Assembly: GCF_024700885.2 (NCBI RefSeq)
Contig: NZ_CP117016.1
Length of the DNA stretch: 64,000 bases
Reading direction: 5' to 3' (one strand)
DNA from: Escherichia coli
Lineage (GTDB): Bacteria > Pseudomonadota > Gammaproteobacteria > Enterobacterales > Enterobacteriaceae
Part shown: positions 1 to 64,000 of the stretch, one piece after another
Position numbering within the stretch: position 1 is the stretch's first letter
Layout of the letters: every line of letters starts with the position of its first letter
Notes under the pieces: generated by a model
What the model saw: the letters and a program-made list of their open reading frames with translations, nothing else
What the model was told of the DNA's origin: nothing
Database searches by the model: none
Program-made: the position numbers and the translations under genes

Positions 1-809
1 ATGCGCGGCTGTTCCCGCATTACAAAGTGCGTGGCAATCTGCGCTACGGCATGTCGAAAAGTATGGTCGATCAGTTCGATAAGCTGGTGGCGCTTTTAGG
101 CATTGAACCGTTGCTTGACCGTTTACCAGGCAGCCTGTCCGGAGGCGAAAAACAGCGCGTGGCGATTGGTCGGGCTTTGCTGACAGCACCGGAATTGCTG
201 TTGCTGGATGAACCGCTGGCGTCACTGGATATTCCGCGTAAACGCGAACTGTTGCCTTATCTGCAACGGCTGACACGGGAAATCAACATTCCGATGTTGT
301 ATGTCAGCCATTCGCTGGATGAGATCCTCCATCTGGCAGACAGAGTGATGGTACTGGAAAACGGTCAGGTGAAAGCCTTTGGCGTGCTGGAGGAAGTGTG
401 GGGCAGTAGCGTGATGAATCCGTGGCTGCCGAAAGAGCAACAAAGTAGCATTCTGAAAGTGACGGTGCTTGAGCATCATCCGCATTACGCGATGACCGCG
501 CTGGCGCTGGGCGATCAGCATTTGTGGGTCAATAAGCTGGACGAACCGCTGCAAGCTGCGCTACGCATCCGCATTCAGGCTACCGATGTCTCGCTGGTTT
601 TACAACCGCCGCAGCAAACCAGCATTCGTAACGTATTGCGGGCAAAAGTTGTTAATAGTTATGACGACAACGGCCAGGTGGAAGTGGAGCTGGAAGTCGG
701 CGGTAAAACGCTGTGGGCGCGTATCAGCCCGTGGGCCAGGGATGAACTGGCGATCAAACCAGGCTTGTGGCTGTACGCGCAAATTAAAAGTGTGTCGATA
801 ACCGCCTGA
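1..809 (+). CDS. modC: Molybdate ABC transporter ATP-binding subunit (C-terminal part; 5' end outside window)
   Basis: ORF 27..809 translation has ABC signature LSGGEKQR, Walker B LLLDEP and a C-terminal Mop/TOBE-like domain; frame is open to the window start. Confidence 0.9.
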
Positions 810-1628
810 TTAAATCAGGTGGCTATAAATGAACTGGGCAATGCTGTCGGTGGTGTTATCACCAATCACAATGTTGGCGCGCGCTTTTACCGCGTCATCG
901 GCGTTGCCCATCGCCACGCCTGTACCAGCGGCTTCCAGCATACTGATATCATTAAAGTTATCGCCGAATGCCACGACGTTTTCCATCGACCAACCTTGTG
1001 CCTCAACCCATTTCGTCAAACGTTTACCTTTGCTGTTGCCGCCGCGTGCAATATCAACCTGATCGTGCCAGGACCATTCACACTCCAGTCCCAGTTCATG
1101 TTCGACATGCTTACCAAAATGCTGCAATTGCGGCAGGTCATCGTGCGTCAGGGCGAACTTCCATACGGCGTTAACTTGTTGCGCCGTTTCAGCCAGAGAA
1201 GCGACTTGTGTGAAAGTCGGACGCTGTTCCGGCGGCAGGGTTTGCGCCCAGTTAGACGTGCGAATGACATGCCCGGTCGGGTGCTCATAGACCATTGCAT
1301 CATCGACATACATCAGACCGTGAATGTGGTGTTCATTCAGCATCTCAATGAGTTGCAGGGCTTTATTAACGGGCATTGGGTCCGCTTCCAGCACTGTTTT
1401 TGCATGATAATCATACAAATAGGTGCCATTACAGCAAATAGCAGGTGTATCCAGCGCCAGCGCCTGATAAAAAGGATGAATAGCGACGTGATGGCGACCT
1501 GTGACGATGATTAATTGATAGCCTGCTTCGCGAGCGCGGGCCAGGGCTTCTATCGATGATGGAAGCAAGGTCTTTTTCGGGGTCAATAAGGTGCCGTCTA
1601 AGTCGAGAGCAATCACGCGTGTGGTCAT
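810..1628 (-). CDS. ybhA: HAD-family sugar/pyridoxal phosphate phosphatase
   Basis: Minus-strand ORF 810..1730 with HAD motif ALDLDGTLL; start trimmed to ATG at 1628 (MTTRVIALDLDGTLL). Confidence 0.85.
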   Translation of the reverse strand: MTTRVIALDLDGTLLTPKKTLLPSSIEALARAREAGYQLIIVTGRHHVAIHPFYQALALDTPAICCNGTYLYDYHAKTVLEADPMPVNKALQLIEMLNEHHIHGLMYVDDAMVYEHPTGHVIRTSNWAQTLPPEQRPTFTQVASLAETAQQVNAVWKFALTHDDLPQLQHFGKHVEHELGLECEWSWHDQVDIARGGNSKGKRLTKWVEAQGWSMENVVAFGDNFNDISMLEAAGTGVAMGNADDAVKARANIVIGDNTTDSIAQFIYSHLI

Positions 1629-1746
1629 GGCGTATTCCAGATTAAGGTTAAGAATTTTCTTCTGCGCGAATGGTACACCGATACCACTATCGGACAAAAT
1701 TCTGCGTTTTAATTCAGCATTCACCGCCAAAAGCGACTAATTTTAG

Positions 1747-2778
<1,032 letters not shown>

Positions 2779-2818
2779 CCGCTGATTTACCCGGCGCAGT
2801 CTCTTCTGCGCCGGTGTA

Positions 2819-3772
2819 TTAACCTATCTCCTGTAACGCATGTCTCTGGCGTTCGACGATATTGGTCCACAAATTGTCTTTATCGTCAGTCCACAAATTA
2901 ATCAGCAAGGCAAAAAAGCGTTCAGCTGCCGGAGAAAGCACGGCATCTTTGCGGCGAATAATCCCCAATGTCCGACGTATAACCGGTTCCACCAGCGGGA
3001 TACCAATAATCGAAGAATAGGGTGCATGGGGCATTGCCAGACCAGGAAGCGCCGAAATCCCCAGTCCCGCCTCCACCAGTCCTAATGACGTCGAAAGATG
3101 ACGCACTTCGTAAAACCAGTCCAGCTTCCAGGGCTTGTCGGCCAGCTGTTGTTCTATCAACAGTCGGTTGCCGCTGGAGGAGCGTACGCCAATCATTTTG
3201 TAACCCACTAACTCCTGCCATTCTACAAGCTGCTTTTTGGCCAATGGATGGTCACGCCGACAGGCCAGCACGAACGGCTCGTTGACCAGTGGGGTAAAAT
3301 CAATGGATGAATTTGTGACGTTGTTCATGTTTATGCCAAAGTCTGATTCGTTACACAGCACCGATTCCATGCAATTATTCGTGCCTTGTTCCAGAATCCG
3401 CACTTTAATATTGGGATACAGCTCATTAAATTTACCGATTGCCAGCGGTAAAAAATAAAATACCGCGGTCGGAATACACGCTAACGTCACCATACCACGA
3501 TGATAAGCATTCATATCACGAATATTAAAAAGCGTTTCATCGAATTTCTTTATTAATTCCCGCGCCTCCGGGAGCAACCTTTTTCCTGCTTTTGTTAACG
3601 TAACCTTGCGAGTTGTACGCTCAAATAGTTGAATATGTAAATCTTCCTCCATCTTTTTTATTCTTCGCGTTAATGCAGGTTGCGTAATATTGAGTAATTT
3701 AGCGGCATTGTTAAATGAACTGGACTCTGCCAGTATGACAAATGCCTTCATACTTGATAATTCATGCTTCAT
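2819..3772 (-). CDS. ybhD: LysR-family transcriptional regulator
   Basis: Minus ORF with N-terminal HTH (AAKLLNITQPALTRRIKKMEEDL) and LysR substrate-binding domain; start set to ATG at 3772 (MKHELSS). Confidence 0.85.
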   Translation of the reverse strand: MKHELSSMKAFVILAESSSFNNAAKLLNITQPALTRRIKKMEEDLHIQLFERTTRKVTLTKAGKRLLPEARELIKKFDETLFNIRDMNAYHRGMVTLACIPTAVFYFLPLAIGKFNELYPNIKVRILEQGTNNCMESVLCNESDFGINMNNVTNSSIDFTPLVNEPFVLACRRDHPLAKKQLVEWQELVGYKMIGVRSSSGNRLLIEQQLADKPWKLDWFYEVRHLSTSLGLVEAGLGISALPGLAMPHAPYSSIIGIPLVEPVIRRTLGIIRRKDAVLSPAAERFFALLINLWTDDKDNLWTNIVERQRHALQEIG

Positions 3773-3955
3773 TATTACTCCGAAAAATGGAAGCGTCGAT
3801 TTTGGGTGGCTGGCCGTTAAAAATTTTAACTGCATTTAGCCAACTTAAATTAATGAAAAAATGTTATTAATCGTTGAGCTAAAGTCATTAGAGATGCTTT
3901 GCCCTTAATGTAACCATATCGCAATAAGTTATGTTTTTAAATTGAGGGCATTATT

Positions 3956-5008
3956 ATGAAAAAAATACCCTGCGTGATGATGCGAGGTGGAACCTCGAGG
4001 GGCGCGTTCCTGTTAGCGGAACATCTACCCGAAGATCAAACGCAGCGCGATAAAATATTGATGGCAATTATGGGTTCCGGTAACGATCTGGAAATTGACG
4101 GTATTGGCGGCGGTAATCCGCTGACCAGTAAAGTCGCCATTATTAGCCGTTCCAGCGATCCGCGTGCAGATGTCGATTATCTGTTTGCTCAAGTTATCGT
4201 CCATGAGCAACGTGTCGATACCACGCCTAACTGCGGCAATATGCTGTCTGGGGTTGGGGCATTCGCCATTGAAAATGGTTTGATTGCAGCGACTTCGCCA
4301 GTTACCCGCGTACGTATCCGCAACGTCAATACTGGTACGTTCATCGAGGCTGATGTGCAAACGCCAAATGGTGTTGTCGAGTACGAGGGTAGCGCCAGAA
4401 TTGACGGCGTACCGGGTACTGCCGCACCGGTTGCGCTCACTTTCCTGAATGCCGCCGGAACCAAAACCGGAAAAGTCTTCCCGACTGATAATCAGATTGA
4501 TTATTTTGACGATGTCCCGGTGACCTGTATCGATATGGCGATGCCAGTTGTCATTATTCCTGCTGAATATCTGGGAAAAACAGGCTATGAATCACCGGCG
4601 GAGCTGGATGCCGACAAAGCATTATTAGCCCGCATTGAATCTATCCGTCTACAAGCGGGTAAAGCAATGGGCTTAGGCGATGTCAGTAATATGGTTATCC
4701 CTAAACCTGTGCTTATTTCTCCAGCGCAGAAAGGCGGAGCAATTAATGTGCGTTATTTTATGCCGCATTCTTGCCATCGCGCGCTGGCGATAACCGGAGC
4801 TATTGCCATTTCCAGTAGTTGTGCATTGGAAGGCACCGTCACCCGACAAATCGTCCCTTCTGTAGGATACGGCAATATCAATATTGAACACCCCAGTGGT
4901 GCGCTCGACGTTCATTTAAGTAATGAAGGTCAGGATGCCACGACGTTACGCGCATCTGTTATTCGGACAACCAGAAAAATATTTTCCGGTGAAGTTTATC
5001 TTCCCTGA
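3956..5008 (+). CDS. ybhH: PrpF/AcnD-accessory-like putative isomerase
   Basis: 350-aa ORF MKKIPCVMMRGGTSRGAFL..., characteristic of the PrpF family. Confidence 0.8.
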   Translation: MKKIPCVMMRGGTSRGAFLLAEHLPEDQTQRDKILMAIMGSGNDLEIDGIGGGNPLTSKVAIISRSSDPRADVDYLFAQVIVHEQRVDTTPNCGNMLSGVGAFAIENGLIAATSPVTRVRIRNVNTGTFIEADVQTPNGVVEYEGSARIDGVPGTAAPVALTFLNAAGTKTGKVFPTDNQIDYFDDVPVTCIDMAMPVVIIPAEYLGKTGYESPAELDADKALLARIESIRLQAGKAMGLGDVSNMVIPKPVLISPAQKGGAINVRYFMPHSCHRALAITGAIAISSSCALEGTVTRQIVPSVGYGNINIEHPSGALDVHLSNEGQDATTLRASVIRTTRKIFSGEVYLP

Positions 5009-5083
5009 AAAAATTCGTTGTCAGGATAAGGACAATCAATAAAGGACTTCTGTATGAGTCATACAGAAAGAACAGGATTTTAA

Positions 5084-6517
5084 ATGAATAAGAAATCGTT
5101 ATGGAAGCTAATTCTGATATTAGCGATCCCATGTATTATTGGCTTTATGCCAGCTCCGGCAGGATTAAGCGAACTGGCGTGGGTGCTTTTTGGTATTTAC
5201 CTGGCGGCCATTGTGGGGCTGGTTATCAAGCCTTTCCCGGAACCTGTCGTACTGTTAATTGCCGTTGCTGCCTCAATGGTGGTGGTCGGTAACTTATCCG
5301 ACGGTGCGTTTAAGACCACCGCCGTATTAAGCGGTTACTCTTCAGGTACCACCTGGCTGGTGTTCTCGGCGTTTACCTTAAGCGCCGCATTTGTGACCAC
5401 CGGCTTAGGTAAACGTATAGCCTATCTGCTGATTGGTAAAATTGGTAGCACTACCCTGGGTCTGGGTTACGTTACGGTATTTCTCGATCTGGTACTGGCT
5501 CCGGCAACACCGTCTAACACCGCGCGTGCGGGCGGTATTGTGTTACCGATCATCAACAGCGTGGCGGTGGCTTTGGGGTCCGAACCGGAAAAAAGTCCGC
5601 GTCGTGTCGGACATTACCTGATGATGTCCATTTACATGGTCACCAAAACCACCAGCTATATGTTCTTTACCGCAATGGCGGGGAATATTCTGGCGCTGAA
5701 AATGATCAACGACATTCTGCACCTGCAAATTAGCTGGGGTGGATGGGCGCTGGCCGCTGGATTGCCGGGTATCATTATGCTGCTGGTCACCCCGCTGGTG
5801 ATTTACACCATGTATCCGCCAGAAATTAAGAAGGTGGATAACAAAACCATCGCCAAAGCGGGCCTTGCCGAACTGGGACCGATGAAAATCCGCGAAAAAA
5901 TGCTGCTCGGTGTCTTCGTGCTGGCGCTGCTGGGCTGGATTTTCAGTAAGTCACTGGGGGTTGATGAATCCACCGTGGCAATCGTTGTTATGGCGACTAT
6001 GCTGCTGCTGGGTATCGTTACCTGGGAAGACGTGGTTAAAAATAAAGGCGGCTGGAATACCTTAATCTGGTACGGCGGTATTATCGGCTTAAGCTCCTTA
6101 TTATCGAAAGTTAAATTCTTCGAATGGTTAGCTGAAGTCTTTAAAAATAACCTGGCATTTGATGGTCACGGTAACGTTGCTTTCTTCGTTATTATTTTCC
6201 TCAGCATTATCGTGCGTTATTTCTTCGCTTCCGGTAGTGCCTATATCGTTGCCATGTTACCAGTATTTGCCATGCTGGCGAACGTCTCCGGCGCGCCGTT
6301 AATGTTAACCGCGCTGGCACTGTTGTTCTCTAACTCCTATGGCGGCATGGTTACTCACTATGGCGGCGCGGCAGGTCCGGTCATCTTTGGCGTGGGTTAC
6401 AACGATATTAAATCCTGGTGGTTGGTCGGTGCGGTACTGACGATATTAACCTTCCTGGTGCATATCACCCTCGGCGTGTGGTGGTGGAATATGCTGATCG
6501 GCTGGAACATGCTGTAA
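5084..6517 (+). CDS. ybhI: Divalent anion:Na+ symporter (DASS)-family membrane transporter
   Basis: 477-aa highly hydrophobic multi-TM ORF; conserved gene order ybhH-ybhI-ybhJ. Confidence 0.85.
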   Translation: MNKKSLWKLILILAIPCIIGFMPAPAGLSELAWVLFGIYLAAIVGLVIKPFPEPVVLLIAVAASMVVVGNLSDGAFKTTAVLSGYSSGTTWLVFSAFTLSAAFVTTGLGKRIAYLLIGKIGSTTLGLGYVTVFLDLVLAPATPSNTARAGGIVLPIINSVAVALGSEPEKSPRRVGHYLMMSIYMVTKTTSYMFFTAMAGNILALKMINDILHLQISWGGWALAAGLPGIIMLLVTPLVIYTMYPPEIKKVDNKTIAKAGLAELGPMKIREKMLLGVFVLALLGWIFSKSLGVDESTVAIVVMATMLLLGIVTWEDVVKNKGGWNTLIWYGGIIGLSSLLSKVKFFEWLAEVFKNNLAFDGHGNVAFFVIIFLSIIVRYFFASGSAYIVAMLPVFAMLANVSGAPLMLTALALLFSNSYGGMVTHYGGAAGPVIFGVGYNDIKSWWLVGAVLTILTFLVHITLGVWWWNMLIGWNML

Positions 6518-6526
6518 ATATACTCG

Positions 6527-6650
6527 TCATACTTCAAGTTGCATGTGCTGCGTCTGCGTTCGCTCACCCCAGTCACTTACTTATGTAAGCTCCTGGGGAT
6601 TCACTCGCTTGTCGCCTTCCTGCAACTCGAATTATTTAGAGTATATCCAT
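6527..6650. repeat. ERIC (enterobacterial repetitive intergenic consensus) element
   Basis: Intergenic imperfect palindrome containing CGCTCACCCCAGTCACTTACTTATGTAAGCTCCTGGGGATTCAC, the reverse complement of the ERIC core. Confidence 0.6.
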
Positions 6651-6699
6651 TTATTATCTTTCTGCGCACTTTCCGGTGCGCAGATATCTGGAGCATTTG

Positions 6700-8961
6700 A
6701 TGATCAAGTTATCTGAAAAAAGCGTGTTTCTCGCCAGTAATAACGAAATAATTGCCGAAGAACATTTCACCGGCGAAATTAAAAAAGAAGAAGCAAAAAA
6801 AGGCACTATTGCCTGGTCTATTCTCTCTTCTCATAATACGTCCGGAAATATGGATAAACTTAAAATTAAGTTTGATTCATTAGCCTCTCACGATATTACC
6901 TTTGTTGGTATTGTACAGACCGCTAAAGCGTCCGGTATGGAACGTTTCCCGCTGCCGTATGTGCTGACCAACTGCCATAACTCACTCTGCGCCGTCGGCG
7001 GCACCATTAACGGTGATGACCATGTTTTTGGTTTATCGGCAGCGCAGCGTTATGGCGGTATTTTTGTGCCTCCGCATATTGCGGTCATCCATCAATATAT
7101 GCGTGAGATGATGGCAGGCGGCGGCAAAATGATCCTCGGGTCAGACAGCCACACCCGTTACGGTGCATTAGGGACAATGGCAGTCGGTGAGGGTGGCGGT
7201 GAGTTGGTAAAACAGCTGCTTAATGACACCTGGGATATCGACTATCCGGGCGTGGTTGCGGTGCATTTGACCGGAAAACCTGCGCCGCATGTGGGGCCAC
7301 AGGATGTGGCGCTGGCTATCATCGGTGCCGTGTTCAAAAACGGCTACGTCAAAAACAAAGTGATGGAATTCGTAGGTCCCGGTGTTGCTGCGCTCTCTAC
7401 CGATTTCCGTAACAGCGTTGACGTTATGACCACTGAAACGACCTGTTTAAGTTCTGTCTGGCAAACCGATGAAGAAGTCCATAACTGGCTGGCGCTGCAC
7501 GGTCGCGGCCAGGATTACTGCCAGCTTAACCCTCAACCGATGGCGTACTACGATGGCTGCATCAGCGTTGATTTAAGCGCCATCAAACCAATGATTGCGC
7601 TGCCGTTCCACCCGAGCAACGTATATGAAATCGACACACTGAACCAGAACCTGACCGACATTCTGCGTGAGATTGAAATTGAGTCCGAGCGCGTGGCGCA
7701 CGGTAAAGCCAAACTCTCGCTGCTGGATAAAGTCGAAAACGGTCGCCTGAAAGTGCAGCAGGGGATTATCGCGGGCTGTTCTGGCGGTAACTACGAAAAC
7801 GTCATCGCGGCGGCGAATGCACTGCGCGGTCAATCCTGTGGCAATGACACCTTCTCGCTGGCGGTTTATCCGTCATCACAGCCGGTGTTTATGGATCTCG
7901 CCAAAAAAGGTGTGGTAGCAGATTTGATTGGCGCAGGCGCAATCATCAGAACCGCGTTCTGCGGCCCATGCTTTGGCGCGGGCGATACGCCAATCAACAA
8001 CGGTTTGAGCATTCGCCACACCACGCGTAACTTCCCGAACCGCGAAGGCTCTAAGCCAGCCAATGGGCAGATGTCAGCGGTGGCGTTGATGGACGCTCGT
8101 TCTATCGCTGCGACTGCGGCAAACGGTGGCTATTTAACTTCTGCCAGCGAACTCGATTGCTGGGACAACGTGCCGGAGTACGCCTTCGATGTAACGCCGT
8201 ATAAAAACCGTGTTTATCAGGGCTTTGTGAAAGGGGCAACTCAGCAACCGCTGATTTACGGACCGAACATTAAAGACTGGCCGGAATTAGGTGCGCTGAC
8301 TGACAATATCGTCCTCAAAGTGTGCTCGAAGATCCTCGACGAAGTGACCACCACCGACGAACTGATCCCTTCCGGTGAAACCTCTTCTTATCGTTCAAAT
8401 CCGATTGGTCTGGCGGAGTTTACCCTGTCACGCCGCGATCCAGGTTATGTTGGCAGAAGTAAAGCGACTGCTGAGCTGGAAAATCAGCGTCTGGCGGGGA
8501 ATGTCAGCGAGCTGACAGAGGTGTTTGCGCGCATTAAGCAGATTGCTGGTCAGGAGCATATTGATCCGCTGCAAACTGAAATTGGCAGCATGGTCTATGC
8601 GGTGAAACCAGGCGATGGTTCTGCGCGTGAGCAGGCGGCGAGCTGCCAGCGTGTGATTGGCGGTCTGGCGAATATTGCCGAGGAGTACGCGACTAAACGC
8701 TACCGTTCTAACGTCATCAACTGGGGGATGTTACCGCTGCAAATGGCGGAAGCACCGAACTTTGACGTAGGTGATTACATTTACATCCCAGGCATTAAAG
8801 CGGCGCTGGATAATCCGGGTACGACGTTTAAAGGTTATGTGATCCATGAAGATGCGCCAGTAACAGAGATTACGCTCTATATGGAAAGTCTGACTGCTGA
8901 AGAGCGCGAGATTATCAAGGCGGGTAGTTTGATTAACTTCAATAAAAACCGTCAGATGTAA
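6700..8961 (+). CDS. ybhJ: Aconitase-family protein
   Basis: Long ORF (track 6676..8961) with aconitase-like architecture; ATG at 6700 (MIKLSEKS) chosen as start. Confidence 0.8.
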
Positions 8962-8965
8962 AAAA

Positions 8966-9033
8966 AGGCGCTATGAAATATAGCGCCCAGTTTCATTAAC
9001 CCGATGGTTCAGACTATCGGGTTTTCTTTTTTA
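8966..9033. terminator. Bidirectional intrinsic terminator region between convergent ybhJ and ybhC
   Basis: Two GC hairpins (GGCGCTAT..ATAGCGCC and CCCGATGG..CTATCGGG) flanked by A/T runs. Confidence 0.5.
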
Positions 9034-10314
9034 CTTCTTCGCCTCTGCAACCACTTTGCTACCCACGCCGCGGTTATTGTATTCCCACATGCGGTTGTAG
9101 TTAGTGTCATTCAGATTGCGTTGTATTTCGTCGCTATCGTCAACGCTGCCGGTGTTACCTGCGAATGGACGATTGGAAATCACCGCATCGGCCCACGGTT
9201 TCGCCGTGTTAAAACCTTCGTTGATGGCGCTATCACGGATCACCACCTGACCGTTGGTATTGGCATCAACATCCAGCGAGCGGCCCAGTTGCGCCACGCC
9301 ATCACCGGAAGCATTGAAACGGCTGTTTACGGCGAGGAAACCGTAATAGATGTTAGACAGCGTAGCCGGTGCAAACACATACGCTTCTTGCTGAGTACGT
9401 GAGTTCACCACGCGGAATTCGGTATTATCGAACACCACTGCGCCGCGACCAGAAACGATATCCACATCCCCTTCAATATAGCTGTTGGTCACCAGAGTAC
9501 GCGGCTGACGGTTGGTTTCCAGACGGTTTTGCACACCACTGTTGGTGACAAAGAAGGTATTCTGACGACCGAGAATGTTGACGTTATTGATCTGCACTTT
9601 GTCGCCATCAGTACGCAGTGCCACCGCCGGATGGTTACCCGCATCTACGCTATCGCCCAGCGTGTTTTCGATGGTCAGGTTTTGCAGTTGCAGGCCATTG
9701 TTTTGTGACCAGAAGACCGCAGAGCAGAGAACGCCGATACTGTCGCTGCGTTTGCTCTGGCAGCTATCGTACATATACCACGCTGGTTTACCTGGCATAT
9801 ATTTGCCGCGCGGGTTGACGTCATGACGCCAGTCGGCAGGGCTCATGCCCCCATCAAGGGAAAGCCCAATCTTCACATCAATCGGTTTTTCACCTGTACC
9901 GTACAGAGTAATTCCACCCGGAGCGGCAGGGACATATACCGTTCCCTGATACTCACCAGGCATCACGGCAATATACTGGCGCTTGTTGGTGCGCTTGATA
10001 ATTGCCGCATCTACCGCCGCCTGAATCGTGGTATGCGTTACACCTTGAGTACCCGCCGGGCCGACAACAAAGTCAGGTTGCGCAGGCAGGGTAATCGGGG
10101 AAGGATTCCACGCTGCCGCACCTGGTGTCAGGGATGCAAAATAGTGTTGAGCATCGAAATTCTGCGCTTCTTTTGCCGACAGAATCGGGCGAGAAGAGGT
10201 ACCAGGCGCGGTTTGATCAGAAGGACGTTGATCGGGCGGTGTTGAGCTACAGGCGGTCAGCGTCACGCCAAAAGCCAATGCCAGCGCCAGACGGGAAACT
10301 GAAAATGTGTTCAC
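9031..10314 (-). CDS. ybhC: Pectinesterase-like outer-membrane lipoprotein
   Basis: 427-aa minus ORF with signal peptide plus lipobox (LTACSS) and a pectin-methylesterase-like beta-helix. Confidence 0.85.
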   Translation of the reverse strand: MNTFSVSRLALALAFGVTLTACSSTPPDQRPSDQTAPGTSSRPILSAKEAQNFDAQHYFASLTPGAAAWNPSPITLPAQPDFVVGPAGTQGVTHTTIQAAVDAAIIKRTNKRQYIAVMPGEYQGTVYVPAAPGGITLYGTGEKPIDVKIGLSLDGGMSPADWRHDVNPRGKYMPGKPAWYMYDSCQSKRSDSIGVLCSAVFWSQNNGLQLQNLTIENTLGDSVDAGNHPAVALRTDGDKVQINNVNILGRQNTFFVTNSGVQNRLETNRQPRTLVTNSYIEGDVDIVSGRGAVVFDNTEFRVVNSRTQQEAYVFAPATLSNIYYGFLAVNSRFNASGDGVAQLGRSLDVDANTNGQVVIRDSAINEGFNTAKPWADAVISNRPFAGNTGSVDDSDEIQRNLNDTNYNRMWEYNNRGVGSKVVAEAKK

Positions 10315-10360
10315 AGGTTGCTCCGGGCTATGAAATAGAAAAATGAATCCGTTGAAGCCT

Positions 10361-10375
10361 GCTTTTTTATACTAA
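10361..10375. other. attL: attL core (GCTTTTTTATACTAA), followed by the lambda-like P' arm
   Basis: Core is followed by GTTGGCATTATAAAAAAGCATTGCTTATCAATTTGTTGCAACGAACAGGTCACTATCAGTCAAAATAAAATCATTATTTG, lambda attP P'-arm sequence. Confidence 0.9.
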
Positions 10376-10448
10376 GTTGGCATTATAAAAAAGCATTGCT
10401 TATCAATTTGTTGCAACGAACAGGTCACTATCAGTCAAAATAAAATCA

Positions 10449-11519
10449 TTATTTGATTTCAATTTTGTCCCACTCCCTGCCTCTGTCATCACGATACTGT
10501 GATGCCATGGTGTCCGACTTATGCCCGAGAAGATGTTGAGCAAACTTATCGCTTATCTGCTTCTCATAGAGTCTTGCAGACAAACTGCGCAACTCGTGAA
10601 AGGTTGGCGGATCCCCTTCGAAGGAAAGACCTGATGCTTTTCGTGCGCGCATAAAATACCTTGATACTGTGCCGGATGAAAGCGGTTCACGACGAGTAGA
10701 TGCAATTATGGTTTCTCCGCCAAGAATCTCTTTGCATTTACCAAGTGTTTCCTTCATTGATATCCCGAGAGCATCAACATGCAATGTTGTAGGGATGGCA
10801 ATTTTTACGCCTGTTTTGCTTTGCTCGACATAAAGATATCCATCTACGATATCAGACCACTTCATTTCGCATAAATCACCAACTCGCTGCCCGGTAACAA
10901 CAGCCAGTTCCATTGCAAGTCTGAGCCAACATGGTGATGATTCTGCTGCTTGATAAATTTTCAGGTATTCGTCAGCCGTAAGTCTTGATCTCCTTACCTC
11001 TGATTTTGCTGCGCGAGTGGCAGCGACCGGGTTTGTTGTTATATGGCCTTCAGCTATTGCCTCTCGGAATGCATCGCTCAGTGTTGATCTGATTAACTTG
11101 GCTGACGCCGCCTTGCCCTCGTCTATGTATCCATTGAGCATTGCCGCAATTTCTTTTGTGGTGATGTCTTCAAGTGAAACATCAGGCAGACCCCTCCTTA
11201 TTGCTTTAATTTTGCTCATGTAATTTATGAGTGTCTTCTGCTTGATTCCTCTGCTGGCGAGGATTTTTTCGTAGCGATCAAGCCATGAATGTAACGTAAC
11301 AGAATTATCACTGTTGATTCTCGCTGTCAGAGGCTTGTGTTTGTGTCCTGAAAATAACTCAATATTGGCCTGTATTGCTTCAGTAATTGCTATCCTCCTG
11401 TCTCTGCCTAATCCGAACTCTTTACCCGTCCTTGGGTCCCTGTAGCAGTAATATCCATTGTTTCTTATATAAAGGTTAGGGGGTAAATCCCGGCGCTCAT
11501 GACTTCGCCTTCTTCCCAT
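10449..11519 (-). CDS. int: Lambda-type integrase (tyrosine recombinase)
   Basis: 356-aa ORF MGRRRSHERRDLPPNLYIRNNGYYCYRDPRTGKEF..., recognised as lambda Int; adjacent to attL. Confidence 0.95.
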   Translation of the reverse strand: MGRRRSHERRDLPPNLYIRNNGYYCYRDPRTGKEFGLGRDRRIAITEAIQANIELFSGHKHKPLTARINSDNSVTLHSWLDRYEKILASRGIKQKTLINYMSKIKAIRRGLPDVSLEDITTKEIAAMLNGYIDEGKAASAKLIRSTLSDAFREAIAEGHITTNPVAATRAAKSEVRRSRLTADEYLKIYQAAESSPCWLRLAMELAVVTGQRVGDLCEMKWSDIVDGYLYVEQSKTGVKIAIPTTLHVDALGISMKETLGKCKEILGGETIIASTRREPLSSGTVSRYFMRARKASGLSFEGDPPTFHELRSLSARLYEKQISDKFAQHLLGHKSDTMASQYRDDRGREWDKIEIK

Positions 11520-11715
11520 TTCTGATCCTCTTCAAAAGGCTACCTGTTACTGGTCGATTTAAGTCAACCTTTACCGCTGATTCGTGGAACAGATACTCTC
11601 TTCCATCCTTAACCGGAGGAGGGAATATCCTGCATTCGCGCACCCATCGACGAACTGTTTCAAGGCTTCTTGGGCGTCGCTGGCGTGCGTTCCACTCCTG
11701 AAGTGTCAAGTACAT
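11497..11715 (-). CDS. xis: Excisionase
   Basis: 72-aa ORF MYLTLQEWNARQRRPRSLETVRRWVRECRIFPPP..., lambda Xis; overlaps the int start as in lambda. Confidence 0.9.
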   Translation of the reverse strand: MYLTLQEWNARQRRPRSLETVRRWVRECRIFPPPVKDGREYLFHESAVKVDLNRPVTGSLLKRIRNGKKAKS

Positions 11716-11754
11716 CGCAAAGTCTCCGCAATTACACGCAAGAAAAAGCCGCCA

Positions 11755-11922
11755 TCAGGCGGATTGGTGTTCTTTCAGTTCTTCAATTCGAATATTGGTT
11801 ACGTCTGCATGCGCTATCTGCGCCCATATCATCCAGTGGTTATAGCAGTCGTTGATGTCCTCTGCTTCGATAACCCTGTCGAATGGCTCTCCATTCCATT
11901 CACCTGTGACTCGGAAGTGCAT
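11755..11922 (-). CDS. Small hypothetical protein (~55 aa), not in ORF track
   Basis: Hand translation of the minus strand from ATG at 11922: MHFRVTGEWNGEPFDRVIEAEDINDCYNHWMIWAQIAHADVTNIRIEELKEHQSA; sits where lambda has a small orf after xis. Confidence 0.35.
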   Translation of the reverse strand: MHFRVTGEWNGEPFDRVIEAEDINDCYNHWMIWAQIAHADVTNIRIEELKEHQSA

Positions 11923-12040
11923 TTATCATCTCCATAAAACAAAACTCGCCGTAGCGAGTTCAGATAAAAGAAATCCCCGCGAGTTCGAGGATTGTTATTC
12001 ATTGCCGATATTCACCTTTATCGCGAACACCTTTACCGGT

Positions 12041-12283
12041 TTATCTCCTTTGCATAGCACGTAATTTTTTCAGATGGTTCTCCTGTTCTGTTTCAGCCAG
12101 GATCTGGTGATATTCTCTGTGATCAATGTGTTCGAATAAATTATTGAATTTTCTGATGCACACTCTTCCAGGATAGCCATCCATCCTCTTGAAGAATACT
12201 GAGTGATCAGTACTACGAATGATTTTTACTGGATAGCCAGCGCTATCGGTGTATATCTGACCACGTTGAATCAGAGAGAACAT
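12041..12283 (-). CDS. Hypothetical early-left protein (80 aa)
   Basis: ORF in the leftward early operon; no recognised domain. Confidence 0.5.
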   Translation of the reverse strand: MFSLIQRGQIYTDSAGYPVKIIRSTDHSVFFKRMDGYPGRVCIRKFNNLFEHIDHREYHQILAETEQENHLKKLRAMQRR

Positions 12284-12349
12284 TCGTTTATCCCCAGATA
12301 AAAATATAGCAATACCAATTACATAAAATACTTCAGGCCAAGCATCATT

Positions 12350-13006
12350 TCACCCCTGGGGCGGTTCTGGTAGCGGCATCCAGTGGGTTACCTCCATGCG
12401 GCACCCATCATCCGACGTAAACCACGAACGATCGTCCGCACTGAACCAGCCAATCCGGATATAACCCCACACATCGAAGAAAAGTACGTCGTGATTATTA
12501 TCCGGCATTCGATCACTACAGCTTATCCAACCATCAGGAGTTACCGGAGAGTTGCCACCGGGAATATTTTCCGGAATATTTTGTTGTGCGTTTTGTGGTT
12601 GTTCGGATTTACCCTGAAGCATGGCGGCGCGGCAGGCGTTCCAGCCAGCTGTTCGCCCAAGCGCGTAAACTTCAGATGGCTCAAGATAATCAATGTCATG
12701 CCCATCCTCATCGTCGTTCTCAGGTAATGCAGCAGGTACTACCGGTACTGGCGGAGCGGCGTAGACTTCAATAATCCCATTATCAATAGGCCATTCCCCA
12801 TCCTTGATGTAGTCACTTGTGCCGTCAACTTGCTGTTCTGCAATGTGGAATGCGCCAATAGGCTCTGCTTCCAGCGATGCCAGTGCAATACGCAGGGCAG
12901 CCAGGATATTCCCCTGGTAATCATCAAGCCCGAAAGGAAGCTCATCACGAATGCTTTCATAATCGTTGATAGCCTGCTGCAGCCATTCTCTTGTGATAGT
13001 GCTCAT
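12350..13006 (-). CDS. Early-left accessory protein with C-terminal DUF551-like domain
   Basis: 218-aa ORF; C-terminus WISCSDRMPD...THWMPLPEPP is typical of prophage DUF551 proteins; stop overlaps the next gene start. Confidence 0.6.
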   Translation of the reverse strand: MSTITREWLQQAINDYESIRDELPFGLDDYQGNILAALRIALASLEAEPIGAFHIAEQQVDGTSDYIKDGEWPIDNGIIEVYAAPPVPVVPAALPENDDEDGHDIDYLEPSEVYALGRTAGWNACRAAMLQGKSEQPQNAQQNIPENIPGGNSPVTPDGWISCSDRMPDNNHDVLFFDVWGYIRIGWFSADDRSWFTSDDGCRMEVTHWMPLPEPPQG

Positions 13007-13671
13007 GATGCCTCTCCTTTACATGCTTCGGTGACGTTTATTCCAGCGTTGTGCAGTGCCTCAAGAACCTGATGCTGCCTGTAAACCATTTCAGTGTGGT
13101 AAGGCTCGTCAAAATCGACGCGATGCAACATGCTATAGCATTGCGGAAGCACAACCTCCCGCAACTCCAGCTCAGCAATGCGCTTCTCTGCGGCTTCCAG
13201 CTTCTCGCGCATATCGTCAACGTACTCGACCAGAGATCCGCCAGCAGGAATTTCGCACTCCTCGACCAGTTGGAAGTAGATATCAGCTGCGGCCCGTGTG
13301 TTGCTATGCCTAGCGTCGCCCATCTCACCTTCACGAAGAGCACCGCGTTCGGCGGTAAGATTGGCTATTTTGCTGTCTTTGCCTTCAAGCTCAACGCGCA
13401 GCTTCCCTACCGTTAGCGCAATATCCTCGTTCTCCTGGTCACGGCGTTTGATGTATTGCTGGTTTCTTTCCCGTTCATCCAGTAGTGCCAGCACGGTTTC
13501 TGGTCCGGCCAGAAATTTGAAGGCGTTGAGCGCATCAATATCCACACCGTAATCTTTAAGTTCCTGTTCACTTAACAAATCATCATCAGCTGGCAACATT
13601 AACAGGCGTTCCATTGCTGGAATTGCACGTTTCGCCGCCTCACGCAGTGCCTGATAGTCAATCTTGCTCAC
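13003..13671 (-). CDS. Ead/Ea22-like hypothetical protein, paralog A
   Basis: 222-aa ORF with N-terminal MSKIDYQALREAA motif shared with the adjacent gene; overlapping start/stop. Confidence 0.6.
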   Translation of the reverse strand: MSKIDYQALREAAKRAIPAMERLLMLPADDDLLSEQELKDYGVDIDALNAFKFLAGPETVLALLDERERNQQYIKRRDQENEDIALTVGKLRVELEGKDSKIANLTAERGALREGEMGDARHSNTRAAADIYFQLVEECEIPAGGSLVEYVDDMREKLEAAEKRIAELELREVVLPQCYSMLHRVDFDEPYHTEMVYRQHQVLEALHNAGINVTEACKGEAS

Positions 13672-14264
13672 TGGTTGCCTCCTTTTCGAAGCTGGGCGGC
13701 GATATCTTCGAGAACGCCATCAGAGAATGAGCGGTCAAAATCGCCTTCCGGCGCATTAGCCATAAACTCAGTAGAGGTAAGAATCATCCGGGCAATATCC
13801 GCGGCGTTCTTCGCAGTATCATCAATAAAACCAGCTTCCCAGGCAGCCAGCATTCTGTTCGCCACAAAATAAGCGCCTTCCTTGCGTGCTTCAGTCTTCA
13901 CTTCAGCTAGAAAAGCATCGGTAGCTGGAGTTTCGCTGTGGTGCAGGGCATCGTTGATAATCATTGCAGCAACTCCGGCCTGCCCTGCATCCGTGACCGA
14001 CACATGCTCAAGAGTTACGGCCATTGCGTGTTTCAGCCCGGCGTTCTCTGCCACCAGCGCCGCGAGATTAGTCTCAAGCTCTGCAATACGGCACATAGCA
14101 TCAATATTTGTGTCTTCCAGCCGCTTAATTTCATCCAGTAGAGCCAGTGCCACCGATGGCGTGAACGCCATACGAAACGCCACAAAATTTTGATGCATAG
14201 GTTCTGTTTCTACTGCAACTGCCGCATCTCGCAGTGCCTGATAGTCAATTGTCATTCTCGCCAT
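13668..14264 (-). CDS. Ead/Ea22-like hypothetical protein, paralog B
   Basis: 198-aa ORF with N-terminal [12 protein letters not shown] motif (compare paralog A). Confidence 0.6.
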   Translation of the reverse strand: MARMTIDYQALRDAAVAVETEPMHQNFVAFRMAFTPSVALALLDEIKRLEDTNIDAMCRIAELETNLAALVAENAGLKHAMAVTLEHVSVTDAGQAGVAAMIINDALHHSETPATDAFLAEVKTEARKEGAYFVANRMLAAWEAGFIDDTAKNAADIARMILTSTEFMANAPEGDFDRSFSDGVLEDIAAQLRKGGNQ

Positions 14265-14896
14265 CCTTCACAGTTGTAATCACGACAGCCTTCAAAATCA
14301 TATGGGCTGTACTGCCAGGTAATTTTTCCGCAATGCGGACAATTCCAACGCACCTTCCCGCTTCGCGACTTCTTTCTTCTGTTCTGCTTTTTCAACCAGT
14401 CAGGCATGACCAAACCTGCGCCCTGAACCATTGTTCTGCGGTTAAAGTTATTGATATTGAACGTCCGGCGCTTTGCTGAATCAGCAATGGAAAATGGCAA
14501 CCAAACTATTCCTGGTTCGTTTTTGTTGGCGACGCTAAAGATGGTCGCTTTACTGAAGTCATCTGTTGGCAATCCACCGTGTTGAAGCCAGTAAACATCG
14601 TTGCCGTTCCAGCTACCTTTTTTGTAGGCCACATACGCAGTGCAATCTGACTCAATCAGGCTTTCTGTAGGGATGTACTGGCAATCAACGTGCCACACTG
14701 CCATTGCATCCACGCTATCCGCGCAAACAGGCTGATCGATATCTCGCCCACAATTCCAGGCTTTTTGGGCTTCTTCCAGCGTGTAAACATGAGCGCGATC
14801 GATATCAGAACTGTAACCATTGCCGTTATGGCAATGGAATGAAGCGTTATTGCCCACAGTTTCACGCGAGCACATCATGTAAAAACGGTTAGTCAC
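14252..14896 (-). CDS. Hypothetical Cys-rich early protein
   Basis: Track ORF 14252..14917; C-terminal CPHCG...CRDYNCEGW Cys cluster; start moved to a GTG at 14896 that is preceded by AGGAGG. Confidence 0.5.
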
Positions 14897-15076
14897 TGGC
14901 TGCCTCCTTTGCGCCACATCGCATTCAGATATTTGTTTTCATTCACTGATGGAAAAGAATTTCTCTTAAGTAATTCCTCTCTCGATGGCATTGGCTTTAC
15001 GCGTTGGCGAATAATCATTTCTGCCGGAAGAATGCCGGGATTGTATGCAAGTCCTCTCATGGTAAATTACTCTTTG

Positions 15077-15391
15077 TTAATTTATTTGTATGCCTGCTCT
15101 TTCTTCATCGAGTTTTTTTAGCTTGTATCGCATAGCTCTTACTGAATAAATTGAGCGGCAGGTTGCAATTGCTATTTCTTCTGCGGAGAACTTACCGAAA
15201 AGTGATACTTCGGCTCTTGTCCATCGTCTTCCACGAAGTCGGCTAACAATGTCAGCGCCAATCCTTGTTGCTTTCGCCATTACTGCTTTTTCAGTCCTTT
15301 CCAGTTTTTCAGCGATAACTTCAACTGGCATTGTCGCCGCCACTTCGCGCAAGAAATCGACTTCCCATTTCTCCCATGGAGTCTTTTTCAT
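15077..15391 (-). CDS. Hypothetical protein with two internal Myb/SANT-like repeats
   Basis: 104-aa ORF with internal duplication (WEKWEVDFLREVAATMPVEVIAEKL / WTRAEVSLFGKFSAEEIAIATCRS). Confidence 0.55.
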   Translation of the reverse strand: MKKTPWEKWEVDFLREVAATMPVEVIAEKLERTEKAVMAKATRIGADIVSRLRGRRWTRAEVSLFGKFSAEEIAIATCRSIYSVRAMRYKLKKLDEERAGIQIN

Positions 15392-15402
15392 AGGCGATAC
15401 CG

Positions 15403-15891
15403 TTATTTGATAAGAAGTGAAGGTTTCCCAACTTTGAGTTGAGCACCGGGGATATTTATTCCTGCTTTTAGTTGGTGTTTGATTGCCAGTTTGTCGGCTT
15501 TAATTGTCGTTTCAAACTCAACGTATTCAGGAGGAAGGGTGCTTGAGTCGATGATTTCTACAGTTTCTGACGGTTTGCGGATTGTTACCTGGTGAATACC
15601 TGCTCGAATCTTTTTCTTGCCAACCATTTCAAGCGATGACGCTATATACGCCATAATGCTGTCAATCTTATTTTGAATTACTGCGGCTCGCTCATTTAGT
15701 GACTTTGCCTCGTCCTTGAGGCGTTCAGCATAACCAGATTCATTTTTAATAATGGCAAGAAGTTGCTCTATTTTATCGGTAAATTCTCCTTCCATGCCTT
15801 CTATTGTGTCAGCAATCATCTCTGGCTCTAAATCTGAATCCATCAATTTTGCGTATTCATTGGCTATTTCATATAGTTTGCTCACTGGCAA
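15403..15891 (-). CDS. Gp157-like phage protein
   Basis: 162-aa coiled-coil-rich ORF immediately downstream of RecT; resembles Siphovirus Gp157 family. Confidence 0.55.
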   Translation of the reverse strand: MPVSKLYEIANEYAKLMDSDLEPEMIADTIEGMEGEFTDKIEQLLAIIKNESGYAERLKDEAKSLNERAAVIQNKIDSIMAYIASSLEMVGKKKIRAGIHQVTIRKPSETVEIIDSSTLPPEYVEFETTIKADKLAIKHQLKAGINIPGAQLKVGKPSLLIK

Positions 15892-16771
15892 CCTCCAGTT
15901 TCGCTTTGCATTCTATGTAAATGGCTTGTACGTTCTGCTGCAATTTCATTCCAGATGTCAGGCGATATGCTTCTGCAAAATATCGCTTCAAATCATCCAT
16001 GTTTTCTGCCTGAGCCATTTCATCACAAAGAAGTTGTGCTTTTTCCATAATTTCCTGCTGGCGTTTCCGTTCATCTTCGCGGATATATTCCTCTGATTTG
16101 TGCGGCATAACTGGTTCAGTCCACACACCTTCTTCTTCGTTTAGTACGTGAATAGCACTATCAAGACGTGATGCCTTAGGCCAATACTTGCTTGCACGCT
16201 TTACGACCGTCTTTCGCGCCATCTCTTCCCAGAATGTTTTCCACGGTCCATTCTTTGCCTTGCTCGTTGCTTCCACAGCTTTAATTTCTGCCAGACTCAT
16301 TTCTTCAGTCAGGTAGTCACCATCTGCTGTTTTAACCGTGCAATAACCACCAACAATAGAGCCTCGCTCACCAAATGCGTTGTATTTGTGGGTTGGTGCT
16401 GAATCAAGACCGTTTGATTCATAGGTGTCGTTTGAGTACACCAGTTTGCATTGCCCCCACTTAATTGATCCTGTCGACTGTGCAAGGTGAAGTAATCCCA
16501 TGTAACTGATATCAAGGCACACCATGCCGTCGCGAGGAACCAGATAAGCCAGTTTGCTGGCCGGGTTTAAGGTGATGCCGATCGCCGCAACGTTGATGAT
16601 AGCGTTCTGTGCGCTGGTCGGATTTGCCAGTGCCGTTTTAGCCAGGTAATCATTTTTCTGGAAATACTGAATTGCAAACTGGCTTTCCTTAGCCCATGTC
16701 ACCGTCTGTTCAGTCAATGCTCCGCAGAATAACTGCTCCTGCTGTTTAACGAATTCAACGATATTGCTCAT
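15869..16771 (-). CDS. recT: RecT-family single-strand annealing recombinase
   Basis: 300-aa ORF with RecT-like core (GYCTVKTADGDY...EEMARKTVVKRASKYWP); occupies the lambda bet position. Confidence 0.8.
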   Translation of the reverse strand: MSNIVEFVKQQEQLFCGALTEQTVTWAKESQFAIQYFQKNDYLAKTALANPTSAQNAIINVAAIGITLNPASKLAYLVPRDGMVCLDISYMGLLHLAQSTGSIKWGQCKLVYSNDTYESNGLDSAPTHKYNAFGERGSIVGGYCTVKTADGDYLTEEMSLAEIKAVEATSKAKNGPWKTFWEEMARKTVVKRASKYWPKASRLDSAIHVLNEEEGVWTEPVMPHKSEEYIREDERKRQQEIMEKAQLLCDEMAQAENMDDLKRYFAEAYRLTSGMKLQQNVQAIYIECKAKLEVASEQTI

Positions 16772-17079
16772 GCTGCTTCTCCATAAATGTGTCTGCGTTT
16801 GAATATTGCGAAGGCATATTCAGCCTTAACTCTTTCGGTTATTGCATCCCAGAACCATTCAGCGGCTTTTTCCTGATAGTTACAGTCATCATCTTCCAGC
16901 CAGTCGATAGCGTCCTTAGTGTGTTCATCTGGTTTATATGAGCGAAGCATTTCGCTTATTGGGTCGCAACGTTTGCAGAGGCGATCAACTTCACTGTTGA
17001 TTCGTTCGTAATCTTCATCAGTAAAACTTGCGATTATTTGCGATATTTCACGCTTATCATTCAGAGTCAGAATCATCAT
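16768..17079 (-). CDS. Hypothetical early protein (103 aa)
   Basis: ORF with overlapping stop/start to recT. Confidence 0.5.
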   Translation of the reverse strand: MMILTLNDKREISQIIASFTDEDYERINSEVDRLCKRCDPISEMLRSYKPDEHTKDAIDWLEDDDCNYQEKAAEWFWDAITERVKAEYAFAIFKRRHIYGEAA

Positions 17080-17160
17080 CTTTCTCCTGTTCTTTGTGCT
17101 GATTGAGCATTTTGTTCATCTGACGAATGAATTCTTCGTCTGACCAGTTATCTGTAAAAC

Positions 17161-17313
17161 TCATTTCCTGCGATACCACGGAAGGTTGATAGCTGATTTC
17201 ATCTCTTTATTTGCTTCAAGCCACATTTTGGAATCACCAATAAATCTGGCTATTACTGCTTTGTTTTGTGCCGCACGAAGCATCTGGTGATTGATGGCTA
17301 TTTCATTGCGCAT
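17161..17313 (-). CDS. Kil-like small protein (50 aa), not in ORF track
   Basis: Hand translation MRNEIAINHQMLRAAQNKAVIARFIGDSKMWLEANKEMKSAINLPWYRRK; FIGD-containing small protein adjacent to the cIII-like gene, as kil is in lambda. Confidence 0.4.
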   Translation of the reverse strand: MRNEIAINHQMLRAAQNKAVIARFIGDSKMWLEANKEMKSAINLPWYRRK

Positions 17314-17432
17314 AACGCCTCCAGTTGTTTCTTTGCTGCTCTGATTAATTGTTTAACTCGGCGTGATAATTCAGATTCGTGCGGGTAGAAAGCGGACATG
17401 ACGCCGCTACCCGCGAGCTGAAAGTGCATCAT
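17298..17432 (-). CDS. cIII-like protease inhibitor (short)
   Basis: Internal start of ORF 17298..17537: MMHFQLAGSGVMSAFYPHESELSRRVKQLIRAAKKQLEALCAMK, pattern-similar to lambda CIII; preceded by GGAG. Confidence 0.45.
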   Translation of the reverse strand: MMHFQLAGSGVMSAFYPHESELSRRVKQLIRAAKKQLEALCAMK

Positions 17433-17496
17433 GGGTAACTCCTTATATTTGATTGCATAACGAAAACGCCTCGAGTGAAGCGTTATTGGTATGCAT

Positions 17497-17520
17497 ATAA
17501 AAAGGCCCTCACACTGGAGG
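17497..17520 (-). terminator. Putative leftward intrinsic terminator (tL-like)
   Basis: Hairpin GCCCTC-ACACTG-GAGGGC followed on the minus strand by a U-run. Confidence 0.35.
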
Positions 17521-17605
17521 GCAAAGAAGAGTTCCAATAATCAGAACAAGTCGGCTCCTGTTTAGTTACGAGCGACATTGCTCACATAGCAGACTCGTAA
17601 ATCTG

Positions 17606-17767
17606 CTATAGGCGCTTATTCGCATCGCATGACAACATCAAATTTTTCGAGATTACTTTGTCGCAACAATCCTTCTTCTACGCGGTCAGCTTTTCTATAA
17701 TTATCAAATTCGAAATGTTTAATTACTTCTTTTGTTTCTCGCTCTATAACTTCAACAATGTATTTCT
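17606..17767 (-). CDS. Small hypothetical protein (53 aa), not in ORF track
   Basis: Hand translation from ATG at 17767: MMNKKYIVEVIERETKEVIKHFEFDNYRKADRVEEGLLRQSNLEKFDVVMRCE; fills an otherwise unexplained gap; AT-rich. Confidence 0.3.
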
Positions 17768-17773
17768 TATTCA

Positions 17774-18070
17774 TCATTCTTCCCCAAGAGCTTTTCTGAT
17801 TGCTGCAAGACCTTTATTAACAGCTCCATACCATTCTGGATATGTTGTCGTTGTTCTATTTTTGGTTTGCTTAAGTAATAACTGAAGTGCTTCGAGAAGG
17901 TCAGGTGCTGCCGCTATTAGATTGGCATCTTCAATGCATTGAACTTCCTCACAGATTGCAATATACGAACGCCAGCCTGCGCCATTTTCAAGTGAGTCTG
18001 CCTGGATGATTTTAATCTCATCGCCATCCATCATTATTTCCCACTTACCTTCAGTACCTTTAAATTCCAT
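17774..18070 (-). CDS. Hypothetical early protein (98 aa)
   Basis: ORF between N and the cIII-like gene. Confidence 0.5.
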   Translation of the reverse strand: MEFKGTEGKWEIMMDGDEIKIIQADSLENGAGWRSYIAICEEVQCIEDANLIAAAPDLLEALQLLLKQTKNRTTTTYPEWYGAVNKGLAAIRKALGEE

Positions 18071-18109
18071 GTTAGCCTCTGTTGTTTATGCCAAAAATGA
18101 AGGCCACCA

Positions 18110-18361
18110 TCAGGCAGCCTTGTTGTAAATGTTGCAGGTATCAAGTAAGTAATTAGATGGAGCGCCATAAATTATGAATTCATCGTTTGTCGGGTCCATC
18201 TCCATCTCTTGGCCTATTGCCATTCTTGCGTCAGTGTCATCAGCGGCGAAACATAAAACAGCCCACGCACCCATTGTTTTAAAAAGAACTGCAATTGGCT
18301 GTGGTTTTACTGAATTTGCGTTAGCGCGAAAATCACAAATCGCACTTTCATGAAATTCCAT
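18110..18361 (-). CDS. Hypothetical early protein (83 aa), Ral position
   Basis: ORF immediately downstream of N in the leftward operon. Confidence 0.5.
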   Translation of the reverse strand: MEFHESAICDFRANANSVKPQPIAVLFKTMGAWAVLCFAADDTDARMAIGQEMEMDPTNDEFIIYGAPSNYLLDTCNIYNKAA

Positions 18362-18369
18362 ATCTCACC

Positions 18370-18696
18370 TCAAATAAGTGGTTTGCTGCCTAATTTCATT
18401 TTCTGGCGACCAACACAAGTCACGCCCATTTCACTGCGTGGCTTGCTGTACCATGTGCGCTGATTCTTGCGCTCAATACGTTGCAGGTTGCTTTCAATCT
18501 GTTCGTGGTATTCAGCCAGCGCCGTAAGGTCTATCGGATTCAGTGCGCTTTCTACTCGTGATTTCGGTTTGCGATTCAGCGAGAGAATAGGGCGGCTAAC
18601 TGGTTTTGCGCTTACCCCAACCAACAGGGGATTTGCTGCTTTCCATTGAGCCTGTTTCTCTGCGCGACGTTCGCGGCGGCGTGTTTGTGCATCCAT
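18370..18696 (-). CDS. N: Antitermination protein N
   Basis: Internal start of track ORF: MDAQTRRRERRAEKQAQWKAANPLLVGVSAKPV..., the arginine-rich motif of lambda/434 N. Confidence 0.9.
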   Translation of the reverse strand: MDAQTRRRERRAEKQAQWKAANPLLVGVSAKPVSRPILSLNRKPKSRVESALNPIDLTALAEYHEQIESNLQRIERKNQRTWYSKPRSEMGVTCVGRQKMKLGSKPLI

Positions 18697-18858
18697 CTGG
18701 ATTCTCCTGTCAGTTAGCTTTGGTGGTGTGGTAGGTGGGAGACCCATTTCGACCTGCTTCGGCCGACTTCAATTCGGCAATAGTTCCGCAGGCCTCGCCG
18801 CTTTACGTGCGACATATTCCCATCCATGAACCCTTCACCACACCCCAAAGCCTTCTGC

Positions 18859-18889
18859 TTTGAATGCTGCCCTTCTTCAGGGCTAAATT
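18859..18889 (-). promoter_or_regulatory. nutL: nutL (boxB hairpin GCCCTGAAGAAGGGC on the transcribed strand, plus boxA-like element)
   Basis: Plus strand shows GCCCTTCTTCAGGGC at 18859..18873, upstream of N in the leftward transcript. Confidence 0.6.
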
Positions 18890-18944
18890 TTTAAGAGCCT
18901 CACCTTCAATGGTGGTTAGTGCGTCCTGCTGATGGCTTAAAATT

Positions 18945-19012
18945 ACAAGAAAGATTGTATGTTGTAAACAAGAAATATTGTAAAAATGGGCGTGAAAAAC
19001 AAACTCCATTGT
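18945..19012. promoter_or_regulatory. OL operator cluster / pL region (three 434-type ACAA-N6-TTGT sites)
   Basis: ACAAGAAAGATTGT (18945..18958), ACAAGAAATATTGT (18968..18981), ACAAACTCCATTGT (18999..19012). Confidence 0.6.
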
Positions 19013-19062
19013 TTTTAAACGGAAAATAGTTTGTTTTTTGGTTGTCGAAATTGAGGTGAGGA

Positions 19063-20415
<1,353 letters not shown>

Positions 20416-20424
20416 GACATTCCC

Positions 20425-20456
20425 GCTCTTACACATCCCAGCCCTGAAAAAGGGCA
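20425..20456 (+). promoter_or_regulatory. nutR: nutR (boxA CGCTCTTA, boxB GCCCTGAAAAAGGGC)
   Basis: boxA at 20425..20432 and boxB hairpin at 20442..20456 downstream of cro. Confidence 0.7.
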
Positions 20457-20534
20457 TCAAATTAAACCACACCTATGGTGTATGCATTTATTTGCATACA
20501 TTCAATCAATTGTTATCTAAGGAAATACTTACAT

Positions 20535-20813
20535 ATGCAACTTACAAGTACTCGCAAGAAAGCGAATGCAATTACAAGCAACATCCTGAATCGAATTGCT
20601 GTACGTGGTCAGCGAAAGGTTGCCGACGCGTTAGGGGTTAATGAATCGCAAATTTCGCGATGGAAAGACAGCTTCATCCCCAAAATGGGAATGCTTCTGG
20701 CTGTTCTTGAATGGGGTGTTGAAGACGAGGAGTTGGCGGAACTGGCTAAGAAAGTAGCCAGAATGCTGACAAAAGAAAAAGCCCCGAAGAACGGCGAATT
20801 CTTCGAGGCCTAA
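20535..20813 (+). CDS. cII: cII-like transcriptional activator
   Basis: Internal start MQLTSTRKKANAITSNILNRIAVRGQRKVADALGVNESQISRWKDSFIPKMGMLLAVLEWGV, similar to lambda CII (SQISRWK...LLAVLEWGV). Confidence 0.8.
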   Translation: MQLTSTRKKANAITSNILNRIAVRGQRKVADALGVNESQISRWKDSFIPKMGMLLAVLEWGVEDEELAELAKKVARMLTKEKAPKNGEFFEA

Positions 20814-20847
20814 TGTAGAAAGACTGGATCAATCCACGGGAGTAATT

Positions 20848-21009
20848 ATGACAAAACGTCGTAAGAAATACCAGGAAAAAGAAGAGATTCGACACCCTGA
20901 TTCACCTGAGGGATTAGTGGTAGCCGCAGCAAATAACAGGGCGTTCGCAGAGCGCCTTGTTGGTGTTTACAGACTAGCCAAAGCAGGAGTGAAACATGGG
21001 CGTCGTTAA
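20848..21009 (+). CDS. Small basic hypothetical protein (53 aa), not in ORF track
   Basis: ATG at 20848 preceded by GGGAG; MTKRRKKYQEKEEIRHPDSPEGLVVAAANNRAFAERLVGVYRLAKAGVKHGRR; overlaps start of the O-like gene. Confidence 0.3.
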   Translation: MTKRRKKYQEKEEIRHPDSPEGLVVAAANNRAFAERLVGVYRLAKAGVKHGRR

Positions 21010-21886
21010 GTTAGCTGATTACAGGCATAACCCTGTACAACATCAGGAGGCATCCAGTATGGGGTATGTCTCTATACACCGCCAGTTTATGGACAGCAGG
21101 CTCTATAAGGACTCTCAGGCAGTACATCTTTGGCTTCACTTAATCCTCAAGGCTAATCACGAATCTACTGTCGTCAATACGGTTATCGGGCCGATAACTG
21201 TTGATCGCGGTCAGATGATAACTGGACGCCCGTCGCTGGTCAGAGAAACATTCATCCCCGACAACAAAGTTAGGAGCTTATTGCGGACTTTTGAGTCGAA
21301 AGGGATGCTTAATATTTGCTCGATGGGGAAGAAATTTAGCCTGTTTACAATCGTTAAATATGACGATTTTCAGGCAAAAAATTGTCCAACGGTTGTCCAA
21401 CGGTTGTCCAACGCAAACACCAGTAATGGCGCGGCTCTCAGCGGAGATTGTCCAACGGTTGTCCAACGGTTGTCCATAAACAATAATATAAATAATATCT
21501 CTAATACTGACGTATTAGAGAGTACCGCAGCAGACAAAAAGTCTGACAAGAAAAAACCTTCCGTCAGCTGTCAGGATGTTGTCGATGCTTACCACGAAAT
21601 CCTTCCTGAAGCGCCAAGAATCCGCGCACTGAATGACAAGCGTAAAAACCAGATCCGAACGTTCTGGCGCAAAGCCGGAGTGATAACCCGACAGCTTGAC
21701 GGGCATGGGTTCACGATGCAGGACTGGAGAAATTATTTGAGCTACGTAGGCGAAAATTGCCGATGGATGTTCGAAGAACGCCCAAACCATCAACGCGGAA
21801 CCGTCTGGCACAAAAAGGGATTTGATTTCCTGCTTAACGACAATACCTACCTGAAAGTTCGTGAGGGTGAACATGATGACCGATAA
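20996..21886 (+). CDS. Replication initiator (lambda O-like) with internal origin
   Basis: 296-aa ORF preceding the DnaB-like helicase; contains iteron array and AT-rich tract within the coding sequence, as for ori-lambda in O. Start codon uncertain. Confidence 0.65.
   Translation: MGVVKLADYRHNPVQHQEASSMGYVSIHRQFMDSRLYKDSQAVHLWLHLILKANHESTVVNTVIGPITVDRGQMITGRPSLVRETFIPDNKVRSLLRTFESKGMLNICSMGKKFSLFTIVKYDDFQAKNCPTVVQRLSNANTSNGAALSGDCPTVVQRLSINNNINNISNTDVLESTAADKKSDKKKPSVSCQDVVDAYHEILPEAPRIRALNDKRKNQIRTFWRKAGVITRQLDGHGFTMQDWRNYLSYVGENCRWMFEERPNHQRGTVWHKKGFDFLLNDNTYLKVREGEHDDR
21382..21479. repeat. ori: Origin iterons: six direct repeats of TTGTCCAACGG in two triplets, followed by AT-rich tract
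   Basis: Repeats at 21382, 21393, 21404 and 21448, 21459, 21470; AT-rich segment 21477..21520. Confidence 0.8.
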
Positions 21887-23312
21887 TTTTTATGCGCCGC
21901 CCCATAGCATCGAGGCAGAGCAGGCGGTGATTGGTGGATTGCTTCTGGATGATGACAGCAGTGAGCGCGTCCAGAAAGTTCTGGCGATGCTGAAGCCCGA
22001 TTCATTTTACAGCCGACCACACAAAATCCTTTTCGAAGAAATAACCAGAATGCACCGGGAGCAAAAGCCAGTAGATGGCCTGACGCTTTTCGATGAACTG
22101 GAGCGTAAATCGTTAACGGTGTCTGTTGGCGGTTTTGCTTATATCGCTGAGATCGCAAAGAACACGCCAAGCGCAGCAAACATCGTTGCCTATGCAATGC
22201 AGGTTCGTGAAACCGCAATGGAACGCTACGCCATCAACCGCATGACTGAAGCGACGGAATTGCTCTATTCCCGCAACGGAATGACTGCAACGCAGAAGTA
22301 CGAAGCTATTCAGGCGATTTTCACGCAACTGACAGACCATGCAAAAACCGGATCGCGTCGCGGCCTTCGCTCATTTGGTGAGGTCATGGAAGACTGGGTT
22401 AGCGACCTTGAGAAGCGATCTGACCCGTCAGGCGAACAACGAGGAATGAGCACAGGGATCCCATCTCTGGACAGGATGCTGTCACCGAAAGGTCTGGTGA
22501 AAGGCTCTCTGTTCGTCATTGGCGCTCGCCCTAAGATGGGGAAAACGACGCTATACAGCCAGATGGCAATCAACTGCGCAGTGCATGAGAAAAAGCCAGC
22601 TCTGATGTTCAGCCTTGAAATGCCAGGTGACCAGATACTGGAAAAACTGGTAGGGCAGAAGTCTGGTGTTAACCCGAATATTTTTTACCTTCCGGCGACA
22701 AATGACGCTGATGACGGCTATCAGGGTGATTACGATGGTGACTTCAACAGGGCGATCGAAACAGCAAATCGCTTGAGTGAAATCGACCTGCTTTACATCG
22801 ACGACACGCCGGGATTATCTCTGGCTCAAATCGTCAGCGAAAGCCGTCGAATCAAGCGAGAAAAAGGATGTGTTGGCATGATTCTGGTCGATTACCTGAC
22901 ACTAATGACCGCTGAAAAGGCCGATCGCAACGACCTTGCTTACGGCATGATCACCAAAGGACTGAAGAACCTTGCCAAAGAGCTTGATTGCGTTGTTGTG
23001 CTTCTGACACAGCTTAACCGCGCACTGGAAAGCCGAACCAATAAACGCCCATTACCAAGTGACTCACGAGATACAGGGCAGATTGAACAGGATTGCGATT
23101 ATTGGGTGGGGATCCATCGTGAAGGTGCTTTTGATGACAGCGTTCCTCCTGGTGAAACCGAACTAATCCTTCGTCTCAATCGTCATGGCAATACCGGCAC
23201 GGTGTATTGCATTCAGGTAAATGGCGCTATTTATGACACAGACCAACAGTCTGCTGAAATGCGCCGACGTGAACGCGAGGAACCGCAGTCCAAGAAGAAA
23301 GGAGGATTCTGA
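21873..23312 (+). CDS. DnaB-like replicative helicase (P22 gene 12-like)
   Basis: N-terminal DnaB domain (SIEAEQAVIGGLLLD) and Walker A GARPKMGKT; start taken at ATG 21873. Confidence 0.85.
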   Translation: MMTDNFYAPPHSIEAEQAVIGGLLLDDDSSERVQKVLAMLKPDSFYSRPHKILFEEITRMHREQKPVDGLTLFDELERKSLTVSVGGFAYIAEIAKNTPSAANIVAYAMQVRETAMERYAINRMTEATELLYSRNGMTATQKYEAIQAIFTQLTDHAKTGSRRGLRSFGEVMEDWVSDLEKRSDPSGEQRGMSTGIPSLDRMLSPKGLVKGSLFVIGARPKMGKTTLYSQMAINCAVHEKKPALMFSLEMPGDQILEKLVGQKSGVNPNIFYLPATNDADDGYQGDYDGDFNRAIETANRLSEIDLLYIDDTPGLSLAQIVSESRRIKREKGCVGMILVDYLTLMTAEKADRNDLAYGMITKGLKNLAKELDCVVVLLTQLNRALESRTNKRPLPSDSRDTGQIEQDCDYWVGIHREGAFDDSVPPGETELILRLNRHGNTGTVYCIQVNGAIYDTDQQSAEMRRREREEPQSKKKGGF

Positions 23313-23387
23313 TGACCATCTACATCACTGAGCTAATAACAGGCCTGCTGGTAATCGCAGGCCTTTTTATTTGGGGGAGAGGGAGTC

Positions 23388-23828
23388 ATGAAAAAACTAA
23401 CCTTTGAAATTCGATCTCCAGCACATCAGCAAAACGCTATTCACGCAGTACAGCAAATTCTTCCAGACCCAACCAAACCAATCGTAGTAACCATTCAGGA
23501 ACGCAACCGCAGCTTAGACCAAAACCGAAAGCTTTGGGCCTGCTTAGGTGACGTCTCTCGTCAGGTTGAATGGCATGGTCGCTGGCTGGATGCAGAAAGC
23601 TGGAAGTGTGTGTTTACCGCAGCATTAAAGCAGCAGGATGTTGTTCCTAACCTTGCCGGGAATGGCTTTGTGGTAATAGGCCAGTCAACCAGCAGGATGC
23701 GTGTAAGCGAATTTGCGGAGCTATTAGAGCTTATACAGGCATTCGGTACAGAGCGTGGCGTTAAGTGGTCAGACGAAGCGCGACTGGCTCTCGAATGGAA
23801 AGCGCGATGGGGAGACAGGGCGGCATGA
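23388..23828 (+). CDS. ninB: NinB (Orf family recombination mediator)
   Basis: 146-aa [62 protein letters not shown]..., recognised as lambda NinB. Confidence 0.9.
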
Positions 23829-24001
23829 GACGACAGCGACGAAGTATCACCGACATAATCTGCGAAAACTGCAAATACCTTCCAACGAAACGCTCCAGAA
23901 ATAAACGCAAGCCAATCCCAAAAGAATCTGACGTAAAAACCTTCAATTACACAGCTCACCTGTGGGATATCCGGTGGCTAAGAAATCGTGCGAGGAAATG
24001 A
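23825..24001 (+). CDS. ninD: NinD-like small zinc-finger protein
   Basis: Internal start [34 protein letters not shown]...; lambda nin-region small protein. Confidence 0.7.
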
Positions 24002-24381
24002 CAATGGATTATTCACAGTTAAGTGATTTTGAAATTAACAAGCGAGTGGCAATCGCAAATGGACTTTTGGTTCAGGGCATTGATGATAGTAAAGCCACTG
24101 GAATGACTAGCAAATATCACGAACTCCGGCCGCACACTGTTTGGGTGAGTGATGGTAAAAACCCATGGGTGCAATATGCACCAACTCTTTGCTGGGAGGA
24201 TGCTGGACCTGTCATCTTGAAGAATCGCATCAGTCTTGTTTGGGATTGCGCTGAAGATGGCAGTTCTGAATGGTGGAATTCTGTTGATCAGTTCGATTCT
24301 TGCCGAGTTCAGTACCAGTCTAATCCCCTCCGCGCCGCCATGATTGTATTTCTCATGATGCAGGACGCCAATAATGCTTAG
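23998..24381 (+). CDS. nin-region hypothetical protein
   Basis: ORF starting [26 protein letters not shown]...; no recognised domain. Confidence 0.5.
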
Positions 24382-24559
24382 CCCATCCCAATCCCTTCAA
24401 TACCAGAAAGAAAGCGTCGAGCGGGCTTTAACGTGCGCTAACTGCGGTCAGAAGCTGCATGTGCTGGAAGTTCACGTGTGTGAGCGTTGTATATATGAAT
24501 GCTTAAATATGGTGGAACATAATGAGAAATATAAGCAACATAGACGAATTAAGAAATAA
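24374..24559 (+). CDS. ninF: NinF-like protein with 3' end displaced by an insertion
   Basis: N-terminal 35 aa ([37 protein letters not shown]) match lambda NinF as recalled; the remainder is unrelated, and the expected NinF C-terminus (CAELMSDPNSSMYEEEDDE) is encoded at 25030..25086 in another frame. Confidence 0.6.
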   Translation: MLSPSQSLQYQKESVERALTCANCGQKLHVLEVHVCERCIYECLNMVEHNEKYKQHRRIKK

Positions 24560-25031
24560 ATTATCATATGATGATGTTTTAGGTGTGCTTAGATGGAAAG
24601 TGTCTCCTTCTAATAATGTTAAGGTTGGCAGTGTTGCTGGTTACATTAGGAGTGATGGTTATAGGATGTTAACTATCGATGGTGTAATTACTTATGCTCA
24701 CCACGTTATATGGATGATAAATAATGGTGAGATTCCATTAGGGTATAAAATTGATCATATAAATGGAGTAAGGTCAGATAATAGGCTATCTAATCTTCGA
24801 TTGGTTACACACCAACAGAATGCACAGAACCAAAAGAGAAAAATAACCAATTCGTCAGGAGTGACTGGAGTATATTTCAATAAAGAGAGATGTAAGTGGA
24901 TTGCGAATATATGCGTAGATGGGCGCACCAAATATCTTGGAATATTTGCAAGCATCATTGACGCTATTGCAGAAAGGAAGAGGGCAGAAAAAGAACTGGG
25001 TTTTCATGAAAACCATGGCAGACCATAACTG
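24487..25031 (+). mobile_element. Inserted free-standing HNH endonuclease cassette inside ninF (approximate boundaries)
   Basis: AT-rich ~0.55-kb segment with its own RBS and ORF, flanked by the two halves of ninF. Confidence 0.5.
24522..25028 (+). CDS. HNH homing-type endonuclease
   Basis: 168-aa ORF with HNH motif (YKIDHINGVRSDNRLSNLRLVTHQQN) and AP2-like segment (GVTGVYFNKERCKWIANI). Confidence 0.8.
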   Translation: MRNISNIDELRNKLSYDDVLGVLRWKVSPSNNVKVGSVAGYIRSDGYRMLTIDGVITYAHHVIWMINNGEIPLGYKIDHINGVRSDNRLSNLRLVTHQQNAQNQKRKITNSSGVTGVYFNKERCKWIANICVDGRTKYLGIFASIIDAIAERKRAEKELGFHENHGRP

Positions 25032-25081
25032 CGCAGAACTGATGAGCGATCCGAATAGCTCAATGTACGAGGAAGAAGACG

Positions 25082-25351
25082 ATGAGTGATTTCTCTGAGC
25101 TTATTTCCTTCAAAAAAGACAGAGAAGAAATGCGGACTGAATCTGTCTATTACGTTCAACACCGGAATAAACGCTCTGTGCTTGATCAGGAGCTGGTTAT
25201 TACCGGAGACCTGGCATTCAGAACATATAAGGCCAGCATGGAAATGAAGGATTTCCCTAAATGTGGTTCTGAAAGAGAAGCCGCGTTAAAGCTGGCAGAG
25301 TGGATGCAGAGAATGGCTGCTGCAATTGAGAATTACTGGAGCGAACCATAA
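25082..25351 (+). CDS. nin-region hypothetical protein (89 aa)
   Basis: ORF with ATGA overlap to the ninF remnant stop. Confidence 0.5.
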   Translation: MSDFSELISFKKDREEMRTESVYYVQHRNKRSVLDQELVITGDLAFRTYKASMEMKDFPKCGSEREAALKLAEWMQRMAAAIENYWSEP

Positions 25352-25641
25352 TGGCTAACCTACGCAAAGAAGCACGCGGCAGAGAATGCCAGGTACGTAT
25401 TTACGGCGTATGCAATGGCAATCCTGAAACTACAGTTCTGGCACATTACCGGATGGCTGGAATTTGCGGAACGGGAATGAAACCTGACGACCTGATCGGT
25501 GCATGGGCTTGTAGCGCGTGTCACGATGAAATCGACCGACGTACCCATAACCTCGACAACAAAGACGCCAGACTTTACCACCTCGAAGGCGTGATCAGGA
25601 CGCAGGCGATACTGCTGAGGGAGGGGAAGATTAAGCCATGA
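25351..25641 (+). CDS. nin-region Cys-rich hypothetical protein (96 aa)
   Basis: ORF with Cys/His cluster (CQVRIYGVC...CSACHDEID). Confidence 0.55.
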   Translation: MANLRKEARGRECQVRIYGVCNGNPETTVLAHYRMAGICGTGMKPDDLIGAWACSACHDEIDRRTHNLDNKDARLYHLEGVIRTQAILLREGKIKP

Positions 25642-26000
25642 ACGAATATCAGTTTGTGCTTCCATACCCGCCGTCGGTGAATACCTACTGGCGAAGACGG
25701 GGAAGCCAATACTACATCAGCGATAAAGGCCAGAAATACCGAAAAGATGTACAGCAAATAATCCGCCAACTCAAGTTAGACATTTTCACCAAATCACGAC
25801 TCCGCATCAAAGTCATCGCAGACGTTCCAGACTCCCGCCGCCGCGACCTCGATAACATCCTGAAAGGTTTACTCGATTCCCTTATCCACGCCGGATTTGC
25901 GGAAGACGACGAGCAATTCGATGACATTCGCGTAATTCGTGGTGTGAAAGTACCAGGCGGACGGCTTGGAATAAAAATCACCGAACTGGAGAACGCATGA
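25638..26000 (+). CDS. rusA: RusA-type Holliday-junction resolvase
   Basis: 120-aa ORF with LPYPPSVNTYWRR and DLDNILKGLLDSL motifs typical of RusA. Confidence 0.85.
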   Translation: MNEYQFVLPYPPSVNTYWRRRGSQYYISDKGQKYRKDVQQIIRQLKLDIFTKSRLRIKVIADVPDSRRRDLDNILKGLLDSLIHAGFAEDDEQFDDIRVIRGVKVPGGRLGIKITELENA

Positions 26001-26185
26001 ACGCCACAATTCAAACGATACCAGAGCTTCTTATTCAGACACGAGGCAATCAGACCGAAGTGGCGAGGATGCTTTCCTGCGCAAGAGGAACAGTGCTCAA
26101 GTACAACCGAGACAGCAAAGGCGAGCGTCACGTAATAGTTAACGGCGTCCTGATGGTCAAACAGGGCAAGAGGGGTAGACCATGA
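25997..26185 (+). CDS. ninH: NinH-like protein
   Basis: 62-aa ORF containing GNQTEVARMLSCARGTV, matching lambda NinH. Confidence 0.75.
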   Translation: MNATIQTIPELLIQTRGNQTEVARMLSCARGTVLKYNRDSKGERHVIVNGVLMVKQGKRGRP

Positions 26186-26805
26186 GACTCGAAAGTGTAG
26201 CTAAATTTCATTCGCCAAAAAGCCCGATGATGAGCGACTCACCACGGGCCACGGCTTCTGACTCTCTTTCCGGTACTGATGTGATGGCTGCTATGGGGAT
26301 GGCGCAATCACAAGCCGGATTCGGAATGGCTGCATTCTGCGGTAAGCATGAACTCAGCCAGAACGACAAACAAAAGGCTATCAACTATCTGATGCAATTT
26401 GCACACAAGGTATCGGGGAAATACCGTGGCGTGGCAAAACTCGAAGGAAATACTAAGGCAAAGGTACTGCAAGTGCTCGCAACATTCGCTTATGCGGATT
26501 ATTGCCGTAGTGCCGCGACGCCGGGCGCAAGATGCAGAGATTGCCACGGTACAGGCCGTGCGGTTGATATAGCAAAAACAGAGCAGTGGGGGAGAGTTGT
26601 CGAGAAAGAGTGCGGAAGATGCAAAGGCGTCGGCTATTCAAGGATGCCAGCAAGCGCAGCATATCGCGCTGTGACGATGCTAATCCCAAACCTTACCCAA
26701 CCCACCTGGTCACGCACCGTTAAGCCGCTGTATGACGCTCTGGTGGTGCAATGCCACAAAGAAGAGTCAATCGCAGATAACATTTTGAATGCGGTCACAC
26801 GTTAG
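26182..26805 (+). CDS. Q: Late-gene antiterminator Q (lambda type)
   Basis: 207-aa ORF MRLESVAKFHSPKSPMMSDSPRATASDSLSGTDVMAAMGMAQSQAG..., recognised as lambda Q including the Zn finger CRDCHGTG...CGRCKG. Confidence 0.95.
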   Translation: MRLESVAKFHSPKSPMMSDSPRATASDSLSGTDVMAAMGMAQSQAGFGMAAFCGKHELSQNDKQKAINYLMQFAHKVSGKYRGVAKLEGNTKAKVLQVLATFAYADYCRSAATPGARCRDCHGTGRAVDIAKTEQWGRVVEKECGRCKGVGYSRMPASAAYRAVTMLIPNLTQPTWSRTVKPLYDALVVQCHKEESIADNILNAVTR

Positions 26806-26847
26806 CGGCATGATTGCCACGGATGGCAACATCTTTACGGCATGATA

Positions 26848-26876
26848 TTGACTTTTTGAATAAAGTTGGGTAAATT
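26848..26876 (+). promoter_or_regulatory. Late promoter pR' with qut site
   Basis: TTGACT (26848) ... TAAATT (26871) directly downstream of Q, matching the lambda pR' region. Confidence 0.7.
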
Positions 26877-26882
26877 TGACCC

Positions 26883-27076
26883 AACGATGGGTTAATTCGC
26901 TCGTTGTGGTAGTGAGATGAAAAGAGGCGGCGCTTACTACCGATTCCGCCTAGTTGGTCACTTCGACGTATCGTCTGGAACTCCAACCATCGCAGGCTGA
27001 GAGGTCTGTAAAATGCAATCCCGAAACAGTTCGCAGGTAATAGTTAGATCCTGCATAACGGTTTCGGGATTTTTTA
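26883..27076 (+). ncRNA. 6S-like pR' leader transcript ending at tR'
   Basis: Lambda-like leader sequence ending in hairpin AATCCCGAAAC...GTTTCGGGATTTTTTAT (tR', ~27018..27076). Confidence 0.5.
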
Positions 27077-27079
27077 TTT

Positions 27080-27154
27080 GGGTCAGTCGTATAAAGGTCA
27101 TTACGGAAGGCTGTTAACCTTCTTATCGTGGTTCGAGTCCACGCTGTCCCGCCA
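27080..27154 (+). tRNA. tRNA-like gene, anticodon GTT (Asn-like)
   Basis: Hand-folded cloverleaf: acceptor GGGTCAG/CTGTCCC (one mismatch), anticodon stem GAAGG/CCTTC with loop CTGTTAA, T-arm CGTGG-TTCGAGT-CCACG, discriminator G and CCA. Confidence 0.5.
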
Positions 27155-27159
27155 AATAT

Positions 27160-27235
27160 GCTGGTTTAGCTCCAATGGTAGAGCAGTCGCCTTGTAAACG
27201 AATGGGTAGCGGTTCAAGTCCGTTAACCAGCACCA
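27160..27235 (+). tRNA. tRNA-like gene, anticodon TGT (Thr-like)
   Basis: Acceptor GCTGGTT/AACCAGC, canonical D-arm GCTC-CAATGGTA-GAGC, T-arm AGCGG-TTCAAGT-CCGTT, CCA end; anticodon stem has two mismatches. Confidence 0.5.
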
Positions 27236-27477
27236 TAACTGAGCCGTAGCCACTGACTATCCTGAATTCATCAGTGATAGTTACGCTGCGGCCTTCTACA
27301 CATGATATTCGTGAAAGCGGGTGGCAGGAGGTTGCGCTAACAACCTCATGCCGTTTTGCCCGTGCATATCGGTCACGAACAAATCTGATTACTAAACACA
27401 GTAGCCTGGATTTGTTCTATCAGTAATCGACCTTATTCCTAATTAAATAGAGCAAATCCCCTTATTGGGGGTAAGAC

Positions 27478-27801
27478 ATGAAGATGCCAGAAAAACATGA
27501 CCTGTTAGCCGCCATTCTCGCGGCAAAGGAACAAGGCATCGGGGCAATCCTTGCGTTTGCAATGGCGTACCTTCGCGGCAGATATAATGGCGGTGCGTTT
27601 ACAAAAACAGTAATCGACGCAACGATGTGCGCCATTATCGCCTGGTTCATTCGTGACCTTCTCGACTTCGCCGGACTAAGTAGCAACCTCGCTTATATAA
27701 CGAGCGTGTTCATCGGCTATATCGGTACTGACTCGATTGGTTCGCTTATCAAACGCTTCGCTGCTAAAAAAGCCGGAGTAGAAGATGGTGGAAATCAATA
27801 A
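27478..27801 (+). CDS. S: Holin S (class I, dual-start)
   Basis: [34 protein letters not shown]..., lambda S. Confidence 0.95.
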
Positions 27802-28261
27802 TCAACGTAAGGCGTTCCTCGATATGCTGGCGTGGTCAGAGGGGACTGATAACGGACGTCAGAAAACCAGAAATCATGGTTATGACGTCATTGTAGGCGG
27901 AGAGCTATTCACTGATTACTCCGATCACCCTCGCAAACTTGTCACGCTAAACCCCAAACTCAAATCAACAGCCGCCGGACGCTACCAGCTTCTTTCCCGT
28001 TGGTGGGATGCCTATCGTAAGCAGCTTGGCCTGAAAGACTTCTCTCCGAAAAGCCAGGACGCTGTGGCACTGCAACAGATTAAAGAGCGTGGCGCTTTAC
28101 CGATGATTGATCGCGGTGATATCCGTCAGGCAATCGACCGTTGCAGCAATATCTGGGCTTCACTGCCGGGGGCTGGTTATGGTCAGTTCGAGCATAAGGC
28201 TGACAGCCTGATTGCAAAATTCAAAGAAGCTGGCGGAACGGTCAGAGAGATTGAGGTATGA
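27785..28261 (+). CDS. R: Endolysin R (lytic transglycosylase)
   Basis: [42 protein letters not shown]..., lambda R. Confidence 0.95.
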
Positions 28262-28725
28262 GCAGAGTAACCGCGATTATCTCCGCTCTGGTTATCTGCA
28301 TCATCGCCTGTCTGTCATGGGCGGTTAATCATTACCGTGATAACGCCATCGCCTACAAAGAACAGCGAGATAAAAAAGTCAGTGAGCTGAAGCAGGCGAC
28401 CGCCACCATTACTGACATGCAGCAGCGCCAGCGTGCTGCTGATGCACTCGATGCTAAATACACGAAGGAGTTAGCTGATGCGAAAGCTGAAAATGATGCT
28501 CTTCGGCGCAAGCTTGATAATGGTGGTCGGGTGTTCGTCAAAGGAAAATGCCCTATGCCATCCTCAGCCGAAACCTCCAGCGCCTCCGGCATGGGCAATG
28601 ATGCCACCGTCGAACTCTCTCCAGTTGCTGGACGAAACGTTCTCGGTATCCGGGACGGAATCATCAGCGACCAAACAGCACTGAGAACGCTTCAGGAATA
28701 CATCAGGACGCAATGCCTTCGATGA
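28258..28725 (+). CDS. Rz: Spanin inner-membrane subunit Rz
   Basis: N-terminal TM segment plus coiled coil; lambda Rz-like. Confidence 0.9.
28478..28684 (+). CDS. Rz1: Spanin outer-membrane lipoprotein Rz1 (embedded in Rz, +1 frame)
   Basis: [21 protein letters not shown]... lipobox followed by a proline-rich segment, nested in Rz. Confidence 0.7.
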
Positions 28726-28899
28726 TAGCGATAATTTTACTCATCATCCTTCACATCTGGCTCTGTAGACAGGGTGGTGATCACTTCTGGAGTGAATCCA
28801 GATTAAACATCTCATTGCTGATGCTTGATATTGAGCATCTTGCGCGCGGTAAGGGGCTGCGTTGAGATAAGAGCCAGTTCATTACAAATACCAGGATTT

Positions 28900-28928
28900 A
28901 GCCTCGCATTCGCGGGGTTTTTTATTCC
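28900..28928 (+). terminator. Putative intrinsic terminator after lysis genes
   Basis: Hairpin CCTCGCATTCGCGGGG followed by TTTTTTATT. Confidence 0.4.
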
Positions 28929-28947
28929 CAACTCCATAGGTAATTTT

Positions 28948-29427
28948 ATGACCCAGCATATTGGCGTAAAACTGATTAACGCCTTTCCGATGACGAGACA
29001 GGCATATAACGATTTTCGTGGCTGGCAGCTTCCTGCCGGAGAAAACGGCGAGGACGAAGGCTATCTGGTTGAATATCTGGATGGCGGAAAACCTAACACC
29101 GATCGCTTTGATGGCTACGTTAGCTGGAGTCCAAAAGAAGTATTCGAAAAGGCTTATCGTCCGGTATCAGGACTAAGTTTCGGCCTTGCCATGGAAGCGT
29201 TAAAACAGGGCAAAAGTTTGCAGCGGGCAGGATGGAATGGGAAAGACCAGTTTGTTTATCTCGTGAAAGGGGAAAAATTAGCGTCTGCGTTGGGTTATGG
29301 CTTTGGCGAATATGTTGGCGAGCCAACTTTCAATGACACGCTTGTATTGAAAAACTCACAGAACCGCCTTGCTACATGGGTTCCATCCATTGGCGACCTG
29401 ATGGCTGAAGACTGGCAAATCATTTAA
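28948..29427 (+). CDS. Hypothetical late-region protein (DUF2829-like?)
   Basis: Track ORF 28825..29427; start moved to ATG at 28948 (MTQHIGVKL...) downstream of the terminator hairpin; C-terminal WNGK...YLV...TW.PS..DLMAEDW motif. Confidence 0.5.
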   Translation: MTQHIGVKLINAFPMTRQAYNDFRGWQLPAGENGEDEGYLVEYLDGGKPNTDRFDGYVSWSPKEVFEKAYRPVSGLSFGLAMEALKQGKSLQRAGWNGKDQFVYLVKGEKLASALGYGFGEYVGEPTFNDTLVLKNSQNRLATWVPSIGDLMAEDWQII

Positions 29428-29660
29428 CCATGTAGGCATTACAAAGCCTATCTACGGGTGGGCTTGATAATGAAACCGGAATTTATTCTGGGCAACCAGT
29501 TACGGCAGTACAGCGAAGCAACCCAAGCCAGAAAGTGGGGAAATAACACTGGCAGCCACTGAAAGATGAACCTCCTGCCTTATGGCAAAAAAGATTCTTT
29601 GTGGTGGCGGACTGATGGAAAGACATCCTAATCAAGCAACCACTCCACAGGGTCATAATT

Positions 29661-30032
29661 ATGAACGACCAGCAAATCGAAAAAGAAATCGTTGAGAAAG
29701 GCAAAACGGCACCGCGCGTTACGCCAGACCATATCGAAGGAATTATTGCTCAGGAGGCATATTTCACAGCAGAGGATGGTGCCTTTGGCAAAGCCATAAA
29801 AGATAAACATACTGGCGGAGAGGTAAACTACCAGCCGCACGAATCACTTTCTCTGCTGACGTTCTGCGTCCTGGTGCTGCGCAACGGCTTCACCGTCACC
29901 GGAGAGAGTGCCTGTGCAAGTCCGGAAAATTTTGATGCAGAAATTGGTCGGAAGATTGCCCGGCAGAATGCTGTAAACAAAATCTGGATGCTCGAAGGTT
30001 ACTTGCTGAAGCAGAAGCTAAGCGAACAGTAG
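29661..30032 (+). CDS. Hypothetical late-region protein (123 aa)
   Basis: ORF with RBS; no confidently recognised domain. Confidence 0.5.
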   Translation: MNDQQIEKEIVEKGKTAPRVTPDHIEGIIAQEAYFTAEDGAFGKAIKDKHTGGEVNYQPHESLSLLTFCVLVLRNGFTVTGESACASPENFDAEIGRKIARQNAVNKIWMLEGYLLKQKLSEQ

Positions 30033-30135
30033 TTATTACAAAAGCCATTCCCTACAGAGTGGCTTTGATAATGGCTTATACCCTACACGGGATAACTTAA
30101 CTGATATCCCTTTTAACGGATAAACGGAGCCAACA

Positions 30136-30378
30136 ATGGCAGAGATTATTCCCATGACTGAAGAACAGAAATTCCAGTTAGAGATTTACAAACTGGTCAT
30201 GAACCAGAACGCAGCCGCAGAAGAAGCATTTCAATTCATTGGCACTGACGAACTGAAGCTTGAGCTATTCAAAATTCACTTCCAGTCAGGCGGCGCTAAT
30301 TCGGATATCACGACCCGCACTATCGAAGCGGTGCGTAAATCGAAGGAAGCGTTAGACCTGTTCACTACCGGAGCATGA
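30136..30378 (+). CDS. Hypothetical small acidic protein (80 aa)
   Basis: ORF immediately upstream of the small terminase. Confidence 0.5.
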   Translation: MAEIIPMTEEQKFQLEIYKLVMNQNAAAEEAFQFIGTDELKLELFKIHFQSGGANSDITTRTIEAVRKSKEALDLFTTGA

Positions 30379-30407
30379 TGCTCAACCTGAAATAACAAAT
30401 AAGTGAG

Positions 30408-30902
30408 ATGAATATGGCAGCACCAAAGGGCAACCGATTTTGGGAGGCCCGCAGTAGTCATGGGCGAAATCCTAAATTCGAATCGCCCGAGGCGCTGTGG
30501 GCTGCTTGTTGTGAATACTTCGAGTGGGCTGATGATAACCCGCTATGGGAGGGTAAGGTATTTTCATATCAGGGAGAAATAATTAAGGCTAACGTTCCTA
30601 AGATGCGAGCCATGACTATTTCAGGATTGTGTACCTTCCTTGATATCACCAGGCAAACATGGGGAACCTTCCGGTCAATGGAAGGTTTTTCTGACGTCAC
30701 ATCACGAGCGGAAGACATCATCTACGACCAGAAATTCTCTGGCGCAGCCGCTGACCTTCTCAACGCTAACATCATCGCCCGTGATTTGGGCCTCAAAGAG
30801 CAGTCGCAAGTTGAAGACGTGACACCTGATAAGGGAGATCGCGATAAGCGGCGCTCTCGTATCAAGGAGCTATTCAACCGTGGAACTGGACGCGATTCTT
30901 GA
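30408..30902 (+). CDS. Terminase small subunit (P22 gp3-like)
   Basis: [38 protein letters not shown]..., P22 gp3 family; pac site expected within the gene. Confidence 0.85.
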
Positions 30903-32376
30903 TAACCTGAGCGACGAAGAGCAAATCGAATTGCTCGAGCTACTTGAAGAAGAAGAGAACTACCGTAACACACACCTGCTATATGAATTTACGCCATACA
31001 GCAAACAGCGTGAGTTCATCGACGCCGGACATGACTATCCAGAGCGATGTTTTATGGCTGGTAACCAGCTTGGTAAGTCATTTACTGGTGCTGCTGAAGT
31101 CGCGTTTCACCTTACAGGGCGTTATCCGGGCACAAAAGGCTATCCTGCTGATGGTAAATATGGCGGTGAGTGGAAAGGTAAGCGTTTCTATGAGCCTGTT
31201 GTCTTCTGGATTGGCGGCGAGACAAACGAGACGGTAACCAAAACGACTCAACGCATCCTGTGCGGTCGTATCGAAGAGAATGACGAGCCAGGCTACGGTT
31301 CCATACCTAAAGAAGACATCATTAGCTGGAAGAAGTCTCCTTTCTTTCCGAACCTTGTTGATCATCTTCTGGTTAAGCATCACACGGCTGATGGCGTTGA
31401 AGATGGCATTTCAATCTGCTACTTCAAGCCATACTCGCAAGGCCGTGCTCGCTGGCAGGGTGACACAATCCACGGCGTGTGGTTTGACGAAGAGCCACCA
31501 TACAGCATTTATGGCGAAGGTCTTACCCGTACCAACAAATACGGGCAATTCTCAATTCTGACGTTTACCCCGCTGATGGGGATGTCTGACGTTGTTACCA
31601 AGTTCCTGAAGAATCCCAGCAAGTCGCAGAAAGTGGTCAACATGACCATCTATGACGCTGAGCACTACACAGACGAACAGAAAGAGCAAATCATCGCATC
31701 CTATCCCGAACATGAGAGAGAGGCGCGTGCTCGCGGTATTCCTACGATGGGTAGCGGTCGAATCTTCCAGATACCGGAAGAGACGATTAAGTGTCAGCCG
31801 TTCGAGTGTCCTGATCACTTCTACGTCATCAACGCAATGGACTTCGGATGGGATCACCCACAGGCACATATCCAGCTTTGGTGGGATAAAGACGAGGACG
31901 TGATTTATCTTTCTCGCGTCTGGAAGGCCAAACAGAAGAAGGCGACAGAGGCATGGAGTGCTGTTAAAGCATGGAGCAAAAACACCCCTACGGCTTGGCC
32001 TCATGACGGGCATCAGCACGAAAAGGGAGGTGGCGCTCAGCTCAAGGAACAATACGCCGACGCTGGGTTCGACATGTTGCCAGATCATGCAACATGGCCT
32101 GATGGAGGTAATGCGGTCGAACCCGGGATAGCAGAGATACGCGACATGATGCTCGACGGTCGTTTCAAGGTATTTAACACCTGCGAGCCATTCTTTGAAG
32201 AGTTTCGCCTGTATCACCGCGATGAGAACGGGAAGATCGTCAAGCTAAACGACGACATCCTTTCTGCTGTTCGCTATGGCTACATGATGAGGCGTTTTGC
32301 AATACAGATGCGAGACATCAAAGATCCTAAAGAGATTGATTACTCAAGCTACAACATACCTTGCGGAGTTGGATGA
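30880..32376 (+). CDS. Terminase large subunit (P22 gp2-like)
   Basis: 498-aa ORF with Walker A-like GNQLGKS and a C-terminal nuclease domain; overlaps small subunit and portal genes. Confidence 0.9.
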
Positions 32377-34577
32377 TGGCTGATGATAGAAAGATGACTG
32401 ACTGGCATCGCAAGGTGCTGTGCAACTTTGATAATGCCTGGTCAGCAACGCAGGATATGCGAGAGCAGATTATTGAGGCTCAACGTTTCGTCCGGGTGTC
32501 CGGCGCACAGTGGGAAGGCAGCACAAACGCTGGTTACTCATTTGATGAAGGCAGGTTTGAGCATTACCCGCGTTTTGAACTGAATAAGATTGCCCGTGAA
32601 TGTGATCGCATCATTGGCGAGTATCGACAGAATCGCATCAGCGTTAAATTCAGGCCGAAGGACGATAAGGCATCGGAAGCGTTAGCCGAAAAGATGAACG
32701 GCAAATTCCGCGCTGACTATCAGGAAACATCCGGTGGCGAAGCGTGTGATAACGCATTTGATGATGCTGTAACGGGCGGATTCGGTTGTTTCCGCATGTG
32801 TGCAGATTACGAAGATGAAATGGATCCGAGTAACGAGCAGCGACGCATCAGCCTTCTTCCTGTTTACGACCCAGCGACATGCGTTTTCTTCGATCAGGAC
32901 AGCAAGCAATATGACCGCTCTGATGCTATGTGGGCTATGGAAATGTTCTCCATGACGCCTAAAGCGTTCGAGGCTGAATACCCTGATTCCATCGCGGCAA
33001 GCCTTCCTCGTGATGACACTGGTACTCAGTATGACTGGTCAACGCCCGATGCCATCTATGTTGGACGCTACTACGAAGTTCGCATAGAGAAGGTGAAGCT
33101 CACGGCGTGGCGCAATCCTGTCAGCGGAGAAACGGCAATCTATGATGAAGAGCAAATCAAAGATATTGTCGACGAGCTGACCGATGGTGCATTCGAACTG
33201 ATTGGCGAGCGAACGGTGAAGAAGCGCCGCGTTTATTGCGGTCTTCTGTCTGGCGCTGAATGGCTGGAAGAACCGAAGCGTATTCCGGGCGAACATATTC
33301 CTCTCATCCCGGTATATGGGCGTCGCTCATTTGTTGATAATCAGGAGCGAATAGAAGGCCACGCAGCAAAAGCGATGGATGCACAGCGTCTTGAGAACCT
33401 GATGGTTTCCATGATTGCAGATAACGCTACTCAGGCTGGCGGTGATGGCATTCCTATCGTGGATGTTGATTTCATTCCCGGTCCATTAATGAATCACTGG
33501 GCAGAGAGGAATAAGAAAAGACCTGCAGTTCTTCCCATGACCAGCAAGAAGGACAAAAACGGAACGGTCATTTCAGAGGCTCAGGTTGCTGGCTGGACAC
33601 CTCCGACACAAATGCCTCCTGCTCTTGCCGGGCTATTGCAGTACACCGGAACGGCTATTCAGCAAATTACAGGTGCGTCGCAGCTTGAGAACATGCCGAG
33701 CAACGTCGCTACCGATACCGTTGATAGCATCTTTAACCGGATGGACACGCAGTCCTATATCTACATGGACAACATGGCTAAATCCATGCGCCGTGCTGGC
33801 GTCGTGTGGCTTTCTATGGCTCGTGAAGTCTATGGCAGCGATACGCCAATGCGCATCGTTAATGAGGATGGAAGCGATGACGTGGCGCTGATGACTGGTG
33901 AAGTGGTTGACCGTCAGACAGGGCAGGTTATCGCGCTTAACGACCTTTCGCAGGGTAACTATGAAGTGACTGTCGATGTCGGTCAGTCGTTCGCTACTCG
34001 CCGTGATGCAACGGTTAAGTCGTTACTTTCCATGCTGGCACTTATCCCGCCAGGAACGCCGAAGCATGACCTTGTATCGTCGATGATTCTCGACAATATG
34101 GACGGCGAAGGGATGGACGACCTGAAAGAATACAACCGCAATCAGTTGCTTCTGTCTGGCGTTATCAAGCCGAGAACGCCTGAAGAACAGCAAATGGTTG
34201 AGCAGGCGAAACAACAACAGGCCAGTCAGCCAGATCCGGCTATGGTTGCTGCGCAAGGTCAGCTTCTTGCTGGTCAGGCTGAATTGCAGAAAGCGCAGAA
34301 CGAACAAGCAGCCATTCAGGTTAAAGCATTCCAGGCACAGACGGATGCTCAGGTTGCTGCGGCAAATGTTGTGAAAATCCTCGCATCTGCCGATAGCCAG
34401 CAAAAATCTGATATCCGTGAGGCGCTGAAACTGCTCGGACAGTTCCAGCAACAGCAAGGAGATAATGCCCGTGCTGATGCAGAGCTTGTCCTGAAAAGTC
34501 AGGCACAGGGCCATGCGCAGCGCATGGACATCAGCAGCATCCTGCAAAAATCAACTCAGCAACAACCACAGCAGTAA
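32373..34577 (+). CDS. Portal protein (P22 gp1-like)
   Basis: C-terminal barrel region PEEQQMVEQAKQQQASQPDPAMVAAQGQLLAGQAELQKAQNEQ closely matches the P22 portal; ATGA overlap with terL stop. Confidence 0.9.
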   Translation: MMADDRKMTDWHRKVLCNFDNAWSATQDMREQIIEAQRFVRVSGAQWEGSTNAGYSFDEGRFEHYPRFELNKIARECDRIIGEYRQNRISVKFRPKDDKASEALAEKMNGKFRADYQETSGGEACDNAFDDAVTGGFGCFRMCADYEDEMDPSNEQRRISLLPVYDPATCVFFDQDSKQYDRSDAMWAMEMFSMTPKAFEAEYPDSIAASLPRDDTGTQYDWSTPDAIYVGRYYEVRIEKVKLTAWRNPVSGETAIYDEEQIKDIVDELTDGAFELIGERTVKKRRVYCGLLSGAEWLEEPKRIPGEHIPLIPVYGRRSFVDNQERIEGHAAKAMDAQRLENLMVSMIADNATQAGGDGIPIVDVDFIPGPLMNHWAERNKKRPAVLPMTSKKDKNGTVISEAQVAGWTPPTQMPPALAGLLQYTGTAIQQITGASQLENMPSNVATDTVDSIFNRMDTQSYIYMDNMAKSMRRAGVVWLSMAREVYGSDTPMRIVNEDGSDDVALMTGEVVDRQTGQVIALNDLSQGNYEVTVDVGQSFATRRDATVKSLLSMLALIPPGTPKHDLVSSMILDNMDGEGMDDLKEYNRNQLLLSGVIKPRTPEEQQMVEQAKQQQASQPDPAMVAAQGQLLAGQAELQKAQNEQAAIQVKAFQAQTDAQVAAANVVKILASADSQQKSDIREALKLLGQFQQQQGDNARADAELVLKSQAQGHAQRMDISSILQKSTQQQPQQ

Positions 34578-34667
34578 TTAACCCATAACGTGCAATGGCT
34601 GTCTTTATGAGGCCTGGCACCCTATTGCCTTCCGATGGGCTGAACATCGAGTAAACAGGGGTAACAA

Positions 34668-35561
34668 ATGGACCAGATGGCAGAAAACAAACCAGAAGTT
34701 GAAATCGAAACCGACGCGTCAGAGCAGATTCCTGATGATGTCGAACTGGCTGAAGAAGTCGAAACAGAAGATGGCAGTGAGTCCTCTGGCAATTATGCAG
34801 AGGAAGCTACTGAAACTGATGACGACGAATCAGAACAGGAATTCTACTTTGGTGACGAAAAGCTGGATTCGCCAACCAGCGAAGATAGCGCAGAGCATGG
34901 ACTGGTAAAACACCTGCGCAAGACGATTAAAGAGAAAGACCGTGAGCTGAAAGAGCTGATGCGTCAGTCTCAGAAACCCGTCGAGCAGCAGCCGGTAATC
35001 ACTCAACCACCGCGAATGCCAAAACTGGATGATGAGGACATCGGTTTCGATGAAGAAATCTATCAGCAACGCATGGCTAAGTGGGCAGAGGATAACGGAA
35101 AGTACCAGCAACAGGAGATGGCTCGCAAGCAGAAGGAGCAGGAGCTTCAGGCTGCCTATCAAGAGCGATTATCCAAATATCAGCAACGTGTTAAGGCTCT
35201 CAAGGTTCCTGGCTATCAGGAAGCAGAACAGGCCGTACTCGAGGAAATCCCCATCGAGACACAAAACGCGATCCTGTTTGAGTCAGAGAAGCCGGAAATC
35301 GTTGTTCTGGCGCTTGGTCGCAACGCTGAACTGCGCAAGCAACTGGCAGAAGCTACCAACCCCGTAGCAATTGGTCGTCTGCTGGAACGTATCGAATCTA
35401 AGGCCAGAATCATGCCAAAAGCAAAAACCACGGCAGCCACAACCCCGACAGTTAAGGGGAGCAACGGCGCAGTAATCAATAACCTCGACAAACTGAAAGC
35501 CAAGGCGCTGGAAACTGGTGACTGGACGCCGTATTTCGCCGCTAAAAAGGCAAAAAAATAA
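34668..35561 (+). CDS. Scaffolding protein (P22 gp8-like)
   Basis: 297-aa acidic, coiled-coil-rich protein between portal and coat genes. Confidence 0.8.
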   Translation: MDQMAENKPEVEIETDASEQIPDDVELAEEVETEDGSESSGNYAEEATETDDDESEQEFYFGDEKLDSPTSEDSAEHGLVKHLRKTIKEKDRELKELMRQSQKPVEQQPVITQPPRMPKLDDEDIGFDEEIYQQRMAKWAEDNGKYQQQEMARKQKEQELQAAYQERLSKYQQRVKALKVPGYQEAEQAVLEEIPIETQNAILFESEKPEIVVLALGRNAELRKQLAEATNPVAIGRLLERIESKARIMPKAKTTAATTPTVKGSNGAVINNLDKLKAKALETGDWTPYFAAKKAKK

Positions 35562-35579
35562 CCTATCGGAGCATTAAGC

Positions 35580-36833
35580 ATGGCTAACCAATTAGCAAAA
35601 GACCTTGAAATCATGTTCGAAAACTACGTTGAAGGCTTTGAGGCCGCCTGCGTAGTTTCCCGTAACGCTAAAAAATTCCGTCCCGGTGATACAGCAATGC
35701 AGCGAGCAGGTGATGTTCTGTATCGTCCGCAGCATTACCACATGAACATTGAGGAAGGCCTCGATCTCAGCAGCAAAACGCCAACAGCACTGGTTCAGCG
35801 CCTTGTTCCTTCTGTGTTCAAGGAGCCGAAAAACATTCTGTACACTCTGGATGCGCGTGAAATGCGTGACCCGGAACATAAAACTGAAGCTGGTCGCGCC
35901 GCAGGTATGCGCCTTGCTGCACAGATTGACTCTGACCTGATTTCCATGGTTACGCAGCGTGCTACTAACGTGATCACCATGTCTGACTCAACCACAGGTT
36001 CACAGGGCCGTGATTTGTGGAACTGTGCGGCAGGTATTGATGCCACCATGACGGCGATTGGTGTACCTCAGGGTATCAACCGTCGCTCTTTCTGGAACCC
36101 CTTCAACTACAAAGACCTTGCTGGCGAGCTTGGTCACCGAGCCTACGCTCAGGGCGCAACCCTGACAGCATACGAAAAAGCGCAGATCCCTCCGGTTGCT
36201 TCCTTTGATAGCTACAAGACCGATATTTCTGGTCGATTACCGAAAGGAAGCACTGAATCCTTGACAGTATCAGGCCAACCTGAACACAAGGTTGAAGCGA
36301 AAGATTCAAATGGTATGCCAGTTGATAACCGACAGGGGACTATTACGGTATCTGCATCTGGCTTGCAGGTTGGTGATGCGTTCACCATTGCCGGTGTGAA
36401 TTCCGTACACCAGATCACAAAAGATACCACCGGTCAACCGCAGGTATTCCGTGTTCTGGCTGTTAGCGGAACTACCGTAACAATTTCTCCAAAGATTCTC
36501 CCTGTTGAAAATACTGATGTTGCGAGTCGTCCATATGCAAACGTCGATGCCAAACCGGCAGAATCAGCAGCAATCACCATTCTCAACAAGAACGCAGCAC
36601 CTGCTAACCTGTTCTGGGCTGATGGTTCTGTTGAGCTGATGTACGGCAAACTGGCGTTCCCGACTGGTCAGGGTCCACAGGTAATGACAGCAACCACCGA
36701 GCAGGGCGCTACGCTGATCATGTCTTACGCCTTCGACCACATCAAAGGCGTAACCACTGCTCGTTTCACCACTCTGTACGGTTGCTCTGTACTTGTTCCT
36801 GAATATACGGGCATCGTTATTGCCGGGCAGTAA
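35580..36833 (+). CDS. Major coat protein (P22 gp5-like)
   Basis: 417-aa ORF in the coat position, followed by a strong intrinsic terminator. Confidence 0.85.
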   Translation: MANQLAKDLEIMFENYVEGFEAACVVSRNAKKFRPGDTAMQRAGDVLYRPQHYHMNIEEGLDLSSKTPTALVQRLVPSVFKEPKNILYTLDAREMRDPEHKTEAGRAAGMRLAAQIDSDLISMVTQRATNVITMSDSTTGSQGRDLWNCAAGIDATMTAIGVPQGINRRSFWNPFNYKDLAGELGHRAYAQGATLTAYEKAQIPPVASFDSYKTDISGRLPKGSTESLTVSGQPEHKVEAKDSNGMPVDNRQGTITVSASGLQVGDAFTIAGVNSVHQITKDTTGQPQVFRVLAVSGTTVTISPKILPVENTDVASRPYANVDAKPAESAAITILNKNAAPANLFWADGSVELMYGKLAFPTGQGPQVMTATTEQGATLIMSYAFDHIKGVTTARFTTLYGCSVLVPEYTGIVIAGQ

Positions 36834-36840
36834 TTTTGGT

Positions 36841-36862
36841 GGGGCTTCGGCCCCATTTTTAT
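36841..36862 (+). terminator. Intrinsic terminator after coat gene
   Basis: GGGGCTTCGGCCCC hairpin plus ATTTTTATT. Confidence 0.6.
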
Positions 36863-36874
36863 TGGGAGAAGACA

Positions 36875-37063
36875 ATGGCACGAACAATGCTCTATAAGCC
36901 TGGCAACATGATCACCTGCGGTCAGTTTGCTGTCGATTACATCATTGTTGATGACGAAGAAGTTAAATCTCACCTGAAAAAAGGTTGGGTAAAAACTCCT
37001 GAAGAAACCGCAACGAAGCAAAAAGTGGCTAAGGCGGAAGAAGATGGCGAAAACGAAGGGTGA
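36875..37063 (+). CDS. Small hypothetical protein between coat and gp4 genes
   Basis: ATG at 36875 (MARTMLYKPGN...) with GGGAGAAG RBS, after the terminator. Confidence 0.4.
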   Translation: MARTMLYKPGNMITCGQFAVDYIIVDDEEVKSHLKKGWVKTPEETATKQKVAKAEEDGENEG

Positions 37064-37505
37064 TCTCGTTCTAAAGGCTTTACGAAAAGCCGGGCTGTAT
37101 TCCAATGCCACGTTGACAGATGCTGACCCTCAGGCAATTGAAGATGCCATTAATGACCTCGAAGACATGATGGCAGCATGGCAGGCTAAAGGTATCGAGC
37201 TTGGGTATCAGTTTGCTGATACAGAAAACGGCATCATGCCGTTACCGGACGATGATTCAGGTATCCCTGCATGGGCAAATGATGGCGTCGCTTTGAAACT
37301 CGCTGTGCAAGTGTGCATGGATAACGTCATTCAGCCGTCAGACGCTCTCCTTACCGCTGCTGACAGTGCATATCAGACAATCTGTATCGCTTTAACCAAA
37401 ATACCACCACTTGAGCGGCGAAATGACATGCCTCGCGGTAGTGGTAACAAAAGCGCGTTTACGTGGAATCGGTTTTACATCGAGAAAGATGATCCGAGTA
37501 CGTGA
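37044..37505 (+). CDS. Head completion / tail accessory protein (P22 gp4-like)
   Basis: 153-aa ORF in the conserved position. Confidence 0.65.
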   Translation: MAKTKGDLVLKALRKAGLYSNATLTDADPQAIEDAINDLEDMMAAWQAKGIELGYQFADTENGIMPLPDDDSGIPAWANDGVALKLAVQVCMDNVIQPSDALLTAADSAYQTICIALTKIPPLERRNDMPRGSGNKSAFTWNRFYIEKDDPST

Positions 37506-37514
37506 GGTGAATAA

Positions 37515-38933
37515 ATGCCGATTCAGCAACTTCCGCTTATGAAAGGCGTCGGCAAAGACTTTCGAAACGCCGACTATATCGACTATCTGCCAGTGAATAT
37601 GCTGGCTACACCCAAAGAAATCCTGAACAGCAGCGGATATCTTCGCTCATTCCCGGGCATTGCCAAACGTTCTGATGTGAACGGTATATCGCGCGGCGTC
37701 GAGTACAACATGGCGCAGAATGCTGTCTATCGTGTGTGTGGCGGCAAGCTCTACAAAGGCGAAAGCGAGGTCGGTGACGTCGCCGGAAGTGGTCGTGTAT
37801 CAATGGCGCATGGTCGGACATCACAGGCGGTAGGGGTTAAAGGGAAACTGGTCGAGTATCGCTATGATGGCACGGTTAAAACCGTCTCAAACTGGCCTAC
37901 AGACAGCGGATTCACTCAGTATGAGTTAGGTTCAGTTCGCGACATTACGCGCTTGCGTGGGCGTTATGCGTGGTCAAAAGACGGCACTGATTCATGGTTT
38001 ATCACTGACCTTGAAGACGAATCGCATCCTGACCGTTACAGCGCACAATATCGCGCAGAATCGCAGCCGGACGGCATCATCGGCATCGGCACATGGCGAG
38101 ACTTCATCGTCTGCTTTGGTTCATCGACGATTGAATATTTCTCCCTGACTGGTGCAACCACCGTTGGTGCCGCTTTGTATGTCGCACAGCCATCGCTGAT
38201 GGTGCAGAAAGGTATTGCCGGGACTTACTGCAAAACGCCGTTTGCTGATTCGTATGCGTTCATCAGCAATCCGGCAACGGGTGCGCCGTCTGTATACATC
38301 ATCGGCTCCGGTCAGGTATCACCAATCGCCAGCGCGAGCATTGAGAAAATCCTCCGCTCCTACACTGCTGATGAACTGGCTGATGGCGTGATGGAATCAT
38401 TGCGGTTTGATGCTCATGAATTGCTGATTATCCACCTTCCGCGCCATGTTCTTGTTTACGACGCATCTTCAAGCGCCAATGGTCCGCAATGGTGTGTGCT
38501 GAAAACAGGCTTATATGACGATGTGTACCGCGCTATCGACTTCATTTACGAAGGCAATCAGATAACGTGCGGCGATAAGCTGGAATCTGTTACCGGGAAA
38601 TTGCAATTCGATATCAGCAGCCAGTACGACAAGCAACAGGAACATCTGCTGTTTACTCCGCTGTTCAAAGCGGATAACGCAAGAGTGTTCGACCTTGAGG
38701 TTGAATCTTCAACTGGTGTTGCGCAGTACGCCGACCGCCTGTTCCTTTCTGCAACCACTGACGGCATCAATTACGGACGTGAGCAGATGATTGAGCAGAA
38801 TGAACCTTTCGTTTACGACAAACGTGTTTTGTGGAAGCGAGTCGGGCGCATCAGGAAAAATGTCGGCTTCAAATTGCGCGTTATCACGAAGTCACCTGTC
38901 ACTCTGTCTGGCTGCCAGATAAGGATTGAGTAA
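37515..38933 (+). CDS. Tail accessory protein (P22 gp10-like)
   Basis: 472-aa ORF, same length and position as P22 gp10. Confidence 0.7.
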
Positions 38934-39886
38934 TGGCTGATTCGAATCTCAATGAGCCGGTAATCATTCAGGCTACACGACTCGACACATCAGTCCTTCC
39001 ACGCAATATCTTCTCGCAGTCATATCTGCTGTACATTATTGCACAGGGTACTGATGTTGGTAACGTGGCAAACAAGGCCAACGAAGCAGGGAAGGGGGCT
39101 TATGATGCACAGGTGAAGAATGATGAGCAGGATGTCACCCTTGCAAACCATGAATCCAGAATTGAAGCTGCTGAAGCAACTCTCATCAATCATGAACATA
39201 GAATCGCAGAAGCGGAAATCACTCTTGCAGATCATGAAACAAGGATTACGGCTGCCGAAACAGAGCTTGCTGATCACGAGACGCGAATTGCTACCAATGA
39301 ATCTGAGTTAGCAAACCATGATGCGCGAATAACTCAGAATACAACCGATATCGACGCACTTGATACCAGGCTCACAGCGGCAGAGGGAAGTATTTCGACG
39401 CTACAAAGCACAGTTGGTGATCACTCAACAAGAATATCTGCGCTTGAGTATGCCACCACGCGCAAGAAATCAGAGGTTGTTTACTCAGGAGTATCTGTAA
39501 CCATCCCGACAGCGCCGACCAACCTTGTTAGCCTGCTGAAAACGCTCACGCCGTCATCCGGCACATTGGCACCATTCTTCGACACTGTTAACAACAAGAT
39601 GGTTGTGTTCAACGAGAACAAAACCTTGTTCTTCAAGCTGTCGATCGTCGGGACGTGGCCCAGCGGAACCGCCAACAGGTCAATGCAGCTAACCTTTTCC
39701 GGCTCTGTTCCTGACACGTTGGTCAGCAGTCGTAATGCGGCGACAACAACCGACAACATCCTGTTAGCTACGTTCTTCAGCGTGGATAAAGACGGCTTTC
39801 TTGCCACAAATGGCAGCACGTTAACCATTCAGTCGAATGGTGCGGCGTTTACTGCCACAACCATCAAAATCATTGCGGAGCAGTGA
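38933..39886 (+). CDS. Tail needle (P22 gp26-like) with extended coiled coil and C-terminal knob
   Basis: N-terminus [43 protein letters not shown] matches gp26; repeated heptads ([39 protein letters not shown]...); extra ~150-aa C-terminal domain. Confidence 0.8.
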
Positions 39887-40365
39887 TGGAAATAAAGCTC
39901 ATCGATAATCCGGTGAAGCTTGCAGAATTCCTCAACAATCCGGCAAACACGGGAAATATCGTAGACAGTGGAGATAAATACTACATCAAGCCTGATGCGG
40001 TATACCTCGGCATCTACGAAGGATTAGTGCTGGCTGGCGTTCATGAAGTGCGTAACTTCTGGCATAGCGTTGTTGAATGCCATGCGGTGTACGACCCCGG
40101 ATTCCGTGGTGAATATGCACTGCAAGGGCATCGATTATTCTGCAAATGGCTTCTCGAAAACTCACCATTCCTTAACAGCATCACTATGGTTCCTGACACC
40201 ACGAAATACGGACGGGCAATTATCCGTTTGCTTGGCGCTACCCGTGTTGGTCACCTTGATGATGCTTATACCAGCAATGGAAAGCCTGTAGGCATCACGA
40301 TTTATCAGTTACCGCGCTCAAAATACGAGGAGCTAAAGAATGTTAATTTTCCAGATTGCCAATAA
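39883..40365 (+). CDS. Head assembly protein (P22 gp14-like)
   Basis: 160-aa ORF in the conserved position. Confidence 0.55.
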
Positions 40366-41017
40366 GCACCTCAGCAAAACTGTTTACTGCAAAGGTAGCA
40401 GTGATGGCGGTTCAAAAGCCCAGGCACGCGCAACTGAAAAGGGCATCGAATTGCAGCGCGAAATGTGGCAGACGAACATGCAAAACCTTGCACCGTTCAC
40501 GCCACTTGCTCAGCAGTATGTATCAGAGTTGCAGAATCTTTCCTCTCTTCAGGGGCAAGGTCAGGCTCTTAACCAGTATTACAACTCTCAGCAGTACAAA
40601 GACCTTGCAGGTCAGGCGCGCTATCAGAGTCTGGCAGCAGCAGAGGCAACGGGTGGATTAGGCTCTACAGCAACCGGAAACCAGCTGGCAGCAATCGCAC
40701 CTACACTCGGTCAAAACTGGCTATCTGGACAAATGAACAACTACCAGAATCTGGCAAATATTGGTCTTGGCGCGCTTCAGGGACAGGCAAACGCCGGGCA
40801 GACATATGCCAACAACATGAGCCAGATTTCACAGCAAAGCGCAGCACTGGCGGCGGCAAACGCTAACAGACCTTCCGGCCTTCAATCTGCAATAGGCGGG
40901 GCTGCCTCTGGAGCAATTGCTGGAGCACAGCTTGGCAGCATTGTTCCCGGTATTGGTACTGGTATTGGTGCCGCTGTTGGCGGCGGTCTTGGTCTTCTTG
41001 GTTCACTACTTTATTAA
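40340..41017 (+). CDS. Ejection protein (P22 gp7-like)
   Basis: Gly/Ala/Gln-rich 225-aa protein with hydrophobic C-terminus. Confidence 0.6.
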   Translation: MLIFQIANKHLSKTVYCKGSSDGGSKAQARATEKGIELQREMWQTNMQNLAPFTPLAQQYVSELQNLSSLQGQGQALNQYYNSQQYKDLAGQARYQSLAAAEATGGLGSTATGNQLAAIAPTLGQNWLSGQMNNYQNLANIGLGALQGQANAGQTYANNMSQISQQSAALAAANANRPSGLQSAIGGAASGAIAGAQLGSIVPGIGTGIGAAVGGGLGLLGSLLY

Positions 41018-41027
41018 GGGGTAATCA

Positions 41028-42371
41028 ATGACTACGTGGCAACAGGGTATTAATTCTGGTGGTTTTCTGGCTGGCATTGGTGCGCAAAACGAGAATGCGC
41101 CAAAGGCAAGCGACATTAACGCAACGCTTGGTCTGATCCGCGAAAACAATGAACTGGCTCGCTCAGGTGCAAATAACGTTGGTCTGACCGCGTTACGTGG
41201 TCTGGCTGGAGTTGCTGATATTTATAAGCAGGAACAGCAACAGAAAGCGATTAGTGCGTTCAATAAGGTTCACGCTGATGCATGGGCTTCTGGTGATCCA
41301 TCGGGACTATTTAAGTTTGCCAAGGAAAATCCAGCGTTTGTTGCGCAGGCACAACAGGCGTTTTCCGGTCTTAATGAGCAGCAACGCAACGATATGGGCG
41401 ATTTAGCCATGAGAGCTAACGTCGCTCTTTCTCAGGGACCGGAAGCCTACAGTAAATTCATTACTGACAACAAGGACAGGTTAAATCGCGTTGGTGCTAA
41501 TGCTGACTGGATGATTCAGACAGGTATCCAGAATCCAGAGCAGCTATCACACATGCTGACTACTATGACGCTAGGGGCTGTTGGTCCGGATAAAATGCTG
41601 GATTATCAGGATAAGATGGTTGGTCGCCAACTAGAGAAAGGGCGATTGGATGAAAGCATCCGTCAGGCTGATATGGAGAATGCGAGAGGATGGGCAAATA
41701 TCCAGAACGCTCAACTAGACAGGGCTCAGCGGGCACAAATGCACTCAGATGAGATGGGATTGAAGCTAATGGAGCTGGGGCAAAAAGGTAAGCCGTCAGC
41801 AGACTTAATTAAGGGATTAAATTCTGATATTACCAATTTTGGCAAAAATTATAACTCTGTCAGAGCGGCGGCAAACTCTCTGCAAGCCCTTAGCAAGGTA
41901 AATACTGGCGCTGCCCAACTTGGGATTATCTTTAATTACATGAAGTCTCTCGACCCTCAGTCAGTTGTTCGCGAAGGTGAACAGGTTCAGGTCATGCGCT
42001 CTGATGGCATATGGGGGCAGATAAAAGGATATGTAGACCAGCTTAATGCAGGGAATGGCTTGTCACAGGAAGCGAGGGATAACATTGTTAACGCAGCCAA
42101 AATTAACGCCAACGCTATGGGGCAGCAGTTTAACCAGCAGGTAGACGAATATCTGGATACGTATGGAGATACTATTCCTCAAGGGCTGAAAAAAAGCTTA
42201 GGGAGAAGGAAGGCCAAGCTATTTGACGATGTCCCAGCGCAGCCTACACCACAAGGTGGTAATGGGCAGACAAAAGCTGCGCCAAGTGGGATATCAGAAG
42301 GCGCGACGGCAACGAACCCTAAAACTGGTCAGAAACTCATTTATAGGAACGGACAATGGCAACCGATGTAG
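41028..42371 (+). CDS. Ejection protein (P22 gp20-like)
   Basis: 447-aa ORF in the conserved position. Confidence 0.6.
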
Positions 42372-44479
42372 GTTTACCCGAAGGATTTGTTCTCGATAAT
42401 CAGCCTGATAACTCACAGCTTCCTGATGGTTTTGTGCTTGATTCCCAACCAGAGCAGCAGCAATCACCTTTGGTTTCACCAGAGGAAAATTCCAGACAGG
42501 AAAATGTTGTTAATAATGCTAACGGCTTCGACCGTTTTATGTATGGCGTTCTCAGTGGATTGATGGATGTTGGTAAAGGTGTTGGTCTATTTCAGGATAT
42601 GACACCAGAAGAGCAAGCCGCAATTCAGTCTCTACAGCAGAAGTTAGCGGCAAAACCATCAACCGCACAAGATGTTGGTGAGTTCGTTGGACAAGCAGCA
42701 CCATTTGTTAGTGGTGGTGGGATTATTTCTCAGGTTCCGAAAGGGGCGGCAAGGCTGGCTGCCGCCGCAGGGCTTGGTGCTGGAGAAGGGGCTATTGTAG
42801 CCAATGGAACAAATAGCGATGTTGCTTCTGGAGCTGCTATTGGCGCTGTGGCTGGCCCTGTAGCAGAGATTGTTGGTCCAGCGCTTGGGAAGATTGCAGG
42901 AAAAATTAAAAATAGTGCCGGAGATATTTATCGCTCATCCGTAGGGATGGGTAGTAAATCATCTAAAGCAACGTTAAAGAAAGCTGCTGGCGCAATGGAC
43001 AATAAATTTATCGGCGGGCAACGAGCTATTCAAGATTTCGCCGATGAAGTTAATCCTGATTTTAACGCGATAAATGCTATTCGTGAGCTAGAACTGGAAA
43101 ATTATGCCACTCCAGGCATGATCTCTAATAATCCTGCTGTCAGGGCTCTTGATAATGCAGTGGCAAGTCTCCCTGGAACAGAGATTAGTGAGGCGCATAA
43201 GCGTTTTATTACTGAATTAGGAAGAAAAGCTGATGAAATGATAACTTCATTTGGGGGAAGCCTTGATAAGCAACTGGTTTCTGACAGGCTTGCAGATAAT
43301 TTTGATAAAACCATTTCATCATTACAAAATCAGTCAGATAACATCTACAACAAAATTGCCGAAAAGGTTCCTGTAAGAGACCGGATTGAGGCAACTAATA
43401 CATTGAATTTTTTAGAGGATTTTGCTGATGATATAGGTGGAATTGATGAATTATCTCCAATAATGAAGCGGACATTGAACCGACTTGATCCAAACACCTT
43501 GCCAACGTATGGGCGTTTAGATCTCGCTAGAAAGCAGGTTGGACAAGCTATTGGCAAAGGCTCTGGTCCATTCAAGGATGAAGAAACAGGTGTTCTTAAA
43601 AAGTTATATGCGGCTATAACAGATGACCAACAGGCTGTCGCAGAAAAATATGGCGCAGGGGAGTTATGGACGCTTGGTAAGGAGTTGGTAAAAACACGAA
43701 AATCCATTGAAGATGATGCCGTAACCGTTTTGGGTAGAAAACTTCAGCAATCAGCAATTCCAAAAGTTGAAAGTGCCGTTGTTAATATGGCAAAAGGAAA
43801 CGGTGGTGACTTTAGGCAATTAATGAAGTCAATTCCAAAGGATATGCGGCAGGAAGTTGCGCTCACCTCAATGAATAAAGCATTTACCAGCTATGCTAAA
43901 TCACCAGGTCAGCAATTAGGGGTTGATGGATTTGTAAAATGGTATAACGGAATGTCACGCAATGGGGCCAATATGAAGGCTCTCCGTGATGCTATTGGCA
44001 CAGATGCATCAAAGCGCCTTGATACGATTTATCAAGCAGCCAAAGCTATGAATAGACTCAATACTGGTAAGCAGTATGCTAGCAGCCTTGTGGATCAGCA
44101 AGTTAATAACTTCCTGAAAGAAAAGGGTAGTCTCGCAAAAATTTATGGAATAGCCTCAAAAGCTGCTGCGGCGGAAGGTATTACAAGCTTATCTGGTCTT
44201 CCTGGTGTAGGTGCAACAGGGGTGATAACGTCAGCATTGATGTCAGGGAAAACAAGCAGGATAAAGGCTGCTGATGCTCTACTGTCTTCTCCTGAGTTTA
44301 AATCAATGCTATTTCGCCTGCAAAACGCACCAGTAGACAGAGCAGAAGTGAGACGCGTAATAGAAAGGAAACTGATGCAATCTGGGGCATTTAAGAGATG
44401 GGAGAAAACCTTATCAACAGATGAAGCAAAAACCATTGCCCGCACGGGGATTATTACATGGCTCGCTAGTGACAGTTAG
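42356..44479 (+). CDS. Ejection protein (P22 gp16-like), enlarged
   Basis: 707-aa ORF at the end of the rightward morphogenesis operon. Confidence 0.6.
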
Positions 44480-44766
44480 TCAACTTTGGTTATTTTGCCT
44501 TCTTTTTCTTGATGAACTTTGCATCCATCATCTTTTGATAGCCAAACTAAAAACTTTAAAACCTTAAACACAAGTACGGCTACTGCAATGAAAGCACCAA
44601 TTGCAATTATTGCTAGCGAAATTATTTGCATTGGTGCTTTTAATGCAGGGAAAATAGTGTAAATGATCGCGAAAACAGTAATTATGAGGAACCATCGCTT
44701 CACACCAACCTCCTTAGTTTTGAGCAGGATACCAGATGGTTTGGAGTGAGATAAAGGTTTGTCCAC
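44476..44766 (-). CDS. Small membrane protein (96 aa, two predicted TM helices)
   Basis: Hydrophobic segments WFLIITVFAIIYTIF and IISLAIIAIGAFIAVAVLVF; AT-rich; distal gene of the leftward cassette. Confidence 0.5.
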   Translation of the reverse strand: MDKPLSHSKPSGILLKTKEVGVKRWFLIITVFAIIYTIFPALKAPMQIISLAIIAIGAFIAVAVLVFKVLKFLVWLSKDDGCKVHQEKEGKITKVD

Positions 44767-44830
44767 TTTTGGCTATAGCTTTATGTATCCGTGACGGATG
44801 TAATTATCACGGATGCATAAAAATTATATT

Positions 44831-45379
44831 TTAGTGTAATCTCTGATCGTCTGAATCGTGTAAGAACTCCATGAGACTTTGAACCGGAATTGGTTCTATT
44901 GATGATAATGTGAACACAGGAATATTGAGACTTTTGCAACGCTCAAACACTCCCTTATCATGAGTCCATACCTCGTCAGCATTAATTGCTCTTGCAATTG
45001 CTATTATTTGTCTGTCAAACTTAATTTTGTTTGCTGTACCTTCTGTGCTAATTTTCCTTAATTCTTTTAATGTTGGTATCGATGCGCATTCAATAGCAGC
45101 CAACTCATCAAATGATACAGTTTCGAAGCACGATAACGATTTGATAACATTCAGTTTTTCTTGTTGGTAATCTTTATGGATTCCAACTAAAAACTCCGCC
45201 AATACAGGAGTTGGAACGATGATTGTCCCGTTCTTGTTATCTATTCGATCAACAAGAGCTTCTGCTCTTCTTTTGGCATCTGGAATCTCAGAACCAAGTA
45301 TAGGGTCAGATAATCTATAATCGTGTTCTATATCTGATAGTAGGTATACCAGAATATTGGTATCTAAAATTACTCGCAA
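44831..45379 (-). CDS. PIN-domain nuclease-like protein
   Basis: 182-aa ORF MRVILDTNILVYLL... with acidic residues spaced as in PIN domains (D6, E~62, D~122, WTHDKG); start overlaps the upstream gene. Confidence 0.7.
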   Translation of the reverse strand: MRVILDTNILVYLLSDIEHDYRLSDPILGSEIPDAKRRAEALVDRIDNKNGTIIVPTPVLAEFLVGIHKDYQQEKLNVIKSLSCFETVSFDELAAIECASIPTLKELRKISTEGTANKIKFDRQIIAIARAINADEVWTHDKGVFERCKSLNIPVFTLSSIEPIPVQSLMEFLHDSDDQRLH

Positions 45380-46089
45380 TTTATCTTCCTCAGAGTCCTA
45401 AGGATTGAATCAACATCGCGTTCCTCGGACCACTGATCTCCAGGAACTTGCTTGATAGCATTAATAGCATCCTTGAGTGATGATTTTTTGAGCAATACAA
45501 ATGAAGTTATTTTTAGTTTCTTTAGCTCCCATTTGTTGTTCTTTTTTTCCCAGCACCCATCTCCTTTAACCCTAATATATTTGAATAGATGGGACCCAAG
45601 AGCTGCCGCCAAATCAGGGGTTGCCTCGCACTTGAATGTTTCACCGTTGGCTCCCTCAATACGCACAGGTATTGAGTTGTCTTTTCCGCCAACACTGTAT
45701 AGCCTTCCTTGAACTTCTGACGTTTTTGTTATGAGTAAAGGGATTGGCTCCTTTTTTACTCGCGGGAATGCGATAATGGTTGAGTGGTTTCGTCCGAGTA
45801 GTTTCGCTGAAAAACCATCATGCTCCAGTAAATTAACAATTTTTTGATACGCGGGTGATTTCTCTTTGGCTGAGAGAGAGGCCCTTGCTATGACAGCGTT
45901 ATAACAAATATCATTATCGACCCATGCATTTAAGTCAGCCGATCCTTCACTTACACAGTCGAAGTGAACAGAATCTGCAGAACCGTATAGATCTACGAGA
46001 GCAGACATATACTTGACCAACTTAGCCATTGACAGCTGGCCAGGGGTGGTTCCGTCAAGTTTTAATGTGAGTCCATTGCTTTTTTTCAT
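45370..46089 (-). CDS. Hypothetical protein (239 aa), partner of the PIN-domain gene
   Basis: ORF directly downstream of mnt on the same strand, overlapping the PIN gene by 10 nt; no recognised domain. Confidence 0.6.
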   Translation of the reverse strand: MKKSNGLTLKLDGTTPGQLSMAKLVKYMSALVDLYGSADSVHFDCVSEGSADLNAWVDNDICYNAVIARASLSAKEKSPAYQKIVNLLEHDGFSAKLLGRNHSTIIAFPRVKKEPIPLLITKTSEVQGRLYSVGGKDNSIPVRIEGANGETFKCEATPDLAAALGSHLFKYIRVKGDGCWEKKNNKWELKKLKITSFVLLKKSSLKDAINAIKQVPGDQWSEERDVDSILRTLRKINCE

Positions 46090-46138
46090 TTGTCATCACG
46101 CGAGCCAATATCGATATGGTTAACTGTACGTCATAAGC

Positions 46139-46393
46139 CTATAACTTACTTTTGCTATAAATATTTTTCAGCGTTTCAAAGACCATCTTCTTAACAACGT
46201 CAGATTGCTCATCCGCGACTCGCTCAGCTTCGTCTCGATGGCCTACAATTGATGATGGCTTTGAGAGAGCATCCTGAACGATTTGTAATAACTCAGAGTT
46301 CATTGACCTTCCGTTAGCCTCTGCTCTTAATTTCAATTTTTCTCTTACTTCCAAAGGCATACGGAAGTTAAAGTGCGGATCGTCTCTAGCCAT
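46139..46393 (-). CDS. mnt: Mnt repressor (P22 immI)
   Basis: MARDDPHFNFRMPLEVREKLKLRAEANGRSMNSELLQIVQDALSKP..., ribbon-helix-helix; matches P22 Mnt. Confidence 0.9.
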   Translation of the reverse strand: MARDDPHFNFRMPLEVREKLKLRAEANGRSMNSELLQIVQDALSKPSSIVGHRDEAERVADEQSDVVKKMVFETLKNIYSKSKL

Positions 46394-46420
46394 GCCATCA
46401 CCCCAAGTTAGTGTATTGAC

Positions 46421-46468
46421 ATGATAGAAGCACTCTACTATATTCTCAATAGGTCCACCGTGGACCTA
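46421..46468. promoter_or_regulatory. Oarc and Omnt operators with divergent Pant/Pmnt promoters
   Basis: ATGATAGAAGCACTCTACTAT (46421..46441) and near-palindrome TAGGTCCACCGTGGACCTA (46450..46468), matching P22 immI operators. Confidence 0.75.
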
Positions 46469-46483
46469 TATTGTGAGGTAAAT

Positions 46484-46642
46484 ATGAAAGGAATGAGCAA
46501 AATGCCGCAGTTCAATTTGCGGTGGCCTAAAGAAGTATTGGATTTGGTGCGCAAGGTAGCTGAAGAGAACGGGCGATCTGTTAACTCTGAGATTTATAAG
46601 CGAGTGATGGACAGCCTGAAGAGAGAGGGGATAACGGTATGA
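46484..46642 (+). CDS. arc: Arc repressor (P22 immI)
   Basis: MKGMSKMPQFNLRWPKEVLDLVRKVAEENGRSVNSEIYKRVMDSLKREG..., matches P22 Arc. Confidence 0.9.
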   Translation: MKGMSKMPQFNLRWPKEVLDLVRKVAEENGRSVNSEIYKRVMDSLKREGITV

Positions 46643-46860
46643 AGTTTATTGAGGTTGATGAGATTGGCTATGAGAATGCACTTGGTAGAGGTAAATCTTT
46701 AGTTAACGTTAATGGCATTGAGTCGATAAGGAGCGGTGAATTTACGGAGATCAGAATGATGTCAGGTGGAATCATTCCTTGCCGTGATTCAGTAGAGTCA
46801 ATCAAAGCAAGAATGAGTGGTCAGTGGCTTTATAACTACAGTGACTTACAAAAACAGTGA
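46639..46860 (+). CDS. Hypothetical protein (73 aa) between arc and ant
   Basis: ORF with overlapping start/stop to arc and to the ant upstream frame. Confidence 0.45.
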
Positions 46861-46922
46861 AGCCCCAACTGCGGGAACAGTCAGGGCTTCGGGTGTCAGT
46901 AAATCCGTGGAGAAAAACCAAC

Positions 46923-47825
46923 ATGAATAGTATAGCAATTTTAGAAGCAGTGAACACCTCTTACGTGCCTTTCAATGGTCAGCAAATTATCACCGCCATG
47001 GCTGCCGGAGTTGCATATGTTGCGATGAAGCCAATCGTTGAAAACCTTGGAATGAGCTGGTCAACGCAGCAAACAAAACTCATGAAGCAGATTAGCAAAT
47101 TCAACTGTGTTCATATGAACATGGTTGCCGCTGATGGGAAGCTTCGTAAGCTACTCTGCCTTCCTTTGAAGAAGTTAAATGGATGGCTGTTCAGCATCAA
47201 CCCTGAGAAAGTTCGTGCTGACATCCGCGATAAACTGATTCAGTACCAGGAAGAATGCTTTACTGTGCTGCATGACTACTGGACAAAGGGAAAGGCAGAA
47301 AATGCACGTAAGAAAACATCTGTTGATGACAGGACTCCGCTTCGTGATGCTGTAAATATGCTGGTCAGCAAAAAGCATCTAATGTACCCAGAAGCTTATG
47401 CAATGATTCATCAGCGTTTCAATGTGGAAAGTATTGAAGAGCTTGATGCATCTCAGATACCGCAAGCCGTAGAGTACATCCACAGGGTAGTACTTGAAGG
47501 CGAGTTAATCGGCAAACAAGAGAAGAAAGCAAACGAGCTTTCTGCAAAAGAAGCAAACAGCCTTGTATGGTTATGGGATTATGCCAACCGCTCACAGGCA
47601 TTATTCCGCGAACTGTATCTGGCGCTAAAACAAATTCAATCGAACTATTCCGGCAGATGCTACGACTACGGTCATGAATTCTCGTATGTTATCGGAATGG
47701 CGAGAGACGTTTTAATAAACCACACACGAGATGTTGATATTAATGAGCCAGACGGACCAACGAATCTTTCCGCATGGATGAGACTTAAGAATAAAGAATT
47801 ACCTCCTTCAGTACATAACTACTGA
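46923..47825 (+). CDS. ant: Antirepressor Ant (P22 immI)
   Basis: Internal start [47 protein letters not shown]..., matches P22 Ant (300 aa). Confidence 0.85.
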
Positions 47826-47844
47826 CAGATAACCAACGCAACGA

Positions 47845-47872
47845 CCTAGCTTCGGCTGGGTTTTTTTATGCC
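47845..47872 (+). terminator. Putative intrinsic terminator after ant
   Basis: Hairpin CCTAGCTTCGGCTGGG followed by TTTTTTTAT. Confidence 0.4.
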
Positions 47873-48209
47873 CAAAATTCACCGTAGCCATGCTGCGGCG
47901 ATTCCTTGTATTTGGAGCAAATTAAATGACAGATATTATAAATAGGAATTGTTATTTAATAATGTTTGAAAATAAAAATCATGGACGATAGGAATAAAGG
48001 TATTACTTGTTTTTATTTTTGTAAGTGACGCATTAAGCGCATAAATAATATGCCTGTTGATCAAGATTCTTGAGTATTGTAAAATAATCGTTTTGTTCAT
48101 GTTGCATGGTTTTTAAATGAATAGAAGGTTATTTTTCAAAACAATTGCATCGTTGTCTGCAGTCATTCCGTTTTCTTCAATATCTAAATCTTCAAACAGG
48201 ATGACTAAT

Positions 48210-50795
48210 ATGCCTGATATAACCCCAAATGTTGTGATAGGTATGCCATCGCAACTCTTCACAATGGCTAGCTCTTTTAAAACCGTAGCAAATGGAAAAA
48301 TTTATATCGGTAAGATTGACACAGATCCGGTAAATCCAGAAAACCAGATTCCAGTATATCTGGAACGAGAAGATGGTACTTATGTTCAGGTGCCACAGCC
48401 AATCGTTATCAATGCTGCTGGATACCCGGTATACAACGGACAGATTTCCAAATTCGTTACCGTGCAAGGCCATTCTATGGCTGTTTACGATGCATATGGT
48501 ACGCAGCAGTTCTATTTTCCGAATGTGCTTAAGTACGATCCTGACCAATTAAGACAACAATTAGAAGACCCGGAAGGTGCTAAAAAATATCATGAATTGC
48601 AGATGTCTCGGTGGCGTGATGACGCTGACCCTCGCGGATGGGGAGCAAAAGGTGATGGCATCACCGATGACACATTATCTTTTCAAGAGTTAGAAAAACA
48701 AATCACAGGAAGGATTGTTGATCTAAGGGGTAATACATATATAACAGATCAAGTTTTTGATGGAAATAAGTATATAAATGGCTATTTTCGCACAGAGAAT
48801 CGATTACTGCCAGATGCTGATTTTACTGAAAAAAGAATACAAACTATAAAAAAGGGGATGTATACAGGTTTCAGACCTTCTACTCCTAATCATGTTAAGT
48901 CAGGGTTGCGACTGGCAACAATTAAAAATACTGTCATACAGGGTGCTGTTCTTGATTATTATGACAGTGTTCTTTATTGCTTGGTAAATGTGAGTGGCAG
49001 CGTTAGTTCTGGTGACGAAGTTAATAAAGTTGTTGCTTATAATTGGTTTGGGAATGAAGAGTTAACTCCTCTTTGGGAGACTAAAGGTAGTAGAGAATTA
49101 GGACATCAATGTCTTGGTTTAACCATAGGGCGCGTTGGTTTTCGTAACACAAGAGGCCAGTTACAGATATGGGGGTTAGCTGGCACAGCTAAAGGAGAGG
49201 ATCGCGCAAAGTATATCACCAGATTCACCCCTACTGATGGTGGTGAAATTGAACCAGAGTTTTTTCTCATATGGGAAGATGGTTACGAGAATCAGGTAAA
49301 TGTTTTATGCACCGACCCTATGAGTCGATGGCTGATTACTACAGCAAAACGTTATGTTGGCCCTGGTGAGAGCCCATCAACACCAGATCAAATTCGCTAT
49401 TATGTAAAAGTATTTGATACCAGCAAATTTATTAACCCGCAGGCGTACAATTACGATTATCGTAATGAAGCAACTTTTGAATTTGAAATTGCCGATTTTG
49501 TGAGGGATATGCAAACAGTTGCGTGTGACGGTACTGCTATTTATTTTTGTCAGGCTGGATCTGCATATTCTTCAACCAGAAAATATTTGCATCAGTACAC
49601 ACTTGATGGTGTTTATCTTGGGGTGCAGCAAATACAGGCAGGTGCAGGAAGAGCCTATGAAATAGCAGATCCAAATGATACCGGAACGCCAGATGTTAGC
49701 AATCTTACATATGAACCAGAAGCAATGTTTTTCCGTATGATTGCAGGTGGGTATGACCTTGTAATGGGGAATACAAATGGCATACCAGATGGTGATAGTG
49801 GGCGAGAAACTACATTTTACACATTAATGCCACAACAGGTAATGCATGTAAAAACAACATCAAGAAATCAGCCTGGTATTATCATTGATTCAACCCATGA
49901 TATTGTCACTAACTCTGGTTTGTTAAGCCTTGGTAAAATTATGCCTGGTGGTGAAGTCATAGAGCAGGCAAACCTTGATGACAAAGGATTCACTGTTTCG
50001 AGGGCAACAACACAAGCCGCCCGTTATGATGCAAAGAATACGTTACGGAATGTAACTTTTCATGTTAGTGAAAAAGGTGATACCGGTATTTATGACTTTA
50101 CCAATGCTCAATGGATATTTAAATCTCCCTTATCAACATCTTCATATTCGTATATCGGTCAGTCAGCGGAGGTTAATGGCTATATAAGTGCTAATAAAGA
50201 TAATACGTCATCATGTGGGACATCATCTAAACGGTGGACGCAAGTATATGCAACTAATGGGGCAATAAATACTTCAGACCAGACATTGAAAACAAAGCCA
50301 CTGACAGTAGAGCAACTTTCAGAAATCATGGAGGTGGATCAGGATGCAATTCTTGACGCATGGGGTGACGTAAATATTATCGTTTACCAGTGGTTGTCCG
50401 ATATTAAGGCTAAAGGTTCGGATACTGCTCGTTGGCATTTCGGAGCAATTGCACAGCAGGTAAGAGATGCGTTTCTTGCAAAGGGGATAGATGGAACAAG
50501 ATTTGGCTTGCTATGTCATGATAAATGGGATGATGAGTACCAACCTGTAATGGCACAGCGCAAGGTGTCATTTATAGCTAAATCCCCTGAAGGGGAAGAC
50601 ATCGTTCGCGAATACTTTGAAGAATACGATACTGGTGACACGGAACTGGTTGTACATGCTGGTGAGCGTTGGGGATTGCGTCCAGATGAATGTTTGTGGT
50701 TGGAGGCTGCATTCCAGCGAAGAAGGTGTGAACGCATTGAGTCTCGTTTAACAGAGCTTGAATTGATAATTAAAAAAGCAAAAGAGATAGAGTAG
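48210..50795 (+). CDS. Tailspike: P22-like head-binding N-domain, distinct beta-helix-like receptor-binding body, C-terminal chaperone-like domain
   Basis: Start at ATG 48210 ([50 protein letters not shown]...); [11 protein letters not shown] motif; C-terminal segment ([10 protein letters not shown]...[13 protein letters not shown]...[11 protein letters not shown]) resembles auto-cleaving intramolecular chaperone domains. Confidence 0.85.
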
Positions 50796-51083
50796 ATGGA
50801 TAAAACCCCAATTCATCACGCACTTTGCGCTGTGGTCGCACAGGTACTGGTTGGTCTTTTTACCGGAAACTGGGCTTACGGTGCGATAGCCGGTTGTACG
50901 TTCTTCATTGCTCGTGAACACACCCAGGCAGAATATCGCTGGATTGAAATGTTCGGGCATGGCAAGCGGATTAACATGCCGTGGTGGGGCGGTTTTGATC
51001 CGCGTGCATGGGATGTGGCAAGCCTGATGGATTTTTCTTTCCCAATTATCGGATGCTTATTGGTATGGATTCTTGCATCGTAG
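50796..51083 (+). CDS. Hypothetical small membrane protein (95 aa)
   Basis: ATG overlapping tailspike stop; hydrophobic segments; last gene before the attP P arm. Confidence 0.45.
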   Translation: MDKTPIHHALCAVVAQVLVGLFTGNWAYGAIAGCTFFIAREHTQAEYRWIEMFGHGKRINMPWWGGFDPRAWDVASLMDFSFPIIGCLLVWILAS

Positions 51084-51370
51084 TTAACACAGAGTTACCT
51101 ATGAGACAAAACTAAGGTACACAAAGCTTTGCACTGGATTGCAAGGCTTTGTTCTTCTCTGGAGTGTGACATGTTTTTATGACAAAAAATTAGCGCAAGA
51201 AGACAAAAAATCACCTTGCGCTAATGCTCTGTTACAGGTCACTAATACTATCTAAGTGGTTGATTCATAGTGACTGGATATGTTGTGTTTTGTAGCATTA
51301 TGTAGTCTATTTTTTAGACCAAAGATATTGTAACACATTGATATTAATGGATTTTAATGTTTCACGTTCA

Positions 51371-51385
51371 GCTTTTTTATACTAA
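51371..51385. other. attR: attR core (GCTTTTTTATACTAA), preceded by the lambda-like P arm
   Basis: P-arm sequence (CTGTTACAGGTCACTAATAC...TTGATTCATAGTGACTG...) upstream; bacterial flank CTTGAGCGAAACGGGAAGG downstream. Confidence 0.9.
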
Positions 51386-51475
51386 CTTGAGCGAAACGGG
51401 AAGGTAAAAAGACAAAAAGTTGTTTTTAATACCTTTAAGTGATACCAGATGGCATAGCGCCATCTGGCAGAGTGA

Positions 51476-51952
51476 TTAACTAAACATCGCAGTAATCGAG
51501 GCGCTTGCCAGAGAATGGAAATGGACGTTAAACCCGACCATCGCGCCGCTGGCACCTTCATCGACATCAATACGTTCTACATCCAGCGCGTGAACGGTAA
51601 AAATGTAGCGATGGGTTTCGCCTTTCGGCGGCGCTGCACCATCGTACCCGGTTTTACCAAAGTCGGTACGCGTCTGCAAAACGCCGTCTGGCATTGCTAC
51701 CAGACCAGAGCCAAACCCTTGCGGTAATACGCGGGTATCCGCGGGTAAATTAACAACTACCCAGTGCCACCAGCCGGAGCCAGTTGGCGCATCCGGGTCG
51801 TAGCAGGTGACAACAAAACTTTTCGTTCCCACAGGAACATCATCCCACGCCAGATGCGGTGAAATATTATCGCCATCGTAACCCATGCCGTTAAAGACAT
51901 GACGATGCGGCAACTTATCGCCATCGCGCAGATCATTACTGATGAGTTTCAT
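51476..51952 (-). CDS. ybhB: PEBP/YbhB-family protein
   Basis: 158-aa ORF MKLISNDLRDGDKLPHRHVFNGMGYDGDNISPHLAWDDVP..., PEBP family. Confidence 0.85.
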   Translation of the reverse strand: MKLISNDLRDGDKLPHRHVFNGMGYDGDNISPHLAWDDVPVGTKSFVVTCYDPDAPTGSGWWHWVVVNLPADTRVLPQGFGSGLVAMPDGVLQTRTDFGKTGYDGAAPPKGETHRYIFTVHALDVERIDVDEGASGAMVGFNVHFHSLASASITAMFS

Positions 51953-52010
51953 GAACCCTCCTTTCTAGTTTGCAGAAAGTGTAGCCAGAAACCCTCACGC
52001 TGACTTCCCG

Positions 52011-53300
52011 TTATTGGCAAAAAAATGTTTCATCCTGCACCGCACGATTAACCGCTGCGGTCAGACGCTGCAACTGTTGCGGGAGAATAATATAGGGCGG
52101 CATCAGGTAAATCAGTTTGCCAAAAGGCCGGATCCAGACACCCTGTTCGACAAAGAATTTTTGCAGCGCTGCCATATTCACCGGACGAGTGGTTTCGACC
52201 ACGCCGATTGCCCCCAGTACGCGCACATCGGCAACCATTTCGGCGTCACAGGCGGGGGCAAGTTGCTCGCGTAGCTGCCCTTCAATAGCCGCCACCTGAT
52301 GCTGCCAGTCGCCAGATTCGAGAATCGCCAGGCTGGCGTTTGCTGCTGCGCAGGCCAGCGGATTGCCCATAAAAGTTGGCCCATGCATAAAGCAGCCGGC
52401 TTCGCCGTTACTGATGGTTTCCGCAACCTCGCGCGTGGTGAGCGTGGCGGAAAGGGTCATTGTGCCGCCGGTTAAGGCTTTACCGAGACATAAAATATCC
52501 GGCGCGATTTCTGCATGTTCACAGGCAAACAGTTTGCCGGTACGACCAAATCCGGTGGCGATCTCGTCGGCAATCAGCAAGATACCTTCGCGATCGCACA
52601 TTTTGCGGATTCGTTTTAACCATTCCGGATGGTACATGCGCATCCCGCCTGCGCCCTGGACAATCGGTTCAATGATCACCGCCGCGATTTCATGACGATG
52701 CGCCGCCATCAGGCGGGCAAAGCCCACCATATCGCGCTCATCCCATTCGCCATCCATGCGGCTTTGCGGGGCGGGAGCAAACAAGTTTTCTGGCAGATAG
52801 CCTTTCCACAGGCTGTGCATTGAGTTGTCCGGATCGCACACCGACATCGCGCCAAAGGTATCGCCATGATAACCATTGCGGAAGGTCAGAAAACGCTGGC
52901 GCGCTTCGCCTTTGGCCTGCCAGTACTGCAACGCCATTTTCATCGCCACTTCTACCGCTACGGAGCCGGAGTCCGCGAGAAAAACGCATTCCAGCGGTTG
53001 CGGCGTCATCGCCACCAGTTTGTGGCACAGCTCAATGGCTGGCGCATGAGTGATACCGCCAAACATCACATGCGACATGGCATCAATTTGCGACTTCATC
53101 GCCGCATTAAGCTGCGGGTGATTGTAACCGTGGATCGCCGCCCACCAGGACGACATACCGTCAACCAGGCGTCTGCCGTCAGACAAAATTAGCTCGCAAC
53201 CTTCGGCGCTCGCCACCGGATAAACCGGTAGCGGGGAGGTCATGGATGTGTATGGGTGCCAGATATGGCGTTGGTCAAAGGCAAGATCGTCCGTTGTCAT
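52011..53300 (-). CDS. bioA: Adenosylmethionine-8-amino-7-oxononanoate aminotransferase
   Basis: Start trimmed to [20 protein letters not shown]...; class III PLP aminotransferase. Confidence 0.9.
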
Positions 53301-53307
53301 AATCGAC

Positions 53308-53347
53308 TTGTAAACCAAATTGAAAAGATTTAGGTTTACGAGTCTAC
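53308..53347. promoter_or_regulatory. bioO: bio operator (BirA site) with divergent bioA/bioBFCD promoters
   Basis: Imperfect palindrome TTGTAAACCAAATTGAAAAGATTTAGGTTTACGAGTC between divergent bioA and bioB. Confidence 0.7.
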
Positions 53348-53386
53348 ACCGAATTAACAACAAAAAACACGTTTTGGAGAAGCCCC

Positions 53387-54427
53387 ATGGCTCACCGCCC
53401 ACGCTGGACATTGTCGCAAGTCACAGAATTATTTGAAAAACCGTTGCTGGATCTGCTGTTTGAAGCGCAGCAGGTGCATCGTCAGCATTTCGATCCACGT
53501 CAGGTGCAGGTCAGCACGTTGCTGTCAATTAAGACCGGAGCTTGTCCGGAAGATTGCAAATACTGCCCGCAAAGCTCGCGCTACAAAACCGGGCTGGAAG
53601 CCGAGCGGTTGATGGAAGTTGAACAGGTGCTGGAGTCGGCGCGCAAAGCGAAAGCGGCGGGATCGACGCGTTTCTGTATGGGCGCGGCGTGGAAGAATCC
53701 CCACGAACGCGATATGCCGTACCTGGAACAAATGGTGCAGGGAGTAAAAGCGATGGGGCTGGAGGCGTGTATGACGCTGGGTACGTTGAGTGAATCTCAG
53801 GCGCAGCGCCTTGCGAATGCCGGGCTGGATTACTACAACCATAACCTCGACACCTCGCCGGAGTTTTACGGCAATATCATCACCACACGTACTTATCAGG
53901 AACGCCTTGATACGCTGGAAAAAGTGCGCGATGCCGGGATCAAAGTCTGCTCAGGTGGCATTGTGGGTTTAGGCGAAACGGTAAAAGATCGCGCCGGATT
54001 ATTACTGCAACTGGCAAACCTGCCGACGCCGCCGGAAAGCGTGCCAATCAACATGCTCGTGAAGGTGAAAGGTACTCCACTGGCAGATAACGATGATGTC
54101 GATGCCTTTGATTTTATTCGCACCATTGCCGTAGCGCGGATCATGATGCCGACCTCTTACGTGCGCCTTTCTGCCGGACGCGAGCAGATGAACGAACAGA
54201 CTCAGGCGATGTGCTTTATGGCCGGGGCTAACTCAATTTTCTACGGTTGCAAACTGCTAACCACGCCGAATCCGGAAGAAGATAAAGACCTGCAACTGTT
54301 CCGCAAACTGGGGCTAAATCCGCAGCAAACTGCCGTGCTGGCAGGGGATAACGAACAACAGCAGCGTCTGGAGCAGGCACTGATGACCCCGGACACTGAC
54401 GAATATTACAACGCGGCAGCGCTATGA
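53387..54427 (+). CDS. bioB: Biotin synthase (radical SAM)
   Basis: 346-aa ORF with CPEDCKYC radical-SAM cysteine motif. Confidence 0.95.
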
Positions 54428-55578
54428 GCTGGCAGGATAAAATCAACGCGGCGCTCGATGCGCGGCGTGCTGCCGACGCCCTGCGTCGCCGTTATCCAGT
54501 GGCGCAAGGAGCCGGACGCTGGCTGGTGGCGGACGATCGCCAGTATCTGAACTTTTCCAGTAACGATTATTTAGGTTTAAGCCATCATCCGCAAATTATC
54601 CGTGCCTGGAAGCAGAGTGCGGAGCAATTTGGCGTCGGTAGCGGCGGCTCCGGTCACGTCAGCGGTTATAGCGTGGCACATCAGGCGCTGGAAGAAGAAC
54701 TGGCCGAGTGGCTGGGCTATTCGCGGGCACTGCTGTTTATCTCTGGTTTTGCCGCTAATCAGGCAGTCATTGCCGCGATGATGGCGAAAGAGGACCGTAT
54801 TGTTGCCGATCGGCTGAGTCACGCCTCATTGCTGGAAGCTGCCAGTTTAAGCCCGGCGCAGCTTCGCCGTTTTACCCATAACGATGTCACTCATCTGGCG
54901 CGACTGCTTGCTTCCCCCTGTCCGGGGCAGCAACTGGTGGTGACAGAAGGCGTGTTCAGCATGGACGGCGATAGTGCGCCACTGGCGGAAATCCAGAAAG
55001 TAACGCAACAGCACAATGGCTGGTTGATGGTCGATGATGCCCACGGCACGGGCGTTATCGGGGAGCAGGGGCGTGGCAGCTGCTGGCTGCAAAAGGTAAA
55101 ACCAGAATTGCTGGTGGTGACTTTTGGCAAAGGATTTGGCGTCAGTGGGGCAGCGGTGCTTTGCTCCGATACGGTGGCGGATTATCTGCTGCAATTCGCC
55201 CGCCATCTTATCTACAGCACCAGTATGCCGCCCGCTCAGGCGCAGGCATTACGTGCATCGCTGGCGGTCATTCGCAGTGATGAGGGTGATGCACGGCGCG
55301 AAAAACTGGCGGCACTCATTACGCGTTTTCGTGCCGGAGTACAGGATTTGCCGTTTACGCTGGCTGATTCATGCAGCGCCATCCAGCCATTGATTGTTGG
55401 TGATAACAGCCGTGCGTTACAACTGGCAGAAAAACTGCGCCAGCAAGGCTGCTGGGTCACGGCGATTCGCCCGCCAACCGTACCTGCTGGTACTGCGCGA
55501 CTGCGCTTAACACTAACCGCCGCGCATGAAATGCAGGATATCGACCGTCTGCTGGAGGTGCTGCATGGCAACGGTTAA
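54424..55578 (+). CDS. bioF: 8-amino-7-oxononanoate synthase
   Basis: 384-aa PLP-dependent ORF in the conserved position. Confidence 0.9.
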
Positions 55579-56320
55579 TAAACAAGCCATTGCAGCGGCA
55601 TTTGGTCGGGCAGCCGCGCACTATGAGCAACATGCGGATCTACAGCGCCAGAGTGCTGACGTCTTACTGGCAATGCTCCCACAGCGTAAATACACCCACG
55701 TACTGGACGCGGGTTGTGGACCTGGCTGGATGAGCCGCCACTGGCGGGAACGTCACGCGCAGGTGACGGCGTTAGATCTCTCGCCGCCAATGCTTGTTCA
55801 GGCACGCCAGAAGGATGCCGCAGACCATTATCTGGCGGGAGATATCGAATCCCTGCCGTTAGCGACTGCAACCTTCGATCTTGCATGGAGCAATCTCGCG
55901 GTACAGTGGTGCGGTAATTTATCCACGGCACTCCGCGAGCTATACAGGGTGGTGCGCCCCGGAGGCGTGGTCGCGTTTACCACGCTGGTGCAGGGATCGC
56001 TCCCTGAATTACATCAGGCGTGGCAGGCGGTGGACGAGCGCCCGCATGCTAATCGCTTTTTACCGCCAGATGAAATCGAACAGTCGCTGAACGGCGTGCA
56101 TTATCAACATCATATTCAGCCCATCACGCTGTGGTTTGATGATGCGCTCAGTGCCATGCGTTCGCTGAAAGGCATCGGTGCCACGCATCTTCATGAAGGG
56201 CGCGACCCGCGAATATTAACGCGTTCGCAGTTGCAGCGATTACAACTGGCCTGGCCGCAACAACAGGGGCGATATCCTCTGACGTATCATCTTTTTTTGG
56301 GAGTAATTGCTCGTGAGTAA
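55568..56320 (+). CDS. bioC: Malonyl-ACP O-methyltransferase
   Basis: Start at [23 protein letters not shown]...; SAM-binding motif LDAGCGPG. Confidence 0.85.
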
Positions 56321-56990
56321 ACGTTATTTTGTCACCGGAACGGATACCGAAGTGGGGAAAACTGTCGCCAGTTGTGCACTTTTACAAGCCGCGAAGGCAG
56401 CAGGTTATCGGACGGCAGGTTATAAACCGGTCGCCTCTGGCAGCGAAAAGACCCCGGAAGGCTTACGTAATAGTGACGCGCTGGCGTTACAGCACAACAG
56501 CAGCCTGCAGCTGGATTACGCAACGGTAAATCCTTACACCTTCGCAGAACCCACTTCGCCGCACATCATCAGCGCACAAGAGGGCAGGCCGATAGAATCA
56601 TTGGTAATGAGTGCCGGATTACGCGCGCTTGAACAACAGGCTGACTGGGTGTTAGTGGAAGGTGCTGGCGGCTGGTTTACGCCGCTTTCTGACACTTTCA
56701 CTTTTGCGGATTGGGTAACACAGGAACAACTGCCGGTGATACTGGTAGTTGGTGTGAAACTCGGCTGTATTAATCACGCGATGTTGACGGCACAGGCAAT
56801 ACAACACGCCGGACTGACTCTGGCGGGTTGGGTGGCGAATGATGTCACGCCTCCTGGAAAACGTCACGCTGAATATATGACCACGCTCACCCGCATGATT
56901 CCCGCGCCGCTGGTGGGCGAAATTCCCTGGCTTGCAGAAAATCCAGAAAATGCGGCAACCGGAAAGTACATAAACCTTGCCTTGTTGTAG
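56313..56990 (+). CDS. bioD: Dethiobiotin synthetase
   Basis: GTG start ([18 protein letters not shown]-loop); overlaps bioC end. Confidence 0.85.
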
Positions 56991-57477
56991 CCATCCTGTA
57001 TTTGGTTAAATTGCGAGCGAGATCGCGTCTTCGATTGACTGCAATTTAACCAATTAAATTCTAAAATAATCACGAAAAAAATTTTACTTCCGCATCATGC
57101 GATGAATGTGGGAATTGCCCAGGCGGCGGGGGATAGGGGCTGCAGACAGTTATCCACTATTCCTGTGGATAACCATGTGTATTAGAGTTAGAAAACACGA
57201 GGCAAGCGAGAGAATACGCGGCTTGCACGCGAATTGGCGTTAAAGACGGCTCAAAGAAATATCTTTTATTTTTTAACTGGTTAGATAATTGCAATGGCAG
57301 TCACTGAAGAGGCATCTCTTGCCATAAAACTGTCATCACTCATCTTGACAAATGTTAAAAAAGCCGTTGCTTTGGGGATAACCCGGTAAGGCCGGAGTTT
57401 TATCTCGCCACAGAGTAAATTTTGCTCATGATTGACAGCGGAGTTTACGCTGTAACAGAAATATTATGGTGAGGAAC

Positions 57478-57493
57478 TGTTTTTTTATCCAGT
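57478..57493 (+). promoter_or_regulatory. LexA (SOS) box upstream of uvrB
   Basis: CTGTTTTTTTATCCAG (CTG-N10-CAG) about 75 bp upstream of the uvrB start. Confidence 0.6.
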
Positions 57494-57568
57494 ATAATTT
57501 GTTGGCATAATTAAGTACGACGAGTAAAATTACATACCTGCCCGCCCAACTCCTTCAGGTAGCGACTC

Positions 57569-59590
57569 ATGAGTAAACCGTTCAAACTGAATTCCGCTTT
57601 TAAACCTTCTGGCGATCAGCCAGAGGCGATTCGACGTCTCGAAGAGGGGCTGGAAGATGGCCTGGCGCACCAGACGTTACTTGGCGTGACTGGCTCCGGG
57701 AAAACCTTCACCATTGCCAATGTCATTGCTGACCTTCAGCGCCCAACCATGGTACTTGCGCCCAACAAAACTCTGGCGGCCCAGCTGTATGGCGAAATGA
57801 AAGAGTTCTTCCCGGAAAACGCGGTGGAGTATTTCGTCTCCTACTACGACTACTATCAGCCGGAAGCCTATGTACCGAGTTCCGACACCTTCATTGAGAA
57901 AGATGCCTCGGTTAACGAACATATTGAGCAGATGCGTTTGTCCGCTACCAAAGCGATGCTGGAGCGGCGTGATGTGGTTGTGGTGGCGTCTGTTTCCGCG
58001 ATTTATGGTCTGGGCGATCCTGATTTATATCTCAAAATGATGCTCCATCTCACGGTCGGTATGATTATCGATCAGCGCGCGATCCTGCGCCGACTGGCGG
58101 AGCTGCAATACGCTCGTAATGATCAAGCATTCCAGCGTGGTACTTTCCGCGTTCGTGGTGAGGTGATTGATATCTTCCCGGCAGAATCGGATGACATTGC
58201 ACTTCGCGTGGAGCTGTTTGACGAGGAAGTGGAACGATTGTCGTTATTTGACCCGCTCACCGGGCAGATTGTTTCCACTATTCCACGTTTTACCATCTAT
58301 CCGAAAACGCACTACGTCACGCCGCGCGAGCGCATCGTACAGGCGATGGAAGAGATCAAAGAAGAACTGGCCGCCAGACGCAAAGTGCTGTTGGAGAATA
58401 ACAAACTGCTGGAAGAGCAGCGGCTGACCCAGCGTACCCAGTTTGATCTGGAGATGATGAACGAGCTGGGCTACTGTTCCGGGATTGAGAATTACTCGCG
58501 CTTCCTCTCCGGTCGTGGACCGGGTGAGCCACCGCCGACGCTGTTTGATTACCTGCCTGCCGATGGGCTGCTGGTGGTTGATGAATCTCACGTTACCATT
58601 CCGCAAATTGGCGGCATGTATCGCGGTGACCGGGCGCGTAAAGAGACGCTGGTGGAGTACGGCTTCCGCCTGCCATCAGCGCTGGATAACCGTCCGCTGA
58701 AATTTGAAGAGTTCGAAGCATTAGCGCCGCAAACCATCTATGTTTCGGCGACGCCGGGTAATTACGAGCTGGAAAAATCCGGCGGCGATGTGGTGGATCA
58801 GGTGGTGCGTCCAACCGGATTGCTTGATCCGATTATCGAAGTGCGGCCAGTGGCGACACAGGTCGATGATCTTCTATCGGAGATTCGTCAGCGAGCGGCA
58901 ATTAACGAACGCGTACTGGTCACCACACTGACCAAGCGAATGGCGGAAGATCTCACGGAATATCTCGAAGAACACGGCGAGCGCGTGCGTTATCTTCACT
59001 CAGATATCGACACCGTCGAACGTATGGAGATTATCCGCGACTTGCGTCTGGGCGAGTTCGACGTGCTGGTGGGGATCAACTTACTGCGCGAAGGTCTGGA
59101 TATGCCGGAAGTGTCGCTGGTGGCGATCCTCGACGCTGACAAAGAAGGCTTCCTGCGTTCCGAACGTTCGTTGATCCAGACTATTGGTCGTGCGGCGCGT
59201 AACGTTAACGGTAAAGCGATTCTCTACGGCGATAAGATCACCCCGTCAATGGCGAAAGCGATTGGCGAAACCGAACGTCGTCGCGAGAAACAGCAGAAGT
59301 ACAACGAGGAACACGGTATTACGCCGCAAGGCTTGAACAAGAAAGTGGTCGATATCCTGGCGCTGGGGCAGAACATTGCTAAAACCAAAGCGAAGGGCAG
59401 AGGAAAATCGCGCCCGATTGTTGAGCCGGATAATGTGCCGATGGATATGTCGCCTAAAGCGTTGCAGCAGAAGATCCATGAACTCGAAGGGTTGATGATG
59501 CAACACGCGCAGAATCTGGAGTTCGAAGAAGCGGCACAAATTCGTGACCAGTTGCATCAGCTGCGTGAGCTGTTTATTGCCGCGTCGTGA
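57569..59590 (+). CDS. uvrB: Excinuclease ABC subunit B
   Basis: 673-aa ORF with Walker A GVTGSGKT and helicase motifs. Confidence 0.95.
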
Positions 59591-59650
59591 CAAGATGAAA
59601 AAGCCGGAATGTTCTTCCGGTTCAGATTAACGATCAAGTCAAAAAAGTGC

Positions 59651-59695
59651 TCGAACGTTCCCCTCGCCCCTCCGGGGAGAGGGTGAGGGGAACAG
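59651..59695. repeat. GC-rich palindromic element (REP-like) between uvrB and ybhK
   Basis: TTCCCCTCGCCCCTCCGGGGAGAGGGTGAGGGGAA, near-perfect inverted repeat. Confidence 0.4.
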
Positions 59696-59736
59696 GTCGC
59701 ATTGCACCAGAAGCCTGGTCAGCAATCTCGGCCACA

Positions 59737-60705
<969 letters not shown>

Positions 60706-60889
60706 TTAACCTGCCAATATTGAGGATACAAACTATTTTCTTCTACCTCTAAAGGATGATGTACGCTATGCCTCTCTGATGATGTATATCAAAGTAAAAC
60801 CGCCATTTTCCCTTATTCTGTAGCGAAATAGCACGATCATGACGCTATATACATGATTACATAGCGAAAGTGTGGATGGTAAAAATCTC

Positions 60890-61040
60890 ATTTACACGCT
60901 AGTATCGGCTTAACCACTAAACACTCTAGCCTCTGCACCTGGGTCAACTGATACGGTGCTTTGGCCGTGACAATGCTCGTAAAGATTGCCACCAGGGCGA
61001 AGAAAGAAATGACTTCGCCTCCCGTATCTGGAAAGGTGTA
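60890..61040 (+). ncRNA. Molybdenum-cofactor (Moco) riboswitch in the moaA leader (approximate bounds)
   Basis: Structured leader upstream of moaA; placement from established knowledge of the moa operon, not folded here. Confidence 0.45.
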
Positions 61041-61041
61041 C

Positions 61042-62031
61042 ATGGCTTCACAACTGACTGATGCATTTGCGCGTAAGTTTTACTACTTGCGCCTGTCGAT
61101 TACCGATGTGTGTAACTTTCGTTGCACCTACTGCCTGCCGGATGGCTACAAACCGAGCGGCGTCACCAATAAAGGCTTTCTTACCGTCGATGAAATTCGC
61201 CGGGTTACGCGCGCCTTCGCCAGTCTGGGCACCGAAAAAGTCCGTCTGACGGGCGGTGAGCCATCTTTACGCCGCGACTTTACCGATATCATCGCCGCTG
61301 TGCGGGAAAACGACGCTATCCGCCAGATTGCGGTCACCACCAATGGTTACCGTCTGGAACGCGATGTGGCGAACTGGCGCGATGCGGGACTTACTGGCAT
61401 CAACGTCAGCGTTGATAGCCTTGACGCTCGCCAGTTTCATGCCATTACCGGGCAGGATAAATTCAACCAGGTCATGGCAGGGATCGATGCTGCATTTGAG
61501 GCCGGTTTTGAGAAGGTCAAAGTCAATACCGTGCTGATGCGTGATGTTAATCATCATCAGCTCGACACCTTTCTGAACTGGATCCAGCATCGCCCTATCC
61601 AGCTGCGTTTCATCGAATTGATGGAAACGGGTGAGGGCAGCGAGCTCTTCCGTAAGCATCACATCTCTGGTCAGGTTCTGCGTGACGAGCTACTGCGTCG
61701 CGGCTGGATCCACCAATTACGTCAACGCAGCGACGGTCCCGCGCAAGTCTTTTGTCATCCGGATTACGCCGGAGAGATTGGCCTTATCATGCCGTATGAA
61801 AAAGACTTCTGCGCCACTTGCAACCGCCTGCGCGTTTCCTCCATTGGTAAACTCCATCTCTGCCTGTTTGGTGAAGGCGGCGTTAACCTGCGCGATCTGC
61901 TGGAAGACGATACCCAGCAACAGGCGCTGGAAGCGCGTATTTCAGCGGCGCTGCGGGAGAAGAAACAGACCCATTTCCTGCATCAAAACAACACCGGTAT
62001 TACGCAAAACTTATCGTACATTGGCGGCTAA
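61042..62031 (+). CDS. moaA: GTP 3',8-cyclase (radical SAM)
   Basis: Start at [33 protein letters not shown] (CxxxCxxC radical SAM motif). Confidence 0.9.
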
Positions 62032-62052
62032 AACGTCAAAAGGAGAGATCAG

Positions 62053-62565
62053 ATGAGTCAGGTAAGCACTGAATTTATCCCGACCCGTATTGCTATTCTT
62101 ACGGTTTCTAATCGTCGTGGTGAAGAAGACGATACCTCCGGTCACTATCTGCGCGATTCGGCGCAGGAAGCGGGCCATCACGTTGTCGATAAAGCCATTG
62201 TGAAAGAAAACCGCTACGCTATTCGCGCTCAGGTATCTGCGTGGATCGCCAGCGACGATGTACAAGTGGTATTGATTACGGGGGGTACTGGCCTGACGGA
62301 AGGTGATCAGGCTCCCGAAGCGCTGCTGCCGTTGTTCGACCGTGAAGTTGAAGGTTTTGGTGAAGTGTTCCGGATGTTGTCGTTTGAAGAGATTGGCACC
62401 TCAACGTTGCAATCTCGTGCGGTAGCGGGCGTCGCTAACAAAACGCTGATTTTCGCCATGCCGGGTTCGACCAAAGCGTGCCGCACCGCGTGGGAAAATA
62501 TCATCGCGCCGCAGCTCGATGCCCGTACACGTCCATGCAATTTCCATCCACATTTGAAGAAATAA
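62053..62565 (+). CDS. moaB: Molybdenum cofactor biosynthesis protein B
   Basis: 170-aa MoaB/MogA-fold ORF. Confidence 0.9.
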
Positions 62566-62567
62566 GT

Positions 62568-63053
62568 ATGTCGCAACTGACCCATATCAACGCCGCTGGC
62601 GAAGCACACATGGTGGATGTCTCCGCCAAAGCGGAAACCGTGCGTGAAGCGCGGGCGGAAGCCTTTGTCACCATGCGCAGCGAGACGCTGGCGATGATTA
62701 TTGATGGTCGCCACCACAAAGGCGACGTATTTGCCACTGCGCGTATCGCCGGTATTCAGGCGGCAAAACGCACCTGGGATCTGATCCCGCTCTGTCACCC
62801 GCTGATGCTCAGCAAAGTTGAAGTCAATTTACAGGCCGAGCCGGAGCACAATCGGGTACGTATAGAAACCTTATGCCGCCTGACCGGGAAAACCGGTGTC
62901 GAAATGGAAGCGTTAACCGCGGCCTCCGTGGCGGCGCTGACCATTTATGACATGTGCAAAGCGGTGCAAAAAGATATGGTAATTGGTCCGGTACGTTTGC
63001 TGGCGAAGAGCGGCGGCAAGTCGGGTGACTTTAAGGTGGAAGCGGATGATTAA
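62568..63053 (+). CDS. moaC: Cyclic pyranopterin monophosphate synthase
   Basis: Start at [24 protein letters not shown]... Confidence 0.9.
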
Positions 63054-63291
63054 AGTTCTTTTTTTCGCCCAGGTGCGCGAGTTGGTGGGAACAGATGCAA
63101 CCGAAGTGGCTGCGGATTTCCCAACCGTTGAAGCGTTACGCCAGCACCTGGCTGCGCAGAGCGATCGCTGGGCGCTGGCGCTGGAAGATGGCAAATTGCT
63201 GGCTGCCGTCAACCAGACGCTGGTGAGTCTTGACCATCCGCTGACTGACGGCGACGAAGTGGCTTTCTTCCCGCCGGTAACCGGAGGTTAA
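63046..63291 (+). CDS. moaD: Molybdopterin synthase sulfur-carrier subunit
   Basis: Start [15 protein letters not shown]...; C-terminal GG. Confidence 0.9.
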
Positions 63292-63292
63292 G

Positions 63293-63745
63293 ATGGCAGA
63301 AACCAAAATTGTTGTCGGCCCGCAGCCATTCAGCGTAGGAGAAGAGTATCCGTGGCTGGCGGAGCGTGATGAAGACGGTGCGGTAGTCACCTTTACCGGT
63401 AAGGTGCGCAACCATAACCTTGGCGACAGCGTCAAAGCATTAACCCTCGAACACTATCCGGGGATGACTGAAAAAGCACTGGCAGAAATTGTCGATGAAG
63501 CGCGTAACCGCTGGCCGCTGGGGCGCGTCACGGTGATTCACCGCATCGGGGAATTATGGCCGGGAGATGAAATCGTTTTTGTCGGTGTCACCAGTGCGCA
63601 TCGCAGCAGTGCGTTTGAAGCCGGGCAGTTTATTATGGATTATCTCAAAACCCGCGCACCGTTCTGGAAGCGTGAAGCCACGCCGGAAGGCGACCGCTGG
63701 GTTGAAGCTCGGGAGAGCGATCAGCAGGCGGCAAAACGCTGGTAG
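63293..63745 (+). CDS. moaE: Molybdopterin synthase catalytic subunit
   Basis: 150-aa ORF immediately after moaD. Confidence 0.9.
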   Translation: MAETKIVVGPQPFSVGEEYPWLAERDEDGAVVTFTGKVRNHNLGDSVKALTLEHYPGMTEKALAEIVDEARNRWPLGRVTVIHRIGELWPGDEIVFVGVTSAHRSSAFEAGQFIMDYLKTRAPFWKREATPEGDRWVEARESDQQAAKRW

Positions 63746-63881
63746 TTTTTTGTTAGCCGGATAAGGCACCGCTGCGTCCGGCAATTTCACCGCTCAGTAC
63801 ATGCGTTTACGCTGCGTCGATGCACAGCCTCATCATTTTGCAGTATCCTTAAGATATTCCTTATATCTTCAGGAGATCGTC

Positions 63882-64000
63882 ATGGACAGATTCCCACGTT
63901 CTGATTCAATTGTACACCCCCGGGCTGGCTTGCAAACTTATATGGCGCAAGTCTATGGCTGGATGACCGTTGGCTTGTTGCTGACCGCATTTGTTGCCTG
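63882..64000 (+). CDS. ybhL: Bax-inhibitor-1-family membrane protein (5' part; continues beyond window)
   Basis: ATG at 63882 with GGAG RBS; MDRFPRSDSIVHPRAGLQTYMAQVYGWMTVGLLLTAFVA. Confidence 0.6.
   Translation, partial: MDRFPRSDSIVHPRAGLQTYMAQVYGWMTVGLLLTAFVA

Follow-up and report, generated by a model that had tools for sequence, protein, structure and literature searches.

The genes at positions 12350-15060 (minus strand) of the window, by which we mean the whole stretch of 64,000 nucleotides analyzed, are an ordinary but real non-essential early accessory segment of a P22-like/lambdoid prophage, built by recombination. The type is known, the block being a textbook mosaic accessory region whose existence is unsurprising. 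Its best explanation, which we hold to be highly probable, is that of a non-essential 'ea'/exo-xis-type early-left (pL, N-antiterminated) segment in which coupled Ea22, EaA and gene 4 cassettes are swapped at short islands, and which would be pro-lysogenic by analogy. The block provides a clean natural experiment in the assembly of accessory regions: crossovers can be placed exactly inside the Ea22 genes, and a P22-like prophage in the chromosome can be seen to have exchanged DNA with P1-type phage-plasmids, even to the point of an identical protein.

A coupled chain of five genes

The host of the prophage is E. coli MLI114 (identical record NZ_CP117013.1), where the element lies between ybhC and bioA and combines P22-like virion genes with a lambda-type int/xis. 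The earlier note, made from the letters of this DNA, had described four tightly overlapping leftward genes following the recombination module. All four ORFs are present on the minus strand, PGAP-annotated in NZ_CP117013.1 and joined by 4-nt overlaps; with the addition of a DUF2737 gene, the coupled chain in fact comprises five genes, each start overlapping the preceding stop by 4 nt. In order along the minus strand, these are the DUF2737 gene (14893..15060; PF10930 E=1.4e-32; a PGAP CDS), gene 4 (14252..14896; 214 aa; phrog_2457; a homologue of P7 Upf87.6), Ea22-like #2 (13668..14255; 195 aa; PF13935 E=3.4e-10; WP_001702241.1), Ea22-like #1 (13003..13671; 222 aa; PF13935 E=9.7e-30) and the gene for an EaA-like DUF551 protein (12350..13006; 218 aa; PF04448 E=1.2e-15; phrog_60/5117/660). 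The upstream recombination module is of the RecT/Gp157 type according to Pfam profile matches, and two small genes (15077-15391 and DUF2737) separate it from the four ORFs. The Ea22-like pair is located in the early-left operon, with recombination genes on one side and xis/int on the other.

While the four ORFs are real, two of the starts originally assigned to them, 14264 for Ea22-like #2 and 14917 for gene 4, are too long. The most likely starts are an ATG at 14255 and a GTG at 14896, respectively, both of which are preferred because they create 4-nt ATGA/GTGA overlaps and are preceded by Shine-Dalgarno sequences 6-8 nt upstream. Scanning of the minus strand from 12350 to 15100 revealed no convincing internal promoter or terminator, and Rfam and tRNA scans found no RNA gene inside the block. 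Profile searches, which the earlier note had proposed, matched PF13935 (both Ea22-like genes), PF04448, PF10930, RecT and Gp157; NCBIfam searches of the block proteins and PDB sequence searches with all four of them returned no match. The entire block is carried by only 1 of 5426 E. coli genomes.

Two Ea22-like genes in tandem

The motif previously seen at the N-termini of the two middle genes, both of which PGAP names 'ead/Ea22-like family protein', proved to be the PF13935 signature (E 1e-29 and 3e-10), far beyond chance, with Ead_Ea22 scores of 104.4 bits for Ea22-like #1 and 41.1 bits for Ea22-like #2 (gathering cutoff 27). Pairwise comparison of the products of 13003..13671 and 13668..14264, likewise proposed, was significant (BLASTP E=3e-4), the two proteins being ~26-28% identical. 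At the DNA level, the genes share a 5' repeat on the minus strand (27/29 nt identical) that encodes (K)IDYQALREAA at 13634-13662 in Ea22-like #1 and (T)IDYQALRDAA at 14221-14249 in Ea22-like #2, and whose 20-nt core has two exact copies in the window, versus 0.01 expected. A further island of 18 nt, LALLDE, is found on the same strand at 13474..13491 in Ea22-like #1 and, with 17/18 identical positions, at 14130..14147 in Ea22-like #2. Residues I4, Q7, A8, L9, R10, A13, L61, L63, L64, D65 and E66 are invariant in an eight-sequence alignment that includes lambda Ea22.

Published work describes Ea22 as a tetrameric protein in which a short segment at the N-terminus is followed by a coiled coil and then by a C-terminal domain that varies (PMC10834534). 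The pair has in common the IDYQALR-AA handle and the LALLDE-led core, and its C-terminal modules are unrelated. Ea22-like #1 is a canonical Ead/Ea22 protein that shares a nearly identical core with lambda Ea22 and has a C-terminal part as in HF4s EaD and HK620 HkaG. Ea22-like #2 consists of an Ead/Ea22 N-terminal handle, a divergent core and an EaE/HK97-gp37-type C-terminal module, the latter matching EaE (E=5e-7) and HkaH (E=2e-6). In a crude heptad test, both proteins scored no better than shuffles (75/500 and 68/500).

The earlier note had taken the shared motif as a sign of duplication and domain shuffling. Adjacency, common orientation and the near-identity of the 5' end (27/29 nt) and LALLDE island (17/18 nt) are what a recent tandem duplication in the prophage would leave behind if the C-terminal halves had since diverged. 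We nevertheless consider such a local event very unlikely and reject it: outside the islands the genes cannot be aligned as DNA and the proteins retain the low identity given above; the C-terminal part of Ea22-like #2 is homologous to EaE/HkaH, the occupant of that slot in P22-like phages; and the pair occurs as a unit elsewhere. Of the 5426 E. coli genomes, 138 contain its junction, which P1-like plasmids also carry at 98.9% identity; the Ea22-like #2 protein (WP_001702241.1) is identical in one of these plasmids, pZ1323CEC0010-3. Domain shuffling, on the other hand, is borne out by this EaE/HkaH-type C-terminus and by the chimera and fusion described below.

Mosaic breakpoints fall on short islands of conservation

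Mosaic blastn matched a P1-like plasmid to window positions 13385-14913 at 98.9%, HF4s to 12855-13494 at 98%, and P7 to 14130-14907 at 98% as well as to 13385-13491, the two P7 stretches being joined at the LALLDE repeat. The source switches from P1-like plasmid (98.9%) to HF4s (98%) within the conserved core of Ea22-like #1 (13385..13494, minus strand; LLDERERNQQYIKRRDQENEDIALTVGKLRVELE). Judged by these alignments, Ea22-like #1 is chimeric, the crossover lying inside a core that is also found in lambda Ea22, and in Upf88.3, the sole Ea22 gene of P7, the two members of the tandem pair are fused to each other at the 18-nt LALLDE repeat. P22-like phages, Stx phages and P1/P7-type phage-plasmids contain pieces of the block (95-99% nucleotide identity), and the points of exchange coincide with short islands, namely the 29 nt at the 5' end, the 18-nt LALLDE repeat, the ~110-nt core and an 18-nt Shine-Dalgarno junction. 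Homologous recombination at such islands would swap the cassettes.

A proposed portable junction cassette and the C-terminal +GE motif of Ea22

The last of these islands is a junction cassette with two exact matches in the window versus 0.01 expected. One copy, at the Ea22-like #2/Ea22-like #1 junction (13668..13685, minus strand), reads AAAGGAGGCAACCAGTGA and consists of a Shine-Dalgarno sequence, a spacer and a GTG start overlapping a TGA stop; the other, at the DUF2737/gene 4 junction (14893..14910, minus strand), reads AAAGGAGGCAGCCAGTGA. Each Shine-Dalgarno sequence of the chain lies within the last codons of the preceding gene, so that the codons of the tails KGE and RKGG(S/N)Q, with KGG encoded by AAAGGAGGC, double as the Shine-Dalgarno of the next gene. 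The DUF2737 tail, RKGGSQ, holds the Shine-Dalgarno and GTGA overlap of gene 4, where other DUF2737 proteins end in RSGKK instead. If the cassette travels along with the downstream gene, as we propose, this would account for unrelated proteins ending in RKGG(S/N)Q.

The same reading extends to the C-terminal (K/R)GE motif of Ea22, the significance of which has been called 'unknown' (PMC7093339). Tails with +GE are followed by TGAnATG in HK620, 611R6 and P7, and by a TAATG junction in 933W; in lambda, the +GE tail is followed by a decayed junction, TGAgATC, and by no gene. Within the block, Ea22-like #1 has KGE followed by two further residues (tail KGEAS), and Ea22-like #2 (tail RKGGNQ) is devoid of the motif. 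From these 6-7 junctions we infer that +GE is a Shine-Dalgarno rather than a protein feature, the (K/R)GE ends being explained by AAAGGAGAG, the Shine-Dalgarno codons of the following gene. A simple account may thus be offered for the +GE end as the ribosome-binding site of the next coupled gene, part of a portable junction cassette.

The EaA-like DUF551 protein

The AF2 model of the EaA-like protein displays a helical N-terminal handle, a low-confidence middle and a C-terminal DUF551 domain. The assignment of the latter, already made in the earlier note, is upheld by PF04448 (aa 159-217 of 218, codons 12356..12532 on the minus strand; E=1.2e-15; 58.6 bits versus a gathering cutoff of 22), with the full model (1-68) covered. 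The variable core of the domain is flanked by the conserved motifs W-x5-R-x-P and THWMPLPxPP, and W160, P168, W209, P211, L212 and P216 are invariant (alignment A4). DUF551, described as a portable domain (PMC10834534), ends at most 10 aa from the C-terminus in 148 of the 150 top cluster representatives, and DUF551-bearing proteins form 4848 clusters at 50% identity. The core sequence found here is rare, the full-length protein occurring on only 38 contigs. Just upstream of the variable core lies a 59-nt conserved hinge (12499..12557, minus strand; GNSPVTPDGWISCSDRMP) that is common to HK620, HF4s and 611R6 at 94-98%. The protein would follow the same plan as Ea22, in which a constant handle is joined through variable linkers to a portable C-terminal domain.

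Gene 4 encodes a mobile protein with a predicted zinc ribbon

The confidently predicted fold of the gene 4 product, which has no PDB relative, comprises an alpha/beta body at the N-terminus, then a basic helix and, at the C-terminus, a putative four-Cys zinc ribbon; fold searches with the block proteins returned nothing informative and an internal repeat within gene 4 was not significant (E 0.52). The C-terminal Cys cluster pointed out earlier is well supported: C186, C189 and C204 do not vary across 42 homologues (alignment A1), and the conservation of C209 is at least 90%. If a zinc ribbon is defined by a pair of conserved CxxC-type motifs carried on short beta-hairpins and separated by ~15-20 residues, the spacing C186-x2-C189...C204-x4-C209 (CPHC...C...C, codons 14270..14341 on the minus strand) agrees with the four-Cys pattern, and the structure model places strands at residues 182-185 and 192-195. 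The basic linker that precedes the modeled ribbon, together with the ribbon itself, suggests nucleic-acid or protein binding. With a dN/dS of 0.07-0.14, the family is, on substitution patterns, an uncharacterised one under purifying selection.

Gene 4 moves as an intact cassette: its copies in lambdoid/P22-like prophages, in P1-like phage-plasmids and in Av-05, a virulent member of the Vequintavirinae, are 96-99% identical in nucleotide sequence (96% between Av-05 and window positions 14261-14890). No conserved neighbor of gene 4 was found in Yersinia, Acinetobacter and Methyloprofundus, where the upstream overlapping genes are related neither to one another nor to the gene for a PAPS-reductase-family protein on the P1-like plasmid. 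Gene 4 may act as an independent, self-sufficient early effector. As a well-folded (predicted) family that spans the temperate/virulent divide, it is a reasonable candidate for functional screens. The setting shared by the distant loci is an apparent prophage or phage-like gene cluster, the Yersinia copy adjoining an integrase.

The depositors of the P7 record note that Upf87.6 'encodes putative tyrosine protein phosphatase', and one segment of gene 4 does resemble H-C-x2-G-x3-[ST], the pattern of phosphatase P-loops. That gene 4 is a protein tyrosine phosphatase is nonetheless extremely improbable. A phosphatase P-loop has a conserved Cys and Arg (C-x5-R); the candidate Cys of gene 4 is replaced by R, G or S in several homologues (alignment A1), there is no Arg at Cys+6, and neither Pfam nor NCBIfam returned a phosphatase match. 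We thus reject the annotation.

What the block may do for the phage

Deletion of ea22, which is non-essential in lambda (PMC10695390), shortened latency and raised burst size in both lambda and Phi24B, and reduced lysogeny in lambda; in Phi24B, the effect on lysogeny depended on m.o.i., lysogeny being higher at m.o.i. 1 and lower at 5 and 10 (PMC7093339). These two phages supply the only experimental data on the family, which point to a pro-lysogenic effect and a delay of lysis. If lambda and Phi24B Ea22 are a guide, the Ea22-like proteins of the block are probably coiled-coil oligomers whose variable C-terminal domains would be displayed to partners from the host or the phage, an arrangement that may lengthen the latent period and favor lysogeny and host survival. 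A pro-lysogenic role would carry over to Ea22-like #1 and #2 by family membership only, their C-terminal domains differing from the lambda Ea22 domain of solved structure.

Another possibility, which we find doubtful, is that anti-defence or host-takeover effectors are encoded by the block as a whole or by part of it, gene 4 and the DUF551 gene in particular, with variable C-terminal modules acting as inhibitors or decoys that track polymorphic host immunity proteins. The early position and non-essential nature of the genes, the anti-RecBCD gene abc2 in the corresponding region of HK620 and HF4s, an extreme mosaicism in which the whole block is found in a single genome of the 5426, and a DUF551 core that varies between constant flanks over its 4848 clusters are all consistent with such effectors. 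The presence of intact gene 4 in temperate prophages, P1-like plasmids and virulent Av-05 further argues for a lysogeny-independent function; an arms-race role would account for the hypervariable C-terminal modules and for the copy of gene 4 in a virulent phage no less well than would a role in the lysis-lysogeny decision. Against this, Pfam, PHROG and NCBIfam searches pointed to no homology with a characterised inhibitor such as Ocr, Ard, Gam/Abc2, Acr, Tad or Gad, the fold searches were uninformative, and PADLOC, which models defence rather than anti-defence, gave 0 matches for eight block and flanking proteins. Among the papers listed by a literature search on Ea22 and anti-defence, none contained Ea22, and the lambda and Phi24B phenotypes, measured in MG1655, concern developmental timing (PMC7093339). 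It also seems unlikely, if conceivable, that gene 4 is a new stand-alone early effector neutralising a widespread host function (defence or a nucleic-acid transaction), with the Ea22/EaA handles serving as general oligomerising scaffolds for recombined host-targeting domains. Finally, prophage genes annotated no further than domain names might be decaying remnants without function, as the decayed junction after lambda ea22 and the pseudogenised DUF551 and eaa fragments near the block genes of P1-like plasmid pZ1323 could be taken to indicate. This we find hardly credible given that every reading frame is intact, with good Shine-Dalgarno sequences and overlaps, that gene 4 is under the constraint reported above, that Ea22-like #2 is identical across replicons and that the family HMM scores are strong. 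A non-essential early-left segment, pro-lysogenic by analogy, remains our preferred reading.

Comparison with known systems

The Ea22 of lambda and Stx phages has the same N-terminal IDYQALR-AA segment and occupies the same position, from the recombination genes to xis, with the same modular plan of unrelated C-terminal domains (PMC10834534); the core of Ea22-like #1, LLDERERNQQYIKRRDQENEDIALTVGKLRVELE, is almost identical to that of lambda Ea22. Those phages harbor one copy, where there are two in tandem here, and the C-terminal domains of the block are unrelated to the solved lambda Ea22 domain (PDB 8DSX per PMC10834534) and without PDB sequence match. Relative to lambda Ea22, Ea22-like #2 has a divergent core and the tail RKGGNQ instead of +GE. 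Lambda recombines through exo/bet, whereas the MLI114 prophage is P22-like with RecT/Gp157.

Synteny was compared with HK620 hkaE-hkaI, HF4s EaA/EaD/EaE and 611R6. The ea region of P22 and hkaE-hkaI of HK620, which comprise EaA, EaD, EaE and HK97 gp37/gp38 homologues, follow the same order (DUF2737, gp37/EaE-type, Ead/Ea22-type, EaA/DUF551, xis/int), phages of this type have the same junction sequences, and HF4s EaD and the start of its EaA are 98% DNA-identical to window positions 12855-13494. In contrast to P22/HK620, the EaE/gp37 slot is occupied here by a protein with an Ea22-type N-terminus, and an additional cassette, gene 4, lies upstream, as it does in phage 611R6.

The unit formed by gene 4 and an Ea22-like gene is shared, at 98-99% nucleotide identity, with the 'hea' operon (upf87.6, upf88.3) of P7 and P1-like elements, the expression of which is placed under a C1 operator in the P7 record, marking the 'hea' genes as an early operon. 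P7 has a single Ea22 gene, the pair fused at LALLDE, where the MLI114 prophage has a separate tandem pair, and the surroundings in P7/P1-like elements differ (a PAPS-reductase-family protein and a primase-like protein). In its DUF551 relatives (CPS-53 YfdS, the 933W L0140-type EaA and Ea22_V2), the domain is also C-terminal and carried on exchangeable N-terminal parts (PMC10834534; PMC4776307); unlike these relatives, which use an Ea22 handle or an enzyme domain, the EaA-like protein of the MLI114 prophage has a helical handle of its own (MSTITRE...RIALASLEAEPIG).

Setting of the block and its coupled genes

The window is matched at 100% identity by the chromosome of E. coli MLI114 (NZ_CP117013.1), and ybhC and bioA flank a prophage at ~10.4-51 kb. 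The block forms part of its leftward early operon, with N, kil, RecT (15869-16771) and Gp157 (15403-15885) upstream, and an excisionase (11497-11715) and a lambda-type integrase (10449-11519) downstream. All four ORFs described in the earlier note are real and annotated by PGAP; its coordinates held except for two starts that made the ORFs too long, for which GTG 14896 (gene 4, 14252-14896, minus strand) and ATG 14255 (the second Ea22-like gene, Ea22#2) are better choices. With these corrections, every junction is a 4-nt ATGA/GTGA overlap, preceded at a distance of 6-8 nt by a Shine-Dalgarno sequence. Since the DUF2737 gene (14893-15060) is coupled in the same way, the chain counts five genes; this gene and a 104-aa gene (15077-15391) stand between the four ORFs and the recombination module. 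Scanning of the minus strand inside the block yielded no convincing promoter or terminator, and Rfam and tRNA scans found no RNA family and no tRNA therein.

The virion genes of the prophage are P22-like (P22 portal, P22 coat, and a tailspike with a P22 head-binding domain), and Ant with sar RNA is also present. The sar RNA (Rfam, 83.6 bits; 46856-46922, minus strand) lies antisense to the beginning of an antirepressor gene of P22 type (P22_AR_N/C; 46857-47825, plus strand). The prophage thus combines a region resembling P22 immI with lambda int and the lambda attachment site. Two tRNA genes (Asn-GTT and Thr-TGT, 27080-27235) lie between the nin-type and later genes, and a Moco riboswitch (102.9 bits, 60910-61054) in the host flank, far outside the prophage.

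Mosaic structure of the two Ea22-like genes

An N-terminal motif common to the adjacent genes Ea22#1 (13003-13671) and Ea22#2 (13668-14255) had been taken to suggest duplication and domain shuffling. Direct BLASTP (E=3e-4, 28% identity) confirmed the similarity, and both products matched PF13935 (Ead_Ea22) above the curated cutoff (E=9.7e-30 and 3.4e-10, respectively). In addition, the window contains two exact copies of the 20-mer ATTGACTATCAGGCACTGCG, where shuffled sequence would give 0.01; the motif is therefore genuine, and it is the known Ead_Ea22 family signature. Similarity at the DNA level was limited to two islands, one of 29 nt at the 5′ end (13634-13662 vs 14221-14249, 27/29 identical) and one of 18 nt encoding LALLDE (13474-13491 vs 14130-14147, 17/18 identical), which, together with the low protein identity and the presence of the tandem junction (coverage of at least 80%) in 138 of 5426 complete E. 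coli genomes, argues against local duplication of the pair. The whole block reached that coverage in a single one of the 5426.

Domain shuffling, in turn, was borne out. Alignment of eight proteins (Ea22#1, Ea22#2, lambda Ea22, HK620 HkaG, HF4s EaD, P7 Upf88.3, a P1-like plasmid protein and 611R6 Ea22) revealed an invariant handle, IDYQALR..A, followed by a variable spacer, a core and unrelated C-terminal parts; the core, LALLDERERNQQYIKRRDQENEDIALTVGKLRVELE, is near-identical in seven of the eight, Ea22#2 being the divergent one. The sources of the pieces were mapped by local blastn against retrieved relatives (cited below, each in its own coordinates, as L002, P7; L004, pZ1323CEC0010-3; L008, lambda; L009, Yersinia; L014, 933W). 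Gene 4, the entire Ea22#2 and Ea22#1 up to codon ~95 are covered by window 13385-14913, which is 98.9% identical to the P1-like phage-plasmid pZ1323CEC0010-3, with which the window has the Ea22#2 accession WP_001702241.1 in common. For window 12855-13494, which takes in the remainder of Ea22#1 and the DUF551 gene up to codon 50, the match is the P22-like phage HF4s (EaD, EaA), at 98% identity. Given that the two matches overlap solely in the conserved core, 13385-13494, Ea22#1 is a chimera with its crossover in that interval.

Towards its C-terminus, Ea22#2 shows homology to the C-terminal parts of HK620 HkaH, an HK97 gp37 homologue (E=2e-6), and HF4s EaE (E=5e-7); the motif ETPATDAFLAEV and a QLRKGG(S/N)Q tail are common to all three. 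Ea22#2 thus joins an Ea22 handle to a module of the EaE/gp37 type. HkaH and EaE harbor no Pfam domain and occupy, in P22-like phages, the slot immediately upstream of the Ea22 gene. The one Ea22 gene of P7, upf88.3, corresponds to two window segments, 14130-14907 and 13385-13491, with the 18-nt LALLDE repeat as their exact point of fusion; one recombination between the repeats therefore separates it from the tandem pair.

Junction sequences and C-terminal tails

The 18-mer AAAGGAGGCA(A/G)CCAGTGA was found in two exact copies in the window (0.01 expected), at the DUF2737/gene 4 and Ea22#2/Ea22#1 junctions. HK620 hkaH and 611R6 gp37 end with the same sequence, and the gene that follows is always GTG-initiated and either Ea22-type or gene 4; unrelated proteins end in RKGG(S/N)Q because this junction sequence is common to their gene ends. 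DUF2737 terminates in WRKGGSQ in the window prophage (14893-14913) vs WRSGKK in HK620, HF4s and 611R6, its tail apparently having been replaced along with the downstream cassette. An imperfect third copy (GGAGGTTGCCAGTGAGCAA, 15878-15896) lies at the Gp157 start (GTG 15885), within the recT 3′ end, and Gp157 and Ea22#1 have a common beginning, GTGAGCAA (MSK...).

In HK620, 611R6 and P7, the IKGE-ending Ea22 proteins are followed by TGAnATG, with which the next gene begins; the window and HF4s combine a KGEAS tail with an ATGA overlap; and 933W has a KRGE tail and then TAATG, the start of an unannotated ORF. This ORF (L014 ~3950-4105, minus strand), whose ATG overlaps the Ea22 stop (gagTAATGcgt), encodes a small basic protein, MRVACIGLLPYPTRFW...; the same downstream sequence follows the pZ1323CEC0010-3 Ea22B gene (L004, just below 3535), where the ATG is mutated (TAGTGC). 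At the position of TGAnATG in HK620, 611R6 and P7, the lambda ea22 end (L008 2140-2150, minus strand; aaaggagagTGAgATC) has TGAgATC after the same sequence, then ~190 nt without a gene, and looks like a decayed junction. Dydecka et al. noted a '+GE' end on all Ea22 proteins and called its significance unknown (PMC7093339). We infer from the junctions that AAAGGAGAG may act as Shine-Dalgarno sequence for the gene coupled downstream, which would explain this end, and may belong to a portable junction also serving as a recombination site.

The DUF551 protein and gene 4

The DUF551-like C-terminal domain proposed for the 12350-13006 product was confirmed (Pfam E=1.2e-15, aa 159-217). Close relatives number thousands in Enterobacteriaceae, some named Eaa. 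On alignment, the protein follows the same plan as Ea22 proteins: its N-terminal handle (MSTITRE...RIALASLEAEPIG), its hinge (GNSPVTPDGWISCS(D/E)RMP) and its end (THWMPLPEPP) are constant, whereas the pieces between handle and hinge vary and the DUF551 core between hinge and end varies strongly. An exhaustive domain search placed DUF551 in 4848 clusters (50% identity); among the best 150 of these, 148 have it ending at most 10 residues from the C-terminus, the proteins being 56-410 aa long. DUF551 has likewise been described in the literature as portable, forming the C-terminal domain of the variant Ea22_V2 and occurring in YfdS as well (PMC10834534; PMC4776307).

Gene 4 is the least mosaic part of the block. 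Its product belongs to phrog_2457 (E=1e-118), Pfam and NCBIfam searches returning no family. A homologue search returned 138 proteins; those among the matches listed are mostly full-length (~210-220 aa), come from Enterobacterales, Yersinia, Acinetobacter and a methanotroph and, where named, are all hypothetical or uncharacterised. The C-terminal Cys cluster reported earlier proved to be a conserved four-Cys zinc-ribbon motif behind a basic linker, three Cys being invariant and the fourth conserved in at least 90%. Conserved polar residues include Y28, Q44, D71, Q73, N99, D100 and K142. The P7 depositors' 'putative' tyrosine protein phosphatase was rejected, the candidate Cys being neither conserved nor followed by Arg and the fold being non-phosphatase.

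Gene 4 was found in 270 of 5426 E. coli genomes (174 places on plasmids, 105 on chromosomes), full-length in 251 of 273 records, with dN/dS of 0.07-0.14 against four relatives. Its neighbours vary across distant hosts: the Yersinia homologue lies in a prophage between a cI/Cro-type switch and an integrase, those of Acinetobacter and Methyloprofundus in clusters of mostly uncharacterised small genes. The Yersinia prophage is adjoined by an AAA_15/AAA_21 ATPase and RloB-like gene pair (L009 8428-10436), possibly a defence locus next to the integrase. The unit of gene 4 and Ea22 stands, in P1/P7-type elements, in an operon with other accessory genes, including a PAPS-reductase-family protein in pZ1323CEC0010-3 (L004 5941-6813), and pap (annotated 3′-phosphatase / P7 acid phosphatase) and a primase-like protein in P7 (L002 5444-6726), where a C1 operator (Op hea) governs the operon; the region looks like a further accessory hotspot.

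Function and relation to known systems

Among the families of the block, experimental data exist for Ea22 only. Ea22 is tetrameric with a dimeric C-terminal domain (PMC10834534). Deletion of ea22, which is non-essential in lambda (PMC10695390), shortened the latent period, increased burst size and reduced host survival in both lambda and Phi24B; lysogenisation was reduced in lambda, the effect on lysogeny in Phi24B being m.o.i.-dependent (PMC7093339). Because of these data, the two Ea22-like proteins are most likely, by analogy, oligomeric scaffolds that would tune lysis-lysogeny timing and whose C-terminal domains, being exchangeable, would be presented to partners from the host or the phage. 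The anti-defence role put forward in the earlier note is compatible with the variability of the C-terminal modules and with the finding that Av-05, a virulent phage of the Vequintavirinae, carries gene 4 at 96% nucleotide identity. The interpretation offered in that note was supported in part, its observations standing with small coordinate corrections. Gene 4 is singled out as a well-defined, uncharacterised family. The scaffold and timing role remains our preferred reading for the Ea22-like pair. The added value is modest and consists of the exact crossover points, the link of a chromosomal prophage to P1-like phage-plasmids and the reading of conserved C-terminal tails as a Shine-Dalgarno sequence; in the block itself, module types already known are newly combined, and the region is of a well known kind.

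Follow-up and report, generated by a model that had tools for sequence, protein, structure and literature searches.

What does a 104-aa protein, apparently built from two copies of a helix-turn-helix (HTH) unit, do directly behind the recombination genes of a lambdoid prophage? This question is raised by a single open reading frame (ORF), here called gene X, in the window (the whole stretch of 64,000 nucleotides that was analysed). The protein belongs to the known but poorly characterised Abc1/PHROG 323 class of tandem-HTH proteins. Concerning its function, we estimate a probability of roughly 0.55 that X, as a tandem Myb/SANT/GcrA-type HTH protein and kin of phage P22 Abc1, is a double-stranded DNA (dsDNA)-binding accessory factor for recombination-dependent phage growth.

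Genomic context of gene X

The window carries a lambdoid prophage and gene X lies on the minus strand, in its PL operon. The features concerned are:

18370-18747, minus strand: lambda-N-like gene
17465-17522 and 18100-18121, minus strand: three terminator-like hairpins (consensus scan only)
16768-17079, minus strand: conserved 103-aa ORF of PHROG 3486 (unknown function), with no Pfam match and a 4-nt overlap with recT
15869-16771, minus strand: RecT-family single-strand annealing protein (Pfam RecT, E 3.8e-34)
15403-15891, minus strand: Mu Gam-like/Sipho_Gp157 protein, the last recombination gene (Sipho_Gp157, E 1.6e-36; PHROG 253, E 7.6e-53)
15077-15391, minus strand: gene X, encoding a 104-aa Abc1-class tandem HTH protein (ATG at 15391, stop at 15077-15079)
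14893-15060, minus strand: DUF2737 protein, the downstream neighbour of X (Pfam DUF2737, E 1.4e-32)
13003-13671 and 13668-14264, minus strand: adjacent Ead/Ea22-like paralogues (PF13935, E 1e-29 and 3e-10)
10449-11519: 356-aa ORF at the far end of the PL operon (as called)

The ORF at 18370-18747 contains MDAQTRRRERRAEKQAQWKAANPLL, which we take to be like the arginine-rich RNA-binding motif of lambda N; as called, it includes 17 codons upstream of the Met of this sequence. The three hairpins separate the N-like gene from the recombination module, an arrangement consistent with antiterminated PL transcription. Homologues of the 103-aa ORF accompany RecT-MuGam in 58 of the 79 viral loci described below, and this ORF may therefore be another member of the module. 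The Mu Gam-like gene (PHROG 253 is labelled 'Mu Gam-like end protection') ends 11 nt before gene X. As called, it encodes 162 aa from a TTG start and shares 23 nt with the end of recT. A later ATG is probably the real start, since the annotated relatives in mEpX1 and Gally use an ATG and are 146 aa long.

Downstream of X, the DUF2737 protein is 76% identical to P22 orf56 (BLASTP, E 2e-32), which follows abc2. Gene X therefore occupies the abc1-abc2 slot: the order RecT, Mu Gam-like, X, DUF2737 in the window parallels erf, abc1, abc2, orf56 in P22. Further downstream, the stop and start of the two Ea22-like genes overlap. The gene arrangement of the window recurs in the annotated relatives mEpX1 and Gally and, in both, the gene at the end of the operon corresponding to the 356-aa ORF is the integrase.

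Gene X is conserved and internally duplicated

Gene X is common. Its product is 100% identical to that of HK140 and 97-99% identical to proteins of mEpX1, Gally and Kapi1. Of 5426 complete Escherichia coli genomes, 298 (approximately 5%) carry the gene, always on the chromosome. The label attached to it is almost always 'hypothetical' (all 298 E. coli copies are annotated 'hypothetical protein'). The dN/dS ratio between gene X and its orthologue in Salmonella phage SEN22 is 0.07. Clearly, gene X is genuine and evolves under strong purifying selection. The top PHROG match is PHROG 11492 (E 4.5e-23; function label unknown), and PHROG 323 ('transcriptional regulator, D5-like') also matches (E 2.2e-20). 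Scans with Pfam and NCBIfam produced only a sub-threshold HTH_12 match and noise.

The protein can be divided into four segments, all encoded on the minus strand:

15254-15382, minus strand: repeat 1 (residues 4-46), a three-helix HTH unit with helices at 8-17, 23-30 and 34-44 (AF2 model)
15233-15253, minus strand: basic linker (residues 47-53, DIVSRLR) joining repeat 1 to repeat 2 (pLDDT as low as 69 in block 51-60)
15110-15232, minus strand: repeat 2 (residues 54-94), a shorter HTH unit with helices at 59-66, 70-77 and from 81 onward (matched to repeat 1 with hhalign)
15080-15109, minus strand: C-terminal tail (residues 95-104, DEERAGIQIN), into which the last helix of the AF2 model continues (81-103)

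A preliminary description of the locus, made from the sequence alone, had noted two repeats with the pattern W...E...(L/F)...IA. This pattern does occur twice, as W6, E10, F13/L14 and I26-A27 in the first copy and as W57, E61, L64/F65 and I73-A74 in the second. The spacing from W to IA differs by four residues between the copies, due to a deletion in repeat 2 between helices 1 and 2. Smith-Waterman alignment of one half of X with the other (BLOSUM62, gap 11/1) gives a score of 21, which is the level of shuffled sequences (z approximately 0), so that a repeat cannot be established from this one sequence; with a four-residue indel and low identity, self-alignment of one sequence is uninformative. 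Taken literally, the preliminary description, which had asked for a significant self-alignment, is contradicted at this level and borne out at the level of profiles. Using a family alignment of 22 sequences (33-89% identity), hhalign aligns the repeat 1 and repeat 2 profiles over 37 columns with a probability of 95%, E 3.7e-8 and the expected four-residue indel. In a column-shuffle control the scores were 9.1 +/- 2.5 (maximum 17.4) compared with the observed 34.8, which was reached in 0 of 150 shuffles. In addition, some homologues (approximately 152 aa) contain a third unit inserted ahead of the conserved C-terminal tail, and hhalign matches repeat 2 to this third repeat with E 1.6e-17. In the alignments the X tail, DEERAGIQIN, is related to the NIERNGWD tail of these three-repeat homologues. 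The internal duplication is real, although visible only at the family level.

We therefore attach a negligible probability to the explanation that chance produced the repeat pattern or that the ORF is not a functional gene, and reject it. Chance-level self-alignment of the single sequence and the lack of an above-threshold Pfam match would be expected under this explanation, but it is opposed by the low dN/dS, the clean shuffle controls behind the profile alignment, the homologues with a third repeat and, as described in the next section, a confident AF2 model and 3052 family representatives.

Repeat 1 has its own subfamily motifs, WExWExDFL and IAEKLER[ST], and six of its residues (E10, F13, I26, K29, L30 and R32) are invariant in the 22-sequence alignment.

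Fold and wider family

AF2 modelling of X with the family alignment (pLDDT 84) gives two three-helix bundles, with helices at 8-17/23-30/34-44 and 59-66/70-77/81-103. The pTM of 0.47 means that the relative orientation of the two bundles is not fixed. A profile search run exhaustively over 1.84 billion cluster representatives retrieved 3052 proteins at E<=1e-3. Many of these span 300-900 aa and match the profile in as many as 10 stretches, and a repeat HMM built here detects up to 13 units per protein. The canonical unit of these relatives reads W-T-x-E-E-x-x-F-L...E-I-A-E-x-L-G-R-S...R-A-x-x-L-G-I. With hhalign, repeat 1 matches this Myb-like unit with E 3.3e-19 (99% probability) and repeat 2 with E 4.6e-11. 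Relatives pass the Pfam thresholds for Myb_DNA-binding, Myb_DNA-bind_6, Sigma70_r4_2 and the GcrA N-terminal domain. For example, one of them, P0053, matches Myb_DNA-binding with E 2e-41 (140 bits, seven stretches) and is itself matched by the X profile with E 4.7e-40. A sequence-profile search of the PDB with X gave a sole, weak match, to the NarL HTH (E 0.002). The two bundles of the model and the profile matches to Myb-like repeats support the tandem HTH fold of DNA-binding type that had been suggested from the sequence.

The HTH unit is found fused to helicase (P0053) and to LAGLIDADG nuclease domains (P0152 and P0155), which indicates that in other proteins it is a DNA-binding module. P0053 (807 aa) consists of an N-terminal ResIII/Helicase_C helicase followed by nine near-identical repeat units. 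The 'replication origin binding' protein of T5 (gene T5.108; L016:9546-12332) is annotated with helicase and SANT/Myb InterPro domains, and a helicase joined to an array of repeats looks like a recurring phage architecture.

Two further identities were considered and rejected. X is not a GcrA protein: the other defining domain is missing, there is no match in X to Pfam GcrA (PF07750), and the sigma70-interacting domain is absent from its 104 aa. Nor is it a sigma-70 factor, as it contains only HTH-sized units and no Sigma70_r2 match; matches to Sigma70_r4_2, in homologues and in Abc1, are sub-threshold or borderline.

We also note that, in Salmonella contig JBNFZH010000007.1 (L009:5001-6007), the gene directly downstream of a three-repeat, 152-aa member of the family encodes a phage Dam-type adenine methyltransferase (PF05869). 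The pairing, seen in this one locus only, is curious in that GcrA, the best structural match of the unit, reads methylated adenine.

Charge distribution

X has a pI of 9.86 and a net charge of +7 (22 Lys/Arg and 15 Asp/Glu). The charge is unevenly distributed: repeat 2 together with the linker is strongly basic (pI 10.6) while repeat 1 is mildly acidic (pI 5.25). Since X is basic it is not itself a DNA mimic, and we rejected this anti-defence identity for want of a strongly acidic surface. The suggestion in the preliminary description that X might be an anti-defence protein binding a DNA mimic finds no footing either, as nothing points to a mimic as partner.

The acidic character of repeat 1, and its invariant WExWExDFL and IAEKLER motifs, which are missing from generic repeats, raise another possibility. 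X might be an adaptor or modulator acting through protein contacts with RecBCD, with RNA polymerase (in the manner of sigma region 4) or with another host protein. Its HTH units would then be interaction surfaces, as in SANT domains, with the WExWExDFL/IAEKLER face of repeat 1 as the candidate surface. The weak Sigma70_r4_2 matches and the sigma-70 family name given to Abc1 by NCBI agree with this. We nevertheless consider an adaptor improbable: X as a whole is strongly basic, the unit is repeatedly fused to DNA-acting enzymes, X lacks both sigma region 2 and the sigma-interacting domain of GcrA, and affinity purification (AP-MS) of Abc1 gave no clear pattern of partners (PMC12373910).

Relationship with P22 Abc1 and T5 D5

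The annotators of Gally named their 99%-identical gene 'Anti-RecBCD protein 1, similar to P22 Abc1'. Direct comparison of X with P22 Abc1 by BLASTP and tblastn reveals no similarity, and hhalign using our shallow first alignment (A1) gave only a weak match (probability 13%). The Abc1 family is too narrow for a useful profile, all of its homologues being at least about 88% identical. The X-family HMM, in contrast to these pairwise searches, matches P22 Abc1 with E 4.4e-8 in one colinear alignment that covers both units (residues 12-94), and Abc1 aligns to PHROG 323 from end to end (E 1.3e-23). The C-terminal half of Abc1 matches X repeat 2 (hhalign, E 8.5e-9; reached in 0 of 150 shuffles); the match of its N-terminal half to repeat 1 is marginal (score 19.9; the best shuffle reached 19.2). 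Modelled with AF2 (pLDDT 84.9), Abc1 has the same 3+3 helix layout as X, a likeness that is partly circular because the alignment used included X-family sequences. Judged from profiles only, X is a remote colinear relative of P22 Abc1. The same HMM matches T5 D5 with E 3.3e-9, again as two colinear units.

What has been reported for these relatives bears on function. Abc1 helps P22 recombination but is non-essential, and its molecular function is described as unknown (PMC12315714). Whether it binds RecBCD has never been tested, according to PMC9836394. Its expression leads to cell death that depends on satellite P4 and is suppressed by insertions in a P4 intergenic region; the same study remarks on the HTH of Abc1 (bioRxiv 10.1101/2023.04.06.535777). 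In wild E. coli, several phages gain fitness from Abc1 (PMC12373910). A search of supplementary files of the accessory-gene screen paper did not find the X sequence. According to its record, T5 D5 binds DNA and is required for replication, for late transcription and for early shut-off.

The window itself contains no homologue of abc2, erf or arf in its 64,000 nt (tblastn with P22 Abc2 against the whole window gave nothing better than E 0.5), and the Abc1-Abc2 partnership is therefore inapplicable here.

Association with recombination modules

The preliminary description had regarded a protein of this type as unexpected among recombination genes. It is not: X lies in the P22 abc1 slot, and its family follows recombination modules throughout the material analysed. 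Our first scan of viral contigs recovered only near-identical copies; the diverse set was obtained with a later, smaller alignment and comprises 79 diverse loci (12 X clusters at 90% identity). A recombination module lies immediately upstream of the X family member in all 79. The same is true of seven metagenome or genome loci, and divergent members (33-57% identity) that could be traced to contigs are right after a recombination module in every informative case. At least seven module architectures occur upstream of the family:

RecT-MuGam-X: the type found in the window
RecT-YqaJ-X: L004 and L014
Gam-phrog_21613-YqaJ-X, with the three-repeat form: L009
ExoVIII-phrog_11517-X (DUF3799/ExoVIII): L007, L011 and SEN22
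Sak4-type AAA_24, small ORF, X: L013
DUF3799-RecT-X: viral loci
Rad52_Rad22, 109-aa ORF, X: viral loci
RecT-family gene, YqaJ, X: viral loci

Overlaps of 1-4 nt between the upstream stop and the start of X are frequent. The genes on the downstream side fall into more than 40 unrelated clusters. A single X cluster (>=90% identity) includes 55 loci with RecT-MuGam upstream and four with ExoVIII-phrog_11517. Thus one X allele is found behind two unrelated modules, which ties X to recombination modules generally and not to one recombinase. When the SEN22 locus (L017:1489-1803) is compared with 15077-15391 of the window, the DNA similarity begins at approximately codon 5 of X, which places a mosaic junction at the 5' end of the gene.

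Two of the modules include proteins without a Pfam match. The phrog_11517 protein (approximately 190 aa; L011:3414-3998, L007:513-1112 and L099:2917-3486) adjoins an ExoVIII-like nuclease, and the phrog_21613 protein (167 aa; L009:3881-4384) adjoins a YqaJ nuclease. Judging from their position, where an annealing protein would be expected, both may be unrecognised annealing proteins.

The linkage data also bear on the main rival explanation, a purely regulatory one. X could be a transcription factor without a direct role in recombination, made early from PL, which would bind promoters of the host, the phage or co-resident mobile elements and reprogram expression (for example, of barrier or defence functions). 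The slot behind the module would then be a matter of operon geography only. Such a role is suggested by the likeness of the fold to the GcrA DNA-binding domain, sigma region 4, NarL/RcsB-type HTHs and Myb, by the 'transcriptional regulator, D5-like' label of PHROG 323, by the transcriptional functions in the T5 D5 record and by the P4-dependent death and gain in phage fitness caused by Abc1 (bioRxiv 10.1101/2023.04.06.535777; PMC12373910). The association of one X allele with two different modules is also compatible with it. Operon geography accounts poorly, however, for strict linkage in 79 of 79 loci across at least seven architectures, or for the frequent start/stop overlap with the last recombination gene where downstream neighbours vary freely. 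P22 abc1 mutants, moreover, are reported to show lowered recombination (PMC12315714; PMC9836394), X has no dimerisation or effector domain, and no candidate operator was identified. On balance, we find a transcription factor of this kind conceivable but somewhat unlikely.

Proposed function

Our preferred reading is the dsDNA-binding accessory factor. Under this model X, a small, basic, monomer-sized protein with two diverged HTH units separated by a basic linker, would be produced from the PL transcript along with RecT and the Mu Gam-like protein. Each unit would use its third helix to contact dsDNA, as predicted from the fold and the fusions described above, and the two units might occupy adjacent major grooves, as in c-Myb R2R3 or the bipartite domains of Tc3 or Pax. 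Repeat 2 and the linker, being basic, would provide most of the affinity. Bound in this way, X would act on DNA or on a host factor to aid recombination-dependent phage growth. Its target is more likely to be DNA or a host component than a cognate recombinase, since the same allele accompanies two unrelated modules.

Several observations weigh against an accessory role. The acidic repeat 1 and the conserved glutamates of IAEKLER could mark a protein-binding, SANT-like unit, and the constant slot could be owed to a conserved operon order in lambdoid phages and not to a common function. The effects observed directly for Abc1 (P4-dependent death and host sensitisation) point to transcription or host physiology and not to recombination itself. 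A regulatory or anti-defence role for X, also raised in the preliminary description, is possible by analogy with these Abc1 results (bioRxiv 10.1101/2023.04.06.535777; PMC12373910).

Implications

What is new here is the tie between X and P22 Abc1 and the recognition of the Abc1 class as a duplicated HTH of Myb/GcrA type. The most useful new point is that the class occurs after recombination modules of at least seven architectures. To our knowledge, P22 Abc1 has been without a molecular role since 1987; this old question can now be tested directly. X is also a candidate component to be considered in the transfer of phage recombination modules to recombineering systems. Should X turn out to be a regulator aimed at the host, it would be relevant to the counter-defence and satellite-triggering phenotypes described for Abc1.

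A broader and more speculative suggestion, which we think rather unlikely as it stands, is that Abc1-class tandem-HTH proteins are a general and so far unrecognised component of phage recombination modules. Were this true, the class would be kept beside RecT, Erf, Rad52-like, Sak4 and RecE/YqaJ proteins for a common step that the catalytic proteins do not provide, for example labelling the DNA substrate, shielding it, or diverting a host factor such as RecBCD, and P22 Abc1 would gain a molecular role.

Comparison with known systems

X shares with the Myb/SANT family (PF00249) tandem three-helix bundles with an HTH formed by helices 2 and 3. It does not itself match the Myb profile at E<=10, the link being transitive only, through P0053. 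Of the three spaced tryptophans of Myb, X retains only the first in each unit (W6 and W57); the second and third positions are occupied by residues of the I26/A27 type and by aliphatic residues. Unlike eukaryotic R2R3 Myb proteins, X is a protein of a bacterial virus without an activation domain. The label 'Myb/SANT-like' used in the preliminary description is thus appropriate for the tandem three-helix HTH but not for the spaced-Trp signature, which is lost, or the Pfam Myb threshold, which is not reached; the closest solved structure is GcrA and not a eukaryotic Myb.

With the N-terminal DNA-binding domain of Caulobacter GcrA (PDB 5YIU) the X units share their fold. As a monomer, this domain uses helices 2-3 to bind the major groove (PMC5887438). 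GcrA has one such domain followed by a long linker and a sigma70-interacting domain, whereas X has two units and a 10-residue tail.

T5 D5 and X are both tandem HTH proteins of the PHROG 323/D5-like type. D5 differs in its size (255 aa), its larger number of units and its location in the replication gene cluster of a lytic phage.

P22 Abc1 (anti-RecBCD protein 1, gp35) is of the same size class as X (94 and 104 aa, respectively) and has the same slot, after the annealing or anti-RecBCD genes and before the DUF2737/orf56 gene. Neither the first Trp nor the IAEKLER motif of X repeat 1 is present in Abc1, and its partners are different: abc1 is preceded by erf and followed by abc2, whereas the module of X consists of RecT and a Mu Gam-like protein.

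Follow-up and report, generated by a model that had tools for sequence, protein, structure and literature searches.

The RecT-Gp157 block of this lambdoid prophage is an HK140-type recombination module by sequence and gene order, with an annealase gene and no exonuclease gene beside it. We give a probability of roughly 65% to the reading that it is a nuclease-free module in which the annealase would work together with Gp157 as an anti-RecBCD protein, on single strands supplied by the host or by replication. The nuclease-free RecT-Gp157 arrangement is already known and common, and the missing nuclease is ordinary because the arrangement has been catalogued in HK140 and its relatives. A first-pass annotation of the window (the whole stretch of 64,000 nucleotides of Escherichia coli DNA analyzed here) had read a RecT annealase followed by Gp157 in the lambda red slot, and matches to PF03837 and PF05565 confirm this reading together with its minus-strand coordinates. 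The same annotation saw no RecE- or lambda-Exo-like nuclease nearby, and Pfam, PHROGs and whole-prophage phmmer searches, all without such a match, agree.

The window is chromosomal DNA with 100% identity to E. coli strain MLI114 in the region that was compared. The prophage is about 41 kb long (10361-51385) and lies at lambda attB, adjoining ybhC; the lambda att core GCTTTTTTATACTAA at 10361 and 51371 marks its boundaries. The block fills the lambda red slot in the gene order N, cIII, kil, 103-aa ORF, RecT, Gp157, 104-aa ORF, DUF2737, variable ea genes, xis and int. A cI-like repressor gene (19464-20096) is found with the early left operon on the minus strand, where N (18370-18747), cIII (17298-17432) and kil (17161-17313) are also encoded. 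The block itself, likewise on the minus strand, begins in the lambda gam slot with the 103-aa ORF (16768-17079), followed by RecT (300 aa, 15869-16771), Gp157 (162 or 160 aa, 15403-15891 or 15403-15885), the 104-aa ORF (15077-15391) and, as a conserved downstream flank, the gene for a 55-aa DUF2737 protein (14893-15060). After the 214-aa ORF (14252-14896, minus) come two Ead/Ea22 genes, DUF551 and DUF4222, and then xis and int. The stop codon of the 103-aa ORF and the start codon of RecT overlap as ATGA, RecT overlaps the GTG start of Gp157 by 17 nt, with GGAGG upstream of the GTG, and an 11-nt gap separates the Gp157 gene from the 104-aa ORF. It is uncertain whether the DUF2737 gene is a member of the module; its product is 76% identical to that of P22 orf56, the gene that follows abc2 in P22.

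Elsewhere in the prophage, the nin region encodes NinB/Orf, NinX, an HNH_3 protein, YbcO, RusA and Q, and there is no resection exonuclease among these products. Only one Chi site is present in the 41-kb prophage, compared with 11 in the 23 kb of flanking host DNA. This scarcity is expected of phages with an anti-RecBCD function, which lack Chi according to the rule of Zheng et al. (PMC12315714).

The 300-aa protein is a RecT-family annealase by its sequence, and annealing activity is predicted for it. It matches PF03837 with 118.4 bits (cut-off 24, E 3.8e-34, residues 31-208) and phrog_148 with an E of 1.8e-92, and its sole solved relative by sequence is the Listeria RecT 7UB2 (E 7e-5). Neither Pfam nor PHROGs detected an SSB or nuclease family in the contiguous block, and the neighbors of the block gave no lambda-Exo, YqaJ or RecE-type match in either collection. 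Additionally, phmmer searches of all 338 prophage ORFs of at least 50 aa with lambda Exo, a second lambda-type Exo and the RecE-like nuclease of SEN22 returned noise (E > 0.4), and lambda Gam, GamL-type proteins and Abc2 gave noise only against the same set. The block thus does not have the adjacent nuclease of the two-component type, in which an SSAP is paired with a 5'-3' exonuclease (lambda Red/RecET).

The arrangement is widespread. The RecT-Gp157 core is found in 300 of 5426 complete E. coli genomes, and the block has 94-95% DNA identity to the phages HK140, mEpX1, Kapi1, Gally, Louie, Dewey and others. For HK140 the identity is 94.4% over 14912-17164, with the same annotated genes. HK140, mEpX1, Kapi1 and Gally all have the 103-aa gene, RecT, the Gp157/MuGam-like gene, the Abc1-like gene and DUF2737 in identical order. 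Within the block the HK140 type differs from the prophage only allelically; the downstream ea genes vary. The gene table of Gally agrees with this gene order. Among the 80 IMG/VR loci with a close Gp157, which are only loci of 96-99% identity, RecT, Gp157, the 104-aa gene and DUF2737 occur in order in all 80 and the 103-aa gene lies upstream in 76, and homologs of lambda Exo, RecE, Erf or Abc2 were found in none. The wider survey, which covered individual contigs and phage records, recovered the four-gene block from Serratia prophages, with protein identities of 31-70% (38% for the 103-aa protein and 31% for the 104-aa protein), and the RecT-Gp157 pair from phages of Pantoea, Klebsiella, Aeromonas and Pseudomonas as well.

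In the survey of lambdoid recombination modules, HK140 is described as having a type 4 SAP and a MuGam anti-RecBCD protein, with neither nuclease nor SSB, and its SAP type is found elsewhere with Exo (phi80) or RecE (Edno5) (Zheng et al., 2025, PMC12315714). As many as 84 of the 246 lambdoid Rec modules are without a nuclease, and the 'P22' functional type, which has only anti-RecBCD and SAP functions, comprises 46 phages (PMC12315714). With about a third of lambdoid recombination modules being nuclease-free, no special explanation is needed for the present one. The prophage block falls into this P22 functional type (anti-RecBCD present, SSB absent, nuclease absent, SAP present), where the anti-RecBCD entry is a prediction from the Gp157 sequence. 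The block in Gally has been named the recT-gam-abc1 recombination module (Misson et al., PMC9928086). Its deletion still allowed virions and lysogens to form (PMC9928086), and therefore the module is not essential.

The predicted anti-RecBCD function of the module depends on the relationship between Gp157 and Mu Gam. The Gp157 protein covers the PF05565 profile from position 1 to 162 of 162 (126 bits, cut-off 28.6, E 1.6e-36), and all 97 sampled relatives match the same family. It also matches phrog_253, annotated as 'Mu Gam-like end protection', with an E of 7.6e-53. The direct match to the Mu Gam family PF07352 (E 0.01) spans profile positions 30 to 147 out of 149 but scores 16.3 bits, short of the gathering cut-off at 28.3. 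Sub-threshold Mu Gam matches of this kind recur in 18 of 97 diverse Gp157 members (best E 9e-5), and the reciprocal search, with a Mu Gam HMM, picks up Gp157 members with weak scores (best E 1e-4). When hhalign compared the Gp157 profile with an alignment of Mu Gam family members collected from IMG/VR loci, the probability was 62% with an E of 7e-5 over 118 colinear columns; against a single Mu Gam sequence it was 5%.

An AF2 model of Gp157 (pLDDT 95.6) has a helix of 68 residues and a small domain at the C terminus, and the long helix is compatible with a coiled-coil dimer. A PDB structure search with this model found only generic coiled coils and helices, with neither Ku nor Mu Gam, and the Foldseek hits in BFVD were confined to further Gp157 or 'resistance' proteins, with Mu Gam absent. 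Because neither Ku nor Mu Gam was found by the fold searches, the distant relationship of Gp157 to Mu Gam is probable but not proven. MuGam binds DNA ends and blocks RecBCD, and the HK140 equivalent of Gp157 has been classed as MuGam (PMC12315714). Gp157 is thus probably a DNA-end-binding, anti-RecBCD protein of the MuGam type, as judged from these profile comparisons. Our literature search returned no biochemical data, on end binding or RecBCD inhibition, for any Gp157-family protein.

Comparison with known modules shows which features are shared. In P22, arf-erf-abc1-abc2 lies in the equivalent slot, with kil on one side and the orf56/DUF2737 gene on the other, and the P22 module also combines annealase and anti-RecBCD functions with a phrog_323 protein and without a phage nuclease. 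The P22 annealase is, however, Erf and not RecT, and homologs of Arf and Abc2 are absent from the prophage. Furthermore, the anti-RecBCD function of P22 is carried by Abc2, which binds RecC and re-programs the enzyme, whereas the candidate in the prophage is a putative MuGam-type end binder. Lambda Red (gam-bet-exo) and Rac RecET resemble the prophage block in having an anti-RecBCD function within the block and differ in having a 5'-3' exonuclease, which the prophage does not have. The anti-RecBCD candidate of the prophage is unrelated to lambda Gam, and its RecT is without the Bet-type C-terminal domain found before Exo, with a different tail instead.

Mu Gam and Gp157 have weak colinear similarity, similar size and a long-helix architecture, and a phrog_323 gene adjoins gam in Mu and Gp157 in the prophage. 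In Mu, however, gp9 lies immediately upstream of gam, whereas the 104-aa gene follows Gp157 in the prophage, and no annealase adjoins gam. SEN22 has the same flanks as the prophage block, with a 103-aa protein of 96% identity, a 104-aa protein of 90% identity and DUF2737, but between them RecT and Gp157 are replaced by a DUF3799/PD-(D/E)XK RecE-type nuclease and a 189-aa protein. The 189-aa protein matched no Pfam family and is taken to be an SSB, as SEN22 is the prototype of the class with SSB and nuclease and no SAP (PMC12315714).

The 104-aa protein is basic (pI 9.9) with two tandem HTH repeats, and in Pfam it has only a sub-threshold match to HTH_12. It matches phrog_323 with an E of 2.2e-20, a family that also takes P22 Abc1 (E 1.3e-23) and Mu gp9 (E 5.2e-29), although the 104-aa protein and P22 Abc1 match only partly overlapping regions of the phrog_323 profile. 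In BLASTP the 104-aa protein matches Mu gp9 with an E of 5e-5 and does not match P22 Abc1, and BLASTP and tblastn searches of the window with P22 Abc1 and Abc2 gave noise only.

Each of the rival explanations is less likely than the nuclease-free module reading. The first-pass annotation had posed a choice between an exonuclease hidden among the small proteins and reliance on host functions, and it is the latter part that stands. A cryptic exonuclease among the three small neighbors (103, 104 and 214 aa), serving as the partner of RecT, is scarcely tenable, even though all three lack a Pfam match above the curated cut-off and the 214-aa protein is close in size to lambda Exo (226 aa). This idea is largely refuted by the SEN22 locus, where the 103-aa and 104-aa proteins flank a RecE-type nuclease and are thus companions of a nuclease, not substitutes for it, by the membership of the 104-aa protein in phrog_323, and by the rarity of the 214-aa gene, found in just 4 of 80 related loci. 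Nor did a YqaJ- or lambda-Exo-like fold, which had been considered for the neighboring genes, come to light: the 214-aa protein has a confident structure model without a nuclease-like fold, and the 103-aa protein found nothing in Pfam, PADLOC or a PDB family-profile search. It could also be argued that the module is a decayed remnant that has lost its exonuclease and no longer works, as close RecT cores (72% over residues 1-215) are paired with a lambda-type Exo in Stx phages and one- and two-gene modules have been called 'somewhat suspect' (Zheng et al., PMC12315714). Decay is nevertheless very improbable in view of an arrangement that is intact in plaque-forming phages and in the 300 E. coli genomes, that is conserved across genera down to 31-70% protein identity with its start/stop codon overlaps kept, and in which RecT has a different conserved tail and not a truncated Bet-type domain.

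The remaining alternatives accept a working module and concern the part played by RecBCD and Gp157. A precedent is P22, whose annealase likewise has no phage nuclease beside it and whose Abc2 re-programs RecBCD (PMC9836394); by extension the host enzyme might be re-programmed in the same manner to become the resection nuclease of RecT. The prophage block does occupy the same slot as arf-erf-abc1-abc2 and includes a putative Abc1-family protein, and the P22 model is summarized in PMC9836394. Still, the prophage has no Abc2 homolog, which makes re-programming quite improbable; the near-absence of Chi is expected under blocking and re-programming alike. Alternatively, Gp157 might have no role in end protection or RecBCD inhibition, and might instead be another kind of annealase accessory (a loader, mediator or SSB-like protein) or have an unrelated role in the replication origin or 'resistance', after its Streptococcus phage namesake. 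The sub-threshold level of the Mu Gam similarity and the fold searches, which found neither Ku nor Mu Gam, speak for such a role, as does the company that Gp157 genes keep. They adjoin unrelated annealases (RecT, Erf and Rad52-type with SSB); in Firmicutes phages they are found next to erf and sak4 (PMC8093625), and the remote Gp157 genes in our data adjoin Rad52-type annealases with SSB. Moreover, HK639 and KO-TP1 hold a Gam/GamL-type gene in addition to Gp157, a redundancy if RecBCD inhibition were the sole function of each. A different role for Gp157 is nonetheless unlikely, because the Gp157 and Mu Gam profiles align colinearly along 118 columns, Mu Gam matches recur across the family and in both search directions, PHROGs and Zheng et al. 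(PMC12315714) assign the MuGam type, and a phrog_323 gene adjoins both Mu gam and the prophage Gp157.

Under the nuclease-free module reading, Gp157 would dimerize via its long helix and bind double-stranded DNA ends as Mu Gam does, and end-bound Gp157 would keep RecBCD off injected and rolling-circle phage DNA. RecT would then anneal single strands that the phage itself does not make. We infer that these strands may be the product of host resection by enzymes other than RecBCD (RecQ/RecJ-type) or may arise during replication, in lagging-strand gaps and rolling-circle tails. The RecT tail probably contacts Gp157 and could thereby deliver the annealase at protected ends, comparable to the Bet C-terminal domain and Exo, while the 104-aa protein, putatively of the Abc1 family, and the 103-aa protein would be accessories. 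One point counts against this mechanism: a Gp157 that, like Mu Gam, stopped every form of end resection would leave RecT without an obvious source of single-stranded substrate.

The C-terminal tail of RecT (about residues 241-300; 15872-16051, minus) provides a modestly new observation and a small testable addition to what is known of these modules. The type of tail on the annealase, either Gp157-type or Bet-CTD-type, follows the downstream partner and not the annealase core. A tblastn search with residues 216-300 found matches only on annealases that precede a Gp157 gene. The carriers are nine proteins with a RecT core and one with an Erf core, each with a Gp157 gene downstream, and the tails of all ten can be aligned to a single motif. 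In the Erf of Pantoea phage PdC23, the core is unrelated to the RecT core, yet the last 46 residues are 57% identical to the RecT tail (E 8e-15), and the Gp157 encoded downstream is 61% identical to that of the prophage. Phage P8983 and an Stx2a phage show the opposite combination, with a RecT core of 72% identity (residues 1-215) followed by a lambda-type Exo, and here the C-terminal domain is 52% identical to the lambda Bet CTD (E 2e-23). Across pairs, which are not independent of each other, the Spearman correlation with Gp157 identity is 0.71 for the tail and 0.28 for the core.

In lambda, the C-terminal domain of Bet reportedly binds Exo, a finding attributed to Caldwell and colleagues in 2019, and by analogy the RecT tail may bind Gp157. 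Taken further, end-bound Gp157 could be the physical partner of the annealase in place of an exonuclease, with the tail of about 55 residues on RecT or Erf docking on Gp157; we regard this as a tentative proposal, at somewhat less than even odds. The tail-coding DNA abuts the Gp157 gene, and therefore physical linkage alone could produce the co-variation. Zheng et al. suggested the shuffling of partner domains without an analysis, and the co-variation offers a concrete and cheap hypothesis on how annealases and partners are matched, a question that their study left open (PMC12315714).

How phages come by single-stranded DNA, and how they evade or exploit RecBCD, are questions to which nuclease-free annealase modules are relevant, as they are to the design of recombineering tools. 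Such modules also matter for the question of which phage proteins license defense systems such as Gabija, whose reported target is DNA carrying end-binding proteins (PMC12407980).

With a pI of 4.65, the 103-aa protein is acidic; it matches phrog_3486 with an E of 1.7e-59. Its slot upstream of the annealase is occupied by the 103-aa gene in this prophage, Serratia, PA-1 and SEN22, and by a lambda Gam or GamL-type gene in HK639, KO-TP1 and one IMG/VR locus. That the 103-aa protein is an unrecognized Gam analog is a secondary possibility; hhalign of this protein against lambda Gam gave nothing significant. As a lead only, one weak segment common to the 103-aa protein and lambda Gam appeared with an E of about 0.03 in two methods.

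The two-gene core of the recombination block differs between otherwise shared flanks, as is seen by comparison with Salmonella phage SEN22. SEN22 carries the same 103-aa and 104-aa flanking genes as the window, but the two genes which they enclose (3486-4876 of the SEN22 locus) are different. One of these encodes a DUF3799/PD-(D/E)XK nuclease of RecE type, and the other a 189-aa protein (phrog_11517) without a Pfam family. The two blocks represent a clean natural cassette swap. SEN22 is listed as the prototype of a class that combines SSB with a nuclease and has no SAP (annealase) (Zheng et al., PMC12315714).

The position directly upstream of the annealase is occupied either by the acidic 103-aa protein (window 16768-17079, minus strand) or by a lambda Gam/GamL-type gene, in modules that are otherwise alike (compared at 2198-2482 of locus L177 and 2044-2325 of locus L179). 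Comparison of the 103-aa protein with lambda Gam by BLASTP and hhalign gave a single weak local similarity, to Gam residues 98-121 (E ~0.03). The 103-aa protein could be a Gam analogue, but it is an unproven candidate.

An HTH gene of the Abc1/gp9 family (phrog_323) adjoins Gp157 in the window (15077-15885), gam in phage Mu (5482-6325), and erf and abc2 in P22. Because this adjacency recurs in all three, it suggests that the Abc1 family partners end-protection or anti-RecBCD proteins in function.

HNH homing-type endonuclease genes were found within or next to related recombination modules (coordinates include 2647-3111 in Pantoea phage PdC23 and 3130-3696 in locus L174). In PdC23 such a gene separates Erf from Gp157, in a Serratia prophage one precedes the block on its upstream side, and phage Louie also has one in or beside its module. 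These insertions fit with mobile HNH genes targeting the recombination-module region.

The prophage occupies 10361-51385 at the lambda attB site, with the lambda att core GCTTTTTTATACTAA present at each end. It contains one Chi site (14051, minus strand), and the flanking chromosome contains 11 over 23 kb. Further recombination-related genes are located outside the early left module, in the nin region; these encode NinB/Orf (23388-23828) and, all on the plus strand, an HNH_3 endonuclease (24522-25028), the putative nuclease YbcO (25351-25641) and the resolvase RusA (25638-26000).

A 158-aa ORF (19063-19539, minus strand) occupies the position of rex in lambda and overlaps the cI-like repressor gene at the 3' end of the latter; this ORF may be a moron expressed in lysogeny. 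RefSeq annotates a shorter hypothetical protein at this site.

Follow-up and report, generated by a model that had tools for sequence, protein, structure and literature searches.

Phages HK022, HK97 and H-19B are the closest described carriers of the gene pair reported here, and the source of their cIII and kil genes is Oberto, Weisberg & Gottesman 1989, as cited in PMC1838920. In the HK022 record (GenBank:X16093), a "kil gene product (AA 1-50)" is given at 33..185 and a "cIII gene product (AA 1-44)" at 170..304, with putative ribosome-binding sites (RBSs) 4 nt and 6 nt upstream, respectively, and the same kil/cIII pair is found in HK97 (GenBank:AF069529), together with a putative terminator upstream of cIII. 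Two classes of CIII, lambda-like and HK022-like, have been distinguished, the HK022-like sequence being identical in HK022, HK97 and H-19B (Kobiler et al. 2007, PMC1838920). FtsH inhibition and stabilisation of CII are established for lambda CIII (PMC1838920), and lambda Kil is known to block FtsZ ring assembly in a ZipA-dependent manner (PMC3961180).

The window, that is, the whole 64,000-nt stretch of Escherichia coli DNA analyzed here, was found to carry the HK022 form of this pair. A megablast of 17000..17700 against deposited phages gave 370 records; among these were HK022, HK97, H-19B, HK106 and mEp235 (98-99% identity), where the matched segment carries the annotations "Kil" and "CIII"; cIII and kil of the window are already known, being the HK022 genes of the 1989 source paper. 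The elements of the pair are as follows.

17298..17432, minus strand: cIII gene of the HK022 class, coding for 44 aa before the stop, or for 43 aa with initiation at the second ATG (17429)
17161..17313, minus strand: kil, 50 aa plus stop
17298..17313, minus strand: cIII/kil overlap of 16 nt, ATGCGCAATGAAATAG, read from the sequence, the ORF list and the HK022 record, which has the same overlap
17439..17444, minus strand: cIII Shine-Dalgarno sequence AAGGAG, 6 nt 5′ of the first ATG, with the putative RBS of X16093 at the equivalent place
17318..17322, minus strand: kil Shine-Dalgarno sequence GGAGG, 4 nt 5′ of the ATG and within cIII codons 37-39, equivalent to the putative RBS of X16093

In the ORF list, Kil, containing FIGD, is the product of the minus-strand ORF 17161..17313 (MRNEIAINHQMLRAAQNKAVIARFIGDSKMWLEANKEMKSAINLPWYRRK), whereas CIII corresponds to the last 44 residues, from ATG 17432, of a 79-aa ORF starting with TTG at 17298..17537 on the same strand (MMHFQLAGSGVMSAFYPHESELSRRVKQLIRAAKKQLEALCAMK), its ESxLxRxxxxL core being formed by E19, S20, L22, R24 and L29. 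Read in the kil frame, the overlap runs from the start codon through codon 5 (M R N E I) and takes in the first nucleotide of codon 6; in the cIII frame, its translation with the two preceding bases added is L C A M K stop, the kil frame being 2 nt out of register relative to that of cIII. The earlier note on this DNA had proposed, without naming a strand, a 50-aa FIGD-containing ORF at 17161..17313 overlapped for 16 nt by a 44-aa ORF with an ESxLxRxxxxL core; these positions were exact, both ORFs lie on the minus strand, and alignment with lambda CIII showed the five core residues to be invariant.

The cIII AAGGAG was invariant across the window, HK022 and HK97 in a DNA alignment, and RNA folding predicted the kil initiation region to be unstructured. 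The Shine-Dalgarno sequences and sequence conservation suggest that translation starts at the cIII and kil ATGs. In addition, translational coupling between cIII and kil is possible, because the kil initiation region sits within the final cIII codons.

Upstream of cIII, two hairpins were located.

17497..17522, minus strand: intrinsic-terminator-like hairpin GCCCTCCAGTGTGAGGGC followed by the T-run CTTTTTAT, detected by a terminator scan and aligning with the "terminator, putative" of HK97
17465..17484, minus strand: second leader hairpin AACGCTTCACTCGAGGCGTT, about 20 nt 5′ of the cIII Shine-Dalgarno sequence

The first hairpin lies upstream of cIII within the 35-codon extension of the 79-aa ORF. 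The second is also present in the cIII leader of lambda itself (AACGCTTCACTCGAGGCGTT), and in relatives it showed a compensatory change of C-G to U-A (AATGC...GCATT) with a different loop; it may be a tL2-type terminator or a processing site. A 186-nt stretch including the terminators folded better than its shuffles (z=-4.41), and the fold of the 111-nt cIII initiation region did not differ significantly from shuffles (z=-0.87). Alternative structures of the lambda kind at the cIII start were therefore dropped as a candidate, the value of -4.41 deriving from the terminator hairpins and the initiation region alone giving -0.87. A long-range pairing of GGAACUCUU, located 5′ of the terminator, with the cIII Shine-Dalgarno sequence was likewise rejected, since it was absent in relatives having other upstream sequence. 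An Rfam scan of the whole window gave no family match near cIII or kil.

In both leader hairpins, the upstream terminator and the two RBSs, the window was the same as HK022 and HK97, and its DNA was co-linear with theirs over a segment that starts 5′ of the terminator and extends about 50 nt beyond the kil stop. Homology with these phages breaks near 17115, and the downstream genes differ: the window has a 35-aa ORF, a PHROG 3486 protein, RecT and a Gp157-like protein, whereas gp42.1, Erf and Abc2 are found on the HK022/HK97 side. The phage type also differs, as the prophage of the window is P22-like and not HK97- or HK022-like. It is integrated beside ybhC, with int at 10449..11519, P22-type capsid, portal and tailspike genes, and an arc/antirepressor region. 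On the minus strand, the leftward gene order is cI-like repressor, unknown gene, N, three small unknown genes, the two hairpins, cIII, kil, the 35-aa ORF, PHROG 3486 protein, RecT and Gp157-like protein; a cro-like gene lies on the plus strand alongside cII. The neighboring features used below are listed here.

19464..20096, minus strand: cI-like repressor
18370..18696, minus strand: N antiterminator gene at the head of the leftward early operon (Pfam N36, E=2.7e-25; RefSeq "antitermination protein N")
17057..17164, minus strand: 35-aa ORF MSFTDNWSDEEFIRQMNKMLNQHKEQEKDDDSDSE, whose ATG overlaps the kil stop (ATGA), without RefSeq annotation (PHROG 17766, E=5e-16)
15869..16771, minus strand: RecT
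20535..20813, plus strand: cII (Pfam Phage_CII PF05269, E=1.9e-42; RefSeq "lambda phage CII family protein")

It is highly probable that the pair belongs to the pL (leftward early) operon of an E. coli prophage that is lambdoid and P22-like, and that cIII and kil are present there in the HK022 allelic form.

Several other features of the prophage and its surroundings were noticed. 1) For the gene at 19063..19467 (minus strand), 3′ of the cI-like repressor gene, an in-frame ATG at 19467..19465 overlaps the repressor TGA (ATGA) and gives a signal-peptide-like N-terminus, the RefSeq start is 31 codons later (19374), and the PHROG 2651 profile reaches 18 positions beyond the RefSeq start; this gene probably encodes, in the rex position, a protein that is secreted and that lysogens express along with the repressor, the RefSeq start being placed too far downstream. 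2) At 24374..25089 (minus strand), RefSeq has an HNH endonuclease (24522..25028) flanked by an intact ninF (24374..24559) on one side and a ninF fragment (24982..25089) on the other, and this HNH gene in the nin region looks like an insertion of the homing-endonuclease type. 3) The region 44831..46922 is similar to the immI of P22: besides an antirepressor and two genes of the Arc family, it has a sar antisense RNA at 46856..46922 (Rfam, 83.6 bits), and at 44831..46089 a PIN-domain gene is paired with an unknown gene, a pair that could be toxin-antitoxin or defence cargo. 4) Two prophage tRNA genes (RefSeq tRNA-Asn and tRNA-Thr) lie at 27080..27235 (plus strand) between a Q-like antiterminator gene and a holin gene. 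5) In host DNA beyond the prophage, and unrelated to cIII and kil, a molybdenum cofactor riboswitch (Rfam RF01055, 102.9 bits) was located at 60910..61054 (plus strand).

Kil of the window matched Pfam Lambda_Kil (PF06301) with 67.6 bits (cut-off 27.6; E=6.4e-19) over profile positions 1-31 of 31, and PHROG 2055 over the full length (E=1.9e-35). It was identical to Kil of HK022 and HK97 at 49 of 50 residues (98%), the sole change being A37E, and shared 44% identity with lambda Kil, with FIGD invariant. The AF2 model, a prediction built on a 4-sequence alignment, has a helix at residues 2-25, a turn at G26-D27 and a helix at 28-42, with a mean pLDDT of 83.5 and values of 91-96 over residues 11-40. 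In lambda Kil, the core consists of helix 4-18, G19-D20 and helix 21-38, and loss of either helix or of the turn abolishes division inhibition (PMC11762379); the predicted helix/G26-D27/helix arrangement of the window protein matches this essential core. A C-terminal RSK/RSSK motif, which is not part of the Pfam model, has been reported in nearly all lambda Kil homologues; the window Kil ends in ...LPWYRRK, a basic tail without RSK/RSSK. We found no report in the literature on the activity of HK022-type Kil; a block of FtsZ by the window protein would be expected from its homology with lambda Kil.

For CIII, the match to the Pfam cIII protein family (PF08134) reached 104.7 bits (cut-off 25; E=2e-30) over profile positions 1-37 of 37, and that to PHROG 550 had E=2.6e-13. 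In protein alignments, it was 100% identical to CIII of HK022 and HK97 and 32% identical to lambda CIII, with E19, S20, L22, R24 and L29 invariant. The lambda-class family Lambda_CIII (PF02061), which lambda CIII itself matches with 105.4 bits, gave only 12.4 bits with the window protein (E=0.17), below its cut-off of 25.7. By these profile matches, the window CIII belongs to the HK022 class (PF08134), sister to the lambda class PF02061. Its helical hydrophobic moment was 0.53 for residues 17-40 and 0.60 for 19-40, values equalled by 0.8% and 0.5% of shuffles, respectively, and the same measure gave 0.67 (residues 14-37) and 0.74 for lambda CIII; these values are consistent with an amphipathic helix equivalent to lambda residues 14-37. 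Reportedly, Kornitzer in 1991 compared the activities of HK022 and lambda CIII, and a 24-residue active domain of CIII is said to have been described by Kornitzer et al. in that year.

The amphipathic helix of lambda CIII, residues 14-37, is necessary and sufficient for activity, and alanine at S17, R24, L26, R27 or R32 results in a cIII- phenotype (PMC1838920). Aligned with these five essential positions are S20, K27, L29, I30 and K35 of the window protein, of which two are identical and two conservative, I30 being not conserved, so that the core appears similar, not identical, to that of lambda. Activity of HK022-class CIII on FtsH would be expected from Kobiler et al. (2007) and from homology. 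The resemblance that the earlier note had seen between the 50-aa ORF and lambda Kil in size and position was borne out by the matches to PF06301 and PHROG 2055, the 44% identity including FIGD and the overlap with the 3′ end of cIII, and its cIII-like 44-aa ORF can now be assigned to the HK022 class by the PF08134 match, with the ES-L-R----L core kept in the lambda alignment.

Relatives were taken from 80 viral contigs (IMG/VR) having this kil, of which 51 loci with HK022-class cIII, plus the window, were used for codon-position counts; they were compared segment by segment, anchored on the kil start, there being mosaic junctions and indels upstream of cIII. Eight Kil protein variants were found among the 80 contigs. 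In the 51 loci plus the window, polymorphic sites of kil at codon positions 1, 2 and 3 numbered 3, 2 and 10 (44 third positions, 17164..17295), which on the sequences compared is the pattern of a gene translated in this frame. The third-position polymorphism and the family matches support the minus-strand frames over the plus-strand ORFs at 17186..17290 and 17266..17388. Upstream of cIII, conservation among the 51 IMG/VR loci starts only about 64 nt before the ATG, and some of these relatives have wholly different upstream sequence with another terminator hairpin (GCCGCCTGAGCGCGGCTTT).

At 27 of 79 IMG/VR loci, the same kil was linked to a cIII whose core is of the lambda class (...ESLLERITRKLRDGWKR; MIYAIAGGARMGAFQLNESLLERITRKLRDGWKR) and which ends in VEVLLCAMK and the stop. 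The breakpoint in these loci is essentially at the kil ATG (corresponding to 17298..17330 of the window), so that the last five CIII residues are dictated by the kil allele that follows; as the LCAMK end and the stop are also found in relatives whose cIII core is different, this stretch travels with kil. The "chimeric" cIII with lambda core and LCAMK tail was considered as a new form and rejected, being annotated as CIII in mEp213, mEp043, HK633 and others. On the other side of kil, the first 16 residues of the 35-aa ORF were kept in 80 of 80 loci and followed by unrelated continuations (35, 52, 56 and 83 aa), which places a mosaic junction inside this ORF. It was also noticed that HK97 gp42.1 begins like the 35-aa ORF.

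The exact start of cIII allows for an alternative, namely initiation at the second ATG (17429), giving a protein of 43 instead of 44 aa. In alignments, the second M is the counterpart of lambda CIII M1 and of the only M in the chimeric cIII with lambda core, the Pfam cIII profile begins at residue 2 of the 44-aa CIII, and the 9 nt between AAGGAG and the second ATG would still be a workable spacing. However, the first ATG has the 6-nt spacing and was chosen by all depositors; both ATGs were invariant among the HK022-class loci examined. We consider the second start possible but somewhat doubtful and take the 44-aa CIII from ATG 17432 as the more likely product.

The cIII gene hardly varied, codon positions 1, 2 and 3 having 3, 2 and 1 polymorphic sites, respectively (51 loci plus the window), and in the same set third-position variation was 1 of 39 in cIII (17316..17432) versus 10 of 44 in kil (Fisher p=0.008). 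For the coding sequence of HK022-class cIII, a constraint that acts on the RNA in addition to the protein, e.g. an internal translational control element, might be considered, and a control element inside the lambda cIII coding region has been described (Altuvia & Oppenheim 1986, as cited in PMC1838920). However, the lambda cIII with that reported element has a sequence quite different from the window allele, the predicted fold at the cIII start (z=-0.87) gives such a constraint no support, and, more simply, the low third-position diversity of cIII could stem from recent spread of one allele by recombination. We regard RNA-level constraint as unlikely.

That both ORFs are decaying remnants of a defective prophage, with expression or function lost, seems very improbable. 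Defective prophages are common in E. coli, and A37E is a charge change in Kil. However, the two ORFs are undamaged, as are their Shine-Dalgarno sequences and the leader, and the prophage is complete with regard to int/xis and to immunity, replication, lysis, head and tail genes. In addition, E37, alone or with one further substitution, occurred in 12 of the 80 independent viral contigs and is thus a standing allele.

Least credible, to the point of being practically discarded, is a 79-aa, N-terminally extended CIII starting from TTG 17537; the frame is open in the window and in some close HK022/HK97-type relatives, but no Shine-Dalgarno sequence precedes the TTG, the extension crosses the terminator hairpin annotated in HK97, the Pfam match to the 79-aa protein is restricted to residues 37-73, the extension has in-frame stops, a 1-nt insertion or unrelated sequence in most of 39 upstream haplotypes (51 IMG/VR loci with HK022-class cIII), and ATG 17432 was chosen as the gene start by both GenBank and RefSeq. 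Sequence comparison effectively refutes a coding role for the 35-codon extension and leaves the 79-aa ORF as a chance extension of cIII, not a gene; the earlier note, in holding that the ORF at 17298..17537 over-extends cIII, was right. Its wording that the two genes were "missed or mis-started" holds for the mechanical ORF list only; in the public annotation, both genes are called at these coordinates. A case of the same kind is N, as the mechanical ORF at 18370..18747 (minus strand, 125 aa) has its arginine-rich N36 motif from residue 19 (MDAQTRRRERRAEKQAQW), in agreement with the RefSeq start at 18696, and is over-extended.

For the annotation, the RefSeq entry of E. coli MLI114 (NZ_CP117013.1, 3550400..3600396, reverse complement) was used, which corresponds to window 1..49997 with 0 mismatches. 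There, kil (17161..17313) is named "host cell division inhibitory peptide Kil", and 17298..17432 (44 aa, WP_000972063.1) is a "hypothetical protein". NCBIfam gave no match for Kil or for either CIII class, and cIII is unnamed in RefSeq because NCBIfam has no matching model. In phage RefSeq records and in PHROG 550, CIII is named "CIII anti-termination", which misdescribes a protease inhibitor. The pair is present in about 40% of complete E. coli genomes, as the surrounding 1.4 kb matched 2267 of 5426. The value of these results as a discovery is small, and their practical value lies in the annotation of HK022-class CIII; mechanical ORF lists with a length cut-off miss or over-extend such small genes, both of which, by analogy with lambda, would bear on host physiology, Kil on cell division and CIII on FtsH.

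From lambda biology, we infer the following course of events. Upon repressor loss or infection, transcription from pL would be made termination-resistant by N, as in lambda, and the N-modified transcription would pass both hairpins upstream of cIII (17497..17522, 17465..17484) and so reach cIII and kil. The cIII gene would be translated from its own AAGGAG site, and the 44-aa CIII, presumably through its predicted amphipathic helix (residues ~17-40), would inhibit the membrane protease FtsH competitively and at the same time be one of its substrates, by analogy with lambda (PMC1838920). Inhibition of FtsH would slow the breakdown of CII, encoded at 20535..20813, such that lysogeny would be favoured. 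Meanwhile, kil would be translated from the GGAGG embedded in the final cIII codons, and the 50-aa Kil, with its predicted helix-turn-helix fold, would block FtsZ ring assembly (ZipA-dependent in lambda), with transient filamentation in lytic growth or induction as the expected result.

Compared with the window, lambda has the same gene order in its pL operon, 3′ of N, with cIII (54 aa) at 33299..33463 overlapping kil (47 aa) at 33187..33330. The overlap is 32 nt in lambda, whereas it is 16 nt in the window, and the window CIII is without the 17-residue C-terminal tail of lambda CIII. Conversely, the window Kil has 7 extra N-terminal residues relative to lambda Kil and ends in YRRK instead of RSSKSIH. 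Downstream, lambda kil overlaps gam, whereas in the window a small ORF comes after kil, joined to it through ATGA; the window is without gam, bet and exo of lambda, and a RecT-type module takes their place past the mosaic junction near 17115. Bacillus SpoVM is another peptide that inhibits FtsH, being also a short amphipathic helix that is both an inhibitor of FtsH and degraded by it (PMC1838920), and it differs from CIII in its role, which is in sporulation.

Follow-up and report, generated by a model that had tools for sequence, protein, structure and literature searches.

The open reading frame (ORF) of 53 codons that lies between a 98-aa gene and cIII in the early-left operon of a lambdoid prophage is predicted, from the way in which its relatives have diverged, to be a genuine protein-coding gene under strong purifying selection. 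It is an ordinary gene and no discovery: the product is a hypothetical protein that is already on the public record and has already been screened. Unless another locus is named, positions given here are those of the window, the 64,000-nucleotide stretch of Escherichia coli DNA (contig NZ_CP117016.1) that was analysed, and the features discussed are collected in Table 1.

Table 1. Features in and around the small ORF (window coordinates)
Feature	Position	Strand	Description
Second hairpin with T-run	17460..17484	-	AACGCTTCACTCGAGGCGTTTTCG, just upstream of the cIII ribosome-binding site
cIII, 44 aa	17298..17432	-	Pfam PF08134, E 2e-30; phrog_550
Intrinsic terminator	17499..17522	-	GCCCTCCAGTGTGAGGGC then CTTTTT; stem 17505..17522, T-run to ~17499
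Structured spacer	17523..17585	-	Two short hairpins; nearly identical to the lambda ral-ea10 region and to HK97
Hairpin 1	17586..17609	-	10-bp stem ATAGCAGATT-TACG-AGTCTGCTAT; starts 7 nt past the ORF stop
53-codon ORF	17616..17777	-	RefSeq CDS WP_000981287.1; phrog_6949 member
Purine run GGGGAAG	17779..17785	-	Weak Shine-Dalgarno-like site within the end of the 98-aa gene
98-aa gene	17774..18070	-	phrog_1273; directly upstream of the small ORF

Position, start codon and annotation of the ORF

An earlier note on this DNA had described a minus-strand ORF of 53 codons with an ATGATG start, and such a frame is present in the sequence, although the coordinates then given (17606..17767) are off by 10 nt. 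Both ATGs of the start are there as well, but the description is misleading in that only the second one is conserved. Among the relatives in the IMG/VR loci the first codon is ATG, GTG or ATA, and the second ATG is invariant. Since the second ATG is invariant and the phrog_6949 profile begins at residue 2, the conserved start is predicted to be the ATG at 17774 (17774..17772), giving a protein of 52 aa. The ORF is AT-rich, as had been noted, with a GC content of 31.5% compared with 48.4% for the window. Shuffles of the local 1.1 kb contained on average 0.94 ORFs of at least 53 aa that begin with ATG, and the length of the ORF is by itself within chance. The evidence for a gene is its conservation.

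The ORF had been taken to be unannotated, which turned out to be wrong. It is annotated in RefSeq and in phages mEp043, mEp213 and APC_JM3.2, it belongs to phrog_6949, and under the name orf149 it has been made synthetically and put through a screen. A lambdoid prophage in the chromosome of E. coli MLI114 matches the region with 100% identity, and NZ_CP117013.1, which has the identical sequence, carries the ORF as CDS WP_000981287.1 with the name 'hypothetical protein'. A further RefSeq entry for the protein is WP_001037043.1. The 52-aa form with the second-ATG start is gp45 of phage mEp043 (YP_007111545.1), and phages mEp213 and APC_JM3.2 encode the 52-aa protein too. Residues 2-53 of the window protein are 100% identical to the phage copies (mEp043 gp45 and orf149/UDP0149/ATN92755.1), and the annotation of the window prophage differs from these copies in beginning one codon earlier (53 aa compared with 52). 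The phrog_6949 profile HMM matched the ORF with an E value of 3.4e-40 and 136.9 bits, with residues 2-53 on profile positions 1-52 of 52, and this full-length match places the protein in that family.

The annotation pipeline of NCBI (PGAP) leaves the identical and intact 53-aa ORF uncalled in at least one other genome, that of E. coli PU-1 (L019, 1529..1690). Three further genomes are without an annotated feature under the ORF match, and one of them, strain G3, has a frameshifted copy. Given this uneven calling by PGAP, the gene should be called consistently; beyond such annotation hygiene the significance of the finding is small.

Evidence for coding

Protein searches found relatives at 75-91% protein identity in Atlantibacter hermannii, Cronobacter sakazakii and metagenomes. 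The earlier note had proposed dN/dS across related prophages as a check of the ORF, and this was calculated by the pairwise Nei-Gojobori method on a codon alignment of the window copy against divergent copies with 75-87% protein identity. The pS values were 0.63-0.91, indicating that synonymous sites are saturated, and the pN values were 0.08-0.18. With synonymous sites saturated, dN/dS was 0.03-0.13 where it was computable, in agreement with a coding sequence. The variable columns at codon positions 1, 2 and 3 numbered 14, 10 and 44, respectively. The frame of the ORF alone is open throughout the relatives, which were drawn from E. coli, Cronobacter, Atlantibacter and metagenomes, and all other frames gain stops in some of them.

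Frameshifts or stops in orthologous regions had been named as evidence that would count against the ORF, and this check was mostly passed. In a sample of 76 viral contigs from IMG/VR that encode a relative of the ORF, the full frame was found in 73 loci. The other three are broken by a nonsense codon at 23, by a stop after codon 35 and by a frameshift close to the start. In E. coli G3 (L018, 1548..1691) the frame is lost through a 1-nt insertion, again near the start; one IMG/VR contig has the same allele, which makes it probable that the insertion is genuine and did not arise in sequencing. A minority of broken alleles fits a dispensable gene. Three database variants (P0010, P0011 and P0012) either change in sequence or end directly behind ...RVEE(G), at codons 35-36, which suggests that recombination has repeatedly used a breakpoint there, within the gene.

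On the plus strand, a 75-aa antisense ORF at 17658..17885 overlaps the small gene as well as the last part of the 98-aa gene. Because stops interrupt it in three divergent relatives (L003, L007 and L008), we regard it as a by-product of the AT-rich coding sequence and not as a true gene.

Operon context and distribution

The gene order is LexA-family CI-like repressor, N, an 83-aa gene, the 98-aa gene, the ORF, cIII, kil and RecT. By this annotated order the ORF had been placed correctly in the early-left (pL) operon, between the 98-aa gene and cIII. The gene previously called cIII-like, which bounds the gap on its downstream side, matches the Pfam cIII family PF08134 (Table 1). Its CDS is named just 'hypothetical protein' in the RefSeq record here, and 'protease FtsH-inhibitory lysogeny factor CIII' elsewhere.

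Wherever a homologous locus has enough flanking sequence, the repressor and N precede the ORF, and cIII, kil and the recombination genes follow it. The ORF was found in 153 of 5426 complete E. coli genomes and the flanking cIII/kil block in 2241 of them, and the ORF is missing from lambda, HK97 and HK022 at the same junction. Its upstream and downstream partner genes vary among loci. Such variable presence between conserved flanking genes corresponds to an accessory gene in the sense of Silas et al. 2023, and the ORF is firmly supported as an accessory gene that is non-essential and horizontally shuffled. The description of a moron, which has its own promoter and terminator, did not apply: no promoter-like site was found upstream, the start overlaps the upstream stop, and the terminator belongs to a shared lambdoid block.

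A hairpin with a T-run (AAGGCTGCCTGATGGTGGCCTTCATTTTTGG) at 18100..18121 on the minus strand overlaps the stop of the 83-aa gene (18110..18361). The sequence here agrees with that of lambda ral at its end, down to the final codons (...KAA stop); by Pfam, however, the 83-aa protein (phrog_2471) is not a Ral. It seems that the gene was exchanged at a junction within those codons.

Protein family and predicted fold

An exhaustive profile search added 18 more distant representatives, all of 49-88 aa. The pattern of the family is Y-I-V-E-V ... T-x-E-V-V-K ... E-R-K-A-D-R-V-E-x-G-L-L-x-Q-x-N. Distant members P0014, P0018 and P0024 lie on short metagenomic contigs of small ORFs without annotated families. 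Using the family alignment, AlphaFold predicted a beta-beta-alpha-beta fold, a three-stranded sheet on one helix, with a pLDDT of 94.7. The predicted strands are at residues 6-12, 17-24 and 46-52, and the predicted helix is at residues 27-40. In a Foldseek search against viral models, the topology recurred in many small phage proteins that are themselves uncharacterised (TM-scores up to 0.88), and no informative structural neighbour was found for the AlphaFold model. Searches of the ORF protein against Pfam, NCBIfam and PADLOC, the last of which models defence and not anti-defence proteins, gave nothing above threshold. The source table lists no transmembrane segment for the 52-aa protein, and its net charge by residue count is about -1.

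FlaG (PF03646) was matched by the ORF in Pfam with an E value of 0.021 and 15.4 bits, compared with a cut-off of 23.8, over residues 4-21 only. When the family profile was searched against PDB sequences, a FlaG-type match was obtained with an E value of 3e-4 (B. subtilis YvyC, PDB 2hc5), and 7 of 24 family members match FlaG weakly (best E 0.006). The likeness to FlaG/YvyC is an 18-residue beta-hairpin motif, KYIVEVIERETKEVIKHF compared with EYYVKVIEDSTNEVIREI. We did not assign the protein to FlaG, as the match is below the Pfam gathering threshold, covers 18 residues only and is not backed by the fold search.

T4 Dmd, ATfaRel2, ClpS and MzrA have 4-11% identity to the ORF protein and a very common fold, so that theirs is a resemblance only. 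An antitoxin like Dmd or ATfaRel2 was also considered and rejected, since no cognate toxin or partner gene lies beside the ORF.

Published screen of the protein

The 52-aa protein is UDP0149 (ATN92755.1, phage APC_JM3.2) in Supplementary File 3 of Silas et al. (10.1101/2023.04.06.535777). According to that study, the file holds 200 accessory genes chosen from variable regions of enterobacteriophage genomes; after synthesis, these were integrated into ECOR strains, with expression driven by an inducible promoter, and were tested for conditional lethality and counter-defence. The text numbers its orfs as the file numbers the UDP entries, so UDP0149 is orf149 (10.1101/2023.04.06.535777). In the main text and its phenotype lists orf149 is absent; the genes named with a phenotype are orf1, 7, 24, 48, 63, 92, 98, 116, 126, 143, 145, 148 and 184 among others, and orf184 is placed in an accessory region that also holds ral (10.1101/2023.04.06.535777). 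Because orf149 is not named among the phenotype genes in that text, its over-expression in the E. coli strains tested apparently gave no notable result.

Membership of a counter-defence or anti-restriction family was not supported. No homology to such proteins was found in Pfam, PHROGs and NCBIfam, and orf149 is outside the phenotype lists in the text of that paper, which is a weak argument because it is one from absence. Literature searches by the accessions, the phrog id, Y8K6 and the tL2a/tL2b names yielded nothing usable.

Proposed role

The reading that we prefer, and consider moderately probable, is that of a small soluble protein, encoded by a dispensable accessory gene of the N-dependent pL operon, which acts by binding, in stoichiometric amounts, a protein of the host or of a rival phage. 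In lambda, early-left transcription proceeds from pL through N antitermination. Because no promoter-like site precedes the ORF on its strand, the ORF would be transcribed from pL after N-mediated antitermination. Its translation would take place mainly by coupling to the upstream 98-aa gene, since its own Shine-Dalgarno match is weak. The 52-aa protein may then bind or modulate a host or competing-phage protein stoichiometrically, with the invariant helix surface (YRKADRVEEGLLRQ) as the putative contact surface.

Ral, cIII, Kil and Gam are small pL proteins of lambda that are dispensable for growth and act by binding host proteins. Because these proteins of the same region bind host proteins, the role of a binder is our best guess. 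The ORF product shares with them the operon, the variable region and the small size, and it has no sequence or family relationship to Ral, cIII, Kil or Gam. A fold that is shared by many small uncharacterised phage proteins (TM up to 0.88) and no listed transmembrane segment lend weak support to the idea. In its position, the ORF sits between the conserved intergenic linkers that flank ral and ea10 in lambda.

The variable Ral/cIII region of lambdoid phages is known to encode several proteins that modulate the host or counter its defences, and the ORF product is another small protein in this region, a reasonable and unremarkable candidate. A wider reading, possible though on the whole doubtful, is that the protein is an uncharacterised host-takeover or counter-defence factor, perhaps acting with the Y8K6-like gene, the target of which would have been absent from the screened strains, and that, separately, hairpin 1 is a functional RNA element of the pL transcript involved in processing or stability.

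Upstream gene and translation signals

The 98-aa gene ends in a TGA stop (17774..17776) that shares nucleotides with both candidate ATGs. The start of the small gene overlaps or abuts the preceding stop in all ten sequences compared (the window, mEp043 and eight other relatives), in the form of ATGA, TGATG, TAATG or TGAATG. A ribosome-binding site had been proposed in front of the ORF, and the purine run GGGGAAG is indeed directly upstream of the start; it is a weak match to a Shine-Dalgarno sequence and matters less than the overlap of start and stop. Divergent relatives have AAGGAGGAG or GGGGAGG at this site, and the purine-rich stretch reads AAGGAGGAG in three lineages and the weaker GGGGAAGA in the window.

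The purine-rich ribosome-binding region is encoded by the last codons of the 98-aa gene, K-A-L-G-E-E. The tails of the upstream genes were compared between the window (17774..17800, minus strand) and L003, L005 and L007-L012. Their N-terminal parts are unrelated or highly diverged, but all 9 finish with K-A-[IL]-G and then two or three residues, most of them acidic. The simplest reading of these sequences is that a ribosome-binding site is embedded in the tail of the upstream gene and that translation of the small gene is probably coupled to it. No promoter-like site upstream of the ORF was found in a scan of the minus strand, and promoter-like hits overall did not exceed those in shuffles.

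The C-terminal half of the preceding gene (AAPDLLEALQLLL ... AIxKA[LI]GEE) is common to most loci, and two of the upstream genes were annotated or matched as members of the XkdD/Y8K6 family (PF27050). In Cronobacter the upstream gene encodes a 53-aa Cys-rich protein, in which the common part is only the last approximately six residues. In E. coli PU-1 it is cut to a 32-aa remnant that keeps the KALGEE tail, and the small ORF is intact. The pair of 98-aa and 52-aa genes moves as one block among mEp043, APC_JM3.2 and E. coli prophages.

These observations bear on a serious alternative, in which the two genes form a cassette and the 52-aa protein works only together with the 98-aa phrog_1273/Y8K6-like product as its partner, chaperone or antidote. 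Such dependence would explain the lack of a phenotype when the 52-aa protein is expressed alone, as orf149 was tested alone and is not named with a phenotype in the text on the screen. The overlapping or abutting stop and start in 10 of 10 sequences, the C-terminal half shared in most loci and the movement of the pair as a block are also in its favour. However, the partner is not constant, being an unrelated small Cys-rich protein in Cronobacter and a remnant beside an intact small ORF in PU-1, and the tail may be conserved for no other reason than that it encodes the ribosome-binding site used by the small gene. We therefore consider an obligatory partnership unlikely, and prefer a protein that acts as a binder on its own account as the product of an accessory gene.

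A covarying hairpin after the stop codon

The stem of hairpin 1 still pairs in its variants from other lineages (GATAGCCGATTC/GAGTCGGTTATC, GATAGCTAATTC/GAGTTAGCTATC and GTGTATTCATTC/GAGTGGATACAC). In an alignment of 15 distinct variants, 92.6% of the cells were paired, compared with 27-41% when the partner was slid by 1-3 columns, and 23 cells were changed on both sides, compared with 8.1 in shuffles, of which 0 of 500 were as high; one lineage is misregistered by an indel in the loop, and these figures understate the covariation. Of 13 distinct variants, 11, with every lineage covered, fold to a clean hairpin of 10-14 bp at the same place, and in the 2 others, each with a single mismatch, the stem persists with an interruption. 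For all 13 the strand of the leftward transcript folds more stably than the complement, because of G-U pairs. Hairpin 1 is present as a single copy in the window. We know of no described function for it, and we regard it as a small curiosity, modestly more interesting than the ORF itself.

HK97, lambda and most of the 117 viral contigs sampled carry the GTGTATTC variant of hairpin 1 behind unrelated genes; the lambda version sits between ral and ea10. Since this variant follows unrelated genes, hairpin 1 was not taken as an element specific to the small gene. Rfam returned no match over 16500..19500 at E values up to 1, and the hairpin region was for this reason not assigned to DicF or another known sRNA family. 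A pairing of the loop with downstream sequence (TTACGAG/CTCGTAA) is by inspection not conserved in the Cronobacter lineage and was treated as chance.

The protein might instead be a regulator that binds nucleic acid, for example hairpin 1, and affects how the pL transcript is processed, how stable it is or whether it ends ahead of cIII. Some RNA-binding domains have split beta-alpha-beta folds. All lineages with the gene also have a covarying hairpin 7 nt past its stop, and behind the hairpin come terminators that control transcription into cIII, kil and the recombination genes. However, the HK97/lambda variant of the hairpin is present in lambda, in HK97 and in 111 of 117 (~95%) sampled loci without the gene. 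As it occurs in such loci, behind unrelated genes, hairpin 1 appears to be independent of the protein. The net charge of about -1 is also unlike that of typical nucleic-acid binders, and no nucleic-acid-binding family was matched. Hence, we judge a regulator of this kind to be very improbable, and a binder of a host or rival-phage protein is retained as the preferred role.

That the ORF is no gene, but a chance open frame in AT-rich intergenic DNA whose conservation stems from an RNA or DNA element, is barely credible and was effectively refuted by the codon-position bias, dN/dS and frame conservation: local shuffles match its length (mean 0.94 per 1.1 kb), its Shine-Dalgarno match in the window is weak, PGAP leaves an intact copy uncalled in at least one genome and a few alleles are truncated, but the substitutions are overwhelmingly at third positions (14/10/44) with synonymous saturation at 75-87% protein identity, the alternative frames including the 75-aa antisense ORF acquire stops in relatives, a distant protein family of the same length exists, and the fold is predicted with confidence.

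Intergenic blocks and terminators before cIII

The gap around the ORF had been described in the earlier note as otherwise unexplained, but the remaining 155 nt consist of conserved lambdoid intergenic blocks. The 186-nt region folds with a z value of -3.97. Homology of the HK97/HK022 type begins at 17583, and the sequence at 17499..17585 is nearly identical to the lambda ral-ea10 spacer, terminator included. The leftward hairpin with a U-run that had been seen at 17497..17520 is present as the intrinsic terminator of Table 1. The 'putative terminator' annotated in HK97 maps to 17522..17499 of the window, and in lambda this element corresponds to the terminator that directly precedes ea10, which we take to be tL2a. 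The sequence at 17460..17495 is nearly identical to that just before cIII in lambda (ea10-cIII intergenic), and the second hairpin with a T-run is identical in sequence to the hairpin before lambda cIII, presumably tL2b.

Unlike lambda, the window prophage has no ea10 between the two terminators, and ea10 is cleanly absent in HK97 too. Compared with lambda, hairpin 1 of the window is a compensated sequence variant, and the cassette of 98-aa and 52-aa genes is inserted between this hairpin and the conserved linker downstream of ral (window 18100..18121). From the covarying hairpin and the terminator-bearing linkers it can be seen how the pL operon exchanges its accessory cassettes, with the junctions staying in place.

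Follow-up and report, generated by a model that had tools for sequence, protein, structure and literature searches.

We consider it likely that the open reading frame (ORF) at positions 20848 to 21009 of the window, by which we mean the whole 64,000-nucleotide stretch of Escherichia coli DNA that was analyzed (contig NZ_CP117016.1 of assembly GCF_024700885.2), is a genuine and already catalogued small protein gene, the first cistron of the replication module in many lambdoid phages, and that the replication initiator following it starts at 20996. By analogy with lambda, the small ORF would be transcribed rightward from pR after cII, and it would be translated from the Shine-Dalgarno (SD) sequence and ATG that in lambda start the O gene. 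On the opposite strand, its first ~30 nt would hold the -10 region of the promoter for an antisense RNA resembling oop, which would end inside the 3' end of cII. Because the ORF ends 14 nt into the initiator gene and contains the SD sequence of the initiator, the anatomy suggests that ribosomes finishing the small ORF could be handed to the initiator start. The initiator itself would begin at 20996 with an N-terminal degron motif like that of lambda O, and a shorter isoform from 21059 is possible.

A catalogued but uncharacterized gene between cII and the initiator

The region is a lambdoid early right operon, comprising a cI-like repressor, cro, a cII gene resembling P22 c1, the small ORF, the gene of an O-like initiator that contains iterons, and that of a DnaB-like helicase. 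Listed below are the small ORF and the features that frame it.

20535 to 20813, plus strand: cII-like (P22 c1-type) activator gene, the upstream neighbor, matching Pfam Phage_CII over its full length (E 1.9e-42) and Sf6 gene 41
20838 to 20842, plus strand: GGGAG, the SD sequence of the small ORF, with a 5-nt spacer to its ATG, kept as (A/G)GGAG in most relatives
20848 to 21009, plus strand: small ORF, 53 amino acids, with ATG at 20848 to 20850 and TAA at 21007 to 21009, belonging to the HK97 gp53/Sf6 gene 42/ES18 gp58 family (PHROG 1331)
20996 to 21886, plus strand: O-like replication initiator of the Sf6 gene 43 type, 296 amino acids, matching phrog_345 ("replication initiation O-like") from residue 1 (E 4e-84), with the same start in the Sf6 and PGAP annotations
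21381 to 21479, no strand assigned: origin iterons found by repeat search, the 11-bp repeat TTGTCCAACGG in two groups of three with an AT-rich stretch after them, corresponding to the Sf6 rep_origin
21876 to 23312, plus strand: DnaB-like replicative helicase gene of the Sf6 gene 44 type, with Pfam DnaB and DnaB_C domains and matching Sf6 and PGAP annotations

The 53 codons of the small ORF specify MTKRRKKYQEKEEIRHPDSPEGLVVAAANNRAFAERLVGVYRLAKAGVKHGRR, a protein with 6 lysines and 8 arginines (14 of 53 residues) and a computed pI of 10.7 and mass of 6.1 kDa. A preliminary description of this DNA had noted a 53-amino-acid Lys/Arg-rich ORF with a ribosome binding site that overlaps the initiator start, and the coordinates, the GGGAG, the 14 basic residues, and the 14-nt overlap between the stop of the ORF and the initiator gene that begins at ATG 20996 all agree with it. 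Its statement that lambda has no gene between cII and O likewise holds: in lambda, only 32 nt separate the end of cII (38653) from the start of O (38686), and Hayes et al. 2012 (PMC3349717) concur, describing the lambdoid layout as "cII-oop-orf-O-P" with orf missing from lambda.

The PHROG 1331 profile ("unknown function") matches the small ORF over its full length (1-53/53, E 1.4e-37). The protein is 100% identical to HK97 gp53 and Sf6 gp42 and 94 to 98% identical to ES18 gp58 and epsilon34 gp49; Sf6 gene 42 is annotated as "Phage HK97 53 protein homolog," and PGAP labels the window copy a hypothetical protein, WP_000166961.1. At the DNA level, positions 20475 to 21900 are 98.9 to 99.2% identical to phages Sf6 and Huey by megablast. 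HK97 gp53, Sf6 gene 42, ES18 gp58, and epsilon34 gp49 all follow cII and share the same 14-nt overlap with an O-like gene, and no difference sets the window copy apart from this family, of which it is a member. The layout of a cII-like gene, the small ORF, and an O-like initiator overlapped by the stop of the ORF recurs in Sf6, HK633, HK97, ES18, Erwinia phage 49, Stx2 phage 1717, epsilon34, and metagenomic loci. Every locus examined, the most distant members included, keeps both the slot and the overlap; the overlap is conserved at 14 nt, with lengths of 4, 8, or 26 nt among distant members and analogous loci. Given these existing annotations and the description by Hayes et al., the small ORF belongs to an already annotated, uncharacterized gene family and not to a new one, which the preliminary description had not recognized.

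The gene is common in its host and narrow in its range. Its DNA was found in 581 of 5,426 complete E. coli genomes (~11%), Stx-converting phages being among the carriers, and the exact protein occurs on at least 1,000 contigs. A profile search of 1.84 billion representatives recovered 28 clusters at 50% identity, whose matches are nearly all short proteins, the informative ones under 60 amino acids and enterobacterial, and the same search gave no informative fusions. The family is thus small and taxonomically narrow. Its most distant members occupy the same slot, overlap the start of an initiator, and are followed by a DnaB-like helicase.

As a discovery the gene carries little weight, since its annotation goes back to the genomes of HK97 (2000) and Sf6 (2004) and the literature knows it as the "orf" that lambda lacks. 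It is among the most widespread uncharacterized early genes of lambdoid prophages. Its overlaps tie it both to the initiator gene and to the putative antisense promoter of oop, and its role could explain how replication starts, or how initiator levels are controlled, in lambdoid modules without P. The comparative backing for the 20996 start and the degron motif is useful for annotating or expressing such initiators.

Selection acts on the amino acids of the small ORF

The length of the ORF by itself is not beyond chance, since six-frame translation of the window yields 309 ORFs of at least 53 amino acids and 178 of 45 to 65 amino acids. It rises above chance because of its conservation and a codon-level signal of selection. 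Diverged copies with 62 to 80% protein identity came from phages of Cronobacter, Erwinia, and Enterobacter as well as from contigs of genomes and metagenomes, and selection was tested on the 51 codon columns outside the initiator overlap. In the frame of the small ORF the mean pS was 0.69 and the mean pN 0.18, while the other two frames of the same DNA gave pS/pN values of 0.21/0.32 and 0.18/0.35, so that pN exceeded pS in both. Nearly every copy has stops in both other frames, one copy lacking a stop in one of them. Pairwise omega for diverged pairs, where computable, ranged from 0.04 to 0.21, and variable columns at codon positions 1, 2, and 3 numbered 26, 20, and 45 of 51.

Length differences among the copies are all whole codons, in homolog sets drawn partly from gene calls and protein similarity searches and so biased toward intact ORFs; a few singletons (P0058, P0064, and P0084) are frameshifted. 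The SD sequence and start codon are kept even in relatives where the ATG has shifted by one codon. Residues E12, E13, P20, G22, L23, V24, A27, N30, F33, A34, E35, R36, G39, R42, and A44 are invariant or nearly so. Judged from these alignments, the pattern is that of a translated protein under purifying selection rather than of a spacer or a chance frame, and the small ORF is very probably a real protein-coding gene. The preliminary description had offered a real small regulator as one of two readings, and it is the real small product of this branch that the selection on amino acids, the in-phase indels, and the conserved SD and start sustain.

Other small ORFs occupy the same slot

In P22, the position between the oop/cII end and the initiator is taken by orf48, a member of DUF2740 (PF10872). 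It is of similar size (48 amino acids), has the same start region (ATCAATCCACAGGAGTAATTATG) and a stop that overlaps the initiator start, and likewise accompanies helicase-encoding modules. The likeness in slot and start region is seen in the layouts of ST160 and Midgardsormr38 and in the alignment, and Hayes et al. 2012 (PMC3349717) treat the gp53 type and P22 orf48 alike as the "orf" of cII-oop-orf-O-P. Homology between the two proteins was considered and rejected, as hhalign between alignments of both families gave a probability of 0.5% and the window ORF has no Pfam match. DUF2740 and the small ORF are alike only in their first ~10 codons, including ACCAGGA at +23 to +29, and this likeness probably stems from the boundary and pO region being shared as DNA: two unrelated families of small ORF would have similar first codons because these overlap the antisense promoter.

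That two unrelated families sit in one slot with the same start region suggests that the slot itself matters, and together with the conserved stop/start overlap and the initiator SD inside the ORF it gives some credit to a leader ORF that is translated with its product being irrelevant. Such a leader would keep the mRNA translated, hand ribosomes to the initiator, and provide spacer DNA for the oop promoter. The protein of a pure spacer would drift, however, and here strong conservation of the amino acids goes with synonymous sites close to saturation and omega values far below 1. Throughout the family there is an invariant motif, and replacements are conservative; DUF2740 too has a conserved protein pattern. 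We regard a leader function alone as unlikely. Strong purifying selection indicates that the small protein is probably more than a translated spacer.

Other helicase-encoding modules carry other ORFs in the slot, one of 81 amino acids in Pmp11 and one of 77 amino acids in Stx2_EH2246, the latter again with a 14-nt overlap. Neither a gp53-type nor a DUF2740 ORF was present at any of 80 loci with lambda P, and all 104 loci with a small ORF were without P and encoded their own helicase where the sequence reaches far enough, in samples whose members are not phylogenetically independent. A DnaB-like helicase is seen at 92 of the 104, the rest being loci with the ES18-type primase-helicase or incomplete loci. 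In six divergent phages with P-type loaders, no small ORF is annotated in the slot. The association between small ORFs and helicase modules is suggestive. One speculative and rather improbable extension is that the small protein and DUF2740 are accessories of lambdoid modules that have their own replicative helicase in place of a lambda P-type loader. Such an accessory might supply a P-like step, recruiting or remodeling a constant host factor or helping to load the helicase, or might tune turnover of the initiator by ClpXP.

The initiator probably starts inside the small ORF

Three features bear on where the initiator begins.

20985 to 20989, plus strand: AGGAG, the SD sequence of the initiator, which lies in the small ORF with a 6-nt spacer to ATG 20996; AGGAG or AGGGG in relatives
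20996 to 21025, plus strand: codons for MGVVKLADYR, the conserved initiator N terminus and a probable degron resembling ClpX N-motif-1
21045 to 21061, plus strand: internal AGGAGG-N8-ATG (Met-22, the start of MGYVSIHRQF), with AGGAGG at 21045 to 21050 and ATG at 21059; a possible secondary start

The decapeptide MGVVKLADYR heads at least three unrelated initiator cores: the Sf6 type, several Phage_rep_O types (HK97, ES18, and Erwinia), and a "GHFALFRS" type. In the Sf6 type, the core that follows the decapeptide includes …MGYVSIHRQFMDS…. Variants of the decapeptide include MAVVKLADYR, MGVVRLADYR, MGVVKISDYR, and MNVAKLSDYR, and its codons differ synonymously between copies (AAG/AAA, GCT/GCA, GAT/GAC, and AGG/CGG). 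A similar motif, MSNVRKISDYRPP, heads the Phage_rep_O initiator of Midgardsormr38, where the preceding gene is an unrelated DUF2740 ORF; because it also follows an ORF of this kind, the motif belongs to the initiator and not to the small ORF.

When Phage_rep_O N termini are aligned with MAFFT, GVVKLADYR stands in register with lambda O residues 2 to 12, TNTAKILNFGR, the tag that serves as a model ClpX N-motif-1 degron (PMC12723719). The two share the N-terminal position and the register phi-K-phi-x-D/N-Y/F-R ahead of the VAD..DG core of Phage_rep_O relatives. The likeness to lambda O is only at the level of the motif, and by Pfam the downstream core of the window initiator is not a Phage_rep_O domain. 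We consider MGVVKLADYR a probable lambda O-like ClpX degron of the initiator.

The other branch of the preliminary description placed the initiator start further downstream, at MGYVSIHRQF, so that the initiator would be made only from Met-22 (21059) and positions 20996 to 21058 would be untranslated or part of something else. The AGGAGG-N8-ATG at 21045 to 21061 is strong and invariant in all three Sf6-type initiators compared, and the conserved DNA-binding core begins right after the Met at 21059. Against this, the decapeptide with its synonymous changes precedes unrelated cores in which the corresponding position is not Met, and it sits in the register of the lambda O degron, while the PHROG 345 profile matches from residue 1. 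The linker from the decapeptide to 21059 varies among Sf6-type initiators by an in-frame indel of two codons, and P22-type gp18 reads Lys-Gly-Phe (AAG GGG TTT) where the window initiator has Met-Gly-Tyr. A sole start at 21059 is therefore quite improbable, the conservation of the decapeptide, the lambda O register, the indel, and the gp18 lysine leaving it without support.

The 20996 start is well supported because the decapeptide is conserved before unrelated cores, lies in the lambda O register, and is followed by a linker with an indel, and because gp18 lacks the internal Met; reading across these comparisons, we think that the initiator is very probably made from 20996. The comparison with related O-like genes that the preliminary description had proposed thus backs 20996, and the Met at 21059 is absent from P22-type initiators, although its SD and ATG are kept within its own subtype. 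Because AGGAGG-N8-ATG is invariant within that subtype, an additional, shorter isoform from 21059 without the degron is conceivable, and we would put it as a minority possibility. The preliminary description had framed a real small gene and a downstream initiator start as alternatives; this framing is mistaken, because the small gene and the initiator at 20996 both appear real and overlap.

Whether the overlap has a consequence for expression is more evenly balanced. Translational coupling contributes to initiator expression with about an even chance; the strong SD of the initiator itself weighs against it.

Structure and possible partners of the small protein

An AlphaFold2 (AF2) model of the small protein has a basic, disordered N-terminal segment of 19 residues followed by helices at residues 20 to 29 and 31 to 46. 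Core pLDDT values were 78 to 87 in the monomer, whose mean pLDDT of 68 indicates moderate confidence, and 89 to 92 in a fusion run described below. A conserved (H/Y)PDSP(D/E)GLV motif runs into the two predicted helices. The protein has no Pfam match at E ≤ 1, no NCBIfam family, and no PADLOC family, and neither a profile search of the PDB nor a Foldseek search of the PDB with the AF2 model gave a match at E ≤ 10. Two kinds of known small regulator were considered, the FtsH inhibitor CIII of lambda and the RNA-binding helical hairpin Rop/Rom, and neither matches in sequence or fold. Literature on HK97 gp53, orf48, DUF2740, and WP_000166961 yielded descriptive mentions and no functional study or phenotype. 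As no domain, fold, or literature assigns the small ORF a function, the label "regulator" given to it in the preliminary description does not carry over.

Covariation of the small protein with the type of initiator or helicase was looked for and rejected, as identical copies flank different ones. Identical small proteins precede different initiator families (locus L092 versus L093, and L094 versus L095), and identical copies are found upstream of helicases with just 31% identity (phage 2851) or of the T7 gp4 type (ES18). Because the same small protein adjoins helicases so diverged or of another family, a specific helicase contact is argued against. It is unlikely that the small protein specifically contacts the variable regions of either initiator or helicase, and a constant partner is therefore likelier, such as a host factor, nucleic acid, or the N-terminal motif of the initiator. 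The partner of the small protein, if any, is most likely something constant, for example a host factor or nucleic acid.

The third of these candidates would have the small protein bind the initiator decapeptide, for instance shielding it from ClpXP, with coupling supplying the two proteins in 1:1 amounts. Overlapping, coupled genes often encode partners, within the core family the small ORF stays with the decapeptide when the remainder of the initiator is exchanged, and the decapeptide sits where lambda O has its ClpX tag. This co-inheritance needs no function, however, because the two are adjacent and overlapping. In Midgardsormr38 the motif comes after the unrelated DUF2740 ORF, and a distant member of the small ORF family (L101) precedes an HTH_36-type initiator without the motif. 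In an AF2 fusion of the small protein, a linker, and initiator residues 1 to 16, which is a crude test, the peptide stayed at a pLDDT of ~44 to 50. A dedicated partnership with the initiator seems improbable next to a genuine small protein gene whose partner, if it has one, is a constant host factor or nucleic acid.

A putative antisense promoter and a hairpin overlap the coding sequence

The beginning of the small ORF lies within a region shared with lambda, and four nucleotide-level features accompany it.

20823 to 20855, no strand assigned: mosaic boundary sequence, Sf6 "bsq5," homologous to the translation start region of lambda O and holding the SD and ATG of the small ORF; aligns with lambda ACTGGATCTATCAACAGGAGTCATTATGACAAAT
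20845 to 20853, minus strand: putative extended -10 of the oop promoter (pO), TGTCATAAT, assigned by homology to lambda, in which CAT is the complement of the ATG of the small ORF
20768 to 20837, minus strand: predicted oop-like antisense RNA, whose 5' end is assigned from homology with lambda oop, with an intrinsic terminator found by terminator scan inside the 3' end of cII (stem at 20811 to 20779 and a U run)
20934 to 20962, plus strand: 13-bp hairpin in the MFE fold, inside the small ORF at the codons for NNRAFAERLVG

Many megablast matches, those of HK106, mEp234, HK75, and HK629 among them, start at query position 349, which is window position 20823. The window segment ACTGGATCAATCCACGGGAGTAATTATGACAAA is homologous to lambda ACTGGATCTATCAACAGGAGTCATTATGACAAA, the SD and start of lambda O itself. 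In both, SD-ATG-ACA-AA is the homologous stretch, its minus strand giving the pO -10 (CATAAT) and the 5' end of oop, with the terminator in the 3' end of cII. In lambda, this start opens O directly, whereas here the same start opens the 53-codon ORF and the initiator comes next with its own SD. According to Hayes et al. 2012 (PMC3349717), the -10 of lambda pO reads ATTATG on the plus strand, and Sf6 belongs to the phages in which pO and the 5' end of oop are conserved; relatives in which the ATG has shifted by one codon keep ATTTTA or ATTATA at the place of the pO -10. The -35 region of lambda pO differs from that of the window, and a consensus sigma-70 promoter for the oop-like RNA was rejected: a simple sigma-70 scan found none, there is no consensus -35, and only an extended -10 is assigned, by homology. 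The first codons of the small ORF may thus double as a putative antisense promoter.

The predicted 70-nt oop-like RNA folds at -27.1 kcal/mol (z -4.6), and 0 of 200 shuffles folded as well. No Rfam family reaches threshold on the region, which gives only sub-threshold chance matches. From its likeness to lambda oop, we infer that the RNA is expressed.

The hairpin at 20934 to 20962 is modestly conserved: 72.8% of cells are paired, compared with 30 to 48% in slid controls, and 7 pairs show double changes, and it is absent from the most distant family members. A conserved mRNA hairpin sequestering the initiator SD was considered and rejected, as the MFE fold gives weak local pairing there and the strong hairpin lies upstream at 20934 to 20962. 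Nucleotide-level elements, namely, pO, this hairpin, and the SD and N-terminal codons of the initiator, could account for part of the conservation of the ORF. It is very improbable that they account for all of it, in which case the ORF would be no gene but a frame open by chance, the region being kept for its pO/oop promoter, for a hairpin in RNA or DNA, and for the signals that start translation of the initiator. ORFs of this size are indeed common by chance in the window, the 5' end overlaps a pO-like -10, the hairpin inside is partly conserved, and Pfam, NCBIfam, PDB, and fold searches give no match, but substitutions concentrate at third codon positions in the frame of the small ORF only, the other frames have stops and pN greater than pS, indels are in phase, and the SD and start persist even where the ATG has moved.

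Small ORFs and helicase type

Among the loci sampled, lambda-P-type helicase loaders and a small ORF of either family were together in no locus (80 lambda-P loci, L107-L186, and six divergent P-loader phages, L187-L192, compared with the small-ORF loci L001-L105), and in L001-L105 small ORFs of both the gp53-type and DUF2740 families always stood alongside modules encoding their own helicase. Different small ORFs fill the same slot in other helicase-encoding modules, and the slot ORF of Stx2_EH2246 (L195:145-378), which differs from both families, likewise overlaps its initiator by 14 nt. Frameshifted versions of the small ORF were rare in public data. Each of the three found (P0058, P0064, and P0084) was a single-member cluster, and they are therefore either decaying prophages or sequencing errors.

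Nucleic acid elements at the small ORF

Three features lie at or within the small ORF:
20768-20853, minus strand, putative oop-like antisense RNA unit
20869-20882 and, in the ST160 locus, L003:1104-1112, (T/G)ACCAGGA(A/C)AAA string present in both small-ORF families
20934-20962, plus strand, 13-bp hairpin inside the small ORF, spanning codons for the best-conserved residues of the ORF

The string occurs at +22 to +33 from the ATG, an equal distance in two unrelated families, and its synonymous sites are almost invariant within the gp53 family; this shared spacing and near invariance suggest an element acting at the DNA level. It is possibly the -35 or upstream region of the putative antisense promoter. 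The putative extended -10 of the oop-like unit, TGTCATAAT (minus strand), overlaps the small ORF's start codon, and homology to lambda oop would place the RNA 5' end near 20837. The 3' end of cII contains a strong intrinsic terminator with its stem at 20811-20779 and a U run, the predicted RNA fold is -27.1 kcal/mol (z, -4.6), and no Rfam family covers the unit.

The hairpin is conserved in part among relatives, with 72.8% of cells paired versus 30-48% in slid controls and both sides changed in seven pairs. The most distant family members lack it, and it could simply be a side effect of the codons.

Elements within the initiator gene

Two features fall inside the O-like initiator gene:
21045-21061, plus strand, internal AGGAGG-N8-ATG at initiator codon 22
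21381-21479, origin-like iterons, 11-bp TTGTCCAACGG repeats

Across three diverged Sf6-type initiators AGGAGG-N8-ATG does not change, whereas the preceding linker does; this makes a shorter isoform starting at codon 22, without the N-terminal degron-like motif, a possibility. The iterons fall into two clusters, 66 bp apart and each with three repeats, and agree with the Sf6 rep_origin annotation; an AT-rich stretch reaching ~21510 comes after them.

Neighboring features

19066-19467, minus strand, 134-aa ORF with a hydrophobic, signal-like N terminus
27080-27235, plus strand, adjacent tRNA-Asn(GTT) and tRNA-Thr(TGT) genes

The 134-aa ORF, for which Pfam gave no significant match, has a moron-like position and is probably coexpressed with the repressor in lysogens, since its ATG overlaps the TGA stop of the repressor gene (ATGA). 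The tRNA pair follows the replication and nin region a few kilobases downstream.
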